Below are positions 1-64,000 of a stretch of 64,000 nt of DNA, piece after piece. Numbering within the stretch: the first letter of the stretch is position 1; each line of letters begins with the position of its first letter. Location of the stretch: contig NC_134027.1 of assembly GCF_964204645.1 (NCBI RefSeq), positions 16,028,485-16,092,484 of the forward strand. Reading direction: 5' to 3'. A model generated the notes under the pieces. That model was not told where the DNA came from, searched no databases, and saw only the letters and a program-made list of their open reading frames with translations. Position numbers and translations under genes: made by a program. The stretch comes from Tubulanus polymorphus (taxonomy: Eukaryota > Animalia > Nemertea).

Positions 1-508
1 ATGCAAGTTGAACTTCCTTCTTTGTCGATATGCGTGATATGCGTTCAGCAATCGCAGACAGTTTATTGTAATAGTTTTCTGTCCATTTCGTATCCACGTC
101 GGCAGATTCGTTTTCATAGTCCAGATAAATGGTTGACATCGGGTGTAGATAGTCTGGTGCGGTTATCGATTCGGTAAACTCAATGAACGAAGAATTTGAC
201 ATTATGTCTTCTTTGTAGTTGCCACATTTGGCTTTTGCTTGTTTCACTAGCAGTTGTGCCACGTTATTTGCCATATCCTGACATATTTCAACCACTTTGC
301 TGTATGTATACGTTCCTTTACGAACCATAGCAGAAATAATATCCGTAAGATTAGAAGTCATTTGCAAGTTTAGGTTGCAATGTGTTAAAAACAAAAAGTT
401 CAAGTGACTATCCACATTGGGAGCAATGTTTTCGTAGAGGATGATAGTAGCAGCGGCATCAAATCTGCTGTTCTTGGCCTCTTCGGGCAGTTGAGAGATA
501 AGATCCAT
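1..508 (-). CDS. Hypothetical protein, partial (runs off the window start)
   Basis: ATG at 508 (CAT 506-508); frame MDLISQLPEEAKNSRFDAAATIILYENI... stays open to position 1; divergent from the nuclease gene. Confidence 0.6.
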   Translation of the reverse strand, partial: MDLISQLPEEAKNSRFDAAATIILYENIAPNVDSHLNFLFLTHCNLNLQMTSNLTDIISAMVRKGTYTYSKVVEICQDMANNVAQLLVKQAKAKCGNYKEDIMSNSSFIEFTESITAPDYLHPMSTIYLDYENESADVDTKWTENYYNKLSAIAERISRISTKKEVQLA

Positions 509-861
509 TTTGTGTTTTTTTTCAGTTTATTCTGATTTAGCTTGACTTTGACAGGTCAAGGGGTAACAGTTGAATGATTTGGTTAGGTACTGGCGAGTGA
601 CTTTTAGCTCTAAAACCACTTTTATACCTAACTTTAAATTTTCGGACTCTAGTGAGGAAAAATCCTAACAATTCTGAACTTGTATATCAGGTACGCTTTT
701 TTGGGTATAAATGAAGTGTTAGGATTTTTTATGTTAGAAAAAATTGTGTCCATGTGTTTATAGTGATATCATGGTGAGGTAAAAATTTGTATTTTGTACC
801 CTAGAGAAATTATTACAATAAAGTATTGACTTTACTTGTTTTTGTTGTGGGTGTTCATATC

Positions 862-2765
862 ATGGCTGACAAGGAATCATGGAAGAGTGGCATGACTCAG
901 GGGGTTGTGTCCTACGAGGAAATGGTCAAGAAGATAGAAGAGAGGAAAAATAAATCAGGCAGCAATAAAAGAGGTGGTCGGACTCCAGCTACTGCTACCG
1001 TTACCCCAGCTGTTGCCGGTCTGCCTAGAGGTTATGTGCCACCCAAGGTAACACCAAATACCCCAAAATTGATGACTACTACCCCCGCTGCCCAAAAAAG
1101 GAATGTTCCCGTAGATGTAGTCGCTTCACCGGCATCTAAAATTACCCCTTCGCACGGCGGAGCAAAACCCAAAGTTACCCAGGCTTCTGTTGCTACAACG
1201 GCAGTTGTCAATGCTTTAGACTCCACTGGTGGTTATGAGAGCTTATACGAATTGTATTTTTACTCGCTGCGTGCGTGTAATCTTGCATTCGTAAACGGTG
1301 GTTCTGGTTTGTACAACAGTGGCGTAAACAAAGATCAGATTCGTAAACTATGCGCTCAAAACAGGAATCTAGAGGCGTATTACATTATAACAAGGTTTTG
1401 CAAACTGGACAAAGATTTTTCTCTACGTTGCATCGAGGTCAATCAAGAAAAAGGGCAGCAGTTAATTGGAAGCACAGGTTAAAAATATCCCCTGGCTCAA
1501 AGTTGCCTTACCCCAAGCCAACAAGCTGACTTTTGATCAAGTCAAGAAAATCATAGACGACAAGATGTCTGAATGTCAAGCTGAATGCAGCAAGGCAATC
1601 TTGCATAAAATATCACTAAAACACATGACGACCAATCAAGCGATGACAATGGGAACGTATCTTCACAAGATTGCTTTTGATCTGCTACTACCCAACATGG
1701 TCGAGTTGTTGATGCGCGATTTCTGCAACGAACCCCTTTATCTGTACCTGGGCGGTAGAATGTCGAACAAAGGTCTGTTTATGATGGCTAGCACACAGGA
1801 TGGTGTCGTGACCACGATCAGCAGAGAAAGAGAATATCGAGAAAAAGTTTGCAATATTGCCGATACCCAACTGGTTAGATGCACTAAGGATACAGGCGCG
1901 CTAAGTCCACTAATGTCTAGCACAAGCAACGATTGTCCAGATACCTTAGCACTGGTTGAAATGAAAACTTTTGCAAAACCAAGACTCACCGCGCAGAAGC
2001 AAGCAGAATTGCTCTCTGTGATTGATCCGAAAAATGCCTTCATGCAGTTCATGATCGAAGCGTGGCGAGAAAACAAAAAAATTGGGCAGCGTTTTTACTG
2101 AAGGTAGTTCTTTTGTTAGACATCACAAAGCCGTGATCATGGTGTTCAACGCAGACTCGCCGGCAAACGAGATCGTATTTACGGGCATTTACAATGAACA
2201 TGAAATCCCCGTCAAGCTTACTCCCAACTGTTACTTCATGACACAAATGCACGAGCAGGCCGCTGTCTATAACGCCCAACAGCCACATATGAAATCCCTC
2301 TTCTTTTCCATAATGGGAGCCGACAAACCAACAGAAGACACAAGTTCGTTTAGATGTCTCAACCGATTGGGAATTGTGTACGGTTTGTGCATCGGGTTTG
2401 ACATCCAAGACTTGGCTATGTCCGCAAGTGACTTGTTGGCCAATTTCAAATCACACTACGGTGCTAGCAATCATACAGAGTTCATGGAAATAGTTTTAGA
2501 CAGCGTACCCGTCGTCAAGCATAAAGATGCCAGCAAAGATCTAGTCTCGAGCATGAGCAGAATGAGCATTAGCGGTGATAGTTATAGAGGTCCGCCGCCA
2601 AATGTTCGCACTTACAGCGGTGTGAACACCGGACTTCCATTCAAACACTGCACCGACAACCCAGCTGCGGTGATGGCCGGACATGTTCGCGGCAAAGGAA
2701 ACAAGATAATTTCTGCTATCACGACGGTGAGGAAAAACTTGGAAATTATCAAGTCGTGGGAGTGA
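862..2765 (+). pseudogene. YqaJ/lambda-exonuclease-like (viral alkaline nuclease type) PD-(D/E)xK nuclease, split over three overlapping ORFs
   Basis: ORFs 826-1482, 1466-2101 and 2082-2765 overlap end to end. Motifs in order: TTNQAMTMG, MASTQDGVV (ASPDG-like), LVEMKT (ExK), YFMTQMHEQ (Y..QxxxQ). The second break is next to an A7 run, so it may be a sequencing error. Confidence 0.65.
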
Positions 2766-3514
2766 AAAACTATTTCAAGTACTAACTTTAATCAAGTCTG
2801 AAAACACGTCTGAAAACACGTTAGACTGAATTGAGTTTCCGGTGAGAAAAGTTGGGTACAAAACTCTATCAGAGTCATATGATCGCGGCGTGATTTTCTG
2901 GTGAATGATATCATATGTTATATAAAAATTAGGCGAGTTTTTTCCCTATCAAAAAAGTTACCATCTCGAGGTATCCGACTCGACACTCTCCTCTCAGCGA
3001 TCTCACCAAGAGCTAACTTCTGCAAGTTCAACAGGCTTCGTCTTCCCGTCTTCCAAGTAGGCTTCGTCTTCCTGTCTTCCCAGAGGTCAGATGGTTGTAG
3101 ATCACCAAGGTCTGTTCGGCAAGGGAGCAAATTGTCAAGAAAATAGATAGGGATTTCTATTTCGAGCTGCTGAAAAAATGTGTCCAAAAATGTAAAGTTG
3201 AGTAGTGAGAAAATATCTGTGGTGAAAAAACTTGGTTAGGTTTTAATAAGATTCTCACTCGAATTTTGTATTTAAATGTGATCACTGAGCAAAGTTCCAT
3301 AGTACTCTCTCGACACGAGTCTTGGACACAAGTTCGAAAATAAAAAATAAAGGTTAGACGTGGAAAAAATTTGCTGGTTACAGGATAACTGACTTTGTTC
3401 GTGACGAAGATTCTCGAGTACGACGACGAGGTGTTTTTACCATCTTTACCCAAATAGCAACACCAACCACTACCAACTCAACCAACTCAACTAAACCAGT
3501 CAGCAACACAGTCT

Positions 3515-4579
3515 TTGTTACCCCCAAAGTACGTTAGTTCTACGCAGAAGGATTCCGCAACTTTGGATAACTATCTAACCCAGTGTGTTGATGCTATTCT
3601 TACTTGTCAAATAGAGCAGGAAGAAAATATACCAGTGCCAGAACTTAAAACCTCGGATCTTCAAGACTCGACAACAATGTCTCAGACACAAATCGAGAAC
3701 GTAGACGTAGATACACACGCGGATAACTCAAATACAGAGAACGCAGACGCAGATACACTGGTGGATAACTCGAATACCGATACCACAAACATAGAAGAGA
3801 ATCCAGGCGAACCACCAAGTAATCCCAACGCACATCAACAGGCACCAACTTCTCCACCAACCACCGACGTTGCCGGCGCTACTACCCCTGCTGACTGTGA
3901 CTCTCCTCCCGGCTTTCAAATTGATATTCGACAATTACGCAAATATCTCGAAATCACGTGTGTGCCGAAAAAGTTACCCCAACATAAAATATTACAGTAC
4001 GTTGGTCTGGCAGTGGAAACGTTCAACATCAAGACTAAATTCAACTTATTGGACCACCAAAAACCAATGTATACCATAGAATTCATGAGAAATCACAAAC
4101 TAAAAGTAAATCTGCAAACTCCTCCTCTACACAATTTCGTGCGAGGATATCTTTCCGGATGCGGTGTTATATTTCACGAGGGACCAATTGAGACCAATAT
4201 CGTTCCTAGGCAACCACCACTCGGCTTTTTTAAAAGGAGAGTAGAAGACGGCGAAGGTGAAAGCTCTAGGGTTGTATCTTCTTCATCGGCAAATCACGAC
4301 AACGGTGAATTACCCTGTCATTTACTCTATTATCACGAATCGGAACATCGTCTGTGGATTACGGCTCCGCAGTTGAATACGAATGCGTTGTACAACGTGC
4401 TCAATTTCCGATCGAACAGAGAACTTCAATCTATCCGACAAGGAAAGTCTACGGTCGACTACAACACCGGCATGTATTTGGACTTGGCATTTGTGTCGTT
4501 TACCACAAAACAATCACTCTACGCTTATTTTGGTTACGCTTGTTCTACAACGACTTGGAACATTGGTCTGAAAGGTTAG
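3515..4579 (+). CDS. Hypothetical protein with low-complexity T/D/N/P-rich N-terminus
   Basis: 354-aa ORF; first ATG at 3677; a possible frameshifted continuation runs to about 4763, followed by AATAAA. Confidence 0.55.
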   Translation: MLPPKYVSSTQKDSATLDNYLTQCVDAILTCQIEQEENIPVPELKTSDLQDSTTMSQTQIENVDVDTHADNSNTENADADTLVDNSNTDTTNIEENPGEPPSNPNAHQQAPTSPPTTDVAGATTPADCDSPPGFQIDIRQLRKYLEITCVPKKLPQHKILQYVGLAVETFNIKTKFNLLDHQKPMYTIEFMRNHKLKVNLQTPPLHNFVRGYLSGCGVIFHEGPIETNIVPRQPPLGFFKRRVEDGEGESSRVVSSSSANHDNGELPCHLLYYHESEHRLWITAPQLNTNALYNVLNFRSNRELQSIRQGKSTVDYNTGMYLDLAFVSFTTKQSLYAYFGYACSTTTWNIGLKG

Positions 4580-5857
4580 TGAGGAATCACGTTTTTTCTT
4601 GGGTACAAAATAACATTTTGCAATAAATGGACGAGATTTGGACTTGTTTGAAAAACAAAGTGATGCTGGACATTTCGTTCCAGCGGACGAGTTTTTAAAA
4701 AATATTGCACCTTTCATGAAATGGTATGAGGAGAACAAGGTGGTTCCTCGACCAAATGTTTGATATGTGCACATGCATGTTTTAAAAAAATAAATGTAAA
4801 TATAATTCTAAATATTTGTGTTGAAGTTTTTTGCTCGCTACCTAACCACTGATTCTTGTTTTTTTGGGAAGCGAGTAGGCGACGCTAGCGCTAGGCCACA
4901 TCGGTACACGGTACACGGTACAAGAAAAAAACATGGACTATTTTCTTTAAAATCTTTTAAGGTTTATGGTAAAAGAGTATGAAAAATCTTCGCACCGTGC
5001 ACCGCACTGTGTACCTTAAGGTATAGTAGCCAGAGAGACCCCCATATTTTTATGCCTCAGCGCCACTTTATCGACTATTGGTCATTTTTGGAACTATTCA
5101 TTTTTCAACTTTGGAAACACAACTCTGCCGCTGCTAAGCCACTATAACATTGGTAATTCGACAAGACTTACACGATTTGGCCCTGCCGGGCTGGGACATT
5201 ATGTCTTGTCATACTCAGGGCCGTTGTGGCCTAGCTCTAGTGTCGCATCCACGCTTCCTAAAACAAGAAACAGTGGTTGACGGCGCGGGATTTTTTGGAC
5301 TTGTAATTTTCTCTGATCCCACATGTCGAATCGGTAGAGACTTTCCATAGACATTCATTTTGTTACCCAAATGCAGCCTGTGCAGTAAAACGTCAGTTTT
5401 TCTAAATATCTTTGGTACGTGGTTAGATTTTCTGGGTACAAATAGTTTCCTCACCATGTTTTTATAAAAACTATGTGTATCATTTCAAAATGCCTGGACA
5501 ACAAGTAACTCAAACTATTAAAGCCATCCGGGATGAAGATTATCTCATCCTAGCTGAAAATCTCTATCTCTGAAACGGCCTTGGTCAGAAACCGTCAGGT
5601 GACAACCACCTAGTAAGGAAAGCTCGAAGAAGTCAGGATTCAACGGAATTGGTTGCACAATGCGGGCGGATTTACAAACGTCTTTTAGTGTGAGGGACCA
5701 CCAACCAACGATTAAACTTTGCAAAATTCAGTGCTATCCAAACCAATCTTTTTGGTGAACCATCAACCTACAGAATCGTGGATGAAGAAGGAAGAATTAT
5801 CCAGCCGGTCTGAACAACAAGACCAGGAATAGACAGATTACTAACCAGGTACCCCCT

Positions 5858-7500
5858 TTCCCACACTGGAATTTCTTTTAAACTTTACAAACATGCTTCT
5901 GTCTGTCGATTGATTAATATTATTCCAAAATAAAATTGTAGTTTTTCATCCAAGTTCTAATGTTAGCTTATTGCGCATGCGTTAAGTGAACCCTTCCCTG
6001 CTACACCCCCTTCCCACATAGAGATTCGTTTTAAACTTCACATACGGACAACCAGTCAATATTCCAAAGTAAAATTACAGTTTTTCATACAAGTTCTCGA
6101 TGTAGCATACTGCGCATGCGCGAGAACCACCATGTTTTGTCCGCCATGTTCTAGCTTCATTCACTGCGCTGACTTTCTACTGAAAGGACGTATCGAGATT
6201 TTCTCCGGCCGACAAATCGAATTATTTTTACCTCTTTCCACACCAGGATTATTGTGATTCTTGGATATAGCATCTATCTAGTGTCGATACACATTTTGGT
6301 GAGTTAAAATTTCAGTTTTTCCTAAAATCTTGACTTTGTAGACCATTTTATGCGATTTTTCTTGTAATATTGTCAGAGTTGCATGTACTATGGTTTGCAG
6401 GCTTCCCACAGTTGGATTTCGCTATAACTTTGTATTTTAACTTGTTTTAACATGCTATGAACGCATTCGCCGAGAAAATTCAGTTTTTCTATGAGGTTTT
6501 GATTTTTCGAGGGATGCCTTTGACAACCCTTGACCCTAGCTGAACAAAATTTCAAAGAGCATCTTCCTACACTCGGATTTGCTTTAAACTTCGTATTTGA
6601 GTCTTTTATGATGTTCTATCATCGATTCCAAAGAGAAGATGCAGTTTTTCTCCGAGGTTTAGATTTTACGTGAAAGGGGCCCTGACCCCTTAAACCCCAA
6701 TACATATCTCTGCCTTCCCACAGTTTGATTTTCTCAAAAACTCAACAAATGACATCTAACCATAGAACATAGACGATTCCAATCAAAAGATTGCAGTTTT
6801 TCATCGGGAGTTTGTCTTTTCCACTACTGCGCATGGGCAAGGGTGACCTCCTGTGTCTAATAACCCAACTTATACAAAAATCACACACACTTGGATATCG
6901 ATGGAACTTTGTATAACTGCTTGTTTTCAGGTTTTTCTAAATATTTTATAATTTTTCATTTTGGGTGTTTTTTTGGCTCACTTGCGCCCCAGATCCCCCC
7001 ACCATAGAAAACATGGTTCCCACACTGGGATCGAATTGAAACTTTGCACACATCATCTCTATAACGTATCTAGCCCATTCCACCAGAAAAATTACAGTTT
7101 TTCATCAAAGCTTTCGTTTTACCATACTGCGCATGCGCAAAGTTGGCCATCTTGTGTCCACCACGTTCTCAATTCATTTCCATTCTGTCTTTCAGACCGT
7201 ACGGATCTACCCGAATTCTGTGCTATCATTTGGATTATTCTACACCAGTTCCCACAGTTCGGATTACCATTAGAAAACTATTGGTGAGTAGACATTTCAG
7301 TTTTCTACAAATGTTGACTTTGAGACGATTTTTTATGTTCAATTTCAGGAAAGTTGTGAATTTGTCATTTGGTTATTTGCTAGAATACCATGTTCCCCTA
7401 CTGCGATTTGCCTCAAACTGTGCATGCGTGCTTATTTTTGACCGATAGACACGATGGTGAAATAATATTTCAGTTTTTCTCAAAAATAAAATTTTTGAAA
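5858..7500 (+). repeat. Array of about 10 degenerate units (spacing about 135-230 bp) with conserved boxes TTCCCACA..GGAT / AAACTT / CAGTTTTTC
   Basis: Unit starts at about 5858, 6011, 6235, 6403, 6564, 6715, 6881, 7017, 7249, 7393. Distance from box A to CAGTTTTTC is 78-79 bp in six units. Confidence 0.8.
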
Positions 7501-7704
7501 AAACTTATAGTTAATCCCTGTTGATCTGTTCGGTATGAATAGCGATCCCAAAATTGCTCAGGGTTTTAGAAGTAGGTTTGGCAGTATTCACGTTCTTATA
7601 CCGCTTTGTGTTCTAATGTTCAATCACGTTGATTCTATCCACTCCATTTTCAGTACCAAAACGCAACACATCGATATATAAATTATCTTTGGCAAATTTC
7701 CAAT

Positions 7705-9060
7705 ATGAAGCAATATTGTGTTCTTTGTGAGAAAGACATAGCTTCGAGTTTTCCACGCCACCTGAAAAGCTTTCATCGCATTACGGAAAGAACTATAACA
7801 TTATTCGGAAAAGACTTCAAGGTAGGTAGAAAATCACGTCTGAAATCATTCACGTTTTTGAATCAAACTTTACATGGATTTCATTACTTCACCTCAAATC
7901 ATGTCTAAAATAATTATCGGTTCACACTCATACTATATATTTAACGGGGAGATAATTTTTGCGAGACCTCCCCCCATTACAAGTAAAATCGTCTGGCGTT
8001 AGACCAGTAAAATGTAAAGAGTACGCTTATATGCGGTTCCCGACGTGGAGTGGTTAAAGTCCAACTTCAAATCACGTCTGAAATCATTCACGTTTTGAAT
8101 CAAACTTGATAATCGTAATCGATGTAAATCAAATCCTGATCACGTCTAATATCATTCGCGGTTAAAATCACATGGATTTCATTATTTCATCTCGCATCAC
8201 GTCTAAAATAATTGAGATTTAAACTCACACCGTATAGACTAAAGTGATTTTGTCTTTTGTTTCAGAATATGGGAAAACACAAGGACGAAATGGAAAAGAT
8301 TCCGTTGGTCAACAGATCAACGGTATTTACAAAGTGTCCGGTGGCGGACTGCCCCAAGCTTGTGAAACAATTGGGTCCCCACCTACAAAGCAGTTGCCAC
8401 AATCTGAAGCAAACAGACGCCAAGTACAAAGAACTAATGTGTGAAGGGAAAAAAGCAGAATATAAAATCAAAAAAGAAGTGAACGAAGAACATCGTGAAG
8501 AAGAACGTGGCGCAAATGACGAGGACGATGTAGGTAACGAAATTGATAACGATGAATTAGTGGATAATGAAGAGAATGATGTAGAAGTAGATGGTGTTAT
8601 GGACGATACAATGATGGAGAGTGATGATGATTACATCAACGAACACGCGATAGCTAGACGATCACATGAAAAAACACCACAAAAAATTGCACACAAAAAG
8701 AAAGCTAAAATAATGGACGATGATTATGGAACAGACAATGATAATGATGACGAAGATTATGTCGATGATGGTGAGGTTAAGAATGATTCAAACGATTACA
8801 AAAATGCAGGAGCAGGACAGTCACACAGAAAAACGACATCAAAGTCACACAAAAAGCATAAAGTACCTGACAATTTGAAAGAAGAACTTGCCGCTTTGTT
8901 CAAGAATGAAATAAAGAAGAAAAATATTAGAATTCAGGACGTGCGTACAAAAATGAACAATTCGGTACTTCAACAATTCATAACTTTGTACGGACACGAT
9001 AAGAATATCATGGAAAAAAGATGTTATGATATTGTTCGAGGGATGTATAGAACAAAGTGA
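7705..9060 (+). CDS. Spliced Zn-finger protein paralogous to the adjacent recombinases but lacking the catalytic domain (exons 7705-7821, 8266-9060)
   Basis: Exon 1 is 39 codons (CVLC..PRHLKSFH) ending AAG|GTAGGT. Acceptor TTTTGTTTCAG|AAT at 8265/8266 is phase 0 and in frame. Exon 2 has CPVADC..HLQSSCH, an acidic tract and a helical C-terminal domain. Confidence 0.7.
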
Positions 9061-9261
9061 CTTTTGTCACAATTTTGTAAAGTCGCATCGATGAATATGC
9101 CGAAGATAATAAACTTCCATCGCGTGATTAAAATCGATTTTCTGACTTAATGAGGTTGTTGTACACCAGCACACCCAACAGATGGCATTGTTGTGCATGG
9201 GTCCAATTTTACACTGAAACAGCCCAAAACTAACCGGTTATTTGCTAATATTTCAAAAACG

Positions 9262-9541
9262 GTTGACCAAATCAGCCAACATGCTGTGGGAAATTTATTT
9301 GTTATTATCTAACGCATGTAGTTATATTATTTTTAGTACTCTTGTATTATCTGTATAACCTGCACTCTCTTGAGAAATTAACATTTTTTGGGACTTAGCG
9401 TAAAAAATCATTCAAAATTTTAACGATATTTCAAATGAGCACAGCTTTTACTGTAGCACCAAACGTACTTAAATTTATATCAAAATGTTCAGAATCAAAT
9501 TTTGAACAACTTTTTCACAGCATGTTGGCAGTGATTTCAAC
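9262..9541. repeat. Imperfect inverted repeat, possible MITE/DNA-transposon remnant
   Basis: GCCAACATGCTGTG (9275-9288) and CACAGCATGTTGGC (9516-9529) with imperfect extension; non-coding. Confidence 0.35.
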
Positions 9542-9654
9542 TAATAAGAAAGTTATAAGGCAAACAGTGACATTTTCTATACTATTTTTAATGTAGCCAT
9601 GACCCATAGCACAGTAACGCCCCTAGTGATATTAGTTCTGCAAGAGCCCCATTC

Positions 9655-11185
9655 TTTCACGTCTCAAGTCATAATGCTCTTTCCCATCAACGTCAAATCA
9701 CTCGTGTCTAAACTCACCGTCGGCTAGTTGTTGAACGTTAAAAAACAAATCATATCTCAAATCATTCACGTCTCAATTCACAGTCGCCTACTCGATTCGC
9801 GTCTCAAATCATTCACGTCTCAACTCCGATCAATGTCGAATCACGTCTCAAATCATCAGCGTCTCAAATAATTTGCGTCTCATATGATTCGTGTCTCAAA
9901 TCACACTCCGATCAAAGTCAAATCACGCCTCGAATCATTCGCGTCTCAAATCACAGTTGCTTTTTACAGTTCATAGTCGAAATTCAGATCTCGTTTCATT
10001 GTCTCTTTGGTCAAATTCGAATCACGCCTCAAATCAAATCACGCCTCAAATCAAATCACGCCTCAAATCATTCACGTCTCAACTCATAAGCTTTTTCCGA
10101 TCAATGTCGAATCACGTCTCAAATCATCAGCGTCTCAAATAATTTGCGTCTCATATGATTCGTGTCTCAAATCACACTCCGATTAAAGTCAAATCACGCC
10201 TCGAATCATTCGCGTCTCAACTCATAATGCTTTTTCCGATCAATGTCGAATCACGTCTCAAATCATCAGCGTCTCAAATTCAGATCTCGTCTCATTGTCT
10301 CTTTGGTCAAATTCGAATCATTCGCATCTCAACTCATAATGCTTTTTCCGATCAATGTCGAATCACGTCTCAAATCACCAGCGTCTCAAATAATTTGCAT
10401 CTCATATCATTCGTGTCTCAAATCACACTCCGATCAAAGTCAAATCACGCCTCGAATCATTCGCGTCTCAAATCACAGTTGCTTTTTACAGTTCATAGTC
10501 GAAATTCAGATCTCGTCTCATTGTCTCTTTGGTCAAATTCGAATCATTCGCATCTCAACTCATAATGCTTTTTCCGATCAATGTCGAATCACGTCTCAAA
10601 TCACCAGCGTCTCAAATAATTTGCATCTCATATCATTCGTGTCTCAAATCACACTCCGATCAAAGTCAAATCACGCCTCGAATCATTCGCGTCTCAAATC
10701 ACAGTTGCTTTTTACAGTTCATAGTCGAAATTCAGATCTCGTCTCATTGTCTCTTTGGTCAAATTCGAATCACGCCTCAAATCAAATCACGCCTCAAATC
10801 ATTGACGTTTCAACTCATAATGCTTTTTCCCATCAATGTCGAATCACGTCTCAAATCATCAGCGTCTCAAATAATTTGCGTCTCATATGATTCGTGTCTC
10901 AAATCACACTCTGATCAAAGTCAAATCACGCCTCGAATCATTCGCGTCTCAAATCACAGTTGCTTTTTACAGTTCATAGTCGAAATTCAGATCTCGTCTC
11001 AAATCATTCAAGCCTGAAATCATTCACGTCTCAAATCACATTGGCTTCTTACAGTTCACAGTCAAAATTCAGATCTCGTCTCAAATCATTCAAGTCTCAA
11101 ATCATTCATGCCTCAAATGATAGTCATCTCTGTCTGCAACTCGCAGTATACATGCCAATCACGCCTCCAATCACTCACGCCTCAC
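9655..11185 (+). repeat. Satellite array I: 16-bp monomer AATCATTCRCGTCTCA with a 226-bp higher-order repeat
   Basis: ATTCGAATCA recurs at 10311, 10537 and 10763 (226-bp period); monomer variants throughout. Confidence 0.9.
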
Positions 11186-11569
11186 CCCTTCCCCAGAGTC
11201 GTCCTAGGTATATGTTGCGATATTTTCACGAGAGGATGAAGATATGTAAATCGACTTGAATCTTTGTTCTACGATATTTGCCATGGAAGGATTGAAAATA
11301 AAAACATTGAACGGTCCATTTGCACAGGACTAATTTTTAGTATTAGTGTCATGTAAAAGTTTGTTCAACGATAGCTGAACCGCACAGTATAGCGACAAGA
11401 GGCATGGTATCGATTTCTCTTTCAATTAGCTCACAGATCGTGACAAGTCGACTCAAGTGTCAAGTCAACTCAACCACACAATAAAATATCCAACCCTCCT
11501 CATTTTAGCGTCATTCAAACATCATTTTGTGGTTGTATTTTCACAGGAGTATTTTTGCGACATTGTATC

Positions 11570-14452
11570 ATGCCACCAGTGAAGAAGTCAAAATTGACAC
11601 AGAGAAAGTGTCTTTTTTGTGATTGTGATTTTGAATGCTCGTATAAAAATCATCTGCGTAAATATCACCGTTTCTCGTCTGAAGCTGCTACTAAATACTC
11701 TAAAGGTAAATATCTTATATTTCATCATTGTTCAATGTCATTGACGTTCTCTTCCTATTTTTTTCTAATTGACAGACGAATGTCAATCGTTTTCACTATT
11801 ATTGCCAATCACTATAATCACATGCAAATCACTCATCCAATCACTCACGCCTCAAATCATTCATGCCTCAAATCTTATTCGTTTATGTCTGCCTTTCAGT
11901 CTACACACCAATCACCCCTCCAATCATTCATGCCTCAAATCATATTCGTTTATATCTGCAATTCAGTCTACACACCAATCATTGAACTTTCAAATCATTC
12001 ACGTCTCCAATCATGCACACCTAAAAAATCATTAACGCCTCCAATCATTCACCCCTCCAATCATTCATGCCTCAAATCATATTCGTTTATATCTGCAATT
12101 CAGTCTACACACCAATCATTGAACTTTCAAATCATTCACGCCTCAAATCATTCACGCCTCCAATCATGCACACCTAAAAAATCATTAACGCCTCCAATCA
12201 TTCACGCCTCAAATCATTAACTCCTCCAATCATTCACGCCTCAAATCACTCACTCCTCAAATTATTCATGCCTCAAATCATTAACACCTCCAATCATTCA
12301 CGCCTCCAATCATTCATGCCTCAAATCATATTCGTTTATATCTGCAATTCAGTCTACACACCAATCATTGAACTTTCAAATCATTCACGCCACCAATCAT
12401 GCACGCCTCAAATCATTAATGCCTCCAATCATTCACACCTCAAATCACTCACTCCTCAAATCATTCATGCCTCAAATCTTATTCGTTTATGTCTGCAATT
12501 TAGTCTGCACACCAATCACCCCTCTAATCACTGACGCCTCAAATCATTCATCCTCAAATCATAGTTGTATCTGTTTACAACTCACATTCTACACAACAAT
12601 CACGCCTCAAATCATTCACGTCTTAAATCACTCACGCCTTAATTACAATCTACATGCCAATCACGCTTCTAATCACTTACGTCTCAAATCATACATGCCT
12701 CAAATGGCTCATACATAAAAGTTTTAAGAGACAATTACGCCATGAAATAAAAAATTCTGTCAAATCAAAATTATGCTGAAACTACAAATTGTATTGAACT
12801 TTCATTTTTCACTCCCTATATTGTTGCTTTATCATATATTTGTTAATTGTTATGTTTTCTCCATTGAAAAACTTGCTGTTTGTGAGATTATGGATACCGA
12901 ATAAACTAAAACTGAAACCATCAATCACACCTCCAATCACTCACGTCTCAAATCATTCATGTTTTGTTTTTCAGATGCAGCAGATACCAAAGCAACGTGT
13001 CCTGTTGAAGGATGTTTAGCAACATTTGATCGTCTGGACAAACATCTGCGCACGAAAAAACATGGCTTTGTTCCCGGTGATGAAAACTATCATCGATATA
13101 TGGCGATGACTCACAAACAAACGTCAACAAAAAACGTTACAGCGTCGGACAGGAATGGCGATAATGATGATGATGATGATGATGATGATGTTGATGAAGA
13201 TGATGATACTGAAAATGATGCTGCTGAAGAAAATGGAAGTCCAATGGTGGTGGTTGATGACGAAAGCGATGATGACATGGAATATTTTCCGTCAAGTGAT
13301 GATGATGACGATGATGATGATTATAATAACGTTGATGTGGGCATACCAGCAGAATTTCAGGCCGAAAATCGAGAATTCCAGCGGTGGCTGTCGACATTTG
13401 GTGGCGGTATGAAAAGTAACGCCGTCTCTTCTCAAACCGCGAAAATGGCGAATATTGTGTTTAAAAATTTCGGCAATAAAACATTCACAAAATCGTCATT
13501 AATTGACAATTTAAATCAGATTGAACAGAACTTTATTCCAAACATGCTGAAAACAAAACAGGCTAGTACGGTGAAAAACTATTTACTTTCTTTTCAAAAG
13601 TTTATAAAATGGGGTATAATAAAACAAAAGCACTGGGTTTTGAAAGATTGTCACGAGATCATCAACGAGCACGTAAAATTGTGGAATACAAGCTTGAATA
13701 AAATGATTTCTACGCGTGCGCATGAAAAGAAAGAAATTCACAAACGTGCAATTGTTACTGTCAAACAAGTACTATCGTATTTGAATAGTGATCGTGCTAC
13801 CAGAGCAGGCACCATTCTACGTACGTGTCATGAGGCTGCGACAATTTCACAACAAGATCATACAAATGCCCGGAATCACCTGATTATGCTATTAGTACTG
13901 GCCAATGCCACCAGGGCAGGACCTGTAATCAATTTGAAAATCAGTGACGTTTTGAATGCCCAGGATAATGTACATAAAAATCGTTGTGTAATGACAGTGC
14001 TCGTACATAAAACGGAACAAAAGTATGGTAAGGCACAAATTTCGCTCTCAACGAATGAGTATCAATTACTACGAGCATACTTACAACATATTCGTCCAAA
14101 TGTGCCAGCTCAATTCAAGGATAAGGATGCCGTCTTCATCACATGGTCTGGAAGGCAAATGTCTCAATCAGAAATTGCCAACGTTATAACGAGAGAATTT
14201 ATTAAGGTCGGTGGACGTAATGTTCGTGCAAGTTGTACAGTGATGCGAAAATCAATTGTTTCAATTTTGTTGCAAATGAACTTGGGAGCACGCACTGAGC
14301 AAGACCTGGCGACACTGATGAAACATTCGCAAACCATGCAAAAACGTACGTACGACATTCGCGTTGCCGACAACACGATGGCTAAGATGAGTGGACTCGT
14401 TTTTAAAATTATGTCAGGTCAAGATTTGACCGAACAAGATTTAGACGAATAA
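11570..14452 (+). CDS. Spliced Zn-finger tyrosine recombinase (YR1; exons 11570-11705, 12975-14452)
   Basis: Exon 1 CLFC..KNHLRKYH ends AAAG|GTAAAT (phase 1). Acceptor TTTTTCAG|AT at 12974/12975 is phase 1 and in frame. Catalytic motifs NATRAG (R), VHKT (K), CTVMRKS (R), LMKHS (H), RTYD (Y). Confidence 0.8.
11800..12960 (+). repeat. Satellite array II (16-bp monomer AATCATTCACGCCTC(A/C)) filling the YR1 intron
   Basis: Tandem AATCATTCACGCCTCA / AATCATTCATGCCTCA variants plus the recurring block TCATATTCGTTTATATCTGCAATTCAGTCTACACACC. Confidence 0.9.
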
Positions 14453-14734
14453 TCATAGTCGCATCTTCAATCCATAGTCTACGACCTTTTAGGCATGTTT
14501 TCTGTGTGTGCTGTTGATATACTTATTGTCGTTCATTTCTTGTAGATTTGATGTAAACGTGTATAGTAACACTAGTGAATATCAATATCTAGTAAATACT
14601 GAAATTTCAGAAACCAGGACAATCTATTTTATGCTGAAATTTGTACTCGTGTTACCACCAACATGATTTGGGAAATCCCCACAAACACAGAATTTTTGAT
14701 AAATCCGCTTGCCGGAGCCAAGAAGTTATAACAT

Positions 14735-15050
14735 GTCATTCACGTCTGAAATCGCTCACGTCCCAAATCATAGTCGCTTCTTCAATCCATAGTCTACATG
14801 TCAATCACACCTACAATCACTCACGCCTAAAATCATAGTTGCTTCTCCAATTCATATTCTACACGCACATCGCGGATGAAATATTTTATGTCTCAAATAA
14901 TCGCTTGTGTCTACAATTCATGGTCTATATGCTTTTCAAGCATTGAAGCATTCACGTCTCACCCATACCTCAAATCATTTACGGATCAAATCAATCAGGT
15001 CTGAAATCGTAATCCCTTACACGCGAATAACGCATCAAATCACTCGCCCA
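14735..15050 (+). repeat. Degenerate copies of the same 16-bp satellite downstream of YR1
   Basis: TCATTCACGTCTGAAATCGCTCACGTCCCAAATCA, AATCACTCACGCCTAAAATCA, CATTCACGTCTCA. Confidence 0.65.
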
Positions 15051-15074
15051 TGAAAAACATATATATATTAATAT

Positions 15075-15507
15075 ATCTAGATACATAGGCAATGTCACAA
15101 AGTCCAGGTACATGTTTCCATACTGCAGGACAGACACCCTCAAATATTCATTCCTTCCCCAAGCAGTCCGCATTTGGAACACCCTTCCTGACTGGGTCAT
15201 CCAACAAGATTCGATAGAGGGCTTCAAATCTGCCCTTAATCGATATGAACCCTAAGAAACAACAGTCCCACAAACCATGCGTACAAAGTGTACGATGGCG
15301 GTTCCATGCGTACGATGTGTACGATGGTGCCAATGTCAGACAAAACAACGCATTTTTAATTTATAAATGTAAATATATTATTTATTCAATATTTTTCTAG
15401 CTCATGCAGCTTTTTCTTGTTCATGCATCTTACACCCCATGTGGGATATTCCTCGTCTACGAGGTTGCCACACGATAGGTAAAGAAGAAAGAAGAGAAGA
15501 AGAAGAG
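15075..15507 (+). mobile_element. 5'-truncated CR1/L2-group LINE, 3' end
   Basis: Reads YCRTDTLKYSFLPQAVRIWNTLPDWVIQQDSIEGFKSAL, the typical ORF2 C-terminus; followed by a 3' UTR and a (GAA)n-like tail. Confidence 0.8.
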
Positions 15508-15790
15508 TCCAATGCATTTTCCTTTAGATGGCGGCCATTTTTGTTACGATTTTACTCCAGGCACGGCAACCAGTTTGTTGGTTTTGGTTGCCGTGCCTGG
15601 AGTAGCTTGTTGTCTAACTTTTTTGGGCGATTATATTGTATAGATGTAAATGAAAATGGTGTCTAGTAGGAAAATTTCCTCAGAAATCGATTGGAATAAT
15701 AATCAAGACGATATGACAAAAGGTTACAGAGTTATGTGATCGTGTGCAATGATGGCTGCGATGGACTGGACCGGATATCATAATGAGCGA

Positions 15791-16080
15791 TCATCATCAT
15801 CCTGGTTTATTTTATACAGGCCTGGATTAATCCTCTCCAGAGGGTGGGGCCTGTCTGACTGAGCGAAGTCGTCCTCTCCATTTAGAGCGGTCGTGTGGGT
15901 CGTTTGGTGTCAATCCGAGTGACATCCTGTCTTACCTAACCCCCTGCTCCCATGTTTTCTTGGGTCTGTCAGGTTTCTTCTTTGCTGGAATCACCTCTAC
16001 TTGTCGCACCCTCGACGTCCAGCCAGTACTTCGTTCTACATGACCAAACCATCGTAGCCTGTTGGTCTACGATGAACTGA
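15791..16080 (-). mobile_element. 5'-truncated RTE-clade LINE, 3' end
   Basis: Minus strand reads RLRWFGHVER...KKPDRPKKTW...DRSKWR; ends in a short (GAT)n tail. Confidence 0.8.
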
Positions 16081-16330
16081 TTCATTTGTCTAATATATAA
16101 AAAGTCGCCATAACTTCACTTGCAGGAATCCCAATATGACAGCCGTGTGTTCATCTGTGTTTGACACGAAAGAAGCTTCGTCCCACATGAACTTTGTCGC
16201 CGAATCTCCACGACCAGCCTGCAAAATAGAAAAAAACATTAAGTTCATAAATCGATTGGTACAAAATTCGGACACATACACACACACACAAGAATCTATG
16301 TGAAAATGTATCTGTTTTTGACAATCTTTT

Positions 16331-16826
16331 TTGCAGGATCGTTTTTATACCCATCTACCTATTCCAAAAATGCGGAAAAACAGGGACAATGAACAAGAAC
16401 TGTTGAAGATATTCGGACAGAAATCGTCAAACACATGGGGTACCATTGGCGGTGTATCGCGTGTCGATGTAGCTACAGGAGACTATAAAATGTTGTTAGG
16501 CACCGATATCTATGCCAGTGTTACATTACCCCTTTTTACAAAACAATCGAGACCGGATAGACGGAAAGTTGTACAAGATAAATTTACACTTGTACAATTC
16601 GTTGGAAATTATTAGTGTGCATAGAAATCTAGTCGAGCTGCAGAGGGTGTTAAAAAATACCAATAAACACCACGCCGACCAAGAAAGACAACTACAATCA
16701 TTGAAGACTGACAAGAGGCGAGTAGCTATTATTTTAGGTTCCGTGTTTGGTGGAATATTTACTCTGATCGTCACAACGACTTTAGTGTTTTTTGGACTTA
16801 GGCAGTACAGACACAGCCGACAATAG
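16331..16826 (+). pseudogene. Frameshifted membrane protein with C-terminal TM helix
   Basis: Overlapping ORFs 16331-16615 and 16512-16826; TM segment RRVAIILGSVFGGIFTLIVTTTLVFFGLRQYR. Confidence 0.45.
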
Positions 16827-17130
16827 AACCAGGAGATATAAAATCTCATTAGACAGGTCGAAATTATACTTCTACCATATATACAGGAGTTATTACCCCT
16901 TTTACTGTATACACGATACAAAGCAACATGTCTTTGCTAACAGCTGTGATTTGTGCGGCGGCACTGCTGGCTGCAGCCATACCCCACTGATAGACAAACG
17001 AACAAACGAACGAACTTCTGTATTTTTATAATATTTGGCTGCTGTAAAGGGAAGCCATATTATGCGATTACGATACGAACGACTGAGCGACTGAGAATAA
17101 ATATTATCCAGGCAAAAAGCTAGTATAATA

Positions 17131-18783
17131 ATGGAAACCTCCGAACACACAGAAAATAAGCATCGGGTGGTCTATCGATATCCATGTTCATTGTGTGAAA
17201 AGAATACCACAAATCTACCACGTCATTTGAGAGAATTTCATAAGTTCGATCGCCGCGCATCACTCAAGTTTACGCAGCAACAAAAAGCACAAAACCAACG
17301 AAAAATCAATAGTAATCAAACTCTACACCAGTGTCCGGTTGAAGATTGTTTCAGCGCTGTTAAACGTATTGATAAGCATCTCGGCAACAAACATAAATTC
17401 AAGCGATCAGATCCAATTTACCGTCACTACATGAACTTGGCTAAATGCGAAAAATCTGCCTTTGGATCATCGTCGTTGTGTAGTAAGCAATCTACTCAGC
17501 AGCACTGCAAATCACAGATAACCAACGTTAAAAGCAGCGTAGATAGTGGTTCATCTGATGCATGCGCAAGTGCGAGCGTACAATCTGATAGCGTTAATAA
17601 TCATCAATTTGCCAACGAGATTACAACTTTTGGACGATGGCTACAGACGTTTGGGGGCGGTGAGAAAAACGAACGTCAGGGCTTGCAGGCCGTAAAACAT
17701 GTTCAAAAAATTATTGATATCTACGGTCATGATTTCAGTGCTAACCTCGTCACTGTAAAATTACAAGAGATCGAAAACAAATTCATTTCTCCATCTCTCA
17801 AAACAAAAACAGCCAGTACGGTTAAAAACTACTTACTTGATTTCAAAAAGTTTGTGGAGTACGGAAAACTTCTCGATAAAGACTGGATTACATCAAAAAC
17901 AGTTGAACGGATCGTTAAACAAATCCAAATTTGGAATTGCTCGTTGCAGAAGAAAATCATGGAACGGGCGGCTGTAATGAAGGTCAAACATCGACAAGCA
18001 CTTTTAACAACGAATCATATCAAGCTATATTTGAAAGGCAAACGGGCAGTCATTGGTAACAAGATTTTACGCGATTGTCCTAACGACAAAAAAAGATACA
18101 AGAAGGATACCGATGAACGTCATCGACATAAAAATCGACATTGTTTCATCCGAGCCCGGAACTATCTGATTATGTTATTGAGTCTCAACAACGCGACACG
18201 TTCTGGACCTATAATAAACCTGAAAGTTGGTGAAGTAGATGCAGCTCTGGATAACGTTTACCTTGACAGACATGTGGTCAATGTTGTACAGCATAAAACA
18301 ATGTCGCTCTACGGTGCTGCCCAACTATCGTTAAATTGTTATCATTTCAAACTTCTGAAGGCATTCATCGATCACATTCGTCCTCTGATTCCAAGTTTTG
18401 AAGAAACGAGACACAGTCACCCAACATTCAATGTCTTCTTGTCGTGGAGTGGTCGGACTTTGAACCAGAGTCAAGTCTCCAACATTATTTCCAGTGAACT
18501 TTCTGCGTCCTCGAACAAAGCAAGTCGAACGAGTTGTACGGTGCTCAGAAAATCTGTGGTGTCAACAATGCTAGGATCAGATCTCGGTGCCAGTAACGAA
18601 CGTGATTTGGCTAATTTGATAAAACACTCTGACGCGATGCAGAAAAGAACATACGATGTACGGTGTTCTGATCGTAACATGGCCAGAATGTCTAATATTG
18701 TATGGAAATTTATGACCGAGGGACAAGTTTCTATTGAAGAGTTACAGCACCAGCACCAACATCAGCACCAGCACCGACACTGA
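17131..18783 (+). CDS. Intronless Zn-finger tyrosine recombinase (YR2)
   Basis: Two fingers CSLC..PRHLREFH and CPVEDC..DKHLGNKH. Catalytic motifs NATRSG, QHKT, CTVLRKS, LIKHS, RTYD. Clear paralogue of YR1 (shared WLxTFGGG, ASTVKNYL). Confidence 0.85.
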   Translation: METSEHTENKHRVVYRYPCSLCEKNTTNLPRHLREFHKFDRRASLKFTQQQKAQNQRKINSNQTLHQCPVEDCFSAVKRIDKHLGNKHKFKRSDPIYRHYMNLAKCEKSAFGSSSLCSKQSTQQHCKSQITNVKSSVDSGSSDACASASVQSDSVNNHQFANEITTFGRWLQTFGGGEKNERQGLQAVKHVQKIIDIYGHDFSANLVTVKLQEIENKFISPSLKTKTASTVKNYLLDFKKFVEYGKLLDKDWITSKTVERIVKQIQIWNCSLQKKIMERAAVMKVKHRQALLTTNHIKLYLKGKRAVIGNKILRDCPNDKKRYKKDTDERHRHKNRHCFIRARNYLIMLLSLNNATRSGPIINLKVGEVDAALDNVYLDRHVVNVVQHKTMSLYGAAQLSLNCYHFKLLKAFIDHIRPLIPSFEETRHSHPTFNVFLSWSGRTLNQSQVSNIISSELSASSNKASRTSCTVLRKSVVSTMLGSDLGASNERDLANLIKHSDAMQKRTYDVRCSDRNMARMSNIVWKFMTEGQVSIEELQHQHQHQHQHRH

Positions 18784-19315
18784 CGCGCAAGACGACCAAC
18801 TAGAAGGCGCAGCAGCAGACTCTACACGAGTGTCGTCCCATCCTAATGTCGGTACTCCTCCACCCACAAAGATTATTTATTATGCGTTAACACACATGCA
18901 AGATGGACATCCCGTATGCAAGCCGCACATCGTAGATCCCAAAGCTACCATCGCTACTAAATCAGGCGTACCCGATAGACTAAGGATCGAGCGGAATCGC
19001 ATAGATTCGTTCAAAAAATTCCCAAGAACGGATTTTTCTACAACGAAAAAAAACAAGGACATCAAATGTGCTTTCTGCGGCGGAGTCTTATCGGTACCCA
19101 AAAACGTTAGAAAATTCAAAATCACAGCAAAGCACAAACGAGCATTTCCTACCTGCCCTCTAGTACTAAACCTGGAAGTGGGCAACACACCGTGCCAAAA
19201 CAGAGATGACGAACCAGATAACGCTGTTATCGAACCGAATTTCATGAAAGTTGGACAAAACGTCCAGCACGGAGTCAAACCCAGCCCGTACAAAAGGCTA
19301 ATAGAATGCAGCTAA
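18734..19315 (+). CDS. BIR-domain (IAP-like) protein
   Basis: RIDSFKKFP...IKCAFCGG...KHKRAFPTCPLV..VGNTP, i.e. CX2C...HX6C; first ATG at 18896. Confidence 0.7.
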   Translation: MKSYSTSTNISTSTDTDAQDDQLEGAAADSTRVSSHPNVGTPPPTKIIYYALTHMQDGHPVCKPHIVDPKATIATKSGVPDRLRIERNRIDSFKKFPRTDFSTTKKNKDIKCAFCGGVLSVPKNVRKFKITAKHKRAFPTCPLVLNLEVGNTPCQNRDDEPDNAVIEPNFMKVGQNVQHGVKPSPYKRLIECS

Positions 19316-19354
19316 CGATAAACATGCGTCTTGCCATGATACGGATCGGGTTGT

Positions 19355-19801
19355 TTATGTATGTTTTGTTTGAATTTTTCCTGAGTACGTCAACGAATCC
19401 GAGTGATAACGATAAATCCAACTGTTGACTTTTGGATCTTTGACACAGTACCCACAAGGTCTGTACGGACACTTGGAAAACATGTGTTCTGTCGTATTTT
19501 TATTTTGGATCATGACAACAGGTTCGTAGGGACACTCCGATTTTCTATAGGATTGTGGACCGTTTGGTTTCTTGACGCATCTGGATTGCCGGTGTCTGTT
19601 GTAATGTTTGCTTGTGATGTAAATTTTACACCAACTACCTTTCACATATTCGTCCGGGTCGTATCTCGGTCTGTAACTGTAATTGCAGGTTTTATCGAAC
19701 CGTGGGCACATCACCGTTACCACGTCGCGGGGTTTATCATCTCGTTGATCACCATTGAAGAAAATCGGTAGAGTCATGTATCCAGGAGCTATTTGTAGCA
19801 A
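19355..19801 (-). CDS. Cys-containing hypothetical protein (possibly an exon or fragment)
   Basis: 148-aa ORF with several Cys; no family recognised. Confidence 0.35.
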   Translation of the reverse strand: MLQIAPGYMTLPIFFNGDQRDDKPRDVVTVMCPRFDKTCNYSYRPRYDPDEYVKGSWCKIYITSKHYNRHRQSRCVKKPNGPQSYRKSECPYEPVVMIQNKNTTEHMFSKCPYRPCGYCVKDPKVNSWIYRYHSDSLTYSGKIQTKHT

Positions 19802-20469
19802 TCTGGTTCTGCCGATTTTATCGCGGTGGTAAAAATAAATTCATACATTTTGTACTGTTTTTATATGACTTTATTCGACTTGAAAATAAAATATACAAGT
19901 ATCTACACATAAAATTGTCTCTCTATTTGTTTCTTTGTTTTACAATTTGAGACACTGGGTATGTGGCTAGCTCAATCATCGCCAGTCTGTTCTCTTCCGA
20001 TCAGTTTTGAAACACGATCCAACAACAGTTCGTTTATGCCCACAGATTTCATGTATTCGATCAAGTTGGTGTATTTCTTTGTAAATACAACCTGTGGTTT
20101 CTTGCTATCGTTGTCTAAATAAATCTTAAAGATCTGATATCATTTTTCTCAGACCATAATTGTTGCATGCCCGATGACGCGATTCAGTTCTAGATTTAAA
20201 ATTTTAAACATGAGAACATTGGTGAAATAAAGATTTTATTGACATTATCCGGTTTCATTTTACTGAAAGAAAAAACCTACAATTCTGAAGAGATTATTCA
20301 TTTCATCTCAAATTAACAGCACTGATATTTTGGCTATTGTTGCAAAAAAGGGAGAAAAGGAGAATTGAACAAGGGACCAAAAATGTAACAAAATTTATCT
20401 CACACAGAAATTGTTGTATTTAGGACTAAACTAACTCACACTTGTAACCCTAACCCCCCACCCATCACA

Positions 20470-21766
20470 ATGTTTCGTCGTATTTGTCTTTTCTTTTTTG
20501 TGGTACTTGGTGTTGTAAATTATGTGGTTATCACAACCAGGATACGGTACTGCTAGTATCATGCGCCAAAAAATGGCAGAAAAAGCCAGACTCGACGCCC
20601 TAGCCAGACAACAAAAACTCGAAGCTGAATGGGCCGCAGCAGCTGCTCTTGCTCAGCAAACAACTACAACCACAACCACCACTACTACGACTACTCCTCC
20701 ACCACTCTAACCGATCTTTGTGCGTATAGTCGCCGATCCGGGTAGTCGTGTACGAATGTTACAATATCTAACAATCAGTTGCGAGGTATTGTTTGAACTT
20801 GACAAGGGACTAGATCGAATAGATTTGTCTCGAATGGTGGCCGGTCAAGGGGGTACAACGATAGCATCGTTAATCGCGTCGCCAACAAACAGACGGTGCA
20901 TAAATCACAAATCGCTAGTTTATACAAAGTCGGGTGTATATACCCCAAGATAACTTCTGAGTCTATCGGTCACGTTAGGGACATTCAAATTTTTCGTGTA
21001 GAAGCGCGATCACAATTTTCAATGATAGAATCTCAATCTAGAGAATATACGTGTACGACTATGACCAACAGATATTTACCGCACACTCGGAGTATAACCG
21101 TGACTGCCATTGAAGACCCGGTAGCCATTGAATTTATCAGCATCCCAAATGACGATGGTGTTAAAGTAAAATGTACTCTGCCTAACATTAGAAGAGACAG
21201 ATCTAGACTTTGGTACATTATGATAGTGGGAGACAGAAAGATTTGGTAGCTTGGACACCAGAGGAGACTTGTGGTCAAAATTGTATCGACACGGCCACTG
21301 AAGTCGGAATTTGGTTCAATCAGGAAAATAAACCTCTTGTGTTCAACAATAGGTGTTAGGTCAGCACCGGACAGTAACCTAAGATTAACAGTACCCGGTG
21401 TTGTCCCTAGCTCGGCACCAACTACCCTGAGCCACACAACAACCACTACAGCAGCTCCAACGACCACCACCACCGAAATTCCAACAACTCCTGTGCCTAC
21501 CACTACGACCCAAGTTCCAACTACTACATCTGAACTAACAACCACGACTCGTGTCACAACATTTACCACCAAACAATTCAATGGAGACAAGAGGTAAAGG
21601 TAATAATTTAAAGCACGATAGTGCCATGGTCTATGTTGAATTATTTATCGGTTTTAGTATTGTGACCGGACTTGTGATTTTTGCAATTTTTAAATTGAAA
21701 AAAATAAAAAGATTTTACATTTTATATGAATACATGTTGTTTATTATTCAAACATTAACATTTTAA
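20470..21766 (+). pseudogene. Decayed type I membrane glycoprotein with mucin-like Thr tracts
   Basis: Signal-like MFRRICLFFFVVLGVV at 20470; Thr-rich stretches; in-frame stops at 20708 and 21247 plus frameshifts; terminal TM VELFIGFSIVTGLVIFAIFKLKK. Confidence 0.6.
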
Positions 21767-22500
21767 TATTTTCTACGATAGATCATTCCATTTGAACAAG
21801 CATACTTTTCAAAATTATAAATCTGTCCATTGCAACATTTGGTTGCGCTAGGATTACGAAGTCGCCTGAGCACACGTCCACCACAACAGATTTTCTTTTC
21901 AAAACGATAGTATCTCTTGGTATCGGCACAGTATTCCATGGTGTACTGGACTTTATCCTTGCGTTTGATTTTACCGGCGCTACAAACATGAGTCTTGGCT
22001 CTATAGGTTTTCTCAAAAATGTTCCCCACTGGGTTGTGACAACAAGTGTCGTGGTCCTTGTGTCTTTTGTCGAGTACTATACCAAAGCTATGTAGGCAGC
22101 AAATTTGGGTATCGGGATTGTATTTCGTAACACCGTAACAACATTTATTAACATTGTCAGTTAACTCGATTAAGTTGTTGCCGCAACACTTCTGGGTACG
22201 AATGTCGTAGGGTATAGAGCTGGTGATTTCGCCAATGCCATGTTCCATGTTTGCGCAACACTGAGAAAATCTAGGAGAGGTGTACACCTTTGTGAGAATG
22301 TGTTGATTTCTAGAAGAGCAACAGAAATGTTCTTTGTAGTAGTACATTTTCTTCCCACAACACAATTGGGCACCTTTCACGCTTTTTTCATCTTTTGGGA
22401 AAATGACTCCGTCGCAGCATAGTTGTTTGTCCATTTCGTATGGTTCACCTCCACAGCAAGCAGTGTTTATGGATTTTTTCTCGAATGGAATATGAGTCAC
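21763..22500 (-). CDS. Galaxin/usherin-like di-cysteine repeat protein
   Basis: Many tandem CC-G...Y....Q.CC repeats (CCGGEPYEMDKQLCCDG, YDIRTQKCCG, YNPDTQICC); N-terminus probably upstream (spliced or frameshifted). Confidence 0.75.
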   Translation of the reverse strand: MTHIPFEKKSINTACCGGEPYEMDKQLCCDGVIFPKDEKSVKGAQLCCGKKMYYYKEHFCCSSRNQHILTKVYTSPRFSQCCANMEHGIGEITSSIPYDIRTQKCCGNNLIELTDNVNKCCYGVTKYNPDTQICCLHSFGIVLDKRHKDHDTCCHNPVGNIFEKTYRAKTHVCSAGKIKRKDKVQYTMEYCADTKRYYRFEKKICCGGRVLRRLRNPSATKCCNGQIYNFEKYACSNGMIYRRKY

Positions 22501-22734
22501 TTCATTTGATCCAGGACAACAGATGTAATTGTGTCTTTGGTAGCATTAAAAACCACACCTAAATTTGGATTCAAAAAAGAGATATCAATTTGGTGCCGTA
22601 TAAATTGCTGAGGATTCACGAGTGTCATGAAACAGGTAATTTCCCGACTTTAACATTGTAGCCAAATCTTTTGGTGGTGGGGTACCCAAATTCATTTCAA
22701 AATACAGACAATTTGTTTTCTTGTTAGCTTCTGT

Positions 22735-23361
22735 TTATAAACTTCCACAAACATTGGGTTTATGGGTATCGTGAGATTGACGATGTTCGCGTCTCCGGGT
22801 AGTTCTGCTCTTGTATTCTGTCCATGGTCCATCTTTATCGTCCCAGGTGGTGTCAACGTTGTCCGCATCCAATTCTTGATAATACAATTCATATCTAGCC
22901 TCCAAATACCACCGAACCCAGTCTAACACTGTCATGTGATTTGGCGTCTGTGATTCGGTTAGAATATATTTAAAAATATCCAACATAGCGTCTATGAATT
23001 GTTCCGTAAAGTTACATTGTACCAAAAGACGTCTCATTTCAACCATGACATAATCTTTACCGTATAGATCACGAAAATCGATCACTGTTGCAAATTGTTT
23101 CAAATCGTAATCAAAGTCCTGCAGCAATGTACATTCAGCTATTATTAAAGCACGCTCTATAAACCATGTGTAATCATACGCATGATCTATGAAACAACTA
23201 TCTACACGACCTTCTTCGTAGCTTTTTTCATAAGATTTATAATATTCACTGGGTAGCCATAACGCTTCACATAATTTTAACTCACGTGGGTACAAGGGGG
23301 ACTGGGTAGATCGAATATTCTGGACAGTAGACGTTTTTCGCTGTTTCGCGGCACCAGGCAT
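22735..23361 (-). CDS. Hypothetical protein, paralogue of 45972-46481
   Basis: Shared LYPxxLxLCEALWLPxEYY, CxFTxxFIxA and WxRxYLE motifs. Confidence 0.7.
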   Translation of the reverse strand: MPGAAKQRKTSTVQNIRSTQSPLYPRELKLCEALWLPSEYYKSYEKSYEEGRVDSCFIDHAYDYTWFIERALIIAECTLLQDFDYDLKQFATVIDFRDLYGKDYVMVEMRRLLVQCNFTEQFIDAMLDIFKYILTESQTPNHMTVLDWVRWYLEARYELYYQELDADNVDTTWDDKDGPWTEYKSRTTRRREHRQSHDTHKPNVCGSL

Positions 23362-23688
23362 CTTGAAATGTGTGTATGTCTAAATGATTATTAACATTTG
23401 GTATAGTATATGGTATAGTATATGGTATAGTATATATAACCCCTATATGAAAAAATCCCTCTGCGCGGAAAAACGCCGTTGTCTCGATTGAAATGGACTA
23501 AGGTAGTTGGCTGCATGTCTTTTGCAAAGTTTCAGGCTCATCGGAGTTTGGGAATGTGTAGATGGCGAGGCGATTAAGGGGTGTACAGGGGTAGGGTCAC
23601 CCCCCCCCCCATATGAAAAATTTTCATCTGCGTCATTCAGCCGAACATAGAGAACCACTGCGTGTGCCTGTTTATCTAGACCACCCTT

Positions 23689-24110
23689 AACCATGTTATA
23701 GGGAAGCGCGGAGATAGCGACACGGCGGTATTGTGTCCTGCGGCTGTCGGACAAGAACCGAGACGAGATACACGATAGCAGCTGCAAGCCGTGTCAGGAT
23801 GATGGTGAAATGTGTCGGAGAATCGGTGAAGTGTTGGACAAAGTGAAAAATTGTGAAGTTGGAAATTTCAAAAAAGTCCCCCAGAAAATCAAAAACAGTG
23901 ACACTATACTATAGCTGGGGTACCGGGGTTCTGGGGTATCTGGGGTACTTGGGGTACCAGAAAAAACAGGTGACTGTTCCATTTTAACAGAATTTTTGGA
24001 ACTTAAATTAGTACTAATTTCTGGTACCCCAAGTACCCCAGATACCCCAGAACCCCGGTACCCCAGCTATAGTATAGTGTCACTGTTTTTGATTTTCTGG
24101 GGGACTTTTT
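23689..24110. repeat. Palindrome copy 1 (93-bp arms 23871-23963 / 24018-24110, 54-bp spacer); direct repeat of 48694-49116
   Basis: Read directly; about 420 bp nearly identical to copy 2. Confidence 0.9.
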
Positions 24111-24289
24111 GGAAAATGTTGAAAATTTGAAAATTTGGCCAAGTTCGAAAATTTTTCATTTTCCATTCACCATAATATATGATGTTTATTCTTGACTTTA
24201 TGCCATGTCAGACTCATACGGCTCACTGTGCTGCTGCTGCATCATTGCCTTAGCTCCATGTCTTGGCACAAATCTCTTGCTACTGCATG

Positions 24290-24648
24290 TGCTTGCAGCG
24301 GCCACAGCATGCTTCGTCTCGGTTCTTGTCCGACAGCCGCGGGACACATTACCGCCGTGTCGCCCATCGCCCGCTTCCCTATACAGGGTTTGGGGTTGGT
24401 TGGTTGGTTGGTTGGTTGGTTGGTTGGTTGGTTGGACTTGTGCATTTTAGACATTAATTATAAATTGGTGGCTTACGATCGATACACACACTCGACTTGT
24501 GTTCAGCTCAGAGATGTGCCTGCGTGTGCTTGCAGCTGCATCGTATGTCGAGTCTCGGTTCTTGTCCGACAACCGCGGGACACAATACCGCCGTGTCGCC
24601 CATCATCCGCTTCCCCTATACAGGGTAGAGTGGTTGGTTGGTTGGTTG
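24290..24648 (+). repeat. Two diverged inverted copies of the outer palindrome arm, each followed by (TTGG)n
   Basis: GTCTCGGTTCTTGTCCGACA.CCGCGGGACACA.TACCGCCGTGTCGCC at about 24316 and 24553, reverse complement of about 23717-23765. Confidence 0.8.
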
Positions 24649-25084
24649 TTCGATTACGGAACGAACTCTTTTTGGACTGAGTGATTGAGTGAGATAAGTA
24701 TGTGTTATCTAACCTCTTGGAAAAAGTTCGAACTTGGCTTATTTCTCCTCTCGTAACCTTACTTCTCCTCTCGTAACCCATGCACTGCATCGCAATCGAA
24801 ATGGTGAGAAATAAGCCAATAAAACAAGTACCCGCACTTGCCCACCATTCACTGCAATTCTAAATGATAAATCAATGAAATTGTCACATTGTTGGTGGTG
24901 TCCACCATTCACTGCAGATCTAAATGCTACAAAATCATCAATCTTGTGCTAATTCAGGAGTTAATTTCTCAACTTTTTGTACGCCATCGATACGAATGCA
25001 TACATCATGCCCCGCCTCGTACAAATCTTCGAATCGCAACACACGGCCTCCTAACTTTTTAAACATGTCCATGTCAGAACCATA

Positions 25085-26627
25085 AACCCCATCTACACTA
25101 GAGAAAATACCGGCATTGTTGCGTCTATACTAAGCCAAAATCCCGGGATTTTGATTACCGGTTCCAAAAATACCGGTACCGTTTGGACCCCCAAATTTGC
25201 CGATCCGAATAATCCCGCTATTCTGAATGGCGGTATTTTGCCTGTGTAGACGCGTCGTCTCGAGCGGAACGCTATTTTTACGTCGTCGTTTGTGTTTATT
25301 CGCACGTGTTTCAGCGCACAGTTCTCGTTTGTCAGTCTATTGAATAAAATAGAATTTAGTTTTAGATTTTATTAGCTTCCAGAATTGTTTATGTTGTCCA
25401 ATATATGTATGGAACAGTACAGTGGAACCTCGTTACAACGAAGTCATGGGGACCCATGACATAAATCTGTCATAAAATGAACCTCTGATATAATCATAGT
25501 GGAACCTTGATCTAACATACCCTTTATTCAATGAAGAGGAACGGTCAATCAATTTATAGCAACCTAAATGCAGTGGACCCTAGTCAGATATCTGACTTAG
25601 TTATATTCGGCCTTCATATCTGGTTTTGGACAGTAGATATCAGATTTTTAAAATGGGACAAAACTAAGAGTATAATATTATACTAAGTGGACCCTCGATC
25701 TATCGAACACAAGGGACTAAAGATTTAAAATTTGTTATAACCGATAGATATCCGAATATTATCGTTTGGGACAAAATATTTGATATCAGATAATTCATGA
25801 TAAAAGGGTTGGTTAGATCGAAGTTCCACTGTATGTGTCGTTGAGTTTAGAATGAATCTGCCCTTGCCCTTTCCAATTAAAGAAGTTTAAACCTCGTAAA
25901 GAAATACATTACAGTCCAACTTTGTTGATGAGAATCATGTTTTGTACGTGTCCATCACAATAATCCCATTGGCCTACAAATCCAGTAGAGGGTGTGGATT
26001 CGGGATATATGTCTCTGTCATGTCATTTCATAACCCTAACCCTTAGTCTAGATTTCACGTCGTCTTACCTGTATGACAAATCTCTCTCAGATCTTACTTC
26101 AAGCTCAGATGCTTATTAAGGGGAATTCTTATTGTTATGACAGTAGGCCATCTATACATCAAGAAGATTACTGTCGAACCTCGATATAACGTCCTTTTTT
26201 ATACCGCATTTCTCTTCTCTTTATCAGCATTTTTTCCGAGCACAAAAATTATGATGCGGTTTTACTGTATATGATGAAATTGTCTAGCAATGGTTAAACT
26301 AGGGTTACAACTAATTTTTGCTTGAGAACAGTGAAAATTTGACTTGAAGCAAATTATGTATTGTCCAAGTACAGTGGAACCTCGTTATAATGAAGTAATG
26401 GGGACCCCAAAATAAGTTGGTTATAAACGATAATTCGTTATAACAGGGTAGATGTTAATACTTTGGTCTCATTGGGAGCGTCGGACCATGGAAATAGCGA
26501 ACCGAACCAATAATTAAAATATCGAACTGAAATTCTTTAATGTAGACGCGCGCTCGTGAAAATACCGTTACTATAAATAGCGATCCAGAGAATACCGGCA
26601 TTTTCGAACGCTAGTGTAGATGGGGCT
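25085..26627. mobile_element. Non-autonomous Harbinger/PIF-like element carrying nested MITE fragments
   Basis: TIRs AACCCCATCTACACTAG / CTAGTGTAGATGGGGCT; 3-bp ATA duplication at 25082-25084 and 26628-26630. Confidence 0.75.
25420..26450. mobile_element. Cluster of pogo/Tigger-like (Tc1-mariner) MITE ends
   Basis: TA|CAGTGGAACCTCG at 25420 and 26371; variants at about 25498, 25571, 25686 and 26172; right end CGAAGTTCCACTG|TA at 25831. Confidence 0.7.
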
Positions 26628-27656
26628 ATAGTGAACCATGTTGGCCCGATGCAAATAATGCATGTATTCTCGTTCAAATCCTTTTAAGCTCATCGGCTTG
26701 ACCACGAGACAACATGCGTTCGTAAAAATCTCTCTTGAATTTGTTACCAAACACGCTTATTTCTCCATTTCTCACCCGGGTTACAAGAGGAGAACTAAAG
26801 ATACAAGAGGAGAAATAAGCCCATTTGGACTTGTAAAAATTCTGGTAACTCTAATAATGCATGACTCCGCGCAAAAACATTGTCCATCTTTTTTTCTTTG
26901 GCGAAGCGGGCTGAGAGCGCGAATAGCGCGATATGTGCCGGGGAACCGCTGCGCTAGCAAAATACTGCGAGGATGTAAGCAAAAACGCCAACAAATCATT
27001 AGATATTACTAGCAGAGAGACATTACAATAGCATAAACACACTAAACACACATGTGAGCAAAAAATAAAACGAGAGTACAAAAATGTAAATATGGGCCCC
27101 TCGACATTATATAGTAGAGTAGTTAGTACGTTTTTGGAGTACATTTTTGATGTAAAATTTTATATATATTCTTGTTTTCTAAAAATTCAGTTAAATATTA
27201 GAAGTCCATATTTTTCTGAACCAACCAATGTTTTTACCCTTCTTGATGAAGAAATTTAATAAGTATATGACCACGGCTTGCCGTTGAGAAATACTACATG
27301 AGTGTCACGAAGAGTTTTGTCAAGCAGTGGCATCAGTTTTTGAATCATGCTTGTTTTACCTGCCCCTGGTGAGCCACCCAATATGACTTCGTGTACGAAT
27401 GATCGGTAGTGTTCTCTGGCTTGTTCCATGATTAGAATGTGCGAACAAATCACTAAAGTTCGGTCATGGTCTAATATAGTTGTTTGAGTTACAAAAGCGA
27501 GATACAAAATCTGAGATACAAAAAAATCCTCACTCCTGACAATTGTTACCAAATCACAACACGTAAAAAATTACAATAAATTTACAATTACATGATTTTA
27601 TTACATCAAACTATTCAAATCACACGCATAAATATATGTACATTCATTTACAAAAT

Positions 27657-29936
27657 TTAAACTCCACTCATGATAGAGATTTGCTTATAAGAGTTCTGAA
27701 TGTATGTGGGTAGTTCAATGCGAACAAATTCACAAGTTTCGGTGCGTAACACTGGCAATTGTTGCAAGTTCAGTTTATGTCTAGCTGATTTTAATCGTTT
27801 CTTGCTGGGTAGCATCCATCTTTTTTGAACGGTTTCGATAATTTTGGCAGCTTCGAGCGAACAGCCACCAACCACGGCACAAGAACCATCGCTAGCATTA
27901 TCACTACTGGCGGCGTTATTCTTACCACCTATGCTAACGATTTTGCCGTTGTCGTCAACTTGTACGCGTAGCGATTCACTGACTTTATGATTTTTCACCA
28001 AATCAAAAGACACCAAAAGTCTATCCAAGTTCATTTGATAATCCGTCTTGTTGTACCTGGCATATTTATCCGTTATCAGAGTCAGATTGCGATTGCATGT
28101 GATGCTCTGCATAATAAATCCAAAAATGTCCTTGGTGTTGTACTTTACACCAGTGTTTTTGAGTAGCGCTTCCAGGCAGCGTTGAATAACGACTATTGTG
28201 TGATCAGCAGTCTCCATGGCACTGATTTGAAGAAAAACAGCATGAATATCGTTATCGTCCTTGGCCATAGCCGTTTGATGTTCGGTTAGAGTTGTTCCGG
28301 TGATATGCTCCCAAATTTGATCGTTTACAATTGGGAACAAAATGTTCAAGTGTAGCAGTATCGATTCGAGAATCAAACACATCATGGCTCCGTTGTGCAT
28401 GCCTGGGGTGATGGGACAAGTCAACAAAGCGTGGCTGATGTATTTGTCGGCGGTGTCTCGATCGAAAATCAGACTCGGGTAGTTGGTGGGTAATATGCCC
28501 ATGGAGCCGTACATGGGACACAGGCCGTCTAAAAAATCCAATTCGTTCGATTCTTCTTTCTTTTGCACATTGCGTTTGTTAAACTCCGTGGCCATCGTAA
28601 CAGCCAGAGTTGTGATCATATCAGCAGAGGCGTCGTTGTCACGGCGTTTTTTCATCCGAGTTTCTTTATTATCCGTGTAAGAGTGTTGAACATTGACCAA
28701 GTCCAACATATTGCTCACGTTAGCTAGCACTACAGGTTCGAATGTTTTTTTAGCATTTGCAGCAGCCGCCTCGCTAGACAACATATTGTTCATTTTGATA
28801 ATACGATCCTTATAGGTTTCTTTCGGATTCTCGTAATTTTGTATCACTCTGCCGTGATAGGTATCACCGAAGCCTGACGACGAGAAATGCGACCAGTTGA
28901 GTATGGAATCCAAGTCGATTGTTTGGGTAAGTGGATTTTCGCCACACAGACCGTTTTTCAAGTCCTCTGCGTGTTTCAATTTAAAATGTCTAAACGCAAG
29001 TTGAAGAAATTCGAAACGGGCACTAAACATCTTCAACATTCGTTCCTGTTGATATTTTATCGATGTATCACGATTAGAAACGTGTAACCCGACAATGCAC
29101 TCCCATCGTTTGCGCAATTCTTCGAATTGTAATAAAATATCACGATCTGCCCCCGTTGTTTCTGTCGCCAATGGTGCAGCTGGTCGTTCTTCTTTGGGTT
29201 GTGTTGAATGTCTTCTAGATGACGATACTGGAGTTGTTGTTGTTGTTGCTTCACCAACAGCGCTTATGAACGAAACATTTTCTATGATATTTGTACTCGT
29301 TATAGACGAAGGTGCTTTATTTTTCGACATTTCAGGTAGTTGGTTGACTGGTGAATTGTGTGGCGCTTTCGGGATAGTATCGTTGCTAGGTTTTTGTTTT
29401 TGCGGTTTCTGTCGATAGGAAGGTTTGGACACTGTCTCTTCGTTTGGCCGCTCCGGTCTATCTTTCTCTGGTGTAGTCGATCTATGCACGACAGCTTCAA
29501 CTACGACAGTGGTGGTTTGATTGTTATTATCACCAACTTCAGCACCAGCACAGTTGGATAAATTGTCAACACCATTATCCTGGGTATCGTTTTGCTGCTC
29601 TTCTGTTGGCGCCTGGGTTTCCATATCTTCGTATCTTTGAGCCTGTGGTTCATCTTTATCTTTGTCTTCTCCATGGTCACTTTGTTCACCTTCACTGCTT
29701 TCTTCACCATCATCTTCGGAATCAGAGTCGTCATCCTCACCAGATTCTTCTGCCTCATTTTCCTCTCCTTCTGCCTCTTCTTCTAGTTCCACTTGGGGAT
29801 CTTCAATAAGTTGTAGTTGTTCATATTCACCCTCACCACCACTGGTCCCGCTGTCATTAACGACATCTTGCTCTTTTGACTGCGATGCAGACTCGGTCTT
29901 TTTTCCGCGACTTGAACTTCTAGTAGTCTTTCCCAT
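27657..29936 (-). CDS. Hypothetical protein with long acidic/disordered N-terminus
   Basis: Long ORF; likely start MGKTTRSSSRG at 29936. Confidence 0.75.
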   Translation of the reverse strand: MGKTTRSSSRGKKTESASQSKEQDVVNDSGTSGGEGEYEQLQLIEDPQVELEEEAEGEENEAEESGEDDDSDSEDDGEESSEGEQSDHGEDKDKDEPQAQRYEDMETQAPTEEQQNDTQDNGVDNLSNCAGAEVGDNNNQTTTVVVEAVVHRSTTPEKDRPERPNEETVSKPSYRQKPQKQKPSNDTIPKAPHNSPVNQLPEMSKNKAPSSITSTNIIENVSFISAVGEATTTTTPVSSSRRHSTQPKEERPAAPLATETTGADRDILLQFEELRKRWECIVGLHVSNRDTSIKYQQERMLKMFSARFEFLQLAFRHFKLKHAEDLKNGLCGENPLTQTIDLDSILNWSHFSSSGFGDTYHGRVIQNYENPKETYKDRIIKMNNMLSSEAAAANAKKTFEPVVLANVSNMLDLVNVQHSYTDNKETRMKKRRDNDASADMITTLAVTMATEFNKRNVQKKEESNELDFLDGLCPMYGSMGILPTNYPSLIFDRDTADKYISHALLTCPITPGMHNGAMMCLILESILLHLNILFPIVNDQIWEHITGTTLTEHQTAMAKDDNDIHAVFLQISAMETADHTIVVIQRCLEALLKNTGVKYNTKDIFGFIMQSITCNRNLTLITDKYARYNKTDYQMNLDRLLVSFDLVKNHKVSESLRVQVDDNGKIVSIGGKNNAASSDNASDGSCAVVGGCSLEAAKIIETVQKRWMLPSKKRLKSARHKLNLQQLPVLRTETCEFVRIELPTYIQNSYKQISIMSGV

Positions 29937-30291
29937 TATTGTAGCTTGGCCAGGGTAACTGCTGGGTTGTGGACGTGTGTGTTCAGATGAGAGTATTCCA
30001 ATGGAATGATGGCTGGTGAGAAAAACGAACTGATTAAATACATGGTTTGGTGAGGTATAAACTTTTGTAACCCAAATGTAACAATCTAACATTACATGTA
30101 CGGTGAGGTACCTTTTTTCGTAACACAAGTAAAGTTAACAGAGAATGTCTGTGGGTGAGAAAATATTTTTCTAACTTACGGACTTGGTTTTAATGAAACG
30201 AATTGCACCATTCTCACTTTCAATTCATCTACTCGGACAGACAACATCTCACGCAATTTTTTAATTATTCTCAAGTTCCAGAAGTTACGAA

Positions 30292-32313
30292 ATGTCGTAC
30301 CCCGGACTGGATTGTAATATTTACAGCTTTGGTGACAGTTTACAATACGATCAGCAGCTCCAGCTTCAGCAACAACCAGTTACCCCGATACAGCACAATG
30401 GTTATACGGATCTCGTTACAGTAGGTAGTACTCAGCAAGTATTGAGACCATCACAATCGACGCCGCAGCAACAAGAACAGCAATATACCCAGTACAGTTC
30501 ACAACAACAACAAACAGCAGCTCCTGCATCATCAGTATCAACAATTATGCAGTTGTCAGGATTATCCGGTTTAGCGAGTTATGTACCCACCAGAGTCAAC
30601 AACAAAAGACCCAGATCATCAGTCGACCAGCATGAATATCGACCAACACCGATCACTGCATTGAGAATTCAACAAGAAGAAAAGCGCATTCGAACTTCAC
30701 TCTGCACAAGCAAAGATTCACAAAATTGTGATGGTGGTGGTAATGATACACCTACCATGGACGAATCGCAAGATATCGATAGAGTACCCAAACCAGCTCA
30801 ACAAGCTAACTTACCCGACGATCGCATGTGGTTGGATAAACTTATGGACATGGTTAAAAAAACCTCAACTAAAGTTGTAGCAGATGATACATCTGAGCAA
30901 TCAACGGTGTCGGACTATATCAATGCAAATATCTACGATTCTAAACTTGTGAATAAAAGTTTCAAGAATCGGTTGGCGAGTTCTAGCACCGACAACAAAA
31001 TGACCACGTTTACTATACCTGAGGCGATCGAATTCTTATACAATAACACCAACTCTGATACCGATAAGTTACACAACCTAATGAATGGACAAATTACGCC
31101 TACGACGTGGTCTCTGGGCGACGAGGAGTTTATCCGAGAGTCAGAAGAACAACAGAAAGAACTAAAACTTGTCGATCGCTTGGAATTGTTTAAACAAGTG
31201 CCCGAGTTCGCCAAGTTTAAAGCTCTCATGTTGAAAAAAGAGCCACAACGATTCCACAACACGTTCTTCGATTATGTGAAGTATATGTTCACAGCAACCG
31301 ACGAATTGGAAGTGGTAGAGCAAACACACGGAGCAATCTTCAAGTACATTAACACAGAGGGACCATTAAAATTCAAAACTCTCATCTTGGATTTAGCGGT
31401 GCCAATTTTCCAAGTTTACGCGATTTCCACGGCTCGTATGCTTTGCGAGTACTTGCTGTTTGAGAACACTCACACGTTTCCCGCAGCACAACAAAATGAC
31501 ACGGCAGCAGCCAATGGACTATTTGAACACAGCACCGCTAAACATATGCCGGGCAAATATACAAGTCGTAATCTACAACGTACCCGTGCTTGTCTCAATC
31601 TACTCGCGTACAAACTGATCAAGCTATACAGGGCAGTTGTGAAAAATCCAATTGACTACGAGGACGGTCTTATTGAATTGTTGGAAGAAGTCGACCTAAT
31701 GCGTCGCGAATGTGAAATAAACATTGTTGGACTTAGTATGGTATCCAAAAGTCTGTTTTATCAATCGTTATTGACAGACGAGGTTACAAATTCTGTCTTT
31801 GACGATGATAACGAGAGCCAGGCCAGCGACGACGAGGAGGCAGCAGCTGTATACGATGCACTTGTGCGTGAAAGGCGGGAATTCACAAGAGTTGCGTCGT
31901 TTCTCACCGATAGAGAAAAACAACTATACGCGGCAACCACAGTGGCGGCAAATATCCAAAATTCACTGGACAAACTAGACTATGCAATCGAACTTGTGCA
32001 AATGCCCGAAAAGTATGGATATATTAACCGAGATGGTGGACTTAAACCAGAGTGGTATAATGACCGCCATGAATTTACGCGTACCCAAGTGAAAGAGGAA
32101 AAACTCTCTGCTCTTCGCCTAGCCGAAGAACACATGCGGGTGTCCGCTAATCGTGCTCGTACTGGAATCGTGCAAAGATACAATGTTGGATATATCACCA
32201 AGTCGTACATCGGCTTGAAGGCACTTTTAATGAAAACCGAACATTATAAAAAGTTTGTTGGCAACAGTGTTGAAATGATCACCATGTACTATGTTGGTAA
32301 TAATAATGCGTAA
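30292..32313 (+). CDS. Hypothetical protein with Q-rich N-terminus
   Basis: 673-aa ORF from ATG; AATAAA downstream. Confidence 0.8.
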   Translation: MSYPGLDCNIYSFGDSLQYDQQLQLQQQPVTPIQHNGYTDLVTVGSTQQVLRPSQSTPQQQEQQYTQYSSQQQQTAAPASSVSTIMQLSGLSGLASYVPTRVNNKRPRSSVDQHEYRPTPITALRIQQEEKRIRTSLCTSKDSQNCDGGGNDTPTMDESQDIDRVPKPAQQANLPDDRMWLDKLMDMVKKTSTKVVADDTSEQSTVSDYINANIYDSKLVNKSFKNRLASSSTDNKMTTFTIPEAIEFLYNNTNSDTDKLHNLMNGQITPTTWSLGDEEFIRESEEQQKELKLVDRLELFKQVPEFAKFKALMLKKEPQRFHNTFFDYVKYMFTATDELEVVEQTHGAIFKYINTEGPLKFKTLILDLAVPIFQVYAISTARMLCEYLLFENTHTFPAAQQNDTAAANGLFEHSTAKHMPGKYTSRNLQRTRACLNLLAYKLIKLYRAVVKNPIDYEDGLIELLEEVDLMRRECEINIVGLSMVSKSLFYQSLLTDEVTNSVFDDDNESQASDDEEAAAVYDALVRERREFTRVASFLTDREKQLYAATTVAANIQNSLDKLDYAIELVQMPEKYGYINRDGGLKPEWYNDRHEFTRTQVKEEKLSALRLAEEHMRVSANRARTGIVQRYNVGYITKSYIGLKALLMKTEHYKKFVGNSVEMITMYYVGNNNA

Positions 32314-32625
32314 TTGTAAATTGTGAACATGAATTGTAAAATGTGTAAAAATAATCTTGTACATACTTTTATACTTTTATATTTCAATAATAAATGTGTA
32401 AAAATGAAAATTATATTATAGTGTGTCTATGCTTTGCCTTTCTATGTCGGGACTTTGTAGCTTATTTCTCCTCTCGTAACCTTATTTCTCCTCTTGTAAC
32501 CTGGAAGTCAGTGAGTCATTGTTCGAGAATTTTATCTCACACGTTACAAGAGGAGAAATAAGCAAATTTGGGCGAACATTAGCGAGCGAACAACCCTACC
32601 AAATATTTCCTATTTGGACTTGTCA

Positions 32626-34314
32626 ATGGAATTTGAAAATATATTTTCGTCTCTAACAATGTTGTTGATCGACCCCTCATCAAATGCGGACGACAGAGAA
32701 CAGACTTTAGGGGATAGTAACACAGTTGTTGTGGACGAACAACAGTTGGAAACTATAGACATAGAAGCAGATGGAGATGGTGGTAGCGTCAGCGACCAAT
32801 CCTCAGACTATGGAGATGATTTTGCGTCCATTGGTGACGGTGAATACCCAACAGACACCACCACCAGTTACCCAGACCCACAATCCGATCTGTTTCTGGT
32901 TCACAACCCTTACTGCAACATACAAGTTGAGAGTATAGGGCTTGTTGAGAAAGAGGTTTATGTACAGAAAAAGGCATGTGTGCTATTTGTGCTCATAATA
33001 TTGGTAATGTTTATGTTTTTCTTCAGACTGGTATACTATTACTCGGCCATTAAGGACATACCCCCGATCAAGTGTCTAGATTCACTTGTCGAACTTTGCC
33101 AATTTTCCATGGTGGTTTTTGGTGTACTTATATTTATGTATAGCAAAATACTCTTTACTAAAATAAGAGTTCTATGCAAGTATGTGCGCACGATAGCCAA
33201 GGATCAGGACGAATGGAATAGAAAATATCGCAAACGATTTGGTAAGGGTTCATACCACAAACATTTAATACACTCGGTGAAAGATAGAGTCCGAGAGCTA
33301 CGTTATGGTATAAAACCACCAGGCGTAGATGACTTGGACTCTACTACTGAACCACCACCAAATCGAGCTGTCGCCAAAAAATCTAAAAAACGAGTTGAAT
33401 TTTCAGAGGACTCTGACTCAAGTGATTCCGATAGCAATGTCGATGAACGACAACGTTTAGTAAAATCAAAATCATCTCACGGACCCGAAAAAGCTAAAAA
33501 TTTGCTACACAAGATGCTCATATCATCATCCGAAGATGAAGCGGTAGATGAAGATAGTCAACAATTGACCATCAGGCCACCAGGTATGATAGTCAATGGC
33601 AAGAACTCTGCGCTTCAACAACGCAAAAGATTGGACAGAATGAATAAAATTGATAAAATTATCGGAGATTCTGTACTCTATGAGCCCTTGCACAAGGCCA
33701 CAACCCATGTGGGCAGCAGAGTCCGTAAGTACGATAATTTTTACAAGACGATTCTTCGTCGTCGCAATACCACACAATCACAAACATCAGCGGTACCCAC
33801 ATCAACCACCGCCGATCACCCGGCACAGGAGCACGCAGCCACGGCTAAAAGTGTAATCGAGGACTTGAACATGGAAAAGTCACTTAGAACCGTGTCGTCA
33901 AACATCCCCAATAAAACAATGTTGGGATTAGACTCTTTACCCAGCGAATATCCCCTATCTCACGAGAAAAAGTTCAAGAAACGGAATAGATCCGTTAAGT
34001 ACATGATACAAAAACGATTGACCACCTACAAAAAGTGGGCAATGGTTTTTCCCGTTATGCATGTTGTGACTGGGTTTATATGGATAGGTATGGCAGCCAA
34101 TGTGGCCACATTTTCCTCGAATCAGAACGAAATCGTGATTGTGGACCCGGTGTGCACTTCTGCTTATATTTTCAATTGTTGTTGTGGTGGACTTGTCATT
34201 TTATTCAACATTATCGTTGGTGTGGGTATTGTGCTGGCCGAGGGCAATCAAAGTATCGGCTCGGGGATCAAACAGACTGAAACATGTATTGCTACTGGGG
34301 GTGGGGGATTGTAA
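32626..34314 (+). CDS. Four-TM membrane protein with a large basic/acidic loop
   Basis: Two hydrophobic helices near aa 120-175 and two near the C-terminus; loosely TMEM272-like topology (tentative). Confidence 0.7.
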   Translation: MEFENIFSSLTMLLIDPSSNADDREQTLGDSNTVVVDEQQLETIDIEADGDGGSVSDQSSDYGDDFASIGDGEYPTDTTTSYPDPQSDLFLVHNPYCNIQVESIGLVEKEVYVQKKACVLFVLIILVMFMFFFRLVYYYSAIKDIPPIKCLDSLVELCQFSMVVFGVLIFMYSKILFTKIRVLCKYVRTIAKDQDEWNRKYRKRFGKGSYHKHLIHSVKDRVRELRYGIKPPGVDDLDSTTEPPPNRAVAKKSKKRVEFSEDSDSSDSDSNVDERQRLVKSKSSHGPEKAKNLLHKMLISSSEDEAVDEDSQQLTIRPPGMIVNGKNSALQQRKRLDRMNKIDKIIGDSVLYEPLHKATTHVGSRVRKYDNFYKTILRRRNTTQSQTSAVPTSTTADHPAQEHAATAKSVIEDLNMEKSLRTVSSNIPNKTMLGLDSLPSEYPLSHEKKFKKRNRSVKYMIQKRLTTYKKWAMVFPVMHVVTGFIWIGMAANVATFSSNQNEIVIVDPVCTSAYIFNCCCGGLVILFNIIVGVGIVLAEGNQSIGSGIKQTETCIATGGGGL

Positions 34315-34473
34315 ATGATGACAAAATGACCTGTACAAAATGTTAAATGAAATAAAAAGCTGATTTTTTGTAACATAAATTAACAATAAATTTTATTATC
34401 ACAACATATAACACAGAGATTTGACGTTTTTTTATTTATCTACTTTTGAGAAAAATTAATTGTGTGAATGTTA

Positions 34474-35196
34474 TTACATTGTTTCGATAGCCTGTCCATA
34501 CAGTTCTTTGCATTCTGGCATTACAGATTCGTGATCACAGTCCATCACCATACCCAATAGCAGTGATCCTAAAATACGGGCATTTTGCGAGAAAAAGTTA
34601 ATTTTACTGCGGTGTAGCAGTGTCTCAAAGTCTTTGCATTCAGAGTAACACGACGAGTCTATCCAAGCAGAGAAATCACATAAAATCTCGTACAATAATT
34701 GAAGATTACTGTCCATGTCTCTGCTGCCACGAACAAAGATATCCGATATATTTTCCAAATTGTAAACGTTCTTTACGATGTGGGTAAACGCCGAGTCAAA
34801 TTCTTCGATAGTACGTACAGCCGATTTTGGGATAGTTGCCGTTTTGATAGTGTTAATCGGTGTCGTTGGATTGGTAAGCGACGATGCTGAATTGGACATT
34901 GTCCTATCCCTTTGCGTTATCGGCGATGTGATTGCCGAGTTATACTGCATTATATTGTCTTTTACATGCTTTACAGTTAGAGATTCAATGTTTGCCATAA
35001 AGCGAAGTCTGTTCAAGTAATTGCACACAGAGTTGGCGGCCTGCATTTCTTGTAAATCGTACTCGGCATCTTCGTCATCGGCATCGTTATCGTCATCATC
35101 CAGTATCTGTGGTGGTGCTGGTGGTGGGCGATGAAAATGCTCCTTTTGCAATTCATCTACCTCAATCAACCATTTGCGATTTGGTAAAAATCCCAT
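34474..35196 (-). CDS. Hypothetical protein
   Basis: 240-aa ATG ORF divergent from the polymerase. Confidence 0.7.
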   Translation of the reverse strand: MGFLPNRKWLIEVDELQKEHFHRPPPAPPQILDDDDNDADDEDAEYDLQEMQAANSVCNYLNRLRFMANIESLTVKHVKDNIMQYNSAITSPITQRDRTMSNSASSLTNPTTPINTIKTATIPKSAVRTIEEFDSAFTHIVKNVYNLENISDIFVRGSRDMDSNLQLLYEILCDFSAWIDSSCYSECKDFETLLHRSKINFFSQNARILGSLLLGMVMDCDHESVMPECKELYGQAIETM

Positions 35197-35476
35197 TTTT
35201 GTTTCTTATTCACTCAGGAGTGGCTAAAAGCGTGTGCTAACAGCTTGGCAGTAAAGGTAGAAATGTTATAGGTTCGCATGGGTTGATGGAATTTATGTGA
35301 CTTTTTGGGTAATTCCTAATAAAGTATCCTCTCCATGTGTGTACCAAGAAGTTACATTTTTTGAGATACAAAAATGTTATAAAAGTTAAAAAAATAACAA
35401 GTCCGATTTTATATAATGTCTGAAATTTTAACCATTAGGGCATTAGTGGACAACCAACCCGCCGAGGTGTGCTACA

Positions 35477-38400
35477 ATGAAAAATTTACAAAGCGGGGGT
35501 GCTGTTACAAGTAGACAAAGTGTGAATGAAGAAAAAGAGTTTTGGAACAGAAAACTAAATCACAATGATTCTTCAACAACCACCGATCTCAATATCCACT
35601 ACTCTAACGTTTGTCAAGAAGAACATTTGGTCTATTCAGACCCCAGGCAAAAATTAGACAAAGACGGTGTACCCCAACAAGTATTGAAACGATGTATCGA
35701 AGAAAAACAACACATCGACCGATTAACCATCGACGGTATATACACAGATGCCAGTCTCTTTGTAAAACCGATGGTTTTCGATTGCAGGCGTCTGACGTCC
35801 AATTCAACAATCATAAACGGTCATCGTGCCCTGTACTTGTACTATCATGGACCAAGAAATGCAATCTTTATACGATTCAAATCGCAAAGTCGTGCATTAA
35901 GCTATGCCAACACAAGAACGATAACGAAGTTTCTAAACTATTTACGAGGACCGTACGGTGGTTGGCTGAAATCGATTGTCGATGCAAAACTAACTGTGAT
36001 CAGGACATTCAAACAGGCAGTGTGCGGACCAAAACATGCCATCAAACTAATATGTACCGGCAGCGGCCCAAGTCCTTACAAGTTATTGGCCGCGTTGGAA
36101 AACGGACCCTACTCCGAAGATTTTACCCACGAGATTCACGATACGGCCATCACTGGCTATACCCGTCACATGGTTTCGAAAAGTACCAAACCGATAGGTG
36201 TTATGCGCAGAGATACTGCCAGACAACAACAATGCTCTTCTGAAATTGAAATTGACCAACATAAAACTTGGGACTACGAGACACTTTGTAATGGAGACAA
36301 TAATCAAAACACATCTGCCAACAATACCCAAACCCACGGCTTTTATAACGAAGAGGCAATGTCTTCGTTTGATGCGACTTTACCCCACATTAAATCTCGA
36401 CGTGAAAAAGACGATGAAATTAAATATTTTCAAAGTCATGTCTACTACAAAGACATCACGTTTCCCTACAGCGATAGGGAGATTGAGATTGTAGAACCGC
36501 TGCCAAATGACGACTCCGAGTGCATGGACATCGATGAGGAAGAAAATGAGCTGTTGGGTTCATTAGATTTTCGTCAACTTGAACCGAACACGTACAAGGG
36601 CAAATTATTGACGAAATTAGCGAGAAAGCTGGCCGAGACTATAGATCTGTGCTGTGAAAACGATGTCAAAGATCCACTCGGCGCTGATGAAGTCTACTAT
36701 GACGACGATACCCAAATTATACCCGAACATTGGTATCATATGGATGCTGAGAAAATGAACGAAGAAATCACTAAAGTTTACAGAGAAGAAATTCGGCGCA
36801 AGGCTGAGACCGAACGAATCAACGTAACCGAGCGTTTTGAAGACGCTGGGGCAGATTTCACCGAAGATGATGTTGACTACTCTATCAACTACAAACGAAA
36901 AGAATGGGATTATACGAGAAAGCTTTCCGGCTATATAATGAAAAGACAAGTCCACCAATTAGCCGAATTGTTGAAAGAAATGAGAGATGAACTAAACGAT
37001 GCTGCAGAACCTCTCATAATATCATGGGACAAGGACTTGAAACGTAAAGTGTTGCACCCACTTACGAAAAATGTCAACTTGTACCAATCTGACGATGTCT
37101 TCTCCCATTTTGTGTTTGAAATGAGCAGTATGGCTAGCAGAAGTGGTGTGTTGAACGCAGAATGCATTGTCACCTCTGATATTATCGACCAAGTCCGGCT
37201 GAGACTTGTAGAAATTACATCAGCTCTACGAAATGTGGCCACTACGTTTTGGAGAACAGAGATAGTCGCGTTAGAAGACAAAAATGTCTCAAAACAACGC
37301 AACGAAACACGAGAAGAAATTGCCAAGACGATAGTAACCAATTTAGAGTGCGTGTCGATCGATTTGGAAACAGGCTTTGAAAAAAATGCCATACCCACAT
37401 CACAATGTGATCCAATCATATCTGCGGTAGCATCCAAGTTCAATCACGAGAAAACGCCACAAGGCAACTATACATTTCAAGAACATGTTTTATTCCTAGT
37501 CAAGCCGCCGAATGATCCAAAAACCGGCAAGCCTCCACCAAAACAAAAAACGGAAGGTAGTGGGGACTTGGAAAAAATCATCGAAGATGTAAAACTCCAC
37601 ATAAAAGGTGATCCAGACGATGAAGAGGTGCAAGAGAAACTTAATGCGTTTCTTAAAAAAGTCGACTTGAACATGATACCCAACGAAACGGTTTTTATTG
37701 AAGAATGCGACACGGAAGCAGAGTTGATTGTAAAAATGACGCTCTATCTAAGAGACTGTCCCATACTGATCGGTTACAACAGTACTTGTTTCGATTGGAG
37801 TGTTTTCGAAAATAGAATGCGGGCTACGGTTCCCTGTGTTAGCGGCAAAATTGAACCTAAGGAATACGTGCTAGAATTGAAGCAAAAACGCAACAATAAA
37901 ACTGCCAACAAAATCACAAAACCTAAGAGCATGTTCAACAATGCATTCCACCTCTGTCTATCACATCGAATGGATACCAAGGCAAAATTGGTCTTCAAAG
38001 TCAACGGTGAAGAACAAGCAAAAGTTATAGACAAGAGAAAACGCGACTGGGAAATGATCAGAGGTAATCGACGCATAGCTGGTGGCACGTCCACGAAACT
38101 GACGGAAATCATGAATTCGGAAGTTGACAAGGAAGCGGCTGATTTCGTCAAATATTTCGTTCTACCACCCGATATACCCAGAGAGGTCTCATACGAGTGG
38201 TGGAAAAGTACCAGATCGAAAAAAAGTTCCGGTGCTGTCAAAAAATCCACAGGCAAGCGTAAACGAGCACCTTCATCCACTAGCAGCAACAATCCGTCGG
38301 GTAAAAAACGACTTCTTCAAAACGGTGCTTCAACCTCGATGAGTGGCTTAAATAACAACACGATCAGTGGCTACGAATCGGTCGATAGCACTACAAGCTG

Positions 38401-41400
38401 CAGTACAACGACGAGTAAAAGACGGCGCAAGGGCGATACTACAACTGACAATAGCGACGATGATAGCGTATTTTTCGATGACATGGACAATCATTGTGTT
38501 GATGTTGCTTTCGAGGAATTTGCCAATGATCCTGAGGACGAAGGATACCTGTCTGAAGATGAAAAAACCCAACAGATGGCTGCCATAGAAGGTGTGCAAG
38601 GCGTAAACGATATTTTCAAAAGAATCAAGTACATTGCCGTCAACAACAGCACCTATGTGGACATGATGCCGTTGGTGGCACAGAATGCCGCCAAGATGAT
38701 TGATTTATCCACAGCCACGTTTCGTCAACTGGGCATAAAGAAATTGGAACACGAAAAAGTAAAGTACACGAATCTATTGGATACTTATCGGAACGGTGAA
38801 ACCGACATCATCCTAGAGTACAACTTGATCGATGTGTTACTACCCGCCATCATGTACATCCAAAAGGAATCTTTGGCTTTCACCACAACAGTCTGTATGA
38901 AAACGGTGCAACCACCGCGGACGATTTACGAAGACGCGCCAATGTGCATGGTCAGTGGAGTCCTAGCCAACAATGGGACTTGGTTCGATAAAACCGTCAT
39001 GCCTGGCACATCCAAGAAAATTACCGAAGAAGACATGAAGAAACCGGGCTTCAAATACGACGCCATAAAACACTTTGAACAGTTGAAACAACCTGGCGGC
39101 ATTCGAGGAGCAGTACCCGAGTTTATAGGCACACCTTGCGCTTGTGTCGATGCCACCAACATGTACCCAAGGGCAATCATGAAGGAAAATGTTGGCATGA
39201 CCGGTATGGTCACGATGGAGTACATCAAGCGAAATAATTTGAAACGGGGAGTTCACTACGACATGGAGATGTTAACTACGGTCGATTTAGATGGGAATAT
39301 CGTCAACTTGGTGGTGGCAAAAATAAAAGCTGATCAATACAAAACCATCGAAAGTTTCACCTGTGACGATATGTTGGGCAACAGACTACACTTTAAACGA
39401 CTCATGGCGACCGAAAAAGATCCCTTCAAAAAGGCCAACTACGATCAAAATCAAAAGGCTTTAAAACTTTTGCTGAATATAGTCTATGGATTTTGTGGTG
39501 TCATGTTGGCCCTCATATCGGCACTTGTTACCAAGTACGGACGAAATCAAACTCTTAGAATGGCACATATATGGCAAACGTGGTATTCAGACTATATTGC
39601 AAAAATAACTCAAAAATGGTATGCGGAAAAAATTGCCAATGCCGATACAGATTCTGACTTTCTACTCTTCGGTTCAGAGTTAGAATTTAGCGACTTGTCG
39701 ACTTTTGCCAAAAAACTTGGCCTCCCTGAGAAAAGCGGCACAAAGACCATAATTACCCACTCTTTGACAATCGTTGACGAGTACTTGGAATTTGCCAACA
39801 GAGATCAGGCGCCAAGTAAATTCCTCTTCGAAAAATACTTTCATCGTGGAACAGTCTGCCAGGGACAGAAAAATTACTGCGGACCCAAGGTGGAAAAGGG
39901 TGGTGGAGGAGAATATGTTGTATCGTTTCACGTTGCCGGGCTAGTCGGAATGAAAAATACTGCAACCAAGCTAAAAACTCAAATGCAGTACGGCAGCATG
40001 TACCTGTTGCTGGACAGAGATCCTATCGGTTCACTTACCTACGGCGAAGAAGTCTATCATATGGCCTACAGAACAATTCTCATCGAAGAAGTCATAGATG
40101 AAATAGAGACAAAGTTAAACCAAATATTATCTACCGAGGAAAAAGACGACCTGCGCCAACAACTCTGCTGTGGTCTAAAACTGTTAGACCCGAGCAAAGT
40201 CCAGAGCAAAGAAAAAGTCGGTGATATGGAAAAAATGAAAACTGTCGCAACGAAAGCAGCCGCCAAGGAATGTAAAAAGAAAAATTTACCCCTAGACAAG
40301 GCACCGATGTATGTAACGCTCACCAGATCGTGCCAAGCACAGATTAGCGGTACTCAGAAGAAATTGTTGGACACAATTCTGGTCAACTGCCCGATAGAAA
40401 AGGAGGAAATAAAACGCAAAGAAGAGAGTCAGAAAATGAAAAAGTTGACTTCAGCTGATTTGACAAAATTTGACAAGACGATGGTAGCCGATTCAGAAAG
40501 ATACGGGTTCAAGTATACCCCGGACCAATACCGAAAAACCAGAACTTTCAGATCGGCTATCAAAGAAATGACCGACATGCGAGACACTTTGATGTTGAAT
40601 ACATCCATAATGACAGTGAACAAACTCAAAGAAGAAGCCAAACATCTCATACTCACCATAGAAGACAAAAAAACATCGTCCATAGGCAGCAGTATGAAAC
40701 ACGGTGCTATTGCCAATAAACATAGCAAAATATTCTCAACCATTCAACAGACCAAGTCCATGACAGATGGTGAAATAAAACGAAAACAACTCAGAAACAA
40801 CTTAGTTGGTAATCTCAGTGAAAGGGCACTCAACTATATGAACAATTTGGACTCATACCCTATGGATCGGATGTGTTTGCGAGTTATGATGTCTGGTAAC
40901 TACGCAATTTCAACTTTTGATGATTTTGCGGCTATCGGTGAACCCACCACCACAGATCAATTGATTACCAAGTGGGCAGAAGAGTGCGTGGATGGCAACT
41001 CTTCACCGATACTATCCACGCACAAGTTGAATCTGTCCACAACAGATGAAACACACAAGACCGTCGATCTGTGGGCACTCTACACAAATCGAGGTCGAGA
41101 ATTGATGGACTTTAGATGGTTCGTGATATCAATTCAACACTCTACCTTATACACGATACATAAATCCGGAAAAGATTTCATCAACAAAGTCACATCTGAG
41201 CCGAAATGTGTATCGATCGGACCAGACTACAACACTTGGTTGAACGAACGCGTGATGTTAACTCAGAAGAAAAAATCTCCAATCATACCCGACTACTGCA
41301 TAGTTGATATGTACCCGTACACGATTCAAACAATGACCACGCCGTTTATCACAGACAACGTTAATGGCTATTCTGAATTAGTCAACAACGATTCGTTTTG

Positions 41401-42136
41401 TCTAAATCGTCAAAACACGTTCGCCTACAAATGTAATGGTGATCTCTTGTTATCCGCACTTCAAAAAATGCGTGATATCGTGGATATAGGCAAAAATGTC
41501 TATAGAGTTGTACAATTTACCCCGATTCTCAACTCAGCCACATTCAGTGTCAACACGACCACATTTGATCACAAGAAAACTAAAAGGTCGCGATTACACT
41601 TTAAAAAGCCGCTCCAAGACATTGTAATTCCATGTGAAATCGTAAGAGACGATGAAAGACAACAAAGTCACTGGGTCCGCAGACAACCTGGTTTATGTGT
41701 GTACATTGACGAATTGATCCCGTTACTAGAGCAAAAGTTGAGCAGATCACTGAAAAACCCTGACAACTGTCTGAAAATGGTGTTTTTTCAGGATTTGATG
41801 GAGTTGGAAATATCATGTGTTCCAAAAAATAGATATGGAGGGACAACCATGACTCCCTGTACTATTCCAATTACCCATGTCAAAGACCGAGCAGTAGATA
41901 GTGAGATATTCGGAAAGTTGCATACCCCTCGTGAAAAAATGTCGTTTGGTACCGCTCAGACAGTCACAGCACCGACACCAACCACATTACTGCCTCAAGC
42001 CTCAACTTCAACCACGGTACAATGTACAGATTCGGACTTTCTGGACGATGATGATGTGATATACATAGAGACAAAAAACGTTACAAGAAATAGTAACCTG
42101 GTACAAACAAAATTGTGTTTCGTACCAAAATTGTAA
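35477..42136 (+). CDS. polB: Family B DNA polymerase, large viral type
   Basis: ExoI SIDLETG, ExoII GYNSTCFDW, ExoIII EYNLIDV; pol motifs VDATNMYP, QKALKLLLNIVYG, NADTDS; 2219 aa. Confidence 0.95.
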   Translation: MKNLQSGGAVTSRQSVNEEKEFWNRKLNHNDSSTTTDLNIHYSNVCQEEHLVYSDPRQKLDKDGVPQQVLKRCIEEKQHIDRLTIDGIYTDASLFVKPMVFDCRRLTSNSTIINGHRALYLYYHGPRNAIFIRFKSQSRALSYANTRTITKFLNYLRGPYGGWLKSIVDAKLTVIRTFKQAVCGPKHAIKLICTGSGPSPYKLLAALENGPYSEDFTHEIHDTAITGYTRHMVSKSTKPIGVMRRDTARQQQCSSEIEIDQHKTWDYETLCNGDNNQNTSANNTQTHGFYNEEAMSSFDATLPHIKSRREKDDEIKYFQSHVYYKDITFPYSDREIEIVEPLPNDDSECMDIDEEENELLGSLDFRQLEPNTYKGKLLTKLARKLAETIDLCCENDVKDPLGADEVYYDDDTQIIPEHWYHMDAEKMNEEITKVYREEIRRKAETERINVTERFEDAGADFTEDDVDYSINYKRKEWDYTRKLSGYIMKRQVHQLAELLKEMRDELNDAAEPLIISWDKDLKRKVLHPLTKNVNLYQSDDVFSHFVFEMSSMASRSGVLNAECIVTSDIIDQVRLRLVEITSALRNVATTFWRTEIVALEDKNVSKQRNETREEIAKTIVTNLECVSIDLETGFEKNAIPTSQCDPIISAVASKFNHEKTPQGNYTFQEHVLFLVKPPNDPKTGKPPPKQKTEGSGDLEKIIEDVKLHIKGDPDDEEVQEKLNAFLKKVDLNMIPNETVFIEECDTEAELIVKMTLYLRDCPILIGYNSTCFDWSVFENRMRATVPCVSGKIEPKEYVLELKQKRNNKTANKITKPKSMFNNAFHLCLSHRMDTKAKLVFKVNGEEQAKVIDKRKRDWEMIRGNRRIAGGTSTKLTEIMNSEVDKEAADFVKYFVLPPDIPREVSYEWWKSTRSKKSSGAVKKSTGKRKRAPSSTSSNNPSGKKRLLQNGASTSMSGLNNNTISGYESVDSTTSCSTTTSKRRRKGDTTTDNSDDDSVFFDDMDNHCVDVAFEEFANDPEDEGYLSEDEKTQQMAAIEGVQGVNDIFKRIKYIAVNNSTYVDMMPLVAQNAAKMIDLSTATFRQLGIKKLEHEKVKYTNLLDTYRNGETDIILEYNLIDVLLPAIMYIQKESLAFTTTVCMKTVQPPRTIYEDAPMCMVSGVLANNGTWFDKTVMPGTSKKITEEDMKKPGFKYDAIKHFEQLKQPGGIRGAVPEFIGTPCACVDATNMYPRAIMKENVGMTGMVTMEYIKRNNLKRGVHYDMEMLTTVDLDGNIVNLVVAKIKADQYKTIESFTCDDMLGNRLHFKRLMATEKDPFKKANYDQNQKALKLLLNIVYGFCGVMLALISALVTKYGRNQTLRMAHIWQTWYSDYIAKITQKWYAEKIANADTDSDFLLFGSELEFSDLSTFAKKLGLPEKSGTKTIITHSLTIVDEYLEFANRDQAPSKFLFEKYFHRGTVCQGQKNYCGPKVEKGGGGEYVVSFHVAGLVGMKNTATKLKTQMQYGSMYLLLDRDPIGSLTYGEEVYHMAYRTILIEEVIDEIETKLNQILSTEEKDDLRQQLCCGLKLLDPSKVQSKEKVGDMEKMKTVATKAAAKECKKKNLPLDKAPMYVTLTRSCQAQISGTQKKLLDTILVNCPIEKEEIKRKEESQKMKKLTSADLTKFDKTMVADSERYGFKYTPDQYRKTRTFRSAIKEMTDMRDTLMLNTSIMTVNKLKEEAKHLILTIEDKKTSSIGSSMKHGAIANKHSKIFSTIQQTKSMTDGEIKRKQLRNNLVGNLSERALNYMNNLDSYPMDRMCLRVMMSGNYAISTFDDFAAIGEPTTTDQLITKWAEECVDGNSSPILSTHKLNLSTTDETHKTVDLWALYTNRGRELMDFRWFVISIQHSTLYTIHKSGKDFINKVTSEPKCVSIGPDYNTWLNERVMLTQKKKSPIIPDYCIVDMYPYTIQTMTTPFITDNVNGYSELVNNDSFCLNRQNTFAYKCNGDLLLSALQKMRDIVDIGKNVYRVVQFTPILNSATFSVNTTTFDHKKTKRSRLHFKKPLQDIVIPCEIVRDDERQQSHWVRRQPGLCVYIDELIPLLEQKLSRSLKNPDNCLKMVFFQDLMELEISCVPKNRYGGTTMTPCTIPITHVKDRAVDSEIFGKLHTPREKMSFGTAQTVTAPTPTTLLPQASTSTTVQCTDSDFLDDDDVIYIETKNVTRNSNLVQTKLCFVPKL

Positions 42137-42156
42137 TCATTCCACATTGCAGAATC

Positions 42157-42780
42157 ATGGAAGCAGCAGCACCTGCGACACCAACACCCATTAAAAGTAA
42201 AATGGTCATCATACCAATGACCGATGCAATGTTTGATACGAATCTCAATGAAAATCTCAACACGCTAAGGAATGAAAATAATAAACGAATTTATCGCATA
42301 TACGAACATCGAGTAAATGAAAGGGAGTTGACGATTTTAGTCTTAAAACCTTACGGCGATGATACCGATAGATTGACTTGGTTTGATTTCCTTACGACAT
42401 TGAAATTTGCCAAACGTGCTAACGACGATACCCAGAATTCACCAATAGTGATACATTACTCTACTGATACACATGAACTGGTTGTTTCTGTATACAGTGC
42501 AAAAACAACAGAGATGGATGGATATTACGACGACTTGTTTCAAGAAGTGTATGATGAATTGAAACAGATTGTTTTGGACAATGGTGTGTTTTTTCACGCT
42601 GATGCCAACACGAAAAAGTTTATGCGTTCTTGGACAATGGTATTGAACAAAAACGTTGATGGAGAATTCGTCCAACTTACCCCTGGCAACCTAGAAAACA
42701 GAAAAGACATTGAAAATCATATACGTATTGAAAATCCAATTGATTATACATTCTGTAGACCTGCAATAAATTGTTTGTAA
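42157..42780 (+). CDS. Hypothetical protein
   Basis: ATG MEAAAPAT at 42157; AATAAA near the stop. Confidence 0.65.
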   Translation: MEAAAPATPTPIKSKMVIIPMTDAMFDTNLNENLNTLRNENNKRIYRIYEHRVNERELTILVLKPYGDDTDRLTWFDFLTTLKFAKRANDDTQNSPIVIHYSTDTHELVVSVYSAKTTEMDGYYDDLFQEVYDELKQIVLDNGVFFHADANTKKFMRSWTMVLNKNVDGEFVQLTPGNLENRKDIENHIRIENPIDYTFCRPAINCL

Positions 42781-42947
42781 TCAATTCAAACTTTGAAGTT
42801 GGTGTTTGGTTGTGTTCGGTTGAGTTTGCTTATTTCTCCATTATATTGGATATCAATATTGTGTCAAGGATGAAGATTTAACGGAATTATTGGATTCCAA
42901 ACTCTCTGCAATTGTATTTGTGGACCATAGAAAAAGAACATCGTGCG

Positions 42948-43009
42948 GGTTACAAGAGGAGAAATAAGGTTACGAGAGGAGAAATAAGGTTACAAGAGGA
43001 GAAATAAGC
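42948..43009 (+). promoter_or_regulatory. Three tandem copies of the 20-bp motif GTTACRAGAGGAGAAATAAG (also at 24737, 26779, 32460, 32543)
   Basis: Read directly; found between genes or within the decayed kinase locus; regulatory role is inferred. Confidence 0.6.
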
Positions 43010-43182
43010 AAAGTCCGGAACAAAACAAACACAAAAAGTAACATTTTTATAAGTTCGAAAATATTTTCTCACCCGAAAAAGTACTAAAATGAGGTGTGTG
43101 ACCAGAAACGGACATTTGGCCACAAGACACCAAAGAATTTATAGTTCAACACACATGACGCACATCTCATTTACCATCCAGC

Positions 43183-43956
43183 ATGGGAAAACCTAAGATA
43201 CAGTACCCGTGGTCCAAAGACAGTGTTTCACCGTTGGTGGCGCATTTCGATAACACGGACTATCATATTCAATGCGTAGACGGAAAAGTACCCATCAACA
43301 TACACATCCTAGCATCAAACATTGACTTTATCGATCGCATCAGAACATCCTACTTTGAAATACCCGACAACATCATACAAGCTCCGGATCTCTACGTCGA
43401 TGATATTAACTTTCTAAATGAATATCTATCCATCGCTACCACACAAGCCAATGGATTTGCAAAGTTCGATCTGTTGAAGAGTTTATCCCTAGACGACATG
43501 TCCAGATACTTGCAGATTTCCGACATGTGGCAAATTGAAAATCTATGTGTGGACTTGACTATGGAATTGTTATCGAGGTTGGTTAGAAATCGGCACGATA
43601 ACGAATACAAGCAAATGACGCCGGAGATTCTCAGCATGTTTGAAAACTACCAATGGACTCGTAGCAGTGTCAAGGTGCTCACAAACAGTGTAACCAAATC
43701 AGAACAATACGAAACCATGCATTGGCGATATGCAGATGGGAAATTTATCGGAAATTACGAACACGTACCCATGAACAGCGTCGATGAAGCTATAAATCAG
43801 CCAACTTGGGACTTTAACCGGATGATCATCATTGAAGTTGACTTCTCTACGGTCACCAAATATACCCTCAACACTCCGTACCACGACATTCATTATTTTA
43901 CGGAGCAATACACACCATCGGCTGTCGAACTGAAGATGACTGAATACGCATATTAA
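43183..43956 (+). CDS. BTB/POZ-domain protein
   Basis: TDYHIQCVDGKVPINIHILASNIDF...YFE..IIQAPDL...LQISDMWQIENLC matches the BTB pattern. Confidence 0.7.
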   Translation: MGKPKIQYPWSKDSVSPLVAHFDNTDYHIQCVDGKVPINIHILASNIDFIDRIRTSYFEIPDNIIQAPDLYVDDINFLNEYLSIATTQANGFAKFDLLKSLSLDDMSRYLQISDMWQIENLCVDLTMELLSRLVRNRHDNEYKQMTPEILSMFENYQWTRSSVKVLTNSVTKSEQYETMHWRYADGKFIGNYEHVPMNSVDEAINQPTWDFNRMIIIEVDFSTVTKYTLNTPYHDIHYFTEQYTPSAVELKMTEYAY

Positions 43957-43980
43957 GTTCTGAACGATGAAAGCGGCCTA

Positions 43981-44775
43981 TTGAAGCCGAACGAAAAACA
44001 AGTGCTCAGGGATATGATCTACAACGGTGTACGAATGTTTACCCATGCTAACCAACATAAAGACACCACCACCCAAAACGACCACATAGCTATGTGCGCT
44101 ACATGGGGTCGTGGAGTGCGAAAAGTGACACACTCCAACAGAAAGGAACTTTGTAAATTCATCGAAAAGAGTCGTAAGGATTTCCATTCCGCACCATATC
44201 GAGTCAGAGCAATTCAAAAACTAGACAAAGACCAAATGGATGTACACTTCTACACACAACTCGTTCACCAGGATATACCCAGAGATATAGAAAGTAAACT
44301 CATTATGCTGAAAAAGCCGAAAAATCAATTGATATTCCCCAACATCGAAACGAAGTTGAACTTTATGATAGGATTTCACGCTTCGGTTGAGGATTTCGAG
44401 TTGATTGAGATCCTAAACACTCTCAAGACGAACATTAAAAAACATTTAATTCTACCCTCTGAAGACTCGGTCGAAAAAGTATTTGTGGCGCTATTAGATG
44501 ATGCATCAGAGAAGTTAACTTGTTCACCTATTACAATGGTCGCGTTTGTTATTTTTCCGAACATTGTCCTGTCAGGACCCAAAGAAATCACAAAACTTGT
44601 GAAAAAGATCAAAAATTTGTGTGGCTGTTGGTGTATGAGCCACGATGGACTTGTACCGGCAATCAATGATAGAATGACTTTGAAATTTGATTCCAAGTAC
44701 GAAGACGGCTGGGTTCAGTCGATCACTCGCGGTGATGGTCTTGGACAGATTGAACTGAGTGTGTTGCGAAAATAG
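43981..44775 (+). CDS. Hypothetical protein (weak resemblance to a degenerate AEP primase N-terminal domain)
   Basis: 264-aa ORF; FVIFPNIVL recalls GxHIIFPNI of viral primpols, but catalytic residues are not evident. Confidence 0.5.
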   Translation: MKPNEKQVLRDMIYNGVRMFTHANQHKDTTTQNDHIAMCATWGRGVRKVTHSNRKELCKFIEKSRKDFHSAPYRVRAIQKLDKDQMDVHFYTQLVHQDIPRDIESKLIMLKKPKNQLIFPNIETKLNFMIGFHASVEDFELIEILNTLKTNIKKHLILPSEDSVEKVFVALLDDASEKLTCSPITMVAFVIFPNIVLSGPKEITKLVKKIKNLCGCWCMSHDGLVPAINDRMTLKFDSKYEDGWVQSITRGDGLGQIELSVLRK

Positions 44776-44856
44776 ACTTTTGTAAAATAATATGTACATA
44801 TGCATGAACAAATTCCAAGTCAAATATTGTCGGACTTGTAAAACTGTCTTGAATTT

Positions 44857-45540
44857 TTGGTGGTCAAATATCTGCTCACAAAATGGCTTATTACCCGACG
44901 TTCCGTTATAGAAGGAGAGGAGGATAGAGAATATACCGGTTTTGTAATAGAAGGAGTGAATTATTATCAAACAACGATACGGTTGTTAAAACAGAAGAAA
45001 ATACCCCAACATGTTTATACCAAGTACATACAAAAAGTCGCAGAGTGCTTCTTTATTCAAGAAAAAGACTTGCAACGGTTGAATTTATATACATACCCAT
45101 CAACATTGTTCATCAACCTGACATACCCTTATTGTATCATTACATTACATACAACAAAGTCAATGTACACTACTGTAAAATTAAAAACGAGTTGTTCTTC
45201 TCTTTAAGCGATACATTATCGGCTATCAATGTAAACTGCGGCACAGCTAGTTACCACATAAAAGCGTGTGAAAATAACGAAAAAGCCAAAGGATGGCGTC
45301 GATGGGCTGAAGTACATTTGATGACTATAAATGGTCTTCACAAATGTGTATAAATTTAAACAAATGATCGAAGATTTCCAACGTAATGGTACCATACCGT
45401 TGGATGTTCTGATCCCAGGAGAGGATATAAGATCACAAACCCAACGCGATGCGAACAGATTCCAGGAGAGGATAGAAGACAAACCCAACGCGATGCGAAT
45501 ATTACACTCGAGGTGGAAACTCAAGAGGGGGGTGAAATGA
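44857..45540 (+). pseudogene. Frameshift-split gene with a Bro-N-like segment
   Basis: Three overlapping ORFs; KIKNELFFSLSDTLSAIN...VHLMTINGLHKC resembles Bro-N. Confidence 0.4.
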
Positions 45541-45971
45541 ATCTACCCATGATCAACAACACCAAATGACCGGAGCGACTATACCCATCCATAAAAACAT
45601 AAGAACGAGAACATGCCACAAACAAGTGAGAACATGGCCGAAATGAACGAGAACATGCCACAAACAAGTGAGAACATGGCCGAAATGAACAAGAACGTGG
45701 CACAAACCCAAGTTGAATCAGGACAGAATCGTCAGAAGATTCTGGAAATGTGTCGATTAGTACTGAATAAAAAACACAAAAAGGAGTAATAAATTTAGAT
45801 TATCATAAAAGACAATAACTGTGCTTTTGTGAAGAAGAATGATCCGACATATTTAATGTGATGGCGTGTTTTATGCGCGCGTTCTATCAGTTTAATCTTA
45901 AACTGTGCCAGTGGTATATCATCATCTTCTGACGATGATATATCCCCCGGACACATTCAAACGAAGAAAAT

Positions 45972-46481
45972 GTGAGGTTAGAAAATATTACATGTGATGA
46001 GTTTTATAAACAAAATATTCACTTTGACTTTTGTAACCAAACTGTAAGGATGTCTGTGTCTACCGTTCTATACCCCGAATCACTGGAACTCTGTGAAGCA
46101 TTGTGGCTACCCAAGGAATACTACATGAACATCGACGGTCAAATGAGTATTTTTGATTATGATTATTTTACACATCAAATATCATGTATGCTGGAAAATG
46201 TACTTTTGCGAGAATTTGACGATATTGAGCACGTTACAGCTATAGACTTTGAAATGAAGTACAGCAAAAATACCCATACAAAATTGAACCAACTTTTGAA
46301 CGAGTGTAAATTCACAGATCGGTTCATAGAAGCTGTTGTTGGTATATTCAACTATATAATCAACGGCGAATCCGAATTACCCAATAGACAGTCGATTTGT
46401 GAATGGATACGGTGCTATCTCGAATCGATAGATGCAGACAACAACGTTACGAATGAGCCTGATACTGCCGGTGGTGAATGA
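45972..46481 (+). CDS. Hypothetical protein, paralogue of 22735-23361
   Basis: VLYPESLELCEALWLPKEYY; likely ATG at 46050. Confidence 0.65.
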   Translation: MRLENITCDEFYKQNIHFDFCNQTVRMSVSTVLYPESLELCEALWLPKEYYMNIDGQMSIFDYDYFTHQISCMLENVLLREFDDIEHVTAIDFEMKYSKNTHTKLNQLLNECKFTDRFIEAVVGIFNYIINGESELPNRQSICEWIRCYLESIDADNNVTNEPDTAGGE

Positions 46482-46558
46482 ACAGAAGTAAAAAGTTGGC
46501 GCATGTTGAATAAGAAAAGTTCCAATTACCCAGACCCAGAGTTAGAAAATATTTCGAT

Positions 46559-47150
46559 ATGAAAAAGAGTGATGATCAAATACCCAAGGAACTTGACAAA
46601 TTGTTAAAATCGAGAAATTTTCTGTTTCAGACTGCTGGTAACAAAATAAGTCAAAGTGGTGTTGATTTGGACTTGTGTGCTCCACACAGGGAGTTTGGTA
46701 AAGGATTTTATGTTGGTACTTTGTTTCAACCTGCTGTAAAATGGGCACTGGACAAAAAAGGCTCAATCGCCCATTAAAGAATTTACCACGGTGTTAATCT
46801 ATAAGAGCCCTTTTACCAAAGAACTAACTGTGACCAGTGATGGTCCGATATTCAAAATCATGGATTTGCGTGATAAACTCAAAAAGTGGGAAGATGTAAT
46901 TATTTTCAGTCGAAAGATTAGAATACCACCGGTATTGTCTTTGAGATTGAAAAAAATGCCTAGATGGAGCTGATGAGGTTATAGGCCAAATGGGCCAAGA
47001 CGGACCTCGAACAGAAATGATGAAACCTGGGTGGAAACCTCATCCAGTAAAAGGTTTGGGTACTCAGATTTGTTTCAAAAGTTTATGTGCAAATGATTGG
47101 CTCAATAATAACTTAATTGCTATTGTACGTGTATGGCGAAAATGAACTAA
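46559..47150 (+). pseudogene. DUF3990-like protein, disrupted
   Basis: GVDLDLCAPHREFGKGFYVG...AVKWA, WEDVIIFSR, DEVIGQM, TQICFKS spread over several frames. Confidence 0.6.
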
Positions 47151-47295
47151 TAAACATTTTATTTCATTTATATAAATGGTATCTTTTTATTTATATAATG
47201 GTTTTTAGATTTTACATATACATTTATTATATATTCACAAAGTCTGAGATTGTTCAAGGACTTTGGTATATTATGACCACACCAGCGTTGTTTTT

Positions 47296-48150
47296 CTAGC
47301 AGAGATTCGGCAACGGGAACCGTAATCTCGCCTTGAAACAATTGCTCAACGGTGCTGAACGAACACGGAATGATGTGCATGATTTTCTGTTCAGCTGCCC
47401 CGAAGAGTGTATTGGGTTGATTTTTTTTAGATATATGTGATTTATAAATCGTGCTCCTCGGATATTGAATTCTCTACATTGACACAAGAGTTTAGATTTG
47501 ATCTGTTCGTTGATTTTATCTAAAATTGTCTGTATCTTGGCGCTATCATTTTCGTTGATTACAGTGGCGGGTAAATTGTCCTTCTCTTGTTCAAAACTAT
47601 CCACAATCATGTCAACAATATTGTCCACTGTCACAATGTTAACATTTTCAAGATCATTTTGATTCTCGATGCAATACTCCAAAAGTTTATCCGTAAAATA
47701 TGCCAACTCAAGAACAAATTCGTCGACATACAAATAGTCGCAATGCTGAAAGCTTGTAATAGTTTTCGGTGTAGTGTTGTCATGGTTGGGTTTTACGATT
47801 AAGAAATGCATGCCCATATTCAATGGGAACCGAGTATAGATTTCAGGTCTGTTGAGTGCTGCCCAATACATAGCGGATTTTTGGTTGTGGCTAGTCCTTT
47901 GAGTAGTCGTTTCAACCGAATGGATTGTACAAGTGCTGGGTACAACAGTTTCTTTGCAAGTGTTGTCAATTTTTGTTTTTTTGAGTTTGTGTATTTGCCA
48001 CTAAAGTCGTCAAGAATCTCCTCTTCGTCAATGTTTTCTAAATCGACATCGTCTTCAACGTCGGCTTCACTTCCCAAAATATAGTCGCCCTCATCCACAG
48101 ATTCGGGTTCAGATTCCTCCTCGTCAGAGTCAATCTCGATATCCTCAATG
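47296..48150 (-). pseudogene. Hypothetical gene with acidic N-terminus, split by a frameshift
   Basis: Overlapping minus-strand ORFs 47820-48098 and 47296-47871. Confidence 0.45.
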
Positions 48151-48651
48151 CTATGGCTAGGTTCATTGTTGTGGGTAGGTGCGTGCGTTCCATATGGGAA
48201 TGAGTGAGGTTATGTGATAAATGTTCAGAGTGTCCAGGTTACCAAAATTTCTAACTCGTTAACATATAAAAGATATGTTGTTAGTCAATCGATATGTCAC
48301 AAAATTTAGTGCCAAACTACAAATCATATATATTTACTTACATTCAGTTGACAATTTATACAAGAATCACCAATCATATCATATCAACATGCACAACATT
48401 GAACCAAGCAATGTTTTTACCCTTCTTGATGAAGAAATTTAAGTATATCCTCGTTTTATTTTTGTCTGCTTCTTGATTATCGCTCGGTAAGTCTTTACAT
48501 TTTCTAGGTTTCAACAATATACTGTTGCGGTATCCTACCCATTGACTCTGCTATATCCCCTAGAGGGTTGAATGTGTTGATTTGAATAAAGATTTCAGCA
48601 AAGTATTCAAAATACTTGTCCAATTTATTTAGGAAAGGGTGATATTGTTGT

Positions 48652-49342
48652 CTGGTAATTTTAGGGCAGTCAGTCAAATCAATTCATCCCACCAACCATG
48701 GTATAGGGAAGCGCGGAGATAGCGACACGGCGGTATTGTGTCCTGCGGCTGTCGGACAAGAACCGAGACGAGATACACGATAGCAGCTGCAAGCCGTGTC
48801 AGGATGATGGTGAAATGTGTCGGAGAATCGGTGAAGTGTTGGACAAAGTGAAAAATTGTGAAAGTTGGAAATTTCAAAAAAGTCCCCCAGAAAATCAAAA
48901 ACAGTGACACTATACTATAGCTGGGGTACCGGGGTTCTGGGGTATCTGGGGTACTTGGGGTACCAGAAAAAACAGGTGACTGTTCCATTTTAACAGAATT
49001 TTTGGAACTTAAATTAGTACTAATTTCTGGTACCCCAAGTACCCCAGATACCCCAGAACCCCGGTACCCCAGCTATAGTATAGTGTCACTGTTTTTGATT
49101 TTCTGGGGGACTTTTTTTGAAATTTCCAACTTTCACAATTTTTCACTTTGTCCAACACTTCACCGATTCTCCGACACATTTCACCATCATCCTGACACGG
49201 CTTGCAGCTGCTATCGTGTATCTCGTCTCGGTTCTTGTCCGACAGCCGCAGGACACAATACCGCCGTGTCGCTATCTCCGCGCTTCCCTATACCATGGTT
49301 GGTGGGATGAATTGATTTGACTGAGTGCCCTAAAATTACCAG
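48652..49342. repeat. Palindrome copy 2: 318/319-bp inverted arms (48652-48969, 49024-49342) with a 54-bp AT-rich spacer
   Basis: Arms differ by one substitution and one homopolymer indel as read; spacer identical to copy 1. Confidence 0.95.
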
Positions 49343-49534
49343 TCTGCTCAAAATATTCGACCAACGCCGTTCATATGAGGATCGAGCAAGACAGACACCA
49401 CGGATGTCTATCAAAGATTCGACTAGTAAAAATACCCCAGAACATCAAATATAATATCAGCAAGTTTATTGAACAAAGTGTATTTACATTCTTGTGATTT
49501 AAATAGAAATAAATTAACCAAAAATTCATGTAAT

Positions 49535-49852
49535 TTATTTCTTATGCGTTGTTTCTGTTGGCTTGGTGTTTCTGTTGGCGATGTAGGCGGTTAGGTTGGA
49601 TATCATGTTGTTGATGTCTCTGGGTAGTCGTTGGCAGTGTTGATAGTTGTTATTACTTGCAACATTTCTCATATCTCTCGTTACCTGCTTTAGATCGTTG
49701 TAAAAGGTTGCGTCGTATTCTCTGGCAAAAAGATTTCGTTCGGGCATGGATAAGGATTGAATTTTAGTTGAAAATTCAACCATTTTGGCAATCATTGGTT
49801 CTGTGTCCAAGTTACAGTAGGTGAAATCTCTTCTGAAAATAACGAAATGCAA
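49535..49852 (-). CDS. Small hypothetical protein
   Basis: 105-aa ORF followed by a minus-strand AATAAA. Confidence 0.45.
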   Translation of the reverse strand: MHFVIFRRDFTYCNLDTEPMIAKMVEFSTKIQSLSMPERNLFAREYDATFYNDLKQVTRDMRNVASNNNYQHCQRLPRDINNMISNLTAYIANRNTKPTETTHKK

Positions 49853-50070
49853 GCCACTGGCTGGTGTTGGTGTGAGAGATATTGTTGATGCTGCGCTAAA
49901 AAGAAGAACACCAAAGTACTTGCGACAATACGGACCATTTTAAAAAAGATAAGGTGAGATTTTGTAAGTTACTTTTATACTTAAGGAAGGTGAGAAAAAA
50001 TCTCACCGAAATTTTTTTGTTTTGTATTTAAAAGTACTTAAAACGTAAACCATACCAAGACTTGTCCAAA

Positions 50071-52818
50071 ATGGCTGGTGTTGGTCCGCTTGTACCAGTC
50101 GTAGCAGCACCGATACCTCCCGCTCAAGCCCCAGCACCAACTCCCGATCCGGTGGTAGTTAATCAATGGGATTATTCGTTCATTTCTATTCAAGCTATCG
50201 AAACAGTAAAAAACACTGTTCTAACTCCGCTTATAACGTCCAACTATGCAGAGAAAGAACAAGTGTTTGGAGGTAGCGGCGATAGTGTTATGCAAGAGGA
50301 AAATGCAAAGTACTTGGACAATGATCTCTACATCTCACCAATAAGTACGGTGAATTTTTACAAGTCGATGGAAAATACGATAAGTGAATTTAAACACAGC
50401 ATAGAGAAACATATACCCGATACGCTGTTAATGGCGTCACCTGTTGTTCAGAAACAAAATAAAATTGAAGTTTTTGCCGACACATCGCTATGGCATAGAT
50501 GGGTTTGTGCCACTGCGAATTATATCGAAAAAACACAAGTGAAAAAAGACCGACGAGCATTGTTCTCGGCTGTTACCAACGATCAATTAAAACAATACGA
50601 TGATACCCTCATACAACATATACGGGCGGCAAACATCAATGAACAATTGTTCAACAGGGATGTTTTCGTTGCGGACGATTTTGATCTTCATCAATATATG
50701 GACATGATAATTGCAAGTTCAAACTTGATAGAAACCGCTATAGCGGAGACGTCTTTCGTAGCAGTATATAAACTATCGTTTGCCGTTATTTTGAACTTCA
50801 TCCAGTTTCTGAAAAAATATGAAAATACGGATCATGTTCAGAAAGCTTACAACGACTTGTATGCACAAAGATCGAAAGAATGTTTAAAAGCCATGTTCAA
50901 CAAAGAGAACCAACAAACGTACAAGTCGATAACCGAAACTTTGTTAGACATAACAATGTGCATTATTCAAATATATGGACCACAGGAGCACGGTGGTATT
51001 GGACTGTTTGACGAAGACATGCAAAGTGTCCGAATTTACACACTAGCCCCCAATTTGCACTTGTATTCTATAAAGTGTATGTTATTGGACCAAAATATAC
51101 TCCCGACTATCGTAACACTAGAAGTCACGCCGTATCACGCAAGGCTCATAACGATACCCAGTTTAGATCAACAACAAGCAGGTACACTATCAGCAGAACA
51201 ATTTGTTCTATGGACCGAAGTGAAGAGAACAGAAGCTCTATTGGCACGTGGAAAAAATCCAATCGATGTGGAATTTCTAAACGACATCAAATACACAACG
51301 AAATATCTTGATGAACAGTTGGGAAGTGCATCAAATTTACCCCATAACGCCGAGACTTTTGAAGAGCAGAGAATTTTCATAGAAATGTTAATGGAAAATT
51401 ACCCACAAGAAGAAGGAGTCACAAGGTTGATGAGAAATTTGGGCTATTATAATTATTCAATCACGTCCAAAATGCCAATACTCCATTACTGGCTCCCTAT
51501 ATCGTTGACTTGTTTTACCACACAAGGCACTGACACCACGGGTCGGTATAGCCGATTCCAAACGTTCAAGGAACAACAGTTTGAAAAAAATCCAATGATG
51601 TCGGTACTCATAGCCGGCATAAAATCGGCCAGATACGACGTGTTGTATTTCCCAGAAAGGATTATGCATCACTCAACACCGGCTCCAATAGATTCGAGAG
51701 AATTGTTCAAAAAGGCAAATGATACGAATATAGAAAACGATATAGCTGTTAACCACGTTAACGGTGAATTGATTGTGCTTGCTCTGTTGGTTGGATCACT
51801 TGACTATACGTATACAAGTGGCAAAACAGAAGAACCGGTCGATGCGGCTTACACAAGTTTTGTAGACCAATCTATGATAGACGTAGATGAGAGTGATAAA
51901 TTTGACCATATCAATCGACCGGACTTGTGGTATAGTGTTTGTTGTTCGTTTTTATTACCATTCATAGATCAAAACATGTGTTGGTTAGCCAGACCGCTAT
52001 CAATTGGACCGGACCAACTCGAACGGTACTACGTGGAGAATTTGATACCGTGTTTGCAAAGAGTTATGGCGTTTGCAGAGTTTTTGATTTTCTCGGCCGA
52101 TGAGCTAGCCATGCCTTTGTATGCATCAAGGGTGCTCACGTCAGAATTCAAAATGGACAACAATCTTTTACCTCTACCCACCGACACGATCGTGTTTTTT
52201 ACAAATCCACCAACTGAAACGAAAATAAAACTATTGAAAACACCAAAAAAACAAAAACCCGGTGGTGCTGGAGTAGGAAGTAAGGATATGACCATTACGC
52301 TGTTTGGTGACAAGGACTTTGTGTTGAATAAAGACTTGATCGTGCGCCGACGACAAGACCCATCGCTACCCACGTTTGTAGTAAGAACTATGGCGTTCTA
52401 CAAGATAGGAAACGAGACTTTGATACATCTTTTAGCGTTGAACAATTCAATAAATGAATCAAAAGCTCCGTTTTATTCGTTGATATTCAAAAACATGACA
52501 AAAAACATGAATACTGTGGAAATGTTATTATTAGATTACACAAACATGAGAGCAACAGACTCTAAAGTGTTGTCGCCAAAGGCAGGTGGTGGTACCGCGT
52601 ACGATCGAGGCTCGAGCGGTGTGAGAACTATCACTTATAAAAAAGACCGAAAAGGCGATGGAGCAAAAATTATATTAGAAAACGTCATCGGCACCATAAG
52701 CAAGAGCGCCAACCGTGTCAGACACATTGAAACAACAGCAAAACGAGACTGCGAACGCTGGGACAAATTGTTACGAAAATATTTGGATAAAGAAGACGAG
52801 GATATAACAGAACTGTAA
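50071..52818 (+). CDS. Large hypothetical protein (possible core/structural viral protein)
   Basis: About 915-aa intact ORF; no family recognised. Confidence 0.8.
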   Translation: MAGVGPLVPVVAAPIPPAQAPAPTPDPVVVNQWDYSFISIQAIETVKNTVLTPLITSNYAEKEQVFGGSGDSVMQEENAKYLDNDLYISPISTVNFYKSMENTISEFKHSIEKHIPDTLLMASPVVQKQNKIEVFADTSLWHRWVCATANYIEKTQVKKDRRALFSAVTNDQLKQYDDTLIQHIRAANINEQLFNRDVFVADDFDLHQYMDMIIASSNLIETAIAETSFVAVYKLSFAVILNFIQFLKKYENTDHVQKAYNDLYAQRSKECLKAMFNKENQQTYKSITETLLDITMCIIQIYGPQEHGGIGLFDEDMQSVRIYTLAPNLHLYSIKCMLLDQNILPTIVTLEVTPYHARLITIPSLDQQQAGTLSAEQFVLWTEVKRTEALLARGKNPIDVEFLNDIKYTTKYLDEQLGSASNLPHNAETFEEQRIFIEMLMENYPQEEGVTRLMRNLGYYNYSITSKMPILHYWLPISLTCFTTQGTDTTGRYSRFQTFKEQQFEKNPMMSVLIAGIKSARYDVLYFPERIMHHSTPAPIDSRELFKKANDTNIENDIAVNHVNGELIVLALLVGSLDYTYTSGKTEEPVDAAYTSFVDQSMIDVDESDKFDHINRPDLWYSVCCSFLLPFIDQNMCWLARPLSIGPDQLERYYVENLIPCLQRVMAFAEFLIFSADELAMPLYASRVLTSEFKMDNNLLPLPTDTIVFFTNPPTETKIKLLKTPKKQKPGGAGVGSKDMTITLFGDKDFVLNKDLIVRRRQDPSLPTFVVRTMAFYKIGNETLIHLLALNNSINESKAPFYSLIFKNMTKNMNTVEMLLLDYTNMRATDSKVLSPKAGGGTAYDRGSSGVRTITYKKDRKGDGAKIILENVIGTISKSANRVRHIETTAKRDCERWDKLLRKYLDKEDEDITEL

Positions 52819-52819
52819 A

Positions 52820-54214
52820 ATGGTTAGGAGAAAAAATATTAAAGTCCCAACGTCGACAGATGAAGTTAATGAAGACATCACCACAACCAAGAACAAGCGG
52901 CGGCAAACAAGACAAGATAGCACTAATGTCATATTGAAGAATATTCAACTGGCAACGTGGAAAAAGGCAGTCACTCACGTGCGAAAGACAACAGATGCGG
53001 TGGTAAACGGTCCCGGTCAATTGGACGGAAAGAAAATTATAAAACTTAGCCCAAGTATCATGAAGGCAGCCGTAGACCAATCGTACCCAGTCGGAGAATT
53101 AGTCTCCAAGCAACAAAACAGACGATCGATTCGGAATAGAATAAAATTATGGCAAAGTCGAGACAAGGGACTTGATATCGATGGTTTTAACACAACAGAT
53201 AAAGATTCCGAAATCAACACAAAAACCAAAACAGAGTTATACCCGTACCCACTGACGCTCACTGTTGGCTCTTTGTCCGAAAAAATAAAAAACGACAAAT
53301 CAACAGTTTGCATTTTATCTACTTGTTTAACAATAGATTCGTTGTTGAACACAGAGGACCCGAAACAAGATAAACAGTTAATGGAAAATGCGATATTGGC
53401 CAGCGAAAATGACGACAGTATCAGCATAGCCAGTGAAACAACCAGTGTGGGTGCCTGTTCTTCAATAGGGGGTGAGAGTGTGGGTGTAGCATCCAACGAC
53501 TCTTCTAAATCAAATCACCCAGGCGATTATAACGGTGACATGGGAGTTGAAGAAACCACAACTAGAGATTTACAAAAAGCATCTCATAGCGGTGATGTTA
53601 AACCTTATGTGTATTTGACCATTAAAGGTGTGGAATTTCTCGACACATTTATCGTACCTCATGTTGACGAGATAAATTGTGGAAATACACAAGACGCGAT
53701 CGCGTTTTTAGCACAAGTCCGAAATCACAAATGGAAAGCAATACTTTACAGATTGATTTACCCATCTTTAAGTAAAGTGGGAAATGGTTTTGCCAAAAAA
53801 TGCTACTCTGCGATTAATATAGACGAAGACCATTCATTTTCTATCGTCAAGATGTACGAAATAGAATCGACCAACGCAATGTACAACTTTACCCCGGAGA
53901 TAGAAAGCATAATGGAAGACTTGGACAATATCGGTGGATCAACCACGGTAAACACAGACATTTTACAAAGAATCACGGTCAAGTTGGATAACAAGGCGCC
54001 GAATCGAGCAGTTGAAAAATCTACAGAGGTCATTGGTGGTAATCATCACCTGTTCATTACGTATACGATAACAAAGTCAGATTTGAAAAAATGGTTGGTC
54101 ATGTGCGAAAACATGGAACAATCGAGATACGTTTTCAGTTTCACTTCTAACGAGGTACAAGAATGGATGGATACGAATAAAATTCTAACTTCAAAACTTT
54201 TCATTGGCTGGTAA
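52820..54214 (+). CDS. Hypothetical protein
   Basis: 464-aa ATG ORF starting 1 nt after the previous stop. Confidence 0.8.
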   Translation: MVRRKNIKVPTSTDEVNEDITTTKNKRRQTRQDSTNVILKNIQLATWKKAVTHVRKTTDAVVNGPGQLDGKKIIKLSPSIMKAAVDQSYPVGELVSKQQNRRSIRNRIKLWQSRDKGLDIDGFNTTDKDSEINTKTKTELYPYPLTLTVGSLSEKIKNDKSTVCILSTCLTIDSLLNTEDPKQDKQLMENAILASENDDSISIASETTSVGACSSIGGESVGVASNDSSKSNHPGDYNGDMGVEETTTRDLQKASHSGDVKPYVYLTIKGVEFLDTFIVPHVDEINCGNTQDAIAFLAQVRNHKWKAILYRLIYPSLSKVGNGFAKKCYSAINIDEDHSFSIVKMYEIESTNAMYNFTPEIESIMEDLDNIGGSTTVNTDILQRITVKLDNKAPNRAVEKSTEVIGGNHHLFITYTITKSDLKKWLVMCENMEQSRYVFSFTSNEVQEWMDTNKILTSKLFIGW

Positions 54215-54413
54215 CGAAAAAAAAGTAAAAAAAACTGGTTATGAAACAAAAAACCCAAGTTTTGGTATCGGTTTTTGGTTACAAGTGAGAAAATTATATT
54301 AAACCGGGAAGTCCGGAAAGTAGAATATAAGGTTTGTCACTTCCCTGACTGTACCATTTCTACTCGAAGCTTGGAACTGCTAACATCACACAACATACAA
54401 ACACACTCTCGCC

Positions 54414-55337
54414 ATGTCTCATTCATCGGATATTGAGATTATCACGGACGAAGATCTGTTGGATGAAAAGTACTACGCGAGTCTACTACCCCATCCGAAA
54501 GATTTAAAACGACCACAGAGACCGTCTACTTTAAATTTGTCGCTTAAAGCTGCAACTGGAGGAGTAGCATCACCAGCAGCAGTCAGTGACAAAAAGCGAT
54601 CGGTTGACATGACCGTTGACGAGGCCGTGGAATTGTTGTCCAATGCCAATATTGTGGATAAAAGTGAACAATGTGCGGTTAAAGTCTTGATCACAGCCAC
54701 TGATAAATTGCGCAAAGATACCCAGGAACTGTGGGAAGAATTGAATGGTACAAAAGAAGAGTTATTTCACATGTCAAAAAAACACGAGGCTGCAAAGATC
54801 CGTTTGGGTCAATATTCCGAAGAATTAATAAAGGTAGAGATTGACTGTGAAGTTGCAACGGCCAATGTGGAAATCGAGCGAAAAGCAAAAGAAAACGTTC
54901 AACAGAAACTGTGGGATAAAGAGGCAAATCGTGCATGGGAAAGGAGTGAACGCGAGGATTTAAAAATGAAACTCAAACACTACGAAGCAAAATGTGCAGA
55001 GTACAAAAAAGAGATGAAAAAGCAACACTTGACCCATGCCGAAGAGATGAGAAAACAACAGATGACCCATGACGAGGATATCGCCAAGGCCGTTGACGCA
55101 GCCTACGCAGAACAACACCAACAACAGCAGAAAAAGACAAAGCCACCACCGCTAAAATCATCGGCACCAGCTCGTCGTACAGAACTAAAGGAATTGAACA
55201 TTTCTGTACCCGCATCTCAACATTTGCCGACACAGAAAAACGCATACGAGCCAGTTCCTACCTATCCTTACCCAGGATTTTATATTCCACCGCCAACTAA
55301 TTCAAATTGGCACGGATACCCAATTGTGGAACATTAA
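54414..55337 (+). CDS. Coiled-coil protein
   Basis: E/K-rich heptad region, Pro-rich tail. Confidence 0.75.
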   Translation: MSHSSDIEIITDEDLLDEKYYASLLPHPKDLKRPQRPSTLNLSLKAATGGVASPAAVSDKKRSVDMTVDEAVELLSNANIVDKSEQCAVKVLITATDKLRKDTQELWEELNGTKEELFHMSKKHEAAKIRLGQYSEELIKVEIDCEVATANVEIERKAKENVQQKLWDKEANRAWERSEREDLKMKLKHYEAKCAEYKKEMKKQHLTHAEEMRKQQMTHDEDIAKAVDAAYAEQHQQQQKKTKPPPLKSSAPARRTELKELNISVPASQHLPTQKNAYEPVPTYPYPGFYIPPPTNSNWHGYPIVEH

Positions 55338-55390
55338 GACTACAAAAACAAAGAACAATGATTTGGACTAAAATGTGGACTTTATTATTT

Positions 55391-57052
55391 CTAATATTCA
55401 CTTATATGTGGAATATCTAGGTCGTAGTGTTGCCTAAACTTACAAGTGCCGTGTAACCAAGTTTTAACAATACCTTGCATGCGCTTACGTTTATTACCCA
55501 AATCTTTGCAATTATATTTTTTTCGACGCTTGGTCTGAGGCTCTGATTGTTGATCACAATGTTGTGTTTGTCTTCGCCTTTTTTTAAAGCCAAGCTCGTC
55601 TATGTATCTATGATCATTTTTGTCCATTCTATCTACACTTAGAAAATTGTCTTCAGTGTCTCGTAAATTGTATTTTAATGTGATCAAATCTTGATCTTCA
55701 GAGTCGATTAGACTGTTGCCTGTTTGGCGACCGAATGCAAATGCTGTACACTGAGCCCTGTTTTCTCTAGAACATTGTAATATTTTCAATAAAGGTTCAC
55801 CATAATTTTCAAATGTAACCATTTGTTCGTTGGTTGTCATTTTGTGTGTTTTTAGACTCCTGGCAATGAATTCGATTAAGTAGTTCATCCAGGCTGGTAT
55901 CAGAGTACCCATTTCGGTAGACAATTGTCCCTTCATATTGGCCATAAAAAAGTCCAAGTCGACTTTACATTTTTGTAGCCTTTGACACTCCATCGCCTCA
56001 CTGACAAGTGGAATTACAACATTTTTCAAAGAGTGGGTACAACTCCGACCGCTTATGTTCATCACGTTGCGTTCGTAAAATTGCATCTCTAAACTTTTTT
56101 TCGTTGGCGGGGTTGTGGTACTAGAGTCTGTTGGCGATTTGACCGCCGTCTCAATATTGCCGTGATCTCCCAATTCTATGACTTTCATTTTTGCGTGGAA
56201 ATTTTCTTTACCGATTAGATTTAAGAGTTCTGTAAATGTGCTTTCGTTTCGAACAGACACAAACGGATCGACTATCGTTGATGCACAAGTAGTCAAAGAA
56301 TCTTGAAGATCTTTAGGCGAAGAAACACGACCGTCGAACGCCTCTATGGCTCTTTTAAATAGCAACATTTCATCGACCCCCTTAGAAGCATTGATATTCA
56401 CATAACCCTTATTTATACCCTCTTTGAATTTTTCGACAAACATCATGTTATTGAAACAGGCATCGCTATCCGTACCTTTACGATATTTACATTCGTAAGT
56501 GCCAAACGGGTTGTTGCTCATACAAGTGTCTGCATTTTTATAAGTGGTGCATGTTCCATTTGGCCCGCAAGAGTTTAAAACGTGATGTTTAACTCTCGAC
56601 CCCACACATGTGGTATTTTTGCAATCCGAACAAAATTCGTTATTCAGACCAGAGTATCGTTCACCCAAAACATGGTCGGGTAGCATGTAAACACCGTGCA
56701 TGTGCTGTTTGTCAATTACATTCAGAGGTATGTAGTGGTCTTGTTTCTGTGTCGACATTGGTGAATTATTTTCTTCATCTTTTTTCGATTTCTTGTCGTA
56801 AATTGACCAATCTGAGTTGGCATTGGTTGTCGATGGTAGAGTGATATAACAAGATTCCATGTAGCCATAGTAGCCGTTCTTGTGGATATGTTCAATTCTG
56901 TGTATATCTTTTGCACATTCATCAGAGACGGTAGAGTTACAAAGATATGGTGGGTAATACGGTCGTTTGTTATTTTCCATCCGTACAGCCTCTTTCGATT
57001 TTTTCAAGTCCCGCCGGACATGGGTTATAAAAATTGATTTGGGTAGTAACAT
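55391..57052 (-). CDS. Hypothetical protein with Cys-rich N-terminal region
   Basis: 553-aa ORF with CSDC..C..C..C..C..C cluster. Confidence 0.75.
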   Translation of the reverse strand: MLLPKSIFITHVRRDLKKSKEAVRMENNKRPYYPPYLCNSTVSDECAKDIHRIEHIHKNGYYGYMESCYITLPSTTNANSDWSIYDKKSKKDEENNSPMSTQKQDHYIPLNVIDKQHMHGVYMLPDHVLGERYSGLNNEFCSDCKNTTCVGSRVKHHVLNSCGPNGTCTTYKNADTCMSNNPFGTYECKYRKGTDSDACFNNMMFVEKFKEGINKGYVNINASKGVDEMLLFKRAIEAFDGRVSSPKDLQDSLTTCASTIVDPFVSVRNESTFTELLNLIGKENFHAKMKVIELGDHGNIETAVKSPTDSSTTTPPTKKSLEMQFYERNVMNISGRSCTHSLKNVVIPLVSEAMECQRLQKCKVDLDFFMANMKGQLSTEMGTLIPAWMNYLIEFIARSLKTHKMTTNEQMVTFENYGEPLLKILQCSRENRAQCTAFAFGRQTGNSLIDSEDQDLITLKYNLRDTEDNFLSVDRMDKNDHRYIDELGFKKRRRQTQHCDQQSEPQTKRRKKYNCKDLGNKRKRMQGIVKTWLHGTCKFRQHYDLDIPHISEY

Positions 57053-57195
57053 TTTTTATCATAGATGTTAGATGTTACCTCACCAACGTCTGTACAAAAG
57101 TGACACGTCCGGACACGAAAAGTTCTATTTAGTACTTAACTAACTTCCGGATTACGAAAATTTACGAGGTCCGAAAAAAACGTAACCAAACAAAA

Positions 57196-60100
57196 ATGGC
57201 AGCCGCAATGACTGAGAGTGGCGAGGAGTCGATGGAAACTGACCAAGAAGATGAATATCAAACTGCCACATTTGAAAATATACCTAGAACGGATTTTGCC
57301 TTTAACATACCCAGACAGACAAGCAAAAACTTGTACGGAATTACATATAAATCTGTCAACTCACTCATAACACCGGACAACTGTCAGGACATTATAACAC
57401 AAAGTAATTTTGTTGTTCCCGGTCAAACTCAGTCGCTTTCAGCAAGTGTCGGCTCGATGTCTATGTACGGTACCCACACAGGCACTTTTATTTTAGAGTC
57501 GGGCAACGCGCAGTCAGCATCGGCAATTTGCTTGTATGTCGATAATGCCGGTGTTGTAAGTCTGTATGTGCCACACGTCCCTTGTTGTCCTTACATTCAT
57601 TTGGTGGTGTTTAGTGGACGAGATGATTTGAACAATATTCGTTTCAAGTCGTTGGTGCATAAAAACGGCATAGAATTTCATGCAGAAAACCCAAGTGCCG
57701 CGTTTAAAAACATTTTCTACCAGATTGCTCCACAAATTGTCTGGTTTGTGTCTCAAATACCCATACCCACTGCCGGATTCGCTCGCTCGTTGCTCTACCC
57801 AAATACGTGTACCGTAAATCATATACCGTCGCTAATAGTTGCAGGTGGTCGTGGTATTAGAGCACCACAGTTATTATTAGATGACACGATCAAGGCAGTA
57901 GATAAATGGCGCAAAGAACCGTCGGTCGGCTTTGAGAAAAACTTTGCAGTCGACTTGGAATCTACAATACAGTCTATCGTGTATAATCATAAACTTAACA
58001 CCGATACAATCGGCAAAAACTTGGATGCAGTGAATGTCTTTACGATAGCACTTGGGACTGTTTACGATAATGTGATCAAAACAAAAACCAACGACAAAGT
58101 TAGTAAACTGAGTGAATTGTTTGGTCGCACGATACACGACATGTCAACGGTCGATAATACACTGTCGCTGTTGAAAACCATGTTTTTGGCCGCAGACACA
58201 AATCAACAAGCACAACAAAACGCTATGCTGCTCATAGATGAAACGGAATATTTCCAAAATTTACAAGATCCCACCAAGTCTAGATTGTACGGCTACATAC
58301 TTGATATAGCCAGACATCTTAGAGATCTCCAAAACCAACTGAATTCGTTCCCGGCTAAATTAGAAGCCAACTTACAAACAGCACAAACAGAAAAGGTCAA
58401 AGATACGTGGGTGCCTTTAGTAACCAATTCTAATGAGAATTTAATAAAGGACTTGTGTTCGCTTGTTTACGGTTGGTCGGCCGGTACATCTCACATAAAC
58501 GAAGAAACGGTAAAATATTTAGAATCGTCAACGATGATTAGAAATCTACAATATACCATGATTCAAACAACGGCGGGATTCTACACCGATACAGTCGTAC
58601 CCATGTGCAAGCAAGTGATAGAAAAAATCGAAACAACACAGCAACAACTCGAGTCGTCCTCGTATCGAGGGGTCATGACACGATTGATGCACAAAATAAA
58701 GATGGTAGTGAATAACGTATTGCTAGCATCGACTCCTACGGCCACAACAAACGTAAATGACTACATGGCCTTTCATAGATATCTTGTGTCCGTGGTGCAA
58801 ACTCCCAATCACAAAATAGTTACGGATATAGACAAGTTTGAAGGAAATTTCACAGTGTTGTACGACACCGACCATTTTAAAGACAAAATGAGTTTTGTGA
58901 ACGCTTACTTCAAACTTATTAACACCACCAAGGAAAATATAACGAAAAACATAGTAGATAAAATAATGGTGATCTACAAACAATGGACCAATGGTCGAGA
59001 AAGTATCAGAGATTGGGCTTTTTCAAAGCTCATCAAATTTACCGAAATCGTAGAAAAGATAGGAATCCAAGTACAAACGAGCGTCAAAAAAGTAGTCGAG
59101 GAAACGGTAACCATGCAAAGTGTCGATATGGACATGATCAAAGTTGACGATTTGATTCGGTTGATGACATATACAAGCATTTTCGAAAGACTCGATACAG
59201 TTGTTTACGCCCAATTGACACAGCTACACACAAAACATCTAAGCAGCGTCAGTCCATATACGAGAAACGGATACAAGGCTAGCCGTCATCTCAATAAAAC
59301 CCGAGATCTTATCAACCAAATCAAAATTCAAGACGAAAACGCCAACGATTCTACGTTGGAACAACTAGTGATCAATAGAGTGCGTAAAATTATCGATGAA
59401 ACAAACTCACAAATCCACTTGCAACAATTTCAGCTGCAGACAACAAGATCACACGGAGTAATAGTTGGTGCAGGATCCAGTGCAAGTAGTGAAAGCGAAA
59501 AACTCAATACAAGATTCGGTACTGCTATGGCAAAAATAGACCAACAAAAATATTGGACAATGAGCGAAGAACACAAATCGTTTCTCTCCAACATAAAGAA
59601 ACTCTGTATGTATGCCTCAGAAACGTTAGAGTCTCATATTTCTTGGTCACAATATGGTGGCACGGCCATTAGCAATAACGAAAGAATTAAAAAGATCAAA
59701 GGTTTAGTCAGCTGGCACAAAAAGTCTGAAATGCAGTTCAAGTACGCTGCCACCGATTCAGAAACGAAGAACTTGGTCGATTCTTTACTAATTAGTGTTG
59801 GTCACATGGGATTCGTAAGATATTTCCGTATGTTGAGTGACTATGCCTATTTTGAAAACATGGACAATGTCAACTCTACCATACTAAGTCCGGTCTTTGT
59901 GGAAATGGATCTCAGCAATTTGTTTGAATTCATACCCATAGATCCAGTGACGACAAAAATCCAACAAGGATTACCCGAATATTTACAACCCTTGGCAGAT
60001 TGGTGGTTGAACAACGCCAGAAAACCGTTTGTAGACACTGTCTTAAAAGAAATGCGAGACACGATTACAACTTTGAAGAAAAAAATATCCGACACCGTGT

Positions 60101-63100
60101 ACTCAACCAACAGAGATATCCAAGTGACCACATCGAATGTCCACGACGTGTACAAAAAAGTCACCAGAGAACTAAGCAAAGACAAGGCAGTAGACAAACA
60201 GGAAGAACACGGCGCTAGGTGGTGGCGATGGTTACTATTTCTAAATTCACTAGATCCCGCTGCAAAACTAAACTATATGAATATGACGCCTGAGACTGTA
60301 AAATTTGTAAAAAACATACTGTCACTGTTCTACGAGTTTTACCCAGACAACACAGTCAACAGAAACAGAAGAGACAATAATACCAACAGGCGACAATTAT
60401 TCGTAAATTTGATGGAGGATAGAATAGGCACGGAAGGACCTCGTTCAACAAAGTACGTTACAACACCATATATCAAATCGACTACGAAGGATAAAGATAT
60501 AGACGATACACACAAATTGGCGTTGAAATTGATTAATGCGCTAGTCAGTTCCCTGTCAGCTACAATTATTAAAGAAGTAAGCGAAGCTGTTAGAAACATG
60601 GAACCGAGTGAAACTAGTGCTTATTACGAAAACAAATCCTTCTATCACGCCCTTCTGCAACAATTGGCCGATTTGTGTGGTCAAATGGTTACCAATGCTG
60701 TTGATGTGATTACTGAAAATAATACCAGAAAGGATCTACTGGCATTTCAACTTGATCTAACACAGTTGACCATAGATGAAAATACCAAACAGAATACCCG
60801 ACCAACTAAGACTTTCAATTGTACCATGGACAGTCCTAGTCAAATGGAAATGTCTGGTAAATTGGACGAATATGTGGGGATGTACACGATGTTAGCTCGA
60901 CATTCAAAAACCAAAGGCGAATTTCTCAAGGAATTGTTGACCAGATATTTGGTAGCCAAGCGAGAAGAGAATGTTTCGTCGCCGGACACAACAACCGTAA
61001 CGGGTGGTAAAAAATCACCAAAATACACTTGTGTGATATTGGAGGGAGTCCGAGAGGAGTTTGAAAACGTGGTCAACACTCTAACTTCGGGAATCGACCC
61101 CAAGTCCACCAAAGTCATGAACTTGTTCTTGAAAAGTTTTCTAGTCGATATTATAATGTCAAAACAATTCTCGTTTATTGACATATGCAATCAAATCAAC
61201 AAAGAAGAAATAGAGTCTTTTATCGGCGGTGCTACAGCAGGTCACCATTTTGAAACCGATTTGAGCGTCATATATAGTGGAGAGGAAGGCAGGAGAGTGG
61301 CGGTTGAAAGTTTACCCTCATCACCAGAAATAAACATAGACAGAGACAACTTGATAACGGGCAACATAGGCATGGATAGAAATTTATTTTGTGAAGTATC
61401 GCACATGGTAATCGAAGAATATCGACCGAATTATGTAAAAACTCAAAAAACACAAGTCCGCATGGGTGTAACCAAGAAATTGTATACCACATTGAATCTG
61501 ATGGAGAATTTGTACAACGGTGGTGATGGGTTTCTGACATACGAAAAAATCGTAGAATCAGAGGACGATGATGAGCAAACTAGAGAGTTGCAACATTCAC
61601 TCGCTGATCTAATAGATATGATGGGTCTGGAGAGCAATAAACGCGGAGAATACGACAACGTGGCTTCTGTCATCAGATATTACCTACCCACCGTGATGAA
61701 TACTAAAACGAGACTCGAATCATTGTCGCTAGAGGAATTGGCAGATATTATGAGACCAGAGTTTTGGGACGATGTGTACGTAAACACTTTAATAAAATTG
61801 CGAAGAATATACAGCGGCAACAGGGATTTAGCCATAAATGAACAAGGACCGTTTGAATATGTAACTGCAGATGCCCATTTCCCAGACAGATTGTTATTCA
61901 AGTTAGAAAACTACAAACACCCAGACGCCATAGAGGAGTTGAAGTTGGGAGAATCCGAAGATATTCCCAAAGCCATGCAAACAGAGAAACATCGAAAAAA
62001 ACAACAATTGATTTTTGCTACTCACGACATTGAAGCTTCTGAATTGGTCGACAGTAACGTACCCATAGACAAAACCATCGACAAATTCACAAACTCTATC
62101 CCTCCACCACAGCCACCGCTGAGTGAAAATGAAGAACAGGTTATAGTGCTCAATGGCATAAGTGAGAAGCAACTTTTACAAGTTATTGAACAGGTAGTCG
62201 CAAGAAATCAACCGACAGCGCCACAGCCATCCACCTCTACCCCACAACCATCCACATCTACCGCCTCACAACCAGAAGAACGACGTCCATCACCCCCACC
62301 ACCAAAAGAGCCAGAGCCAGAAGATCAGCCATCTGCACAAGTCGTGAAAACATCGAAAATGATTGACCGTGTGATACTGGAAACTTCAAAATTACCCATG
62401 GTAAATATAAACGAAGAAACGCATCCGGGGCACCCAAAACAACCGCCTTTAGTCCATCCGTTTGTGTCAAAAACACCGAAGCCAGCACCTGTACCTATAC
62501 CCACACCACCCGATCCACAAGTTGTGCAGCCACCAGATCAGGGTGCAAACAAATTGATCGATTCTGTGCGAACAAGTGTATTGGACGGGTCGCTAGTACA
62601 ACAAGTAGAATCGGGAGCAGCTGTGATTGCTGAAATTAAAAAAAGTGTGGATATGTGGAATAAAGAAAATCCTGTCGGAGTTGAAATGAGACTGTTGCTA
62701 CAAGAACTGTTAGACGAACGAAATGTGGTCAGAGACAATGTCGAAGGAATAACGGAATTACTTAAAGGATTTCCAAAACCCGGACCTATGAAACCAAGAA
62801 ACGAAATTGACGTGCCCACTAATTTGGAATTACCCAGCGATACAAAAAAGTTAGACAGTTATGTAGAAGATTTAATGACAAAGTCAAACACGTTTGTGCC
62901 GACATCGCGCCAAAATGCTCTATCGTCAAAATTGGTCGAGCAAAAAAGAGACGAGTTTCAGGATTTAGAAAACGATCTAAATCAAGAGTATGACTACGAT
63001 TATTCGGATGTATACGGAACGGTAGAGTTCAGAGATGACCCTCCTCCAATACAATTGGTGAGCACACCAAAAAAGAAATTATCAATTCCACCAAGAGAAA

Positions 63101-63396
63101 TCAAAAATACTCCACCGTTAAGAACTGATCTATTTGAGGGAGAAGAAAAAGTAGATATTTCAGTAATAGAAAAGGAGAAAAAAACAGACGACCCAAAATC
63201 GCCAAAATCACCAAGGTTAAAAAGCTGGGAATCGGACCGAGAATCTGTTACATCAAGCAGCGAGAGTGAATATTCAGAGGAGTCGGAATCGGACAGTGAA
63301 AAGGATGATGAATTAAAGTTAGAGATAGAGTTAGAAGTTAATCGCTTTCAATATCTATCAGAAATGTTACACGAGTTAAGTTTTACGGGTAGATAA
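57196..63396 (+). CDS. Very large protein (2066 aa), architecture reminiscent of a large tegument protein
   Basis: Beta-rich N-terminal domain, long helical middle, Pro-rich and acidic C-terminus; function is inferred only. Confidence 0.75.
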   Translation: MAAAMTESGEESMETDQEDEYQTATFENIPRTDFAFNIPRQTSKNLYGITYKSVNSLITPDNCQDIITQSNFVVPGQTQSLSASVGSMSMYGTHTGTFILESGNAQSASAICLYVDNAGVVSLYVPHVPCCPYIHLVVFSGRDDLNNIRFKSLVHKNGIEFHAENPSAAFKNIFYQIAPQIVWFVSQIPIPTAGFARSLLYPNTCTVNHIPSLIVAGGRGIRAPQLLLDDTIKAVDKWRKEPSVGFEKNFAVDLESTIQSIVYNHKLNTDTIGKNLDAVNVFTIALGTVYDNVIKTKTNDKVSKLSELFGRTIHDMSTVDNTLSLLKTMFLAADTNQQAQQNAMLLIDETEYFQNLQDPTKSRLYGYILDIARHLRDLQNQLNSFPAKLEANLQTAQTEKVKDTWVPLVTNSNENLIKDLCSLVYGWSAGTSHINEETVKYLESSTMIRNLQYTMIQTTAGFYTDTVVPMCKQVIEKIETTQQQLESSSYRGVMTRLMHKIKMVVNNVLLASTPTATTNVNDYMAFHRYLVSVVQTPNHKIVTDIDKFEGNFTVLYDTDHFKDKMSFVNAYFKLINTTKENITKNIVDKIMVIYKQWTNGRESIRDWAFSKLIKFTEIVEKIGIQVQTSVKKVVEETVTMQSVDMDMIKVDDLIRLMTYTSIFERLDTVVYAQLTQLHTKHLSSVSPYTRNGYKASRHLNKTRDLINQIKIQDENANDSTLEQLVINRVRKIIDETNSQIHLQQFQLQTTRSHGVIVGAGSSASSESEKLNTRFGTAMAKIDQQKYWTMSEEHKSFLSNIKKLCMYASETLESHISWSQYGGTAISNNERIKKIKGLVSWHKKSEMQFKYAATDSETKNLVDSLLISVGHMGFVRYFRMLSDYAYFENMDNVNSTILSPVFVEMDLSNLFEFIPIDPVTTKIQQGLPEYLQPLADWWLNNARKPFVDTVLKEMRDTITTLKKKISDTVYSTNRDIQVTTSNVHDVYKKVTRELSKDKAVDKQEEHGARWWRWLLFLNSLDPAAKLNYMNMTPETVKFVKNILSLFYEFYPDNTVNRNRRDNNTNRRQLFVNLMEDRIGTEGPRSTKYVTTPYIKSTTKDKDIDDTHKLALKLINALVSSLSATIIKEVSEAVRNMEPSETSAYYENKSFYHALLQQLADLCGQMVTNAVDVITENNTRKDLLAFQLDLTQLTIDENTKQNTRPTKTFNCTMDSPSQMEMSGKLDEYVGMYTMLARHSKTKGEFLKELLTRYLVAKREENVSSPDTTTVTGGKKSPKYTCVILEGVREEFENVVNTLTSGIDPKSTKVMNLFLKSFLVDIIMSKQFSFIDICNQINKEEIESFIGGATAGHHFETDLSVIYSGEEGRRVAVESLPSSPEINIDRDNLITGNIGMDRNLFCEVSHMVIEEYRPNYVKTQKTQVRMGVTKKLYTTLNLMENLYNGGDGFLTYEKIVESEDDDEQTRELQHSLADLIDMMGLESNKRGEYDNVASVIRYYLPTVMNTKTRLESLSLEELADIMRPEFWDDVYVNTLIKLRRIYSGNRDLAINEQGPFEYVTADAHFPDRLLFKLENYKHPDAIEELKLGESEDIPKAMQTEKHRKKQQLIFATHDIEASELVDSNVPIDKTIDKFTNSIPPPQPPLSENEEQVIVLNGISEKQLLQVIEQVVARNQPTAPQPSTSTPQPSTSTASQPEERRPSPPPPKEPEPEDQPSAQVVKTSKMIDRVILETSKLPMVNINEETHPGHPKQPPLVHPFVSKTPKPAPVPIPTPPDPQVVQPPDQGANKLIDSVRTSVLDGSLVQQVESGAAVIAEIKKSVDMWNKENPVGVEMRLLLQELLDERNVVRDNVEGITELLKGFPKPGPMKPRNEIDVPTNLELPSDTKKLDSYVEDLMTKSNTFVPTSRQNALSSKLVEQKRDEFQDLENDLNQEYDYDYSDVYGTVEFRDDPPPIQLVSTPKKKLSIPPREIKNTPPLRTDLFEGEEKVDISVIEKEKKTDDPKSPKSPRLKSWESDRESVTSSSESEYSEESESDSEKDDELKLEIELEVNRFQYLSEMLHELSFTGR

Positions 63397-63529
63397 TTTT
63401 TGTTACCTTTTTTATGGTGAGGAAAAATCGTATAAAAGGCCAAGTCAGTAGAAACATTTTGTCAGAACACTGTCTGCCGCCAAGAGGTGAGTTCTGAAGA
63501 TATTGGTGAAAGAGTTACGAAAAAATATC

Positions 63530-64000
63530 ATGTTTTCCTCACCACCTCCGTCGCAGTTTCCAAATCCTACCCCGATAAAAGAAAAACGTAAACGGATGAT
63601 GCAACAAAATATGGCTACCCGTCGCTGCTCTGGTAACATGCTCTTGGATCGAACACGCTCCATCATAAACAGGGCCGTAAAACGACCAGCTGATGAAGTT
63701 GGTACTTGTCCCGTGAAAAGAAAGGTATTGAAACCGTTGCTGTTATTCCCAACTCCAGAAATAAAAATACCTAGATCTGTATGGCAATCTCTTCGCAAGG
63801 GACGACGTAACAGTCAATTTGCTATATGTTGGAGGACAATGTTACTTGAAATCACGAAACTCAAATGTACCCAATACGTTAATCAACAAAAAGGGAAAAC
63901 AACAAAGACCGTGTTCTCTTACCTGTGCACTTGTGACTTTCACACAACTCAACTCAATGAACTTATAGGGGCAATGAAAAAACTAATGTCGACAATATCA
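63530..64000 (+). CDS. Hypothetical protein, partial
   Basis: ATG at 63530 (MFSSPPPSQFPNPTP...) open to the window end; TATAAAA upstream at about 63431. Confidence 0.6.
   Translation, partial: MFSSPPPSQFPNPTPIKEKRKRMMQQNMATRRCSGNMLLDRTRSIINRAVKRPADEVGTCPVKRKVLKPLLLFPTPEIKIPRSVWQSLRKGRRNSQFAICWRTMLLEITKLKCTQYVNQQKGKTTKTVFSYLCTCDFHTTQLNELIGAMKKLMSTIS

Follow-up and report, generated by a model that had tools for sequence, protein, structure and literature searches.

Apparent partition of a finger-bearing tyrosine recombinase family among three paralogues of a likely endogenous large DNA virus in Tubulanus polymorphus

How large DNA viruses of animals get into chromosomes and out of them again, and by what the direction is governed, is an open issue. 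This issue is raised by a locus in a stretch of 64,000 nucleotides from Tubulanus polymorphus (contig NC_134027.1; the whole stretch is referred to as the window). The locus comprises an array of ~150-bp units that have diverged from each other (5.3-7.5 kb), a 16-bp minisatellite and three co-oriented paralogues, gene A, YR1 and YR2 (Table 1). Do these genes form an integrase system, and what would be the part of gene A?

The element is likely a large DNA virus that has become part of the animal genome. The matches of its DNA polymerase are delta-type first, although weakly, and the only two relatives, at 52%, are unnamed. Three other ORFs retrieved nothing in a sequence search against solved structures, and no virus-host junction, virus end or capsid gene was identified within the 64-kb window. 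The window also contains host-type insertions, broken genes and inserted elements. Two of these, a LINE-like fragment (presumably RTE-type, judged by its motif) and a broken membrane-protein gene, lie between YR1 and YR2, which are thus non-adjacent.

Table 1. Positions of the features discussed, counted from the first nucleotide of the window.
Feature	Position	Strand	Description or basis
Outlying ~150-bp unit	5316..5440	+	nhmmer score of 61 bits; boxes 79 nt apart
Array of 10 diverged ~150-bp units	5858..7518	+	Boxes, dyad, palindrome
Gene A	7705..9060	+	Predicted exons 7705-7821 and 8266-9060; two C2H2-like fingers, an acidic linker and the C-terminal domain of the family; recombinase core lacking
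C-terminal helical domain of gene A	8836..9057	+	Homology with the tail found in full-length family members; E 3e-14 with a profile from which gene A was left out
16-bp minisatellite	7842..15036	+	Matrix hits; higher-order blocks of 226 and 481 nt
YR1	11570..14452	+	Predicted exons 11570-11705 and 12975-14452; fingers, an acidic linker, a core-binding and a catalytic domain; C-terminal domain lacking
LINE-like retroelement, 3' fragment	15788..16069	-	Translation; skipped in a contig of another organism
Small multi-exon gene, likely single-pass membrane protein	16116..16826	+	Six-frame translation, sequence; broken near 16.6 kb
YR2	17131..18783	+	Without intron; fingers, a core-binding and a catalytic domain; C-terminal domain lacking
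12th ~150-bp unit	23480..23560	-	Box spacing kept; 15.1 bits, against 7.9 or less in 10 shuffled windows
Family B DNA polymerase of the virus, 2219 aa	35477..42136	+	Pfam 1e-15

By predicted fold and catalytic residues, YR1 and YR2 are members of the tyrosine recombinase superfamily. YR1 matches Pfam PF00589 above the cut-off (1.3e-7), and a model of YR2 matches Xer, Cre and phage integrases in Foldseek (XerA with E 2.5e-4; Cre and XerH are similar). A sequence search of solved structures with the YR alignment returned nothing. Both proteins have five of the six catalytic residues R-K-H-R-H/W-Y, the first His being replaced by T (in YR2: R357, K389, T470/R473, H499 and Y508). The initial annotation had attributed an R-K-(T..R)-H-Y set to both, and this is borne out by the residues, the Pfam match and the fold matches. 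The replacement was considered as a sign of inactivation and this was rejected, since T at the position of the HxxR histidine is the family norm (117/135 rows). Among non-gap rows, the catalytic columns have R in 150/151, K in 151/151, R in 138/138, H in 135/135 and Y in 126/127.

Each of the three genes codes for two C2H2-like motifs, and five of five finger-to-finger alignments outscore 300/300 shuffles, in agreement with the earlier description of three co-oriented two-finger paralogues. Gene A and YR1 have the intron position and the satellite in common: their introns (7822-8265 and 11706-12974) are in phase and lie between finger 1 and finger 2. The YR family is large, with 1692 clusters at E<=0.001. 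Those of its members that have a name are not viral; they are uncharacterised genes from the genomes of four cnidarians. No nimaviral names were found among 27 proteins that were looked up (labelled nimaviral YRs are not in the tree), and there were no Pfam hits to DUF3504 or GCR1_C. The usual architecture is fingers, core, linker and C-terminal domain (tail), as found in 85 of 128 near-complete relatives, a count that is partly by construction because some of these relatives had gone into the profiles. Relatives that appear to be devoid of the tail could be gene-calling artefacts of multi-exon genes.

The tail is missing in the YR1 clade (3/3) and in the YR2 clade (4/4), each clade having 100/100 support, while it is present in six of their nearest tree neighbours. 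A tail profile of seven sequences that excludes gene A retrieves gene A and does not match YR1 or YR2. When a profile of 37 relatives was run against all six frames of the window, gene A was the sole match (1.9e-10; next best 1.1), so that a downstream tail exon for YR1 or YR2 within the window was rejected. The tail of gene A is predicted with a pLDDT of 60-80. Its fold matches are HTH/Myb-like and weak (VIA Z 4.7-5.3, not significant), and fold searches with gene A gave no significant match. Judged by these sequences, the ancestral enzyme looks partitioned among gene A, YR1 and YR2. The proposal that gene A is devoid of a recombinase domain was thus correct: it is a non-catalytic paralogue, and it carries the tail that is absent from YR1 and YR2. 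The domain partition supports a non-catalytic partner, and gene A, with fingers and tail only, is likely a helper or a brake. Because no gene A orthologue was found (0/333 candidates at E<=1), the partition rests on one locus.

Our preferred reading, which we consider somewhat better than an even bet, is that the three finger-YR paralogues with complementary domains are the integrase system of a likely endogenous large DNA virus, with gene A as a probable trans-acting DNA-binding accessory. It builds on the observed domain content, paralogy, two YR clades, intact catalytic residues and a read depth equal to that of the viral flanks (see below). An ancestral four-part gene may have been triplicated and then subfunctionalised. 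YR1 and YR2 would cut and join DNA for integration and excision or for genome resolution, as two enzymes like XerC/XerD, and gene A would supply, or compete for, the targeting or architectural role of the lost tail and might thereby set site choice or direction. Paralogous YR pairs (XerC/XerD) and small non-catalytic DNA-binding partners (recombination directionality factors that act with an integrase) are known. The locus resembles these systems in having two paralogous YRs and, as a candidate, such a partner. It differs from them in that the partner derives from the recombinase gene, and that cooperation and sites are putative. It is tempting to speculate that one gene gave rise to a three-component switch in an uncharacterised lineage of animal viruses, in which a YR1/YR2 heteromer acts on the array dyads and a recombinase-derived directionality factor chooses between integration and excision. 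We regard this as improbable; if true, it would be the first switch of the lambda Int/Xis kind in an animal virus. The natural split of finger, YR and tail separates the domains for study, offers a candidate eukaryotic directionality or targeting factor and provides a domain map for a large unnamed YR family in animal genomes, with possible use in genome engineering.

What is new here is the three-gene partition of the finger-YR-tail family. A report of such a partitioned trio was not found in the literature searched, which was mostly open-access and without Repbase Reports. C2H2-finger YRs in endogenous large DNA viruses have already been published. In endogenous nimaviruses, site-specific integration is directed by YRs that have a C2H2 domain and target the telomere or 28S (Kawato et al., PMC10871703), so that the initial claim of a new system is not supported. 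Nimaviral YRs resemble the present ones in the N-terminal C2H2 domain, in an incomplete canonical catalytic set, in being sometimes multi-exon and in being carried by an endogenous large DNA virus that is multi-copy and has BIR genes. As far as the text describes nimaviral YRs, two fingers, two YR clades within one locus and a core-less, tail-bearing paralogue set the present locus apart. It also differs in that no telomere repeat was found in the window (one motif searched), and the genes do not establish a link to nimaviruses.

Alternatively, a Crypton-type (CryptonV-like) YR transposon may ride in the virus or insert into it repeatedly, with the array as its cis-acting end region, which we hold to be rather unlikely. 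CryptonV, a target-specific YR transposon group, was described from cnidarians (PMC8869645, citing Repbase Reports), and the family of 1692 clusters has its named members in that phylum. A eukaryotic YR gene with an added DNA-binding domain and the cnidarian relatives are points of likeness to Cryptons (PMC3212892; PMC8869645). The differences are that the genes are embedded among viral genes at equal depth, that 4-6 bp terminal repeats were not identified, and that Pfam gave no hit to DUF3504 or GCR1_C. Neither terminal repeats nor a duplication bounding the module were found, which would also speak against a transposon.

Host-wide copies were judged through reads only. Raw reads from another sample of the same organism (X16, organism A) cover the array, gene A, YR1 and YR2 at ~30-51x and the flanks at ~31-54x. 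This even depth argues against a high-copy host transposon in that sample and supports the initial view of a viral module, one that travels with the virus. In the same organism, a further YR2-like copy (about 88-92%) is located on a contig of 11 kb for which no match to YR1 or to the DNA in between is listed. In organism B, the summed contig depth, which is not a copy number, is 519-721 over the array, 116-340 over the genes and 17-40 over the immediate flanks, and a joint skips 18744-20045; these values would suit a transposon. Against this, another viral segment (1-2953) reaches the depth of the genes in organism B (147), so that the flanks of low depth might consist of accessory genes. In organism C, YR1 is present at about 98% and YR2 at about 88%, while the right flank is uncovered, which again would fit a mobile unit. 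YR2-like contigs of two other organisms continue into unlike flanks. Since YR2-like copies thus occur without YR1 or with unlike flanks, the trio is not obligate. An ordinary host transposon, the counter-case named in the initial annotation, therefore finds partial support in the unlike flanks of two other organisms and is contradicted by the flat depth in the same organism. Searches of viral contigs found no related loci, whether YR2, the YR alignment, the polymerase or a more distant member of the family was used; one related metagenome contig (L001, 1840 bases) was found, 67% identical to YR1.

The array had been described as having fixed spacing and extending over 5.9-7.5 kb. The array itself stands, while its left limit had to be moved to 5316. 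Each ~150-bp unit has a CCCACA box, followed ~79 nt later by a T-run box within a dyad (A-run, 6-nt spacer, T-run); several units contain the palindrome TGCGCATG. The boxes may resemble CSL and NRF1 sites. Between 5250 and 7600, seven motif pairs occur at 76-82 nt (shuffle mean 0.001, maximum 1 of 1000), and the T-rich box occurs eight times there and nowhere else in the window. The 11 units are only 34-64% identical to each other and start 134-232 nt apart, apart from a single 542-nt gap. Box spacing is 79 nt in six of them and 68, 80, 82 nt or shorter in the remainder, so that it is fixed only approximately. The 12th unit lies ~16 kb from the array and is tandem in contigs of two other organisms; with it, the module and an accessory region have ~150-bp units on both sides, which are oppositely oriented. 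Readings of the array as an RNA gene, tRNA or integron-type hairpin were rejected: there were no Rfam or tRNA matches, and a folding signal was absent in 10/11 units (z below -2 in the other). The array pattern gave 71 single matches in viral contigs, none exceeding 7.3 bits with the unit profile, and these were judged to be due to chance.

Most likely, the array would be a viral cis repeat of the homologous-region type (origin or enhancer), and its dyad might serve as a recombinase site as well. In WSSV, the homologous regions (hrs) are intergenic clusters of 250-300 bp units with an imperfect palindrome and variable flanks, in both orientations (PMC2855118). The array resembles them in the intergenic clustering, in an imperfect palindrome (here a low-complexity dyad), in the variable flanks and in the two orientations (here with one inverted unit); it differs by its ~150-bp, far more diverged units and by only one cluster and one or two extra units being seen in 64 kb.

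The minisatellite had been noted as restricted to the region of gene A and YR1, and indeed all 72 matrix hits to the 16-mer, on the + strand only, fall within 7842-15036 and none elsewhere in the window. Two are in the gene A intron, 32 between gene A and YR1, 33 in the YR1 intron, five after YR1 and none in exons; YR2 has none nearby. The most likely account of the 16-mer is the spread of a minisatellite in the duplicated introns. In the full model built on the initial annotation, either the 16-mer or the ~150-bp units would be read by the fingers, the units being dif-like recombination sites for the YR pair. We consider this very unlikely, and the latency control also proposed in that annotation would be hypothetical. 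The confinement of the 16-mer to gene A and YR1, the opposite orientation of the units on both sides and the dyad, with 5.2 of 8 positions paired in nine units vs 2.3 in 107 control T-runs, are in its favour. However, the dyad is low-complexity (A-run vs T-run), the units share ancestry, and their spacers differ, which would hinder classical YR exchange. Moreover, the hairpin signal is absent from all units except one, raw reads contain no rearrangement joint between array units, no 16-mers are near YR2, the ~150-bp unit also occurs outside the module, and no 16-mer was found in the 1840 bases of L001.

It might also be that only the YRs matter, gene A being a functionless by-product of a deletion and both arrays being neutral (slippage, or a relic of Helentron-type central repeats). 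The lack of a gene A relative, the purely non-coding 16-mers that are absent from L001, the unit period (in line with repeats of non-autonomous Helentrons, whose monomers are 140-180 bp) and the broken genes and inserted elements of the window are all compatible with this. Yet gene A keeps both fingers, the in-phase intron and a complete tail, precisely the part that is missing in both YR clades; boxes and spacing are preserved despite the divergence of the units, one of them being 16 kb off; and, unlike for a host repeat family, raw reads show no excess over the array. We hold neutrality of all these parts to be unlikely.

When YR1 is compared with L001, 221 of 379 differences are at third codon positions, and dS is saturated.

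Gene A, YR1 and YR2 form a real three-paralogue locus with gene A devoid of the catalytic recombinase core, as initially annotated. The locus is more structured than described there, in that the domains are partitioned among the paralogues, and is otherwise less special. Judged from sequence, gene A is composed of fingers, linker and the C-terminal domain (tail) of the tyrosine recombinase (YR) family, because its last 74 residues match the tail of four near relatives (phmmer E 9e-9 to 2e-5). YR1 and YR2 are composed of fingers, linker and core, so that together the proteins represent complementary parts of the usual architecture. In the six frames of the window, gene A is the sole match to the tail profile (1.9e-10), and a profile made without gene A still matches it (3e-14). 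Modelling gives a helical gene A tail whose resemblance to DNA-binding domains of the winged-helix and Myb-like types is weak and not significant. The search for relatives turned up no gene A orthologue, and the partition is known from one locus.

YR1 and YR2 (39% identity) retain R, K, R, H and Y, with T replacing the histidine of HxxR. The structure modelled for YR2 (mean pLDDT 66) resembles YRs of phages, NCLDVs and nudiviruses as well as XerA, XerH and Cre (9-16% identity). The family profile search returned 1692 clusters at E<=0.001, of which 111 reach 1e-30, and the top 150 were retrieved. In their alignment, the catalytic columns are nearly invariant and T is the norm at the HxxR position (117/135). 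The tail profile is matched by 85 of the 128 with a near-complete core, a count that is partly by construction, while neither YR1, YR2 nor any of the five relatives closest to them has a tail. In a tree of the top 34 rows, the tail-less YRs fall into two clades of 3 and 4 rows (both 100/100), and 6 of the 8 other members of the group enclosing both have the tail. Four clusters among 27 family proteins checked carry organism names; all are uncharacterised, distant cnidarian genes.

The most likely reading, held with moderate confidence, is that a viral integrase gene was triplicated and its copies subfunctionalised. As fold and residues suggest, YR1 and YR2 would catalyse integration, excision or resolution. 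Gene A, because its domain content complements the tail-less YRs, may supply in trans, or compete for, the DNA binding that the lost tail would have performed. The initial annotation had proposed a candidate new system, which is not supported, since the kind is known: endogenous nimavirus YRs, in the part of PMC10871703 consulted, usually carry a C2H2 domain and five of the seven key residues and insert site-specifically, and YR1 and YR2 are likewise finger-bearing. What seems new is the partition; the literature search found no paper on a core-less paralogue complementing tail-less YRs.

The view of the module (array and three genes) as a fixed cassette stands only in part. In raw reads from another sample with the same species label (organism A), both flanks, the array and all three genes have similar depth, about 30-55x, leaving out the high-repeat stretch 9701-12759; therefore, the module is not amplified separately from the virus in this organism. 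For the left part, 2365 of 2669 reads have at least 99% identity; a few sites vary at 14-57%, fitting several near-identical copies or pooled alleles. Against a fixed cassette, the same organism has a second YR2-like copy (88-92% identical, about one-third depth) on an 11-kb contig whose upstream DNA differs, with no match listed there. In organism C, YR1 (about 98%) and YR2 (about 88%) are on different contigs with unlike flanks. In organism B, summed contig depth, which is not copy number, is 519-721 for the array, 116-340 for the genes, 147 for a far-left viral segment and 17-40 for the immediate flanks. These patterns would suit flanks of variable accessory content as well as a module that moves. 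A CryptonV-like transposon carried within the virus, which would suit a mobile module but not the even depth in organism A, is unlikely. Cryptons and cnidarian CryptonV are described in the consulted parts of PMC3212892, PMC8869645 and PMC5753468.

The array was correctly recognised: it has 7 box pairs 76-82 nt apart, and at most 1 occurred in any of 1000 shuffles. Its 11 units (34-64% mutual identity) are spaced about 150-170 nt. The unit is dispersed and not the module's own, as had been claimed, since a twelfth copy lies on the minus strand far to the right, where contigs of two other organisms have an 88-nt tandem joint. The T-run box lies within an A-run/6-nt/T-run dyad (5.2 of 8 in 9 units, two degenerate units excluded, versus 2.3 of 8 in 107 control T-runs), which is low-complexity and inherited. 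RNA genes and a hairpin array were ruled out. Most likely, the array is an hr-like viral cis repeat. That the arrays are direct targets is very improbable. WSSV hrs (PMC2855118) and Helentron repeats of 140-180 bp (PMC7492417) are described in the parts consulted.

The 16-bp minisatellite (72 matches) is entirely non-coding. Gene A and YR1 share an in-phase intron between fingers 1 and 2, with 16-mers inside both introns; YR2 has no introns. The organism C copy of YR1 keeps its 16-mers, and they are absent from the 1840 bases of the single related locus retrieved, which holds a YR1 relative (67%). Most likely, the minisatellite was inherited along with the duplicated intron. That gene A and both arrays are neutral by-products fits poorly with the complementary tail of gene A and is quite unlikely.

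Features of the window
Feature	Positions	Strand	Remarks
Three successive ORFs	862-2765		frames shifted; look like a single gene
Inverted-repeat element	4844-5278		~60-nt terminal inverted repeats
~150-bp array	5316-7518		first unit at 5316
Gene A	7705-9060
16-bp minisatellite	7842-15036	+	all matches
YR1	11570-14452
YR2	17131-18783
Accessory block	18896-22545		BIR-like gene, galaxin-like repeat gene (Pfam 7e-20), Thr-rich membrane-like ORF
Paralogous ORFs	22735-23361, 46050-46481		of unknown kind
Twelfth ~150-bp unit	23480-23560	-	box spacing as in array units
Palindromic MITE-like element	23689-24400, 48652-49342		~700 nt; 92-96% identical, 25 kb apart
20-nt repeat	24738-43008	both	short runs, four intergenic places
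Family B DNA polymerase	35477-42136	+	2219 aa; 52% to its relatives
ORF	57196-58100

We infer that the window comes from a large DNA virus sitting in a chromosome of a eukaryote, likely an animal, because large, mostly intronless ORFs are densely packed, a polymerase and BIR-like and galaxin-like genes are present, and MITE-like elements and a LINE-like fragment break up the gene set. This fragment, which we take to be LINE-like from its motif, separates YR1 from YR2 together with a broken membrane-protein gene. The polymerase has only two relatives, both unnamed, in a search of 5.8 billion clusters; going by these, the virus seems to be an undescribed lineage. No capsid gene or virus-family marker was found among the window ORFs, and most large ORFs in 27.6-63.4 kb have no family match. 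Herpes-like viruses integrated in invertebrates are described in the consulted parts of PMC12373286 and bioRxiv 10.1101/2025.04.19.649669, the latter with mobility genes.

The accessory block is mostly missing from organism B and C contigs. For part of the inverted-repeat element, the same organism holds another, diverged copy, and contig depth over that part is very high in organism B. The 20-nt repeat (9 matches, 0.03 expected) may be a second dispersed repeat, hr-like or MITE. The ORFs at the left end have no database match and carry what is presumably a nuclease-like E-x-K motif. The ORF near the right end matches nothing in Pfam or PDB; its N-terminus resembles what we take to be the herpesvirus large-tegument deubiquitinase pattern. 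The two paralogous ORFs have an N-terminal motif in common.

What the first reader, a model, noticed from the sequence alone, without database searches (positions are those of the whole stretch)
5858..7500. Ten-unit array with conserved boxes at a fixed 78-bp distance but variable interiors
Box A TTCCCACA(C/G)TNGGAT followed by AAACTT lies 78, 78, 78, 79, 78 and 78 bp before CAGTTTTTC in the units at 6235, 6403, 6564, 6715, 7017 and 7393. The sequence between boxes differs from unit to unit. Conserved geometry with divergent filling suggests selection on spacing rather than simple tandem duplication. The average period of about 170 bp is near nucleosome repeat length. Possible roles are a phased-nucleosome or protein-binding scaffold, an array of recombination sites for the adjacent YRs, or a series of small RNAs.
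Basis: partly seen in the sequence, partly recalled or inferred. Interest (0 to 1): 0.8.

Follow-up and report, generated by a model that had tools for sequence, protein, structure and literature searches.

The report
Fixed-geometry promoter array in worm provirus
A virus-like stretch in an animal genome, likely a ribbon worm's, carries eleven old, much-diverged copies of a roughly 100-base unit, most keeping two sequence boxes 78 bases apart, and because a lone twelfth copy sits just in front of another gene of the element, the row likely works as a stacked promoter or enhancer for the neighbouring zinc-finger and recombinase genes.

Summary
The array is real and larger than reported: ten units at 5858-7479, an eleventh at 5316 and a twelfth, solitary, at 23554 (minus strand). 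Box A lies 78 bp before box C in 6 of 11 array units here. Four of the five off-length units are 78 bp in other sequenced copies, so 78 is ancestral and this copy is decaying. Interiors are diverged paralogues, not acquired spacers. The carrier is an unclassified large DNA virus-like element (PolB, two tyrosine recombinases, BIR protein). In the same host species the array is no more abundant than the flanking viral genes. Both solitary units lead, 174 and 193 bp on, into an ATG whose 17-base context matches 16 of 17, and the array ends upstream of a zinc-finger gene. Best reading (0.5): a protein-binding promoter/enhancer cassette multiplied by unequal recombination, working like a baculovirus hr without being one. 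Main rival (0.22): the internal array of a Kolobok-type transposon. Nucleosome phasing, structured small RNAs and recombinase sites found no support. The scan held no look-alike of this sequence; it had noted unrelated fixed-spacing arrays in fungi and a bacterium. Function is untested.

The parts
5316..5402 (+). Unit 0 (solitary, left of the main array); box A 5316, box C 5394, distance 78
5481..5497 (+). Start-codon context (ATG at 5490) matching 16 of 17 bases with the context of ATG 23361; the frame stops after 27 codons and coding-looking sequence runs on to about 5815 (broken gene, inferred)
5858..5947 (+). Unit 1, N-type; distance 81; the one unit not seen at 78 in any copy
6011..6086 (+). 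Unit 2, N-type; distance 67 here, 78 in run X4; long tail with NRF1-like (6111) and YY1-like (6141) motifs (motif names recalled)
6235..6321 (+). Unit 3, G-type; distance 78
6403..6489 (+). Unit 4, H-type; distance 78
6564..6650 (+). Unit 5, H-type; distance 78; box A is the consensus form in runs X4, X5, X7
6715..6802 (+). Unit 6, N-type; distance 79 here, 78 in runs X4, X5, X7, X10
6882..6937 (+). Unit 7; distance 46 here, 78 in runs X1, X2, X12 (same species label) and X5, X10
7017..7103 (+). Unit 8, N-type; distance 78; long tail with NRF1-like (7128) and YY1-like (7146) motifs (names recalled)
7249..7306 (+). Unit 9, G-type; distance 49 here, 78 in runs X4, X5, X7
7393..7479 (+). Unit 10, G-type; distance 78; last unit, 312 bp upstream of the zinc-finger gene ATG
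7705..7821 (+). Predicted first coding exon of a zinc-finger gene (acceptor-like AG at 7652-7653, donor-like GT at 7822); 40% identical to the N-terminal finger of the recombinase at 17131
8266..9060 (+). Predicted second exon of the zinc-finger gene (finger, acidic tract, helical C-terminus); intron holds 16-bp repeats
11570..14452 (+). Tyrosine recombinase gene 1 (predicted exons 11570-11706 and 12975-14452)
17131..18783 (+). Tyrosine recombinase gene 2 with two N-terminal zinc fingers
23468..23554 (-). Solitary twelfth unit; boxes A and B plus GTTTTTC in the 78-bp register; 193 bp upstream of ATG 23361
22735..23361 (-). 208-aa ORF downstream of the solitary unit; has a 35% identical paralogue at about 46038-46553
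5016..5064 (+). TTAA followed by GGTATAGTA; a different left flank joins here in runs X5 and X7; weakly similar to 23424-23466. Possible transposon end or module boundary
5082..5274 (+). Short element present twice in the host-species runs (second copy left of the window)
35477..42136 (+). Family B DNA polymerase, 2219 aa; marks the carrier as a large DNA virus-like element (context)

Best explanation
The array is a head-to-tail stack of one old, roughly 100-base cassette with conserved boxes at fixed distances, and it likely serves as a protein-bound promoter/enhancer block for the zinc-finger and tyrosine-recombinase genes of a likely endogenous large DNA virus. Shown: the geometry (box A at 0, box B at +22, box C at +78), its persistence across units 36-68% identical, the 78-bp state in other copies, gain and loss of whole units between copies, and a twelfth unit 16 kb away that shares a start-codon context with unit 0. 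Inferred: a factor or complex contacts A/B and C at once, which fixes the distance and leaves the interior free; single cassettes drive single genes; unequal recombination between similar tails multiplied the cassette; the stack strengthens or tunes transcription of the downstream cluster and may double as a replication origin, as baculovirus hrs do. The copy in this window is inferred to be relaxed, since 5 of its 11 array units have left the 78-bp state.
For: (1) A profile of 8 array units finds one further unit in the window, 23554-23464 minus, E 0.011; joint score 29.7 against 7.5 for the next non-array site. (2) Units 5316 and 23554 lead on their own strand to ATGs 174 and 193 bp away whose contexts match 16 of 17 bases; 0 of 298 random window stretches exceeded 14 of 17. 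(3) Of 22 gene starts examined, 3 have a unit within 350 bp upstream: 5490 (added after the fact), 23361 and the zinc-finger gene. (4) Run X10 joins the N-type tail at 6161 straight to 7638-7640, just before the zinc-finger gene's acceptor-like site. (5) All 4 N-type tails carry an NRF1-like palindrome 33-34 bp after box C, 2 of them also a YY1-like motif (names recalled). (6) Raw reads of the host-species run X12 show no excess depth on the array over flanking viral genes, and X1 contigs are flat at 87-90, so it travels with the element there. (7) Unit gain and loss: X10 skips unit 2 (5958 to 6141) and shows a further box-A-like start after 6866.
Against: No transcript or binding data exist. 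Most gene starts in the window (19 of 22) lack the unit, including both recombinase genes and the paralogue of ORF 23361. The frames behind the two matching ATGs show no protein similarity. No TATA box sits at a fixed place in the stacked units (by eye). In run X4 contig depth is 270-1140 over 5472-7495, about 210 on the zinc-finger gene and 17 on the ORF to the left, and X10 holds the array without 2000-3756; this fits a separate mobile repeat, though contig depth is no copy number and the left ORFs may be an accessory cassette. Unit 1 is off-length here and loses a further 15 bases in X10. The shared cassette could be a transposon relic that two genes happen to sit behind.
Confidence: 0.5

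Rival explanations
1. The array is the internal or subterminal repeat region of a non-autonomous Kolobok-type DNA transposon that starts at TTAA|GG (5016-5021) and was inserted into the viral element; box A would be a THAP-domain transposase site.
For: TTAA followed by RR fits Kolobok ends (PMC9587614); X5 and X7 have another flank exactly there; depth on the array in X4 is far above its left flank. Box A read on the minus strand fits the THAP pattern TXXGGGX(A/T) (PMC10824691) in 8 of 11 array units and in 23554; Kolobok transposases carry THAP, and the presumed Kolobok MITE Xmix has an amplified internal segment (PMC6004289).
Against: No inverted copy of the 16-base left end near the array's right side at up to 4 mismatches; the right TTAA at 7511 is preceded by AG, not YY; no THAP signature in six frames of the window; no excess depth in the host-species run; the 7 Lineus KolobokP ends and the others seen do not match by eye (2 of 106 parts of that supplement read). 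The THAP pattern is weak (3 per kb in the rest of the window). Similarity between 5316 and 23554 runs past the supposed terminus at 23424 to the ATG. The 5020/23424 similarity is only marginal (score 33 against 32 for background).
Confidence: 0.22
2. Each unit is a small-RNA gene: box A is a SNAPc-type upstream element, transcription starts near +60 and ends in the T run of box C, giving unstructured RNAs of about 22-26 nt.
For: Fixed spacing is typical of snRNA-type promoters; box A matches the stringently kept T5, C6 and C8 of the insect PSEA (PMC1761439); box C holds five Ts in most units.
Against: A3 and A10 of the PSEA core ATTC-CAA are not kept in most units; no TATA or PSEB in place; the solitary unit precedes a protein gene; no Rfam match; folds are no better than shuffles. 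The host's own snRNA promoter could not be examined.
Confidence: 0.1
3. The units are recombination or accessory sites for the neighbouring tyrosine recombinases, used to shuffle promoter cassettes or excise the region.
For: Two recombinase genes lie 4-11 kb away; X10 has two joints that go back 3.1 and 3.3 kb across the array; the unit has borderline inverted symmetry (43 of 1000 shuffles reach it).
Against: The arms are about 50 bp apart, unlike compact lox/dif-type cores (recalled); none of the listed joints falls at one fixed position of the unit (tables were cut); interiors are homologous, not captured.
Confidence: 0.08
4. A neutral old satellite whose boxes and spacing survive only through ancestry and occasional gene conversion.
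For: Subfamilies and block duplication are evident; this copy tolerates length changes in 5 of 11 units; 160-180 bp satellites are common in a mollusc (PMC8268682).
Against: Units 36-68% identical keep one length in 11 of 12 cases in at least one copy while tails vary by 85 bp; a unit 16 kb away on the other strand keeps the register.
Confidence: 0.1

Closest known systems
Baculovirus homologous regions (hrs) and the direct-repeat clusters of nudiviruses (PMC6626001, passages read; enhancer role and IE1 binding recalled)
   Same: Non-coding repeat units in a large invertebrate DNA virus-like genome, at more than one locus, next to regulatory genes, variable in copy number.
   Different: No compact central palindrome or EcoRI core; symmetry is borderline with arms about 50 bp apart; units are far more diverged; fixed inner length with free tails; origin and enhancer function untested.
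Endogenous nimaviruses of crustaceans (PMC10871703, passages read), as a match for the carrier
   Same: Large DNA virus-like element with zinc-finger tyrosine recombinases, a multi-exon recombinase gene and a BIR protein.
   Different: Host is likely a ribbon worm; membership of Nimaviridae or any virus family was not established; the passages read describe no such array.
Kolobok/T2-MITE Xmix with the Xstir internal array, and KolobokP LTDRs (PMC6004289 passages; PMC9587614 passages and supplement parts)
   Same: TTAA|RR boundary on the left; internal tandem array; length held constant while sequence varies.
   Different: No right TIR or second target-site copy found, no transposase, no independent amplification in the host-species run, no sequence match by eye to the LTDRs seen.
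Helitron/Helentron central repeats of oyster (PMC8268682 passages and supplement passages)
   Same: Monomers of about 160-180 bp in short arrays with conserved boxes; an AAA(C/T)TT motif.
   Different: Box 1 and Box 3 do not match by eye, motif spacing differs, and no microsatellite precedes the array.
Insect snRNA promoters, PSEA plus PSEB or TATA (PMC1761439, passages read)
   Same: Rigid spacing; TTC-C core at the upstream end.
   Different: PSEA core only partly matched, no PSEB or TATA in place, no snRNA body.

Membership tests
Baculovirus-type hr | Repeat units at several loci of one viral genome | tested here: met
   Array, unit 5316 and unit 23554; only 64 kb seen
Baculovirus-type hr | Compact imperfect palindrome with a central EcoRI-like core in each unit | tested here: not met
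   Only borderline symmetry, 43 of 1000 shuffles, arms about 50 bp apart
Baculovirus-type hr | Enhancer and replication-origin activity | not testable with these tools
   No functional data
Kolobok DNA transposon | 5'-RR end after TTAA | tested here: met
   TTAA then GG at 5016-5021; another flank there in X5 and X7
Kolobok DNA transposon | Matching YY-3' end with TIR and second TTAA | tested here: not met
   No inverted 16-mer at up to 4 mismatches near the right side; AG before TTAA 7511; other copies run on past 7509 unseen
Kolobok DNA transposon | THAP-DDE transposase, or similarity to a family that has one | tested here: inconclusive
   No THAP signature in the window; no match by eye to the LTDRs in 2 of 106 supplement parts; Repbase not available
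Kolobok DNA transposon | Dispersed copies at many host sites | tested here: inconclusive
   No excess in host-species raw reads; high contig depth in X4; no host genome held
Helentron/HINE central tandem repeats | Conserved end boxes plus a microsatellite before the array | tested here: not met
   No tandem repeat reported in 5000-7500; oyster Boxes 1 and 3 unlike (by eye)
CRISPR- or integron-like array | Unrelated, acquired spacers between near-identical repeats | tested here: not met
   Interiors share 36% in register, peak at shift 0; orthologous interiors differ by scattered substitutions only
Tyrosine-recombinase target sites | Two short inverted arms around a 6-8 bp core (recalled) | tested here: not met
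   No such unit-internal repeat among the 7 inverted pairs; symmetry test
snRNA-type (SNAPc) genes | PSE matching the host's own, with PSEB or TATA at a fixed distance | tested here: inconclusive
   Partial match to insect PSEA; host PSE unknown; no fixed TATA
Structured small-RNA cluster | Stable shared fold or Rfam family | tested here: not met
   16 folds with z -1.35 to +1.53; Rfam none at gathering score; no tRNA
Nucleosome-phasing satellite | Uniform or helically quantised period | tested here: not met
   Periods 135-232 bp; Rayleigh p 0.51-0.89 for 9 periods
Nimaviridae or Herpesvirales (carrier) | Family core genes and polymerase placement | tested here: inconclusive
   No family-specific Pfam or NCBIfam hit; best solved relatives are Pol delta; model unusable

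The most novel reading that the evidence does not exclude
The element keeps a bank of portable promoter cassettes: one rigid 78-bp module, read by a single virus- or host-encoded complex, is stored as a diversified stack beside the recombinase genes and is moved by recombination in front of individual viral genes, supplying promoter and start codon together. This would be a eukaryotic-virus counterpart of cassette shuffling that acts on promoters.
Probability: 0.12. Interest if true: 0.82.

Novelty: new variant of a known kind. Interest (0 to 1): 0.47.

Why it matters
Regulatory DNA of endogenous giant viruses in invertebrates is almost unstudied, and this carrier seems undescribed: 3 polymerase relatives among 5.8 billion proteins and none in IMG/VR. 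Twelve natural variants of one cassette, with invariant spacing and known decayed versions, give a ready footprint for finding the binding complex. They also allow a clean test of whether spacing, not sequence, is what is read. If it is a transposon array instead, it is an ordinary case with an unusually well-kept geometry.

Tried and rejected
Host genome: none held, so dispersal in the host could not be counted. RNA: no RNA holder listed; this says nothing on expression. Pattern scans: 0 hits for the full unit in IMG/VR; 1 hit in metagenomes, a low-complexity contig with no blastn similarity to the window, taken as chance; 12 hits for boxes A+B alone, none with box C or a second unit, taken as chance. 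Related loci: none for recombinase 2 or the polymerase alignment in IMG/VR. ORF 23361: no homologue among 76 candidates. Polymerase model: pLDDT 36, so no fold search was run. Atlas gave no result. Recombinase 1 has 824 relatives at E 0.001 but the library has no names or context. Bacterial promoter scan: at chance level and not apt. Considered and dropped: V(D)J/Transib-type signals (heptamer-like start, no nonamer; recalled); a CSL/RBP-J site array (TGTGGGAA in 6 of 11 units but not in 7393 or 23554; motif recalled; not excluded as the box A factor); small coding exons inside the array (frame-changing indels at 6195 and 6205 in other copies); 23424 as a transposon terminus (similarity to unit 0 runs past it). 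X5, X6 and X7 are low-depth, share X4's variants and are not counted as independent. Literature searches returned nothing; others listed no description of this array. Two papers sought by DOI were not held. Supplements seen only in part (2 of 106 parts of the KolobokP consensus file) and Repbase, which was not available, may hold a match.

Full report
OBSERVATION. The reported distances are exact: 78, 78, 78, 79, 78 and 78 bp from box A to box C at 6235, 6403, 6564, 6715, 7017 and 7393. The ten units start at 5858, 6011, 6235, 6403, 6564, 6715, 6882, 7017, 7249 and 7393, with distances 81, 67, 78, 78, 78, 79, 46, 78, 49 and 78 and tails of 72-157 bp. An eleventh unit at 5316 is also 78. The pattern is far beyond chance. 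Two corrections apply. The literal consensus fits only 2 units. The interiors are diverged paralogues: 36% identity in register against 25-30% shifted, over 15 pairs of six units. Whole units are 36-68% identical (7 units) and fall into subfamilies, here called N (5858, 6011, 6715, 7017), G (6235, 7249, 7393) and H (6403, 6564).

CONTEXT. The window holds a 2219-aa family B polymerase, two tyrosine recombinases with zinc fingers, a BIR-like and a galaxin-like protein, and many orphan ORFs. The polymerase has 3 relatives among 5.8 billion proteins and none in IMG/VR; the virus family could not be assigned. Earlier AI notes on other pieces of this genome call the host a ribbon worm (not checked). 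Predicted introns and transposon-like insertions suggest an integrated element (inference). Endogenous nimaviruses are the nearest described carriers: they have zinc-finger recombinases and BIR proteins (PMC10871703, passages).

OTHER COPIES. Eleven runs from 9 studies hold the stretch or part of it; 8 of the 17 listed runs were laid. They form three groups: the host-species label (X1, X2, X12), X4 with the low-depth X5, X6 and X7 that share its variants, and X10. Four of the five off-length units are 78 in other copies, by arithmetic on the listed indels: 6011 has 11 more bases in X4; 6715 has 1 fewer in X4, X5, X7 and X10; 6882 has 32 more in X1, X2 and X12 and reaches 78 also in X5 and X10; 7249 has 29 more in X4, X5 and X7. 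The exception is 5858, which is 81 here and loses 15 bases in X10. Eight listed indel sites lie in tails or in the T run of box C (6100, 6129, 6195, 6205, 6315, 6360-6361, 6385, 6994). The tables were cut (20 and 26 indel rows not shown). X4, X5 and X7 also carry the consensus box A at 6568 and the full palindrome at 6836. So 78 bp is the ancestral state and this copy is drifting. Whole units come and go: X10 skips unit 2, skips 6162-7637, and shows a further box-A-like start after 6866.

COPY NUMBER. In raw reads of X12 the array has about 24-39-fold depth, against 35-54 on the ORFs to the left and 26-40 to the right; X1 contigs are flat at 87-90. In that species the array is thus no more abundant than the viral genes. 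In X4, contig depth is 17 left of 4904, 270-1140 over 5472-7495 and about 210 on the zinc-finger gene; X10 lacks 2000-3756. Contig depth is no copy number, and the left ORFs lie between two copies of the 5082-5274 element and may be accessory, so this cuts both ways. It is the main evidence for a separate mobile repeat.

THE TWELFTH UNIT. A matrix of boxes A and B finds one site outside the array, 23554 on the minus strand (score 26 against 12 for the next; one of 200 shuffled backgrounds reached 29). It has GTTTTTC exactly in the 78-bp register. An HMM of 8 units gives it E 0.011 over model positions 4-94, and its joint score is 29.7 against 7.5 for the next non-array site. It lies 193 bp upstream of the ATG of a 208-aa ORF. 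Unit 5316 lies 174 bp upstream of an ATG at 5490, and the two start contexts match at 16 of 17 bases; none of 298 random stretches passed 14. The frames behind them are not similar as proteins, and the one at 5490 stops after 27 codons. The last array unit lies 312 bp upstream of a predicted zinc-finger exon at 7705-7821 that resembles the recombinase's N-terminal finger (E 5e-07). X10 joins an N-type tail directly to the acceptor-like site before this exon. All 4 N-type tails carry a TGCGCATG palindrome 33-34 bp after box C and 2 carry a GCCAT(G/C)TT motif; the names NRF1 and YY1 are recalled. Against this, 19 of 22 gene starts examined have no unit upstream.

MECHANISM. Shown: fixed geometry, deep divergence, ancestral 78 bp, unit turnover, linkage of two units to matching start contexts. 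Inferred: one complex contacts boxes A/B and C together, fixing the distance and freeing the interior; single cassettes act as gene promoters; unequal recombination between similar tails built the stack; the stack drives or tunes the zinc-finger and recombinase cluster and may also be an origin. The unit has borderline inverted symmetry (43 of 1000 shuffles), which would suit a dimeric binder. The factor is unknown. Box A fits the THAP pattern in 9 of 12 units, with three variant boxes changing only free positions (pattern from PMC10824691, one passage), but the pattern is weak. It fits the recalled CSL site in 6 of 12.

RIVALS. A Kolobok-type array is favoured by TTAA|GG at 5016-5021 with another flank in X5 and X7, by the X4 depth, and by the Xmix/Xstir precedent (PMC6004289, passages; PMC9587614, passages, first sixth of the text and supplement parts). 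It lacks a right TIR, a second target site, a transposase and amplification in the host species. Small RNAs: no fold, no Rfam or tRNA match; box A matches the insect PSEA only in part (PMC1761439, passages). Recombinase sites: no compact inverted core. Nucleosome phasing: periods are neither uniform nor helically quantised. Helentron repeats of oyster have similar lengths but unlike boxes (PMC8268682, passages and supplement passages).

KNOWN OR NEW. It works most like a baculovirus hr (definition from PMC6626001, passages) but fails the compact-palindrome test, so it is not filed as one. Ten literature searches showed no description of it; Repbase could not be searched. The scan held no look-alike sequence; it had noted unrelated fixed-spacing arrays in fungi and a promoter-head module in a bacterium, the latter seen before the promoter reading was formed.

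VERDICT. Real, under old spacing constraint, relaxed in this copy. Likely a stacked promoter/enhancer cassette of an undescribed endogenous large DNA virus (0.5); Kolobok-type array 0.22; small-RNA genes 0.1; neutral satellite 0.1; recombinase sites 0.08. New variant of a known kind; interest 0.47.

Noticed in passing
window 826-63396: The window looks like an undescribed large DNA virus-like element: 2219-aa PolB with only 3 relatives found (40-52% identity), two zinc-finger tyrosine recombinases, a BIR protein, a galaxin-like protein and many orphan ORFs up to 2066 aa.
   Followed up: partly
window 659, 2849, 3212, 4586, 5447, 24811, 26768, 30162, 43065, 49997, 54292, 63424, 63535: A motif TTYCTCAC occurs 14 times in non-coding and 4 times in coding DNA, sometimes as inverted pairs; candidate element-wide regulatory site.
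   Followed up: partly
window 7824-8230, 9755-11118, 11839-12960, 14731-15050: Arrays built on a 16-bp unit fill the introns and flanks of the zinc-finger and recombinase genes.
   Followed up: no
window 7652, 11546, 17111 (approximate): The zinc-finger gene and both recombinase genes have an acceptor-like site shortly before the ATG with no obvious upstream exon; a shared leader or trans-splicing is possible.
   Followed up: no
window 4844-4904 and 5221-5278; 4914-4993: An 82% identical 61-bp inverted repeat flanks a segment that is joined in the opposite orientation in run X4.
   Followed up: no
window 6925-6933: The window lacks 32 bases present in all three host-species runs laid (X1, X2, X12); either a private deletion between short direct repeats or an assembly feature.
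   Followed up: partly
window 48652-49342 and 23689-24136: A 690-bp near-perfect palindrome and a partial copy of it (94-98% identity).
   Followed up: no
window 24738, 26777, 32461, 42948: A 20-bp unit repeated 2-3 times at four intergenic sites; a second candidate hr-like family.
   Followed up: no
window 23574-23690: A short segment bounded by TTAA on both sides with GGG...CCC ends; possible miniature Kolobok-type insertion.
   Followed up: no
run X10 laid on window 4928-9098: Two joints go back 3074 and 3287 bases across the array; circles, tandem modules or a different gene order.
   Followed up: no
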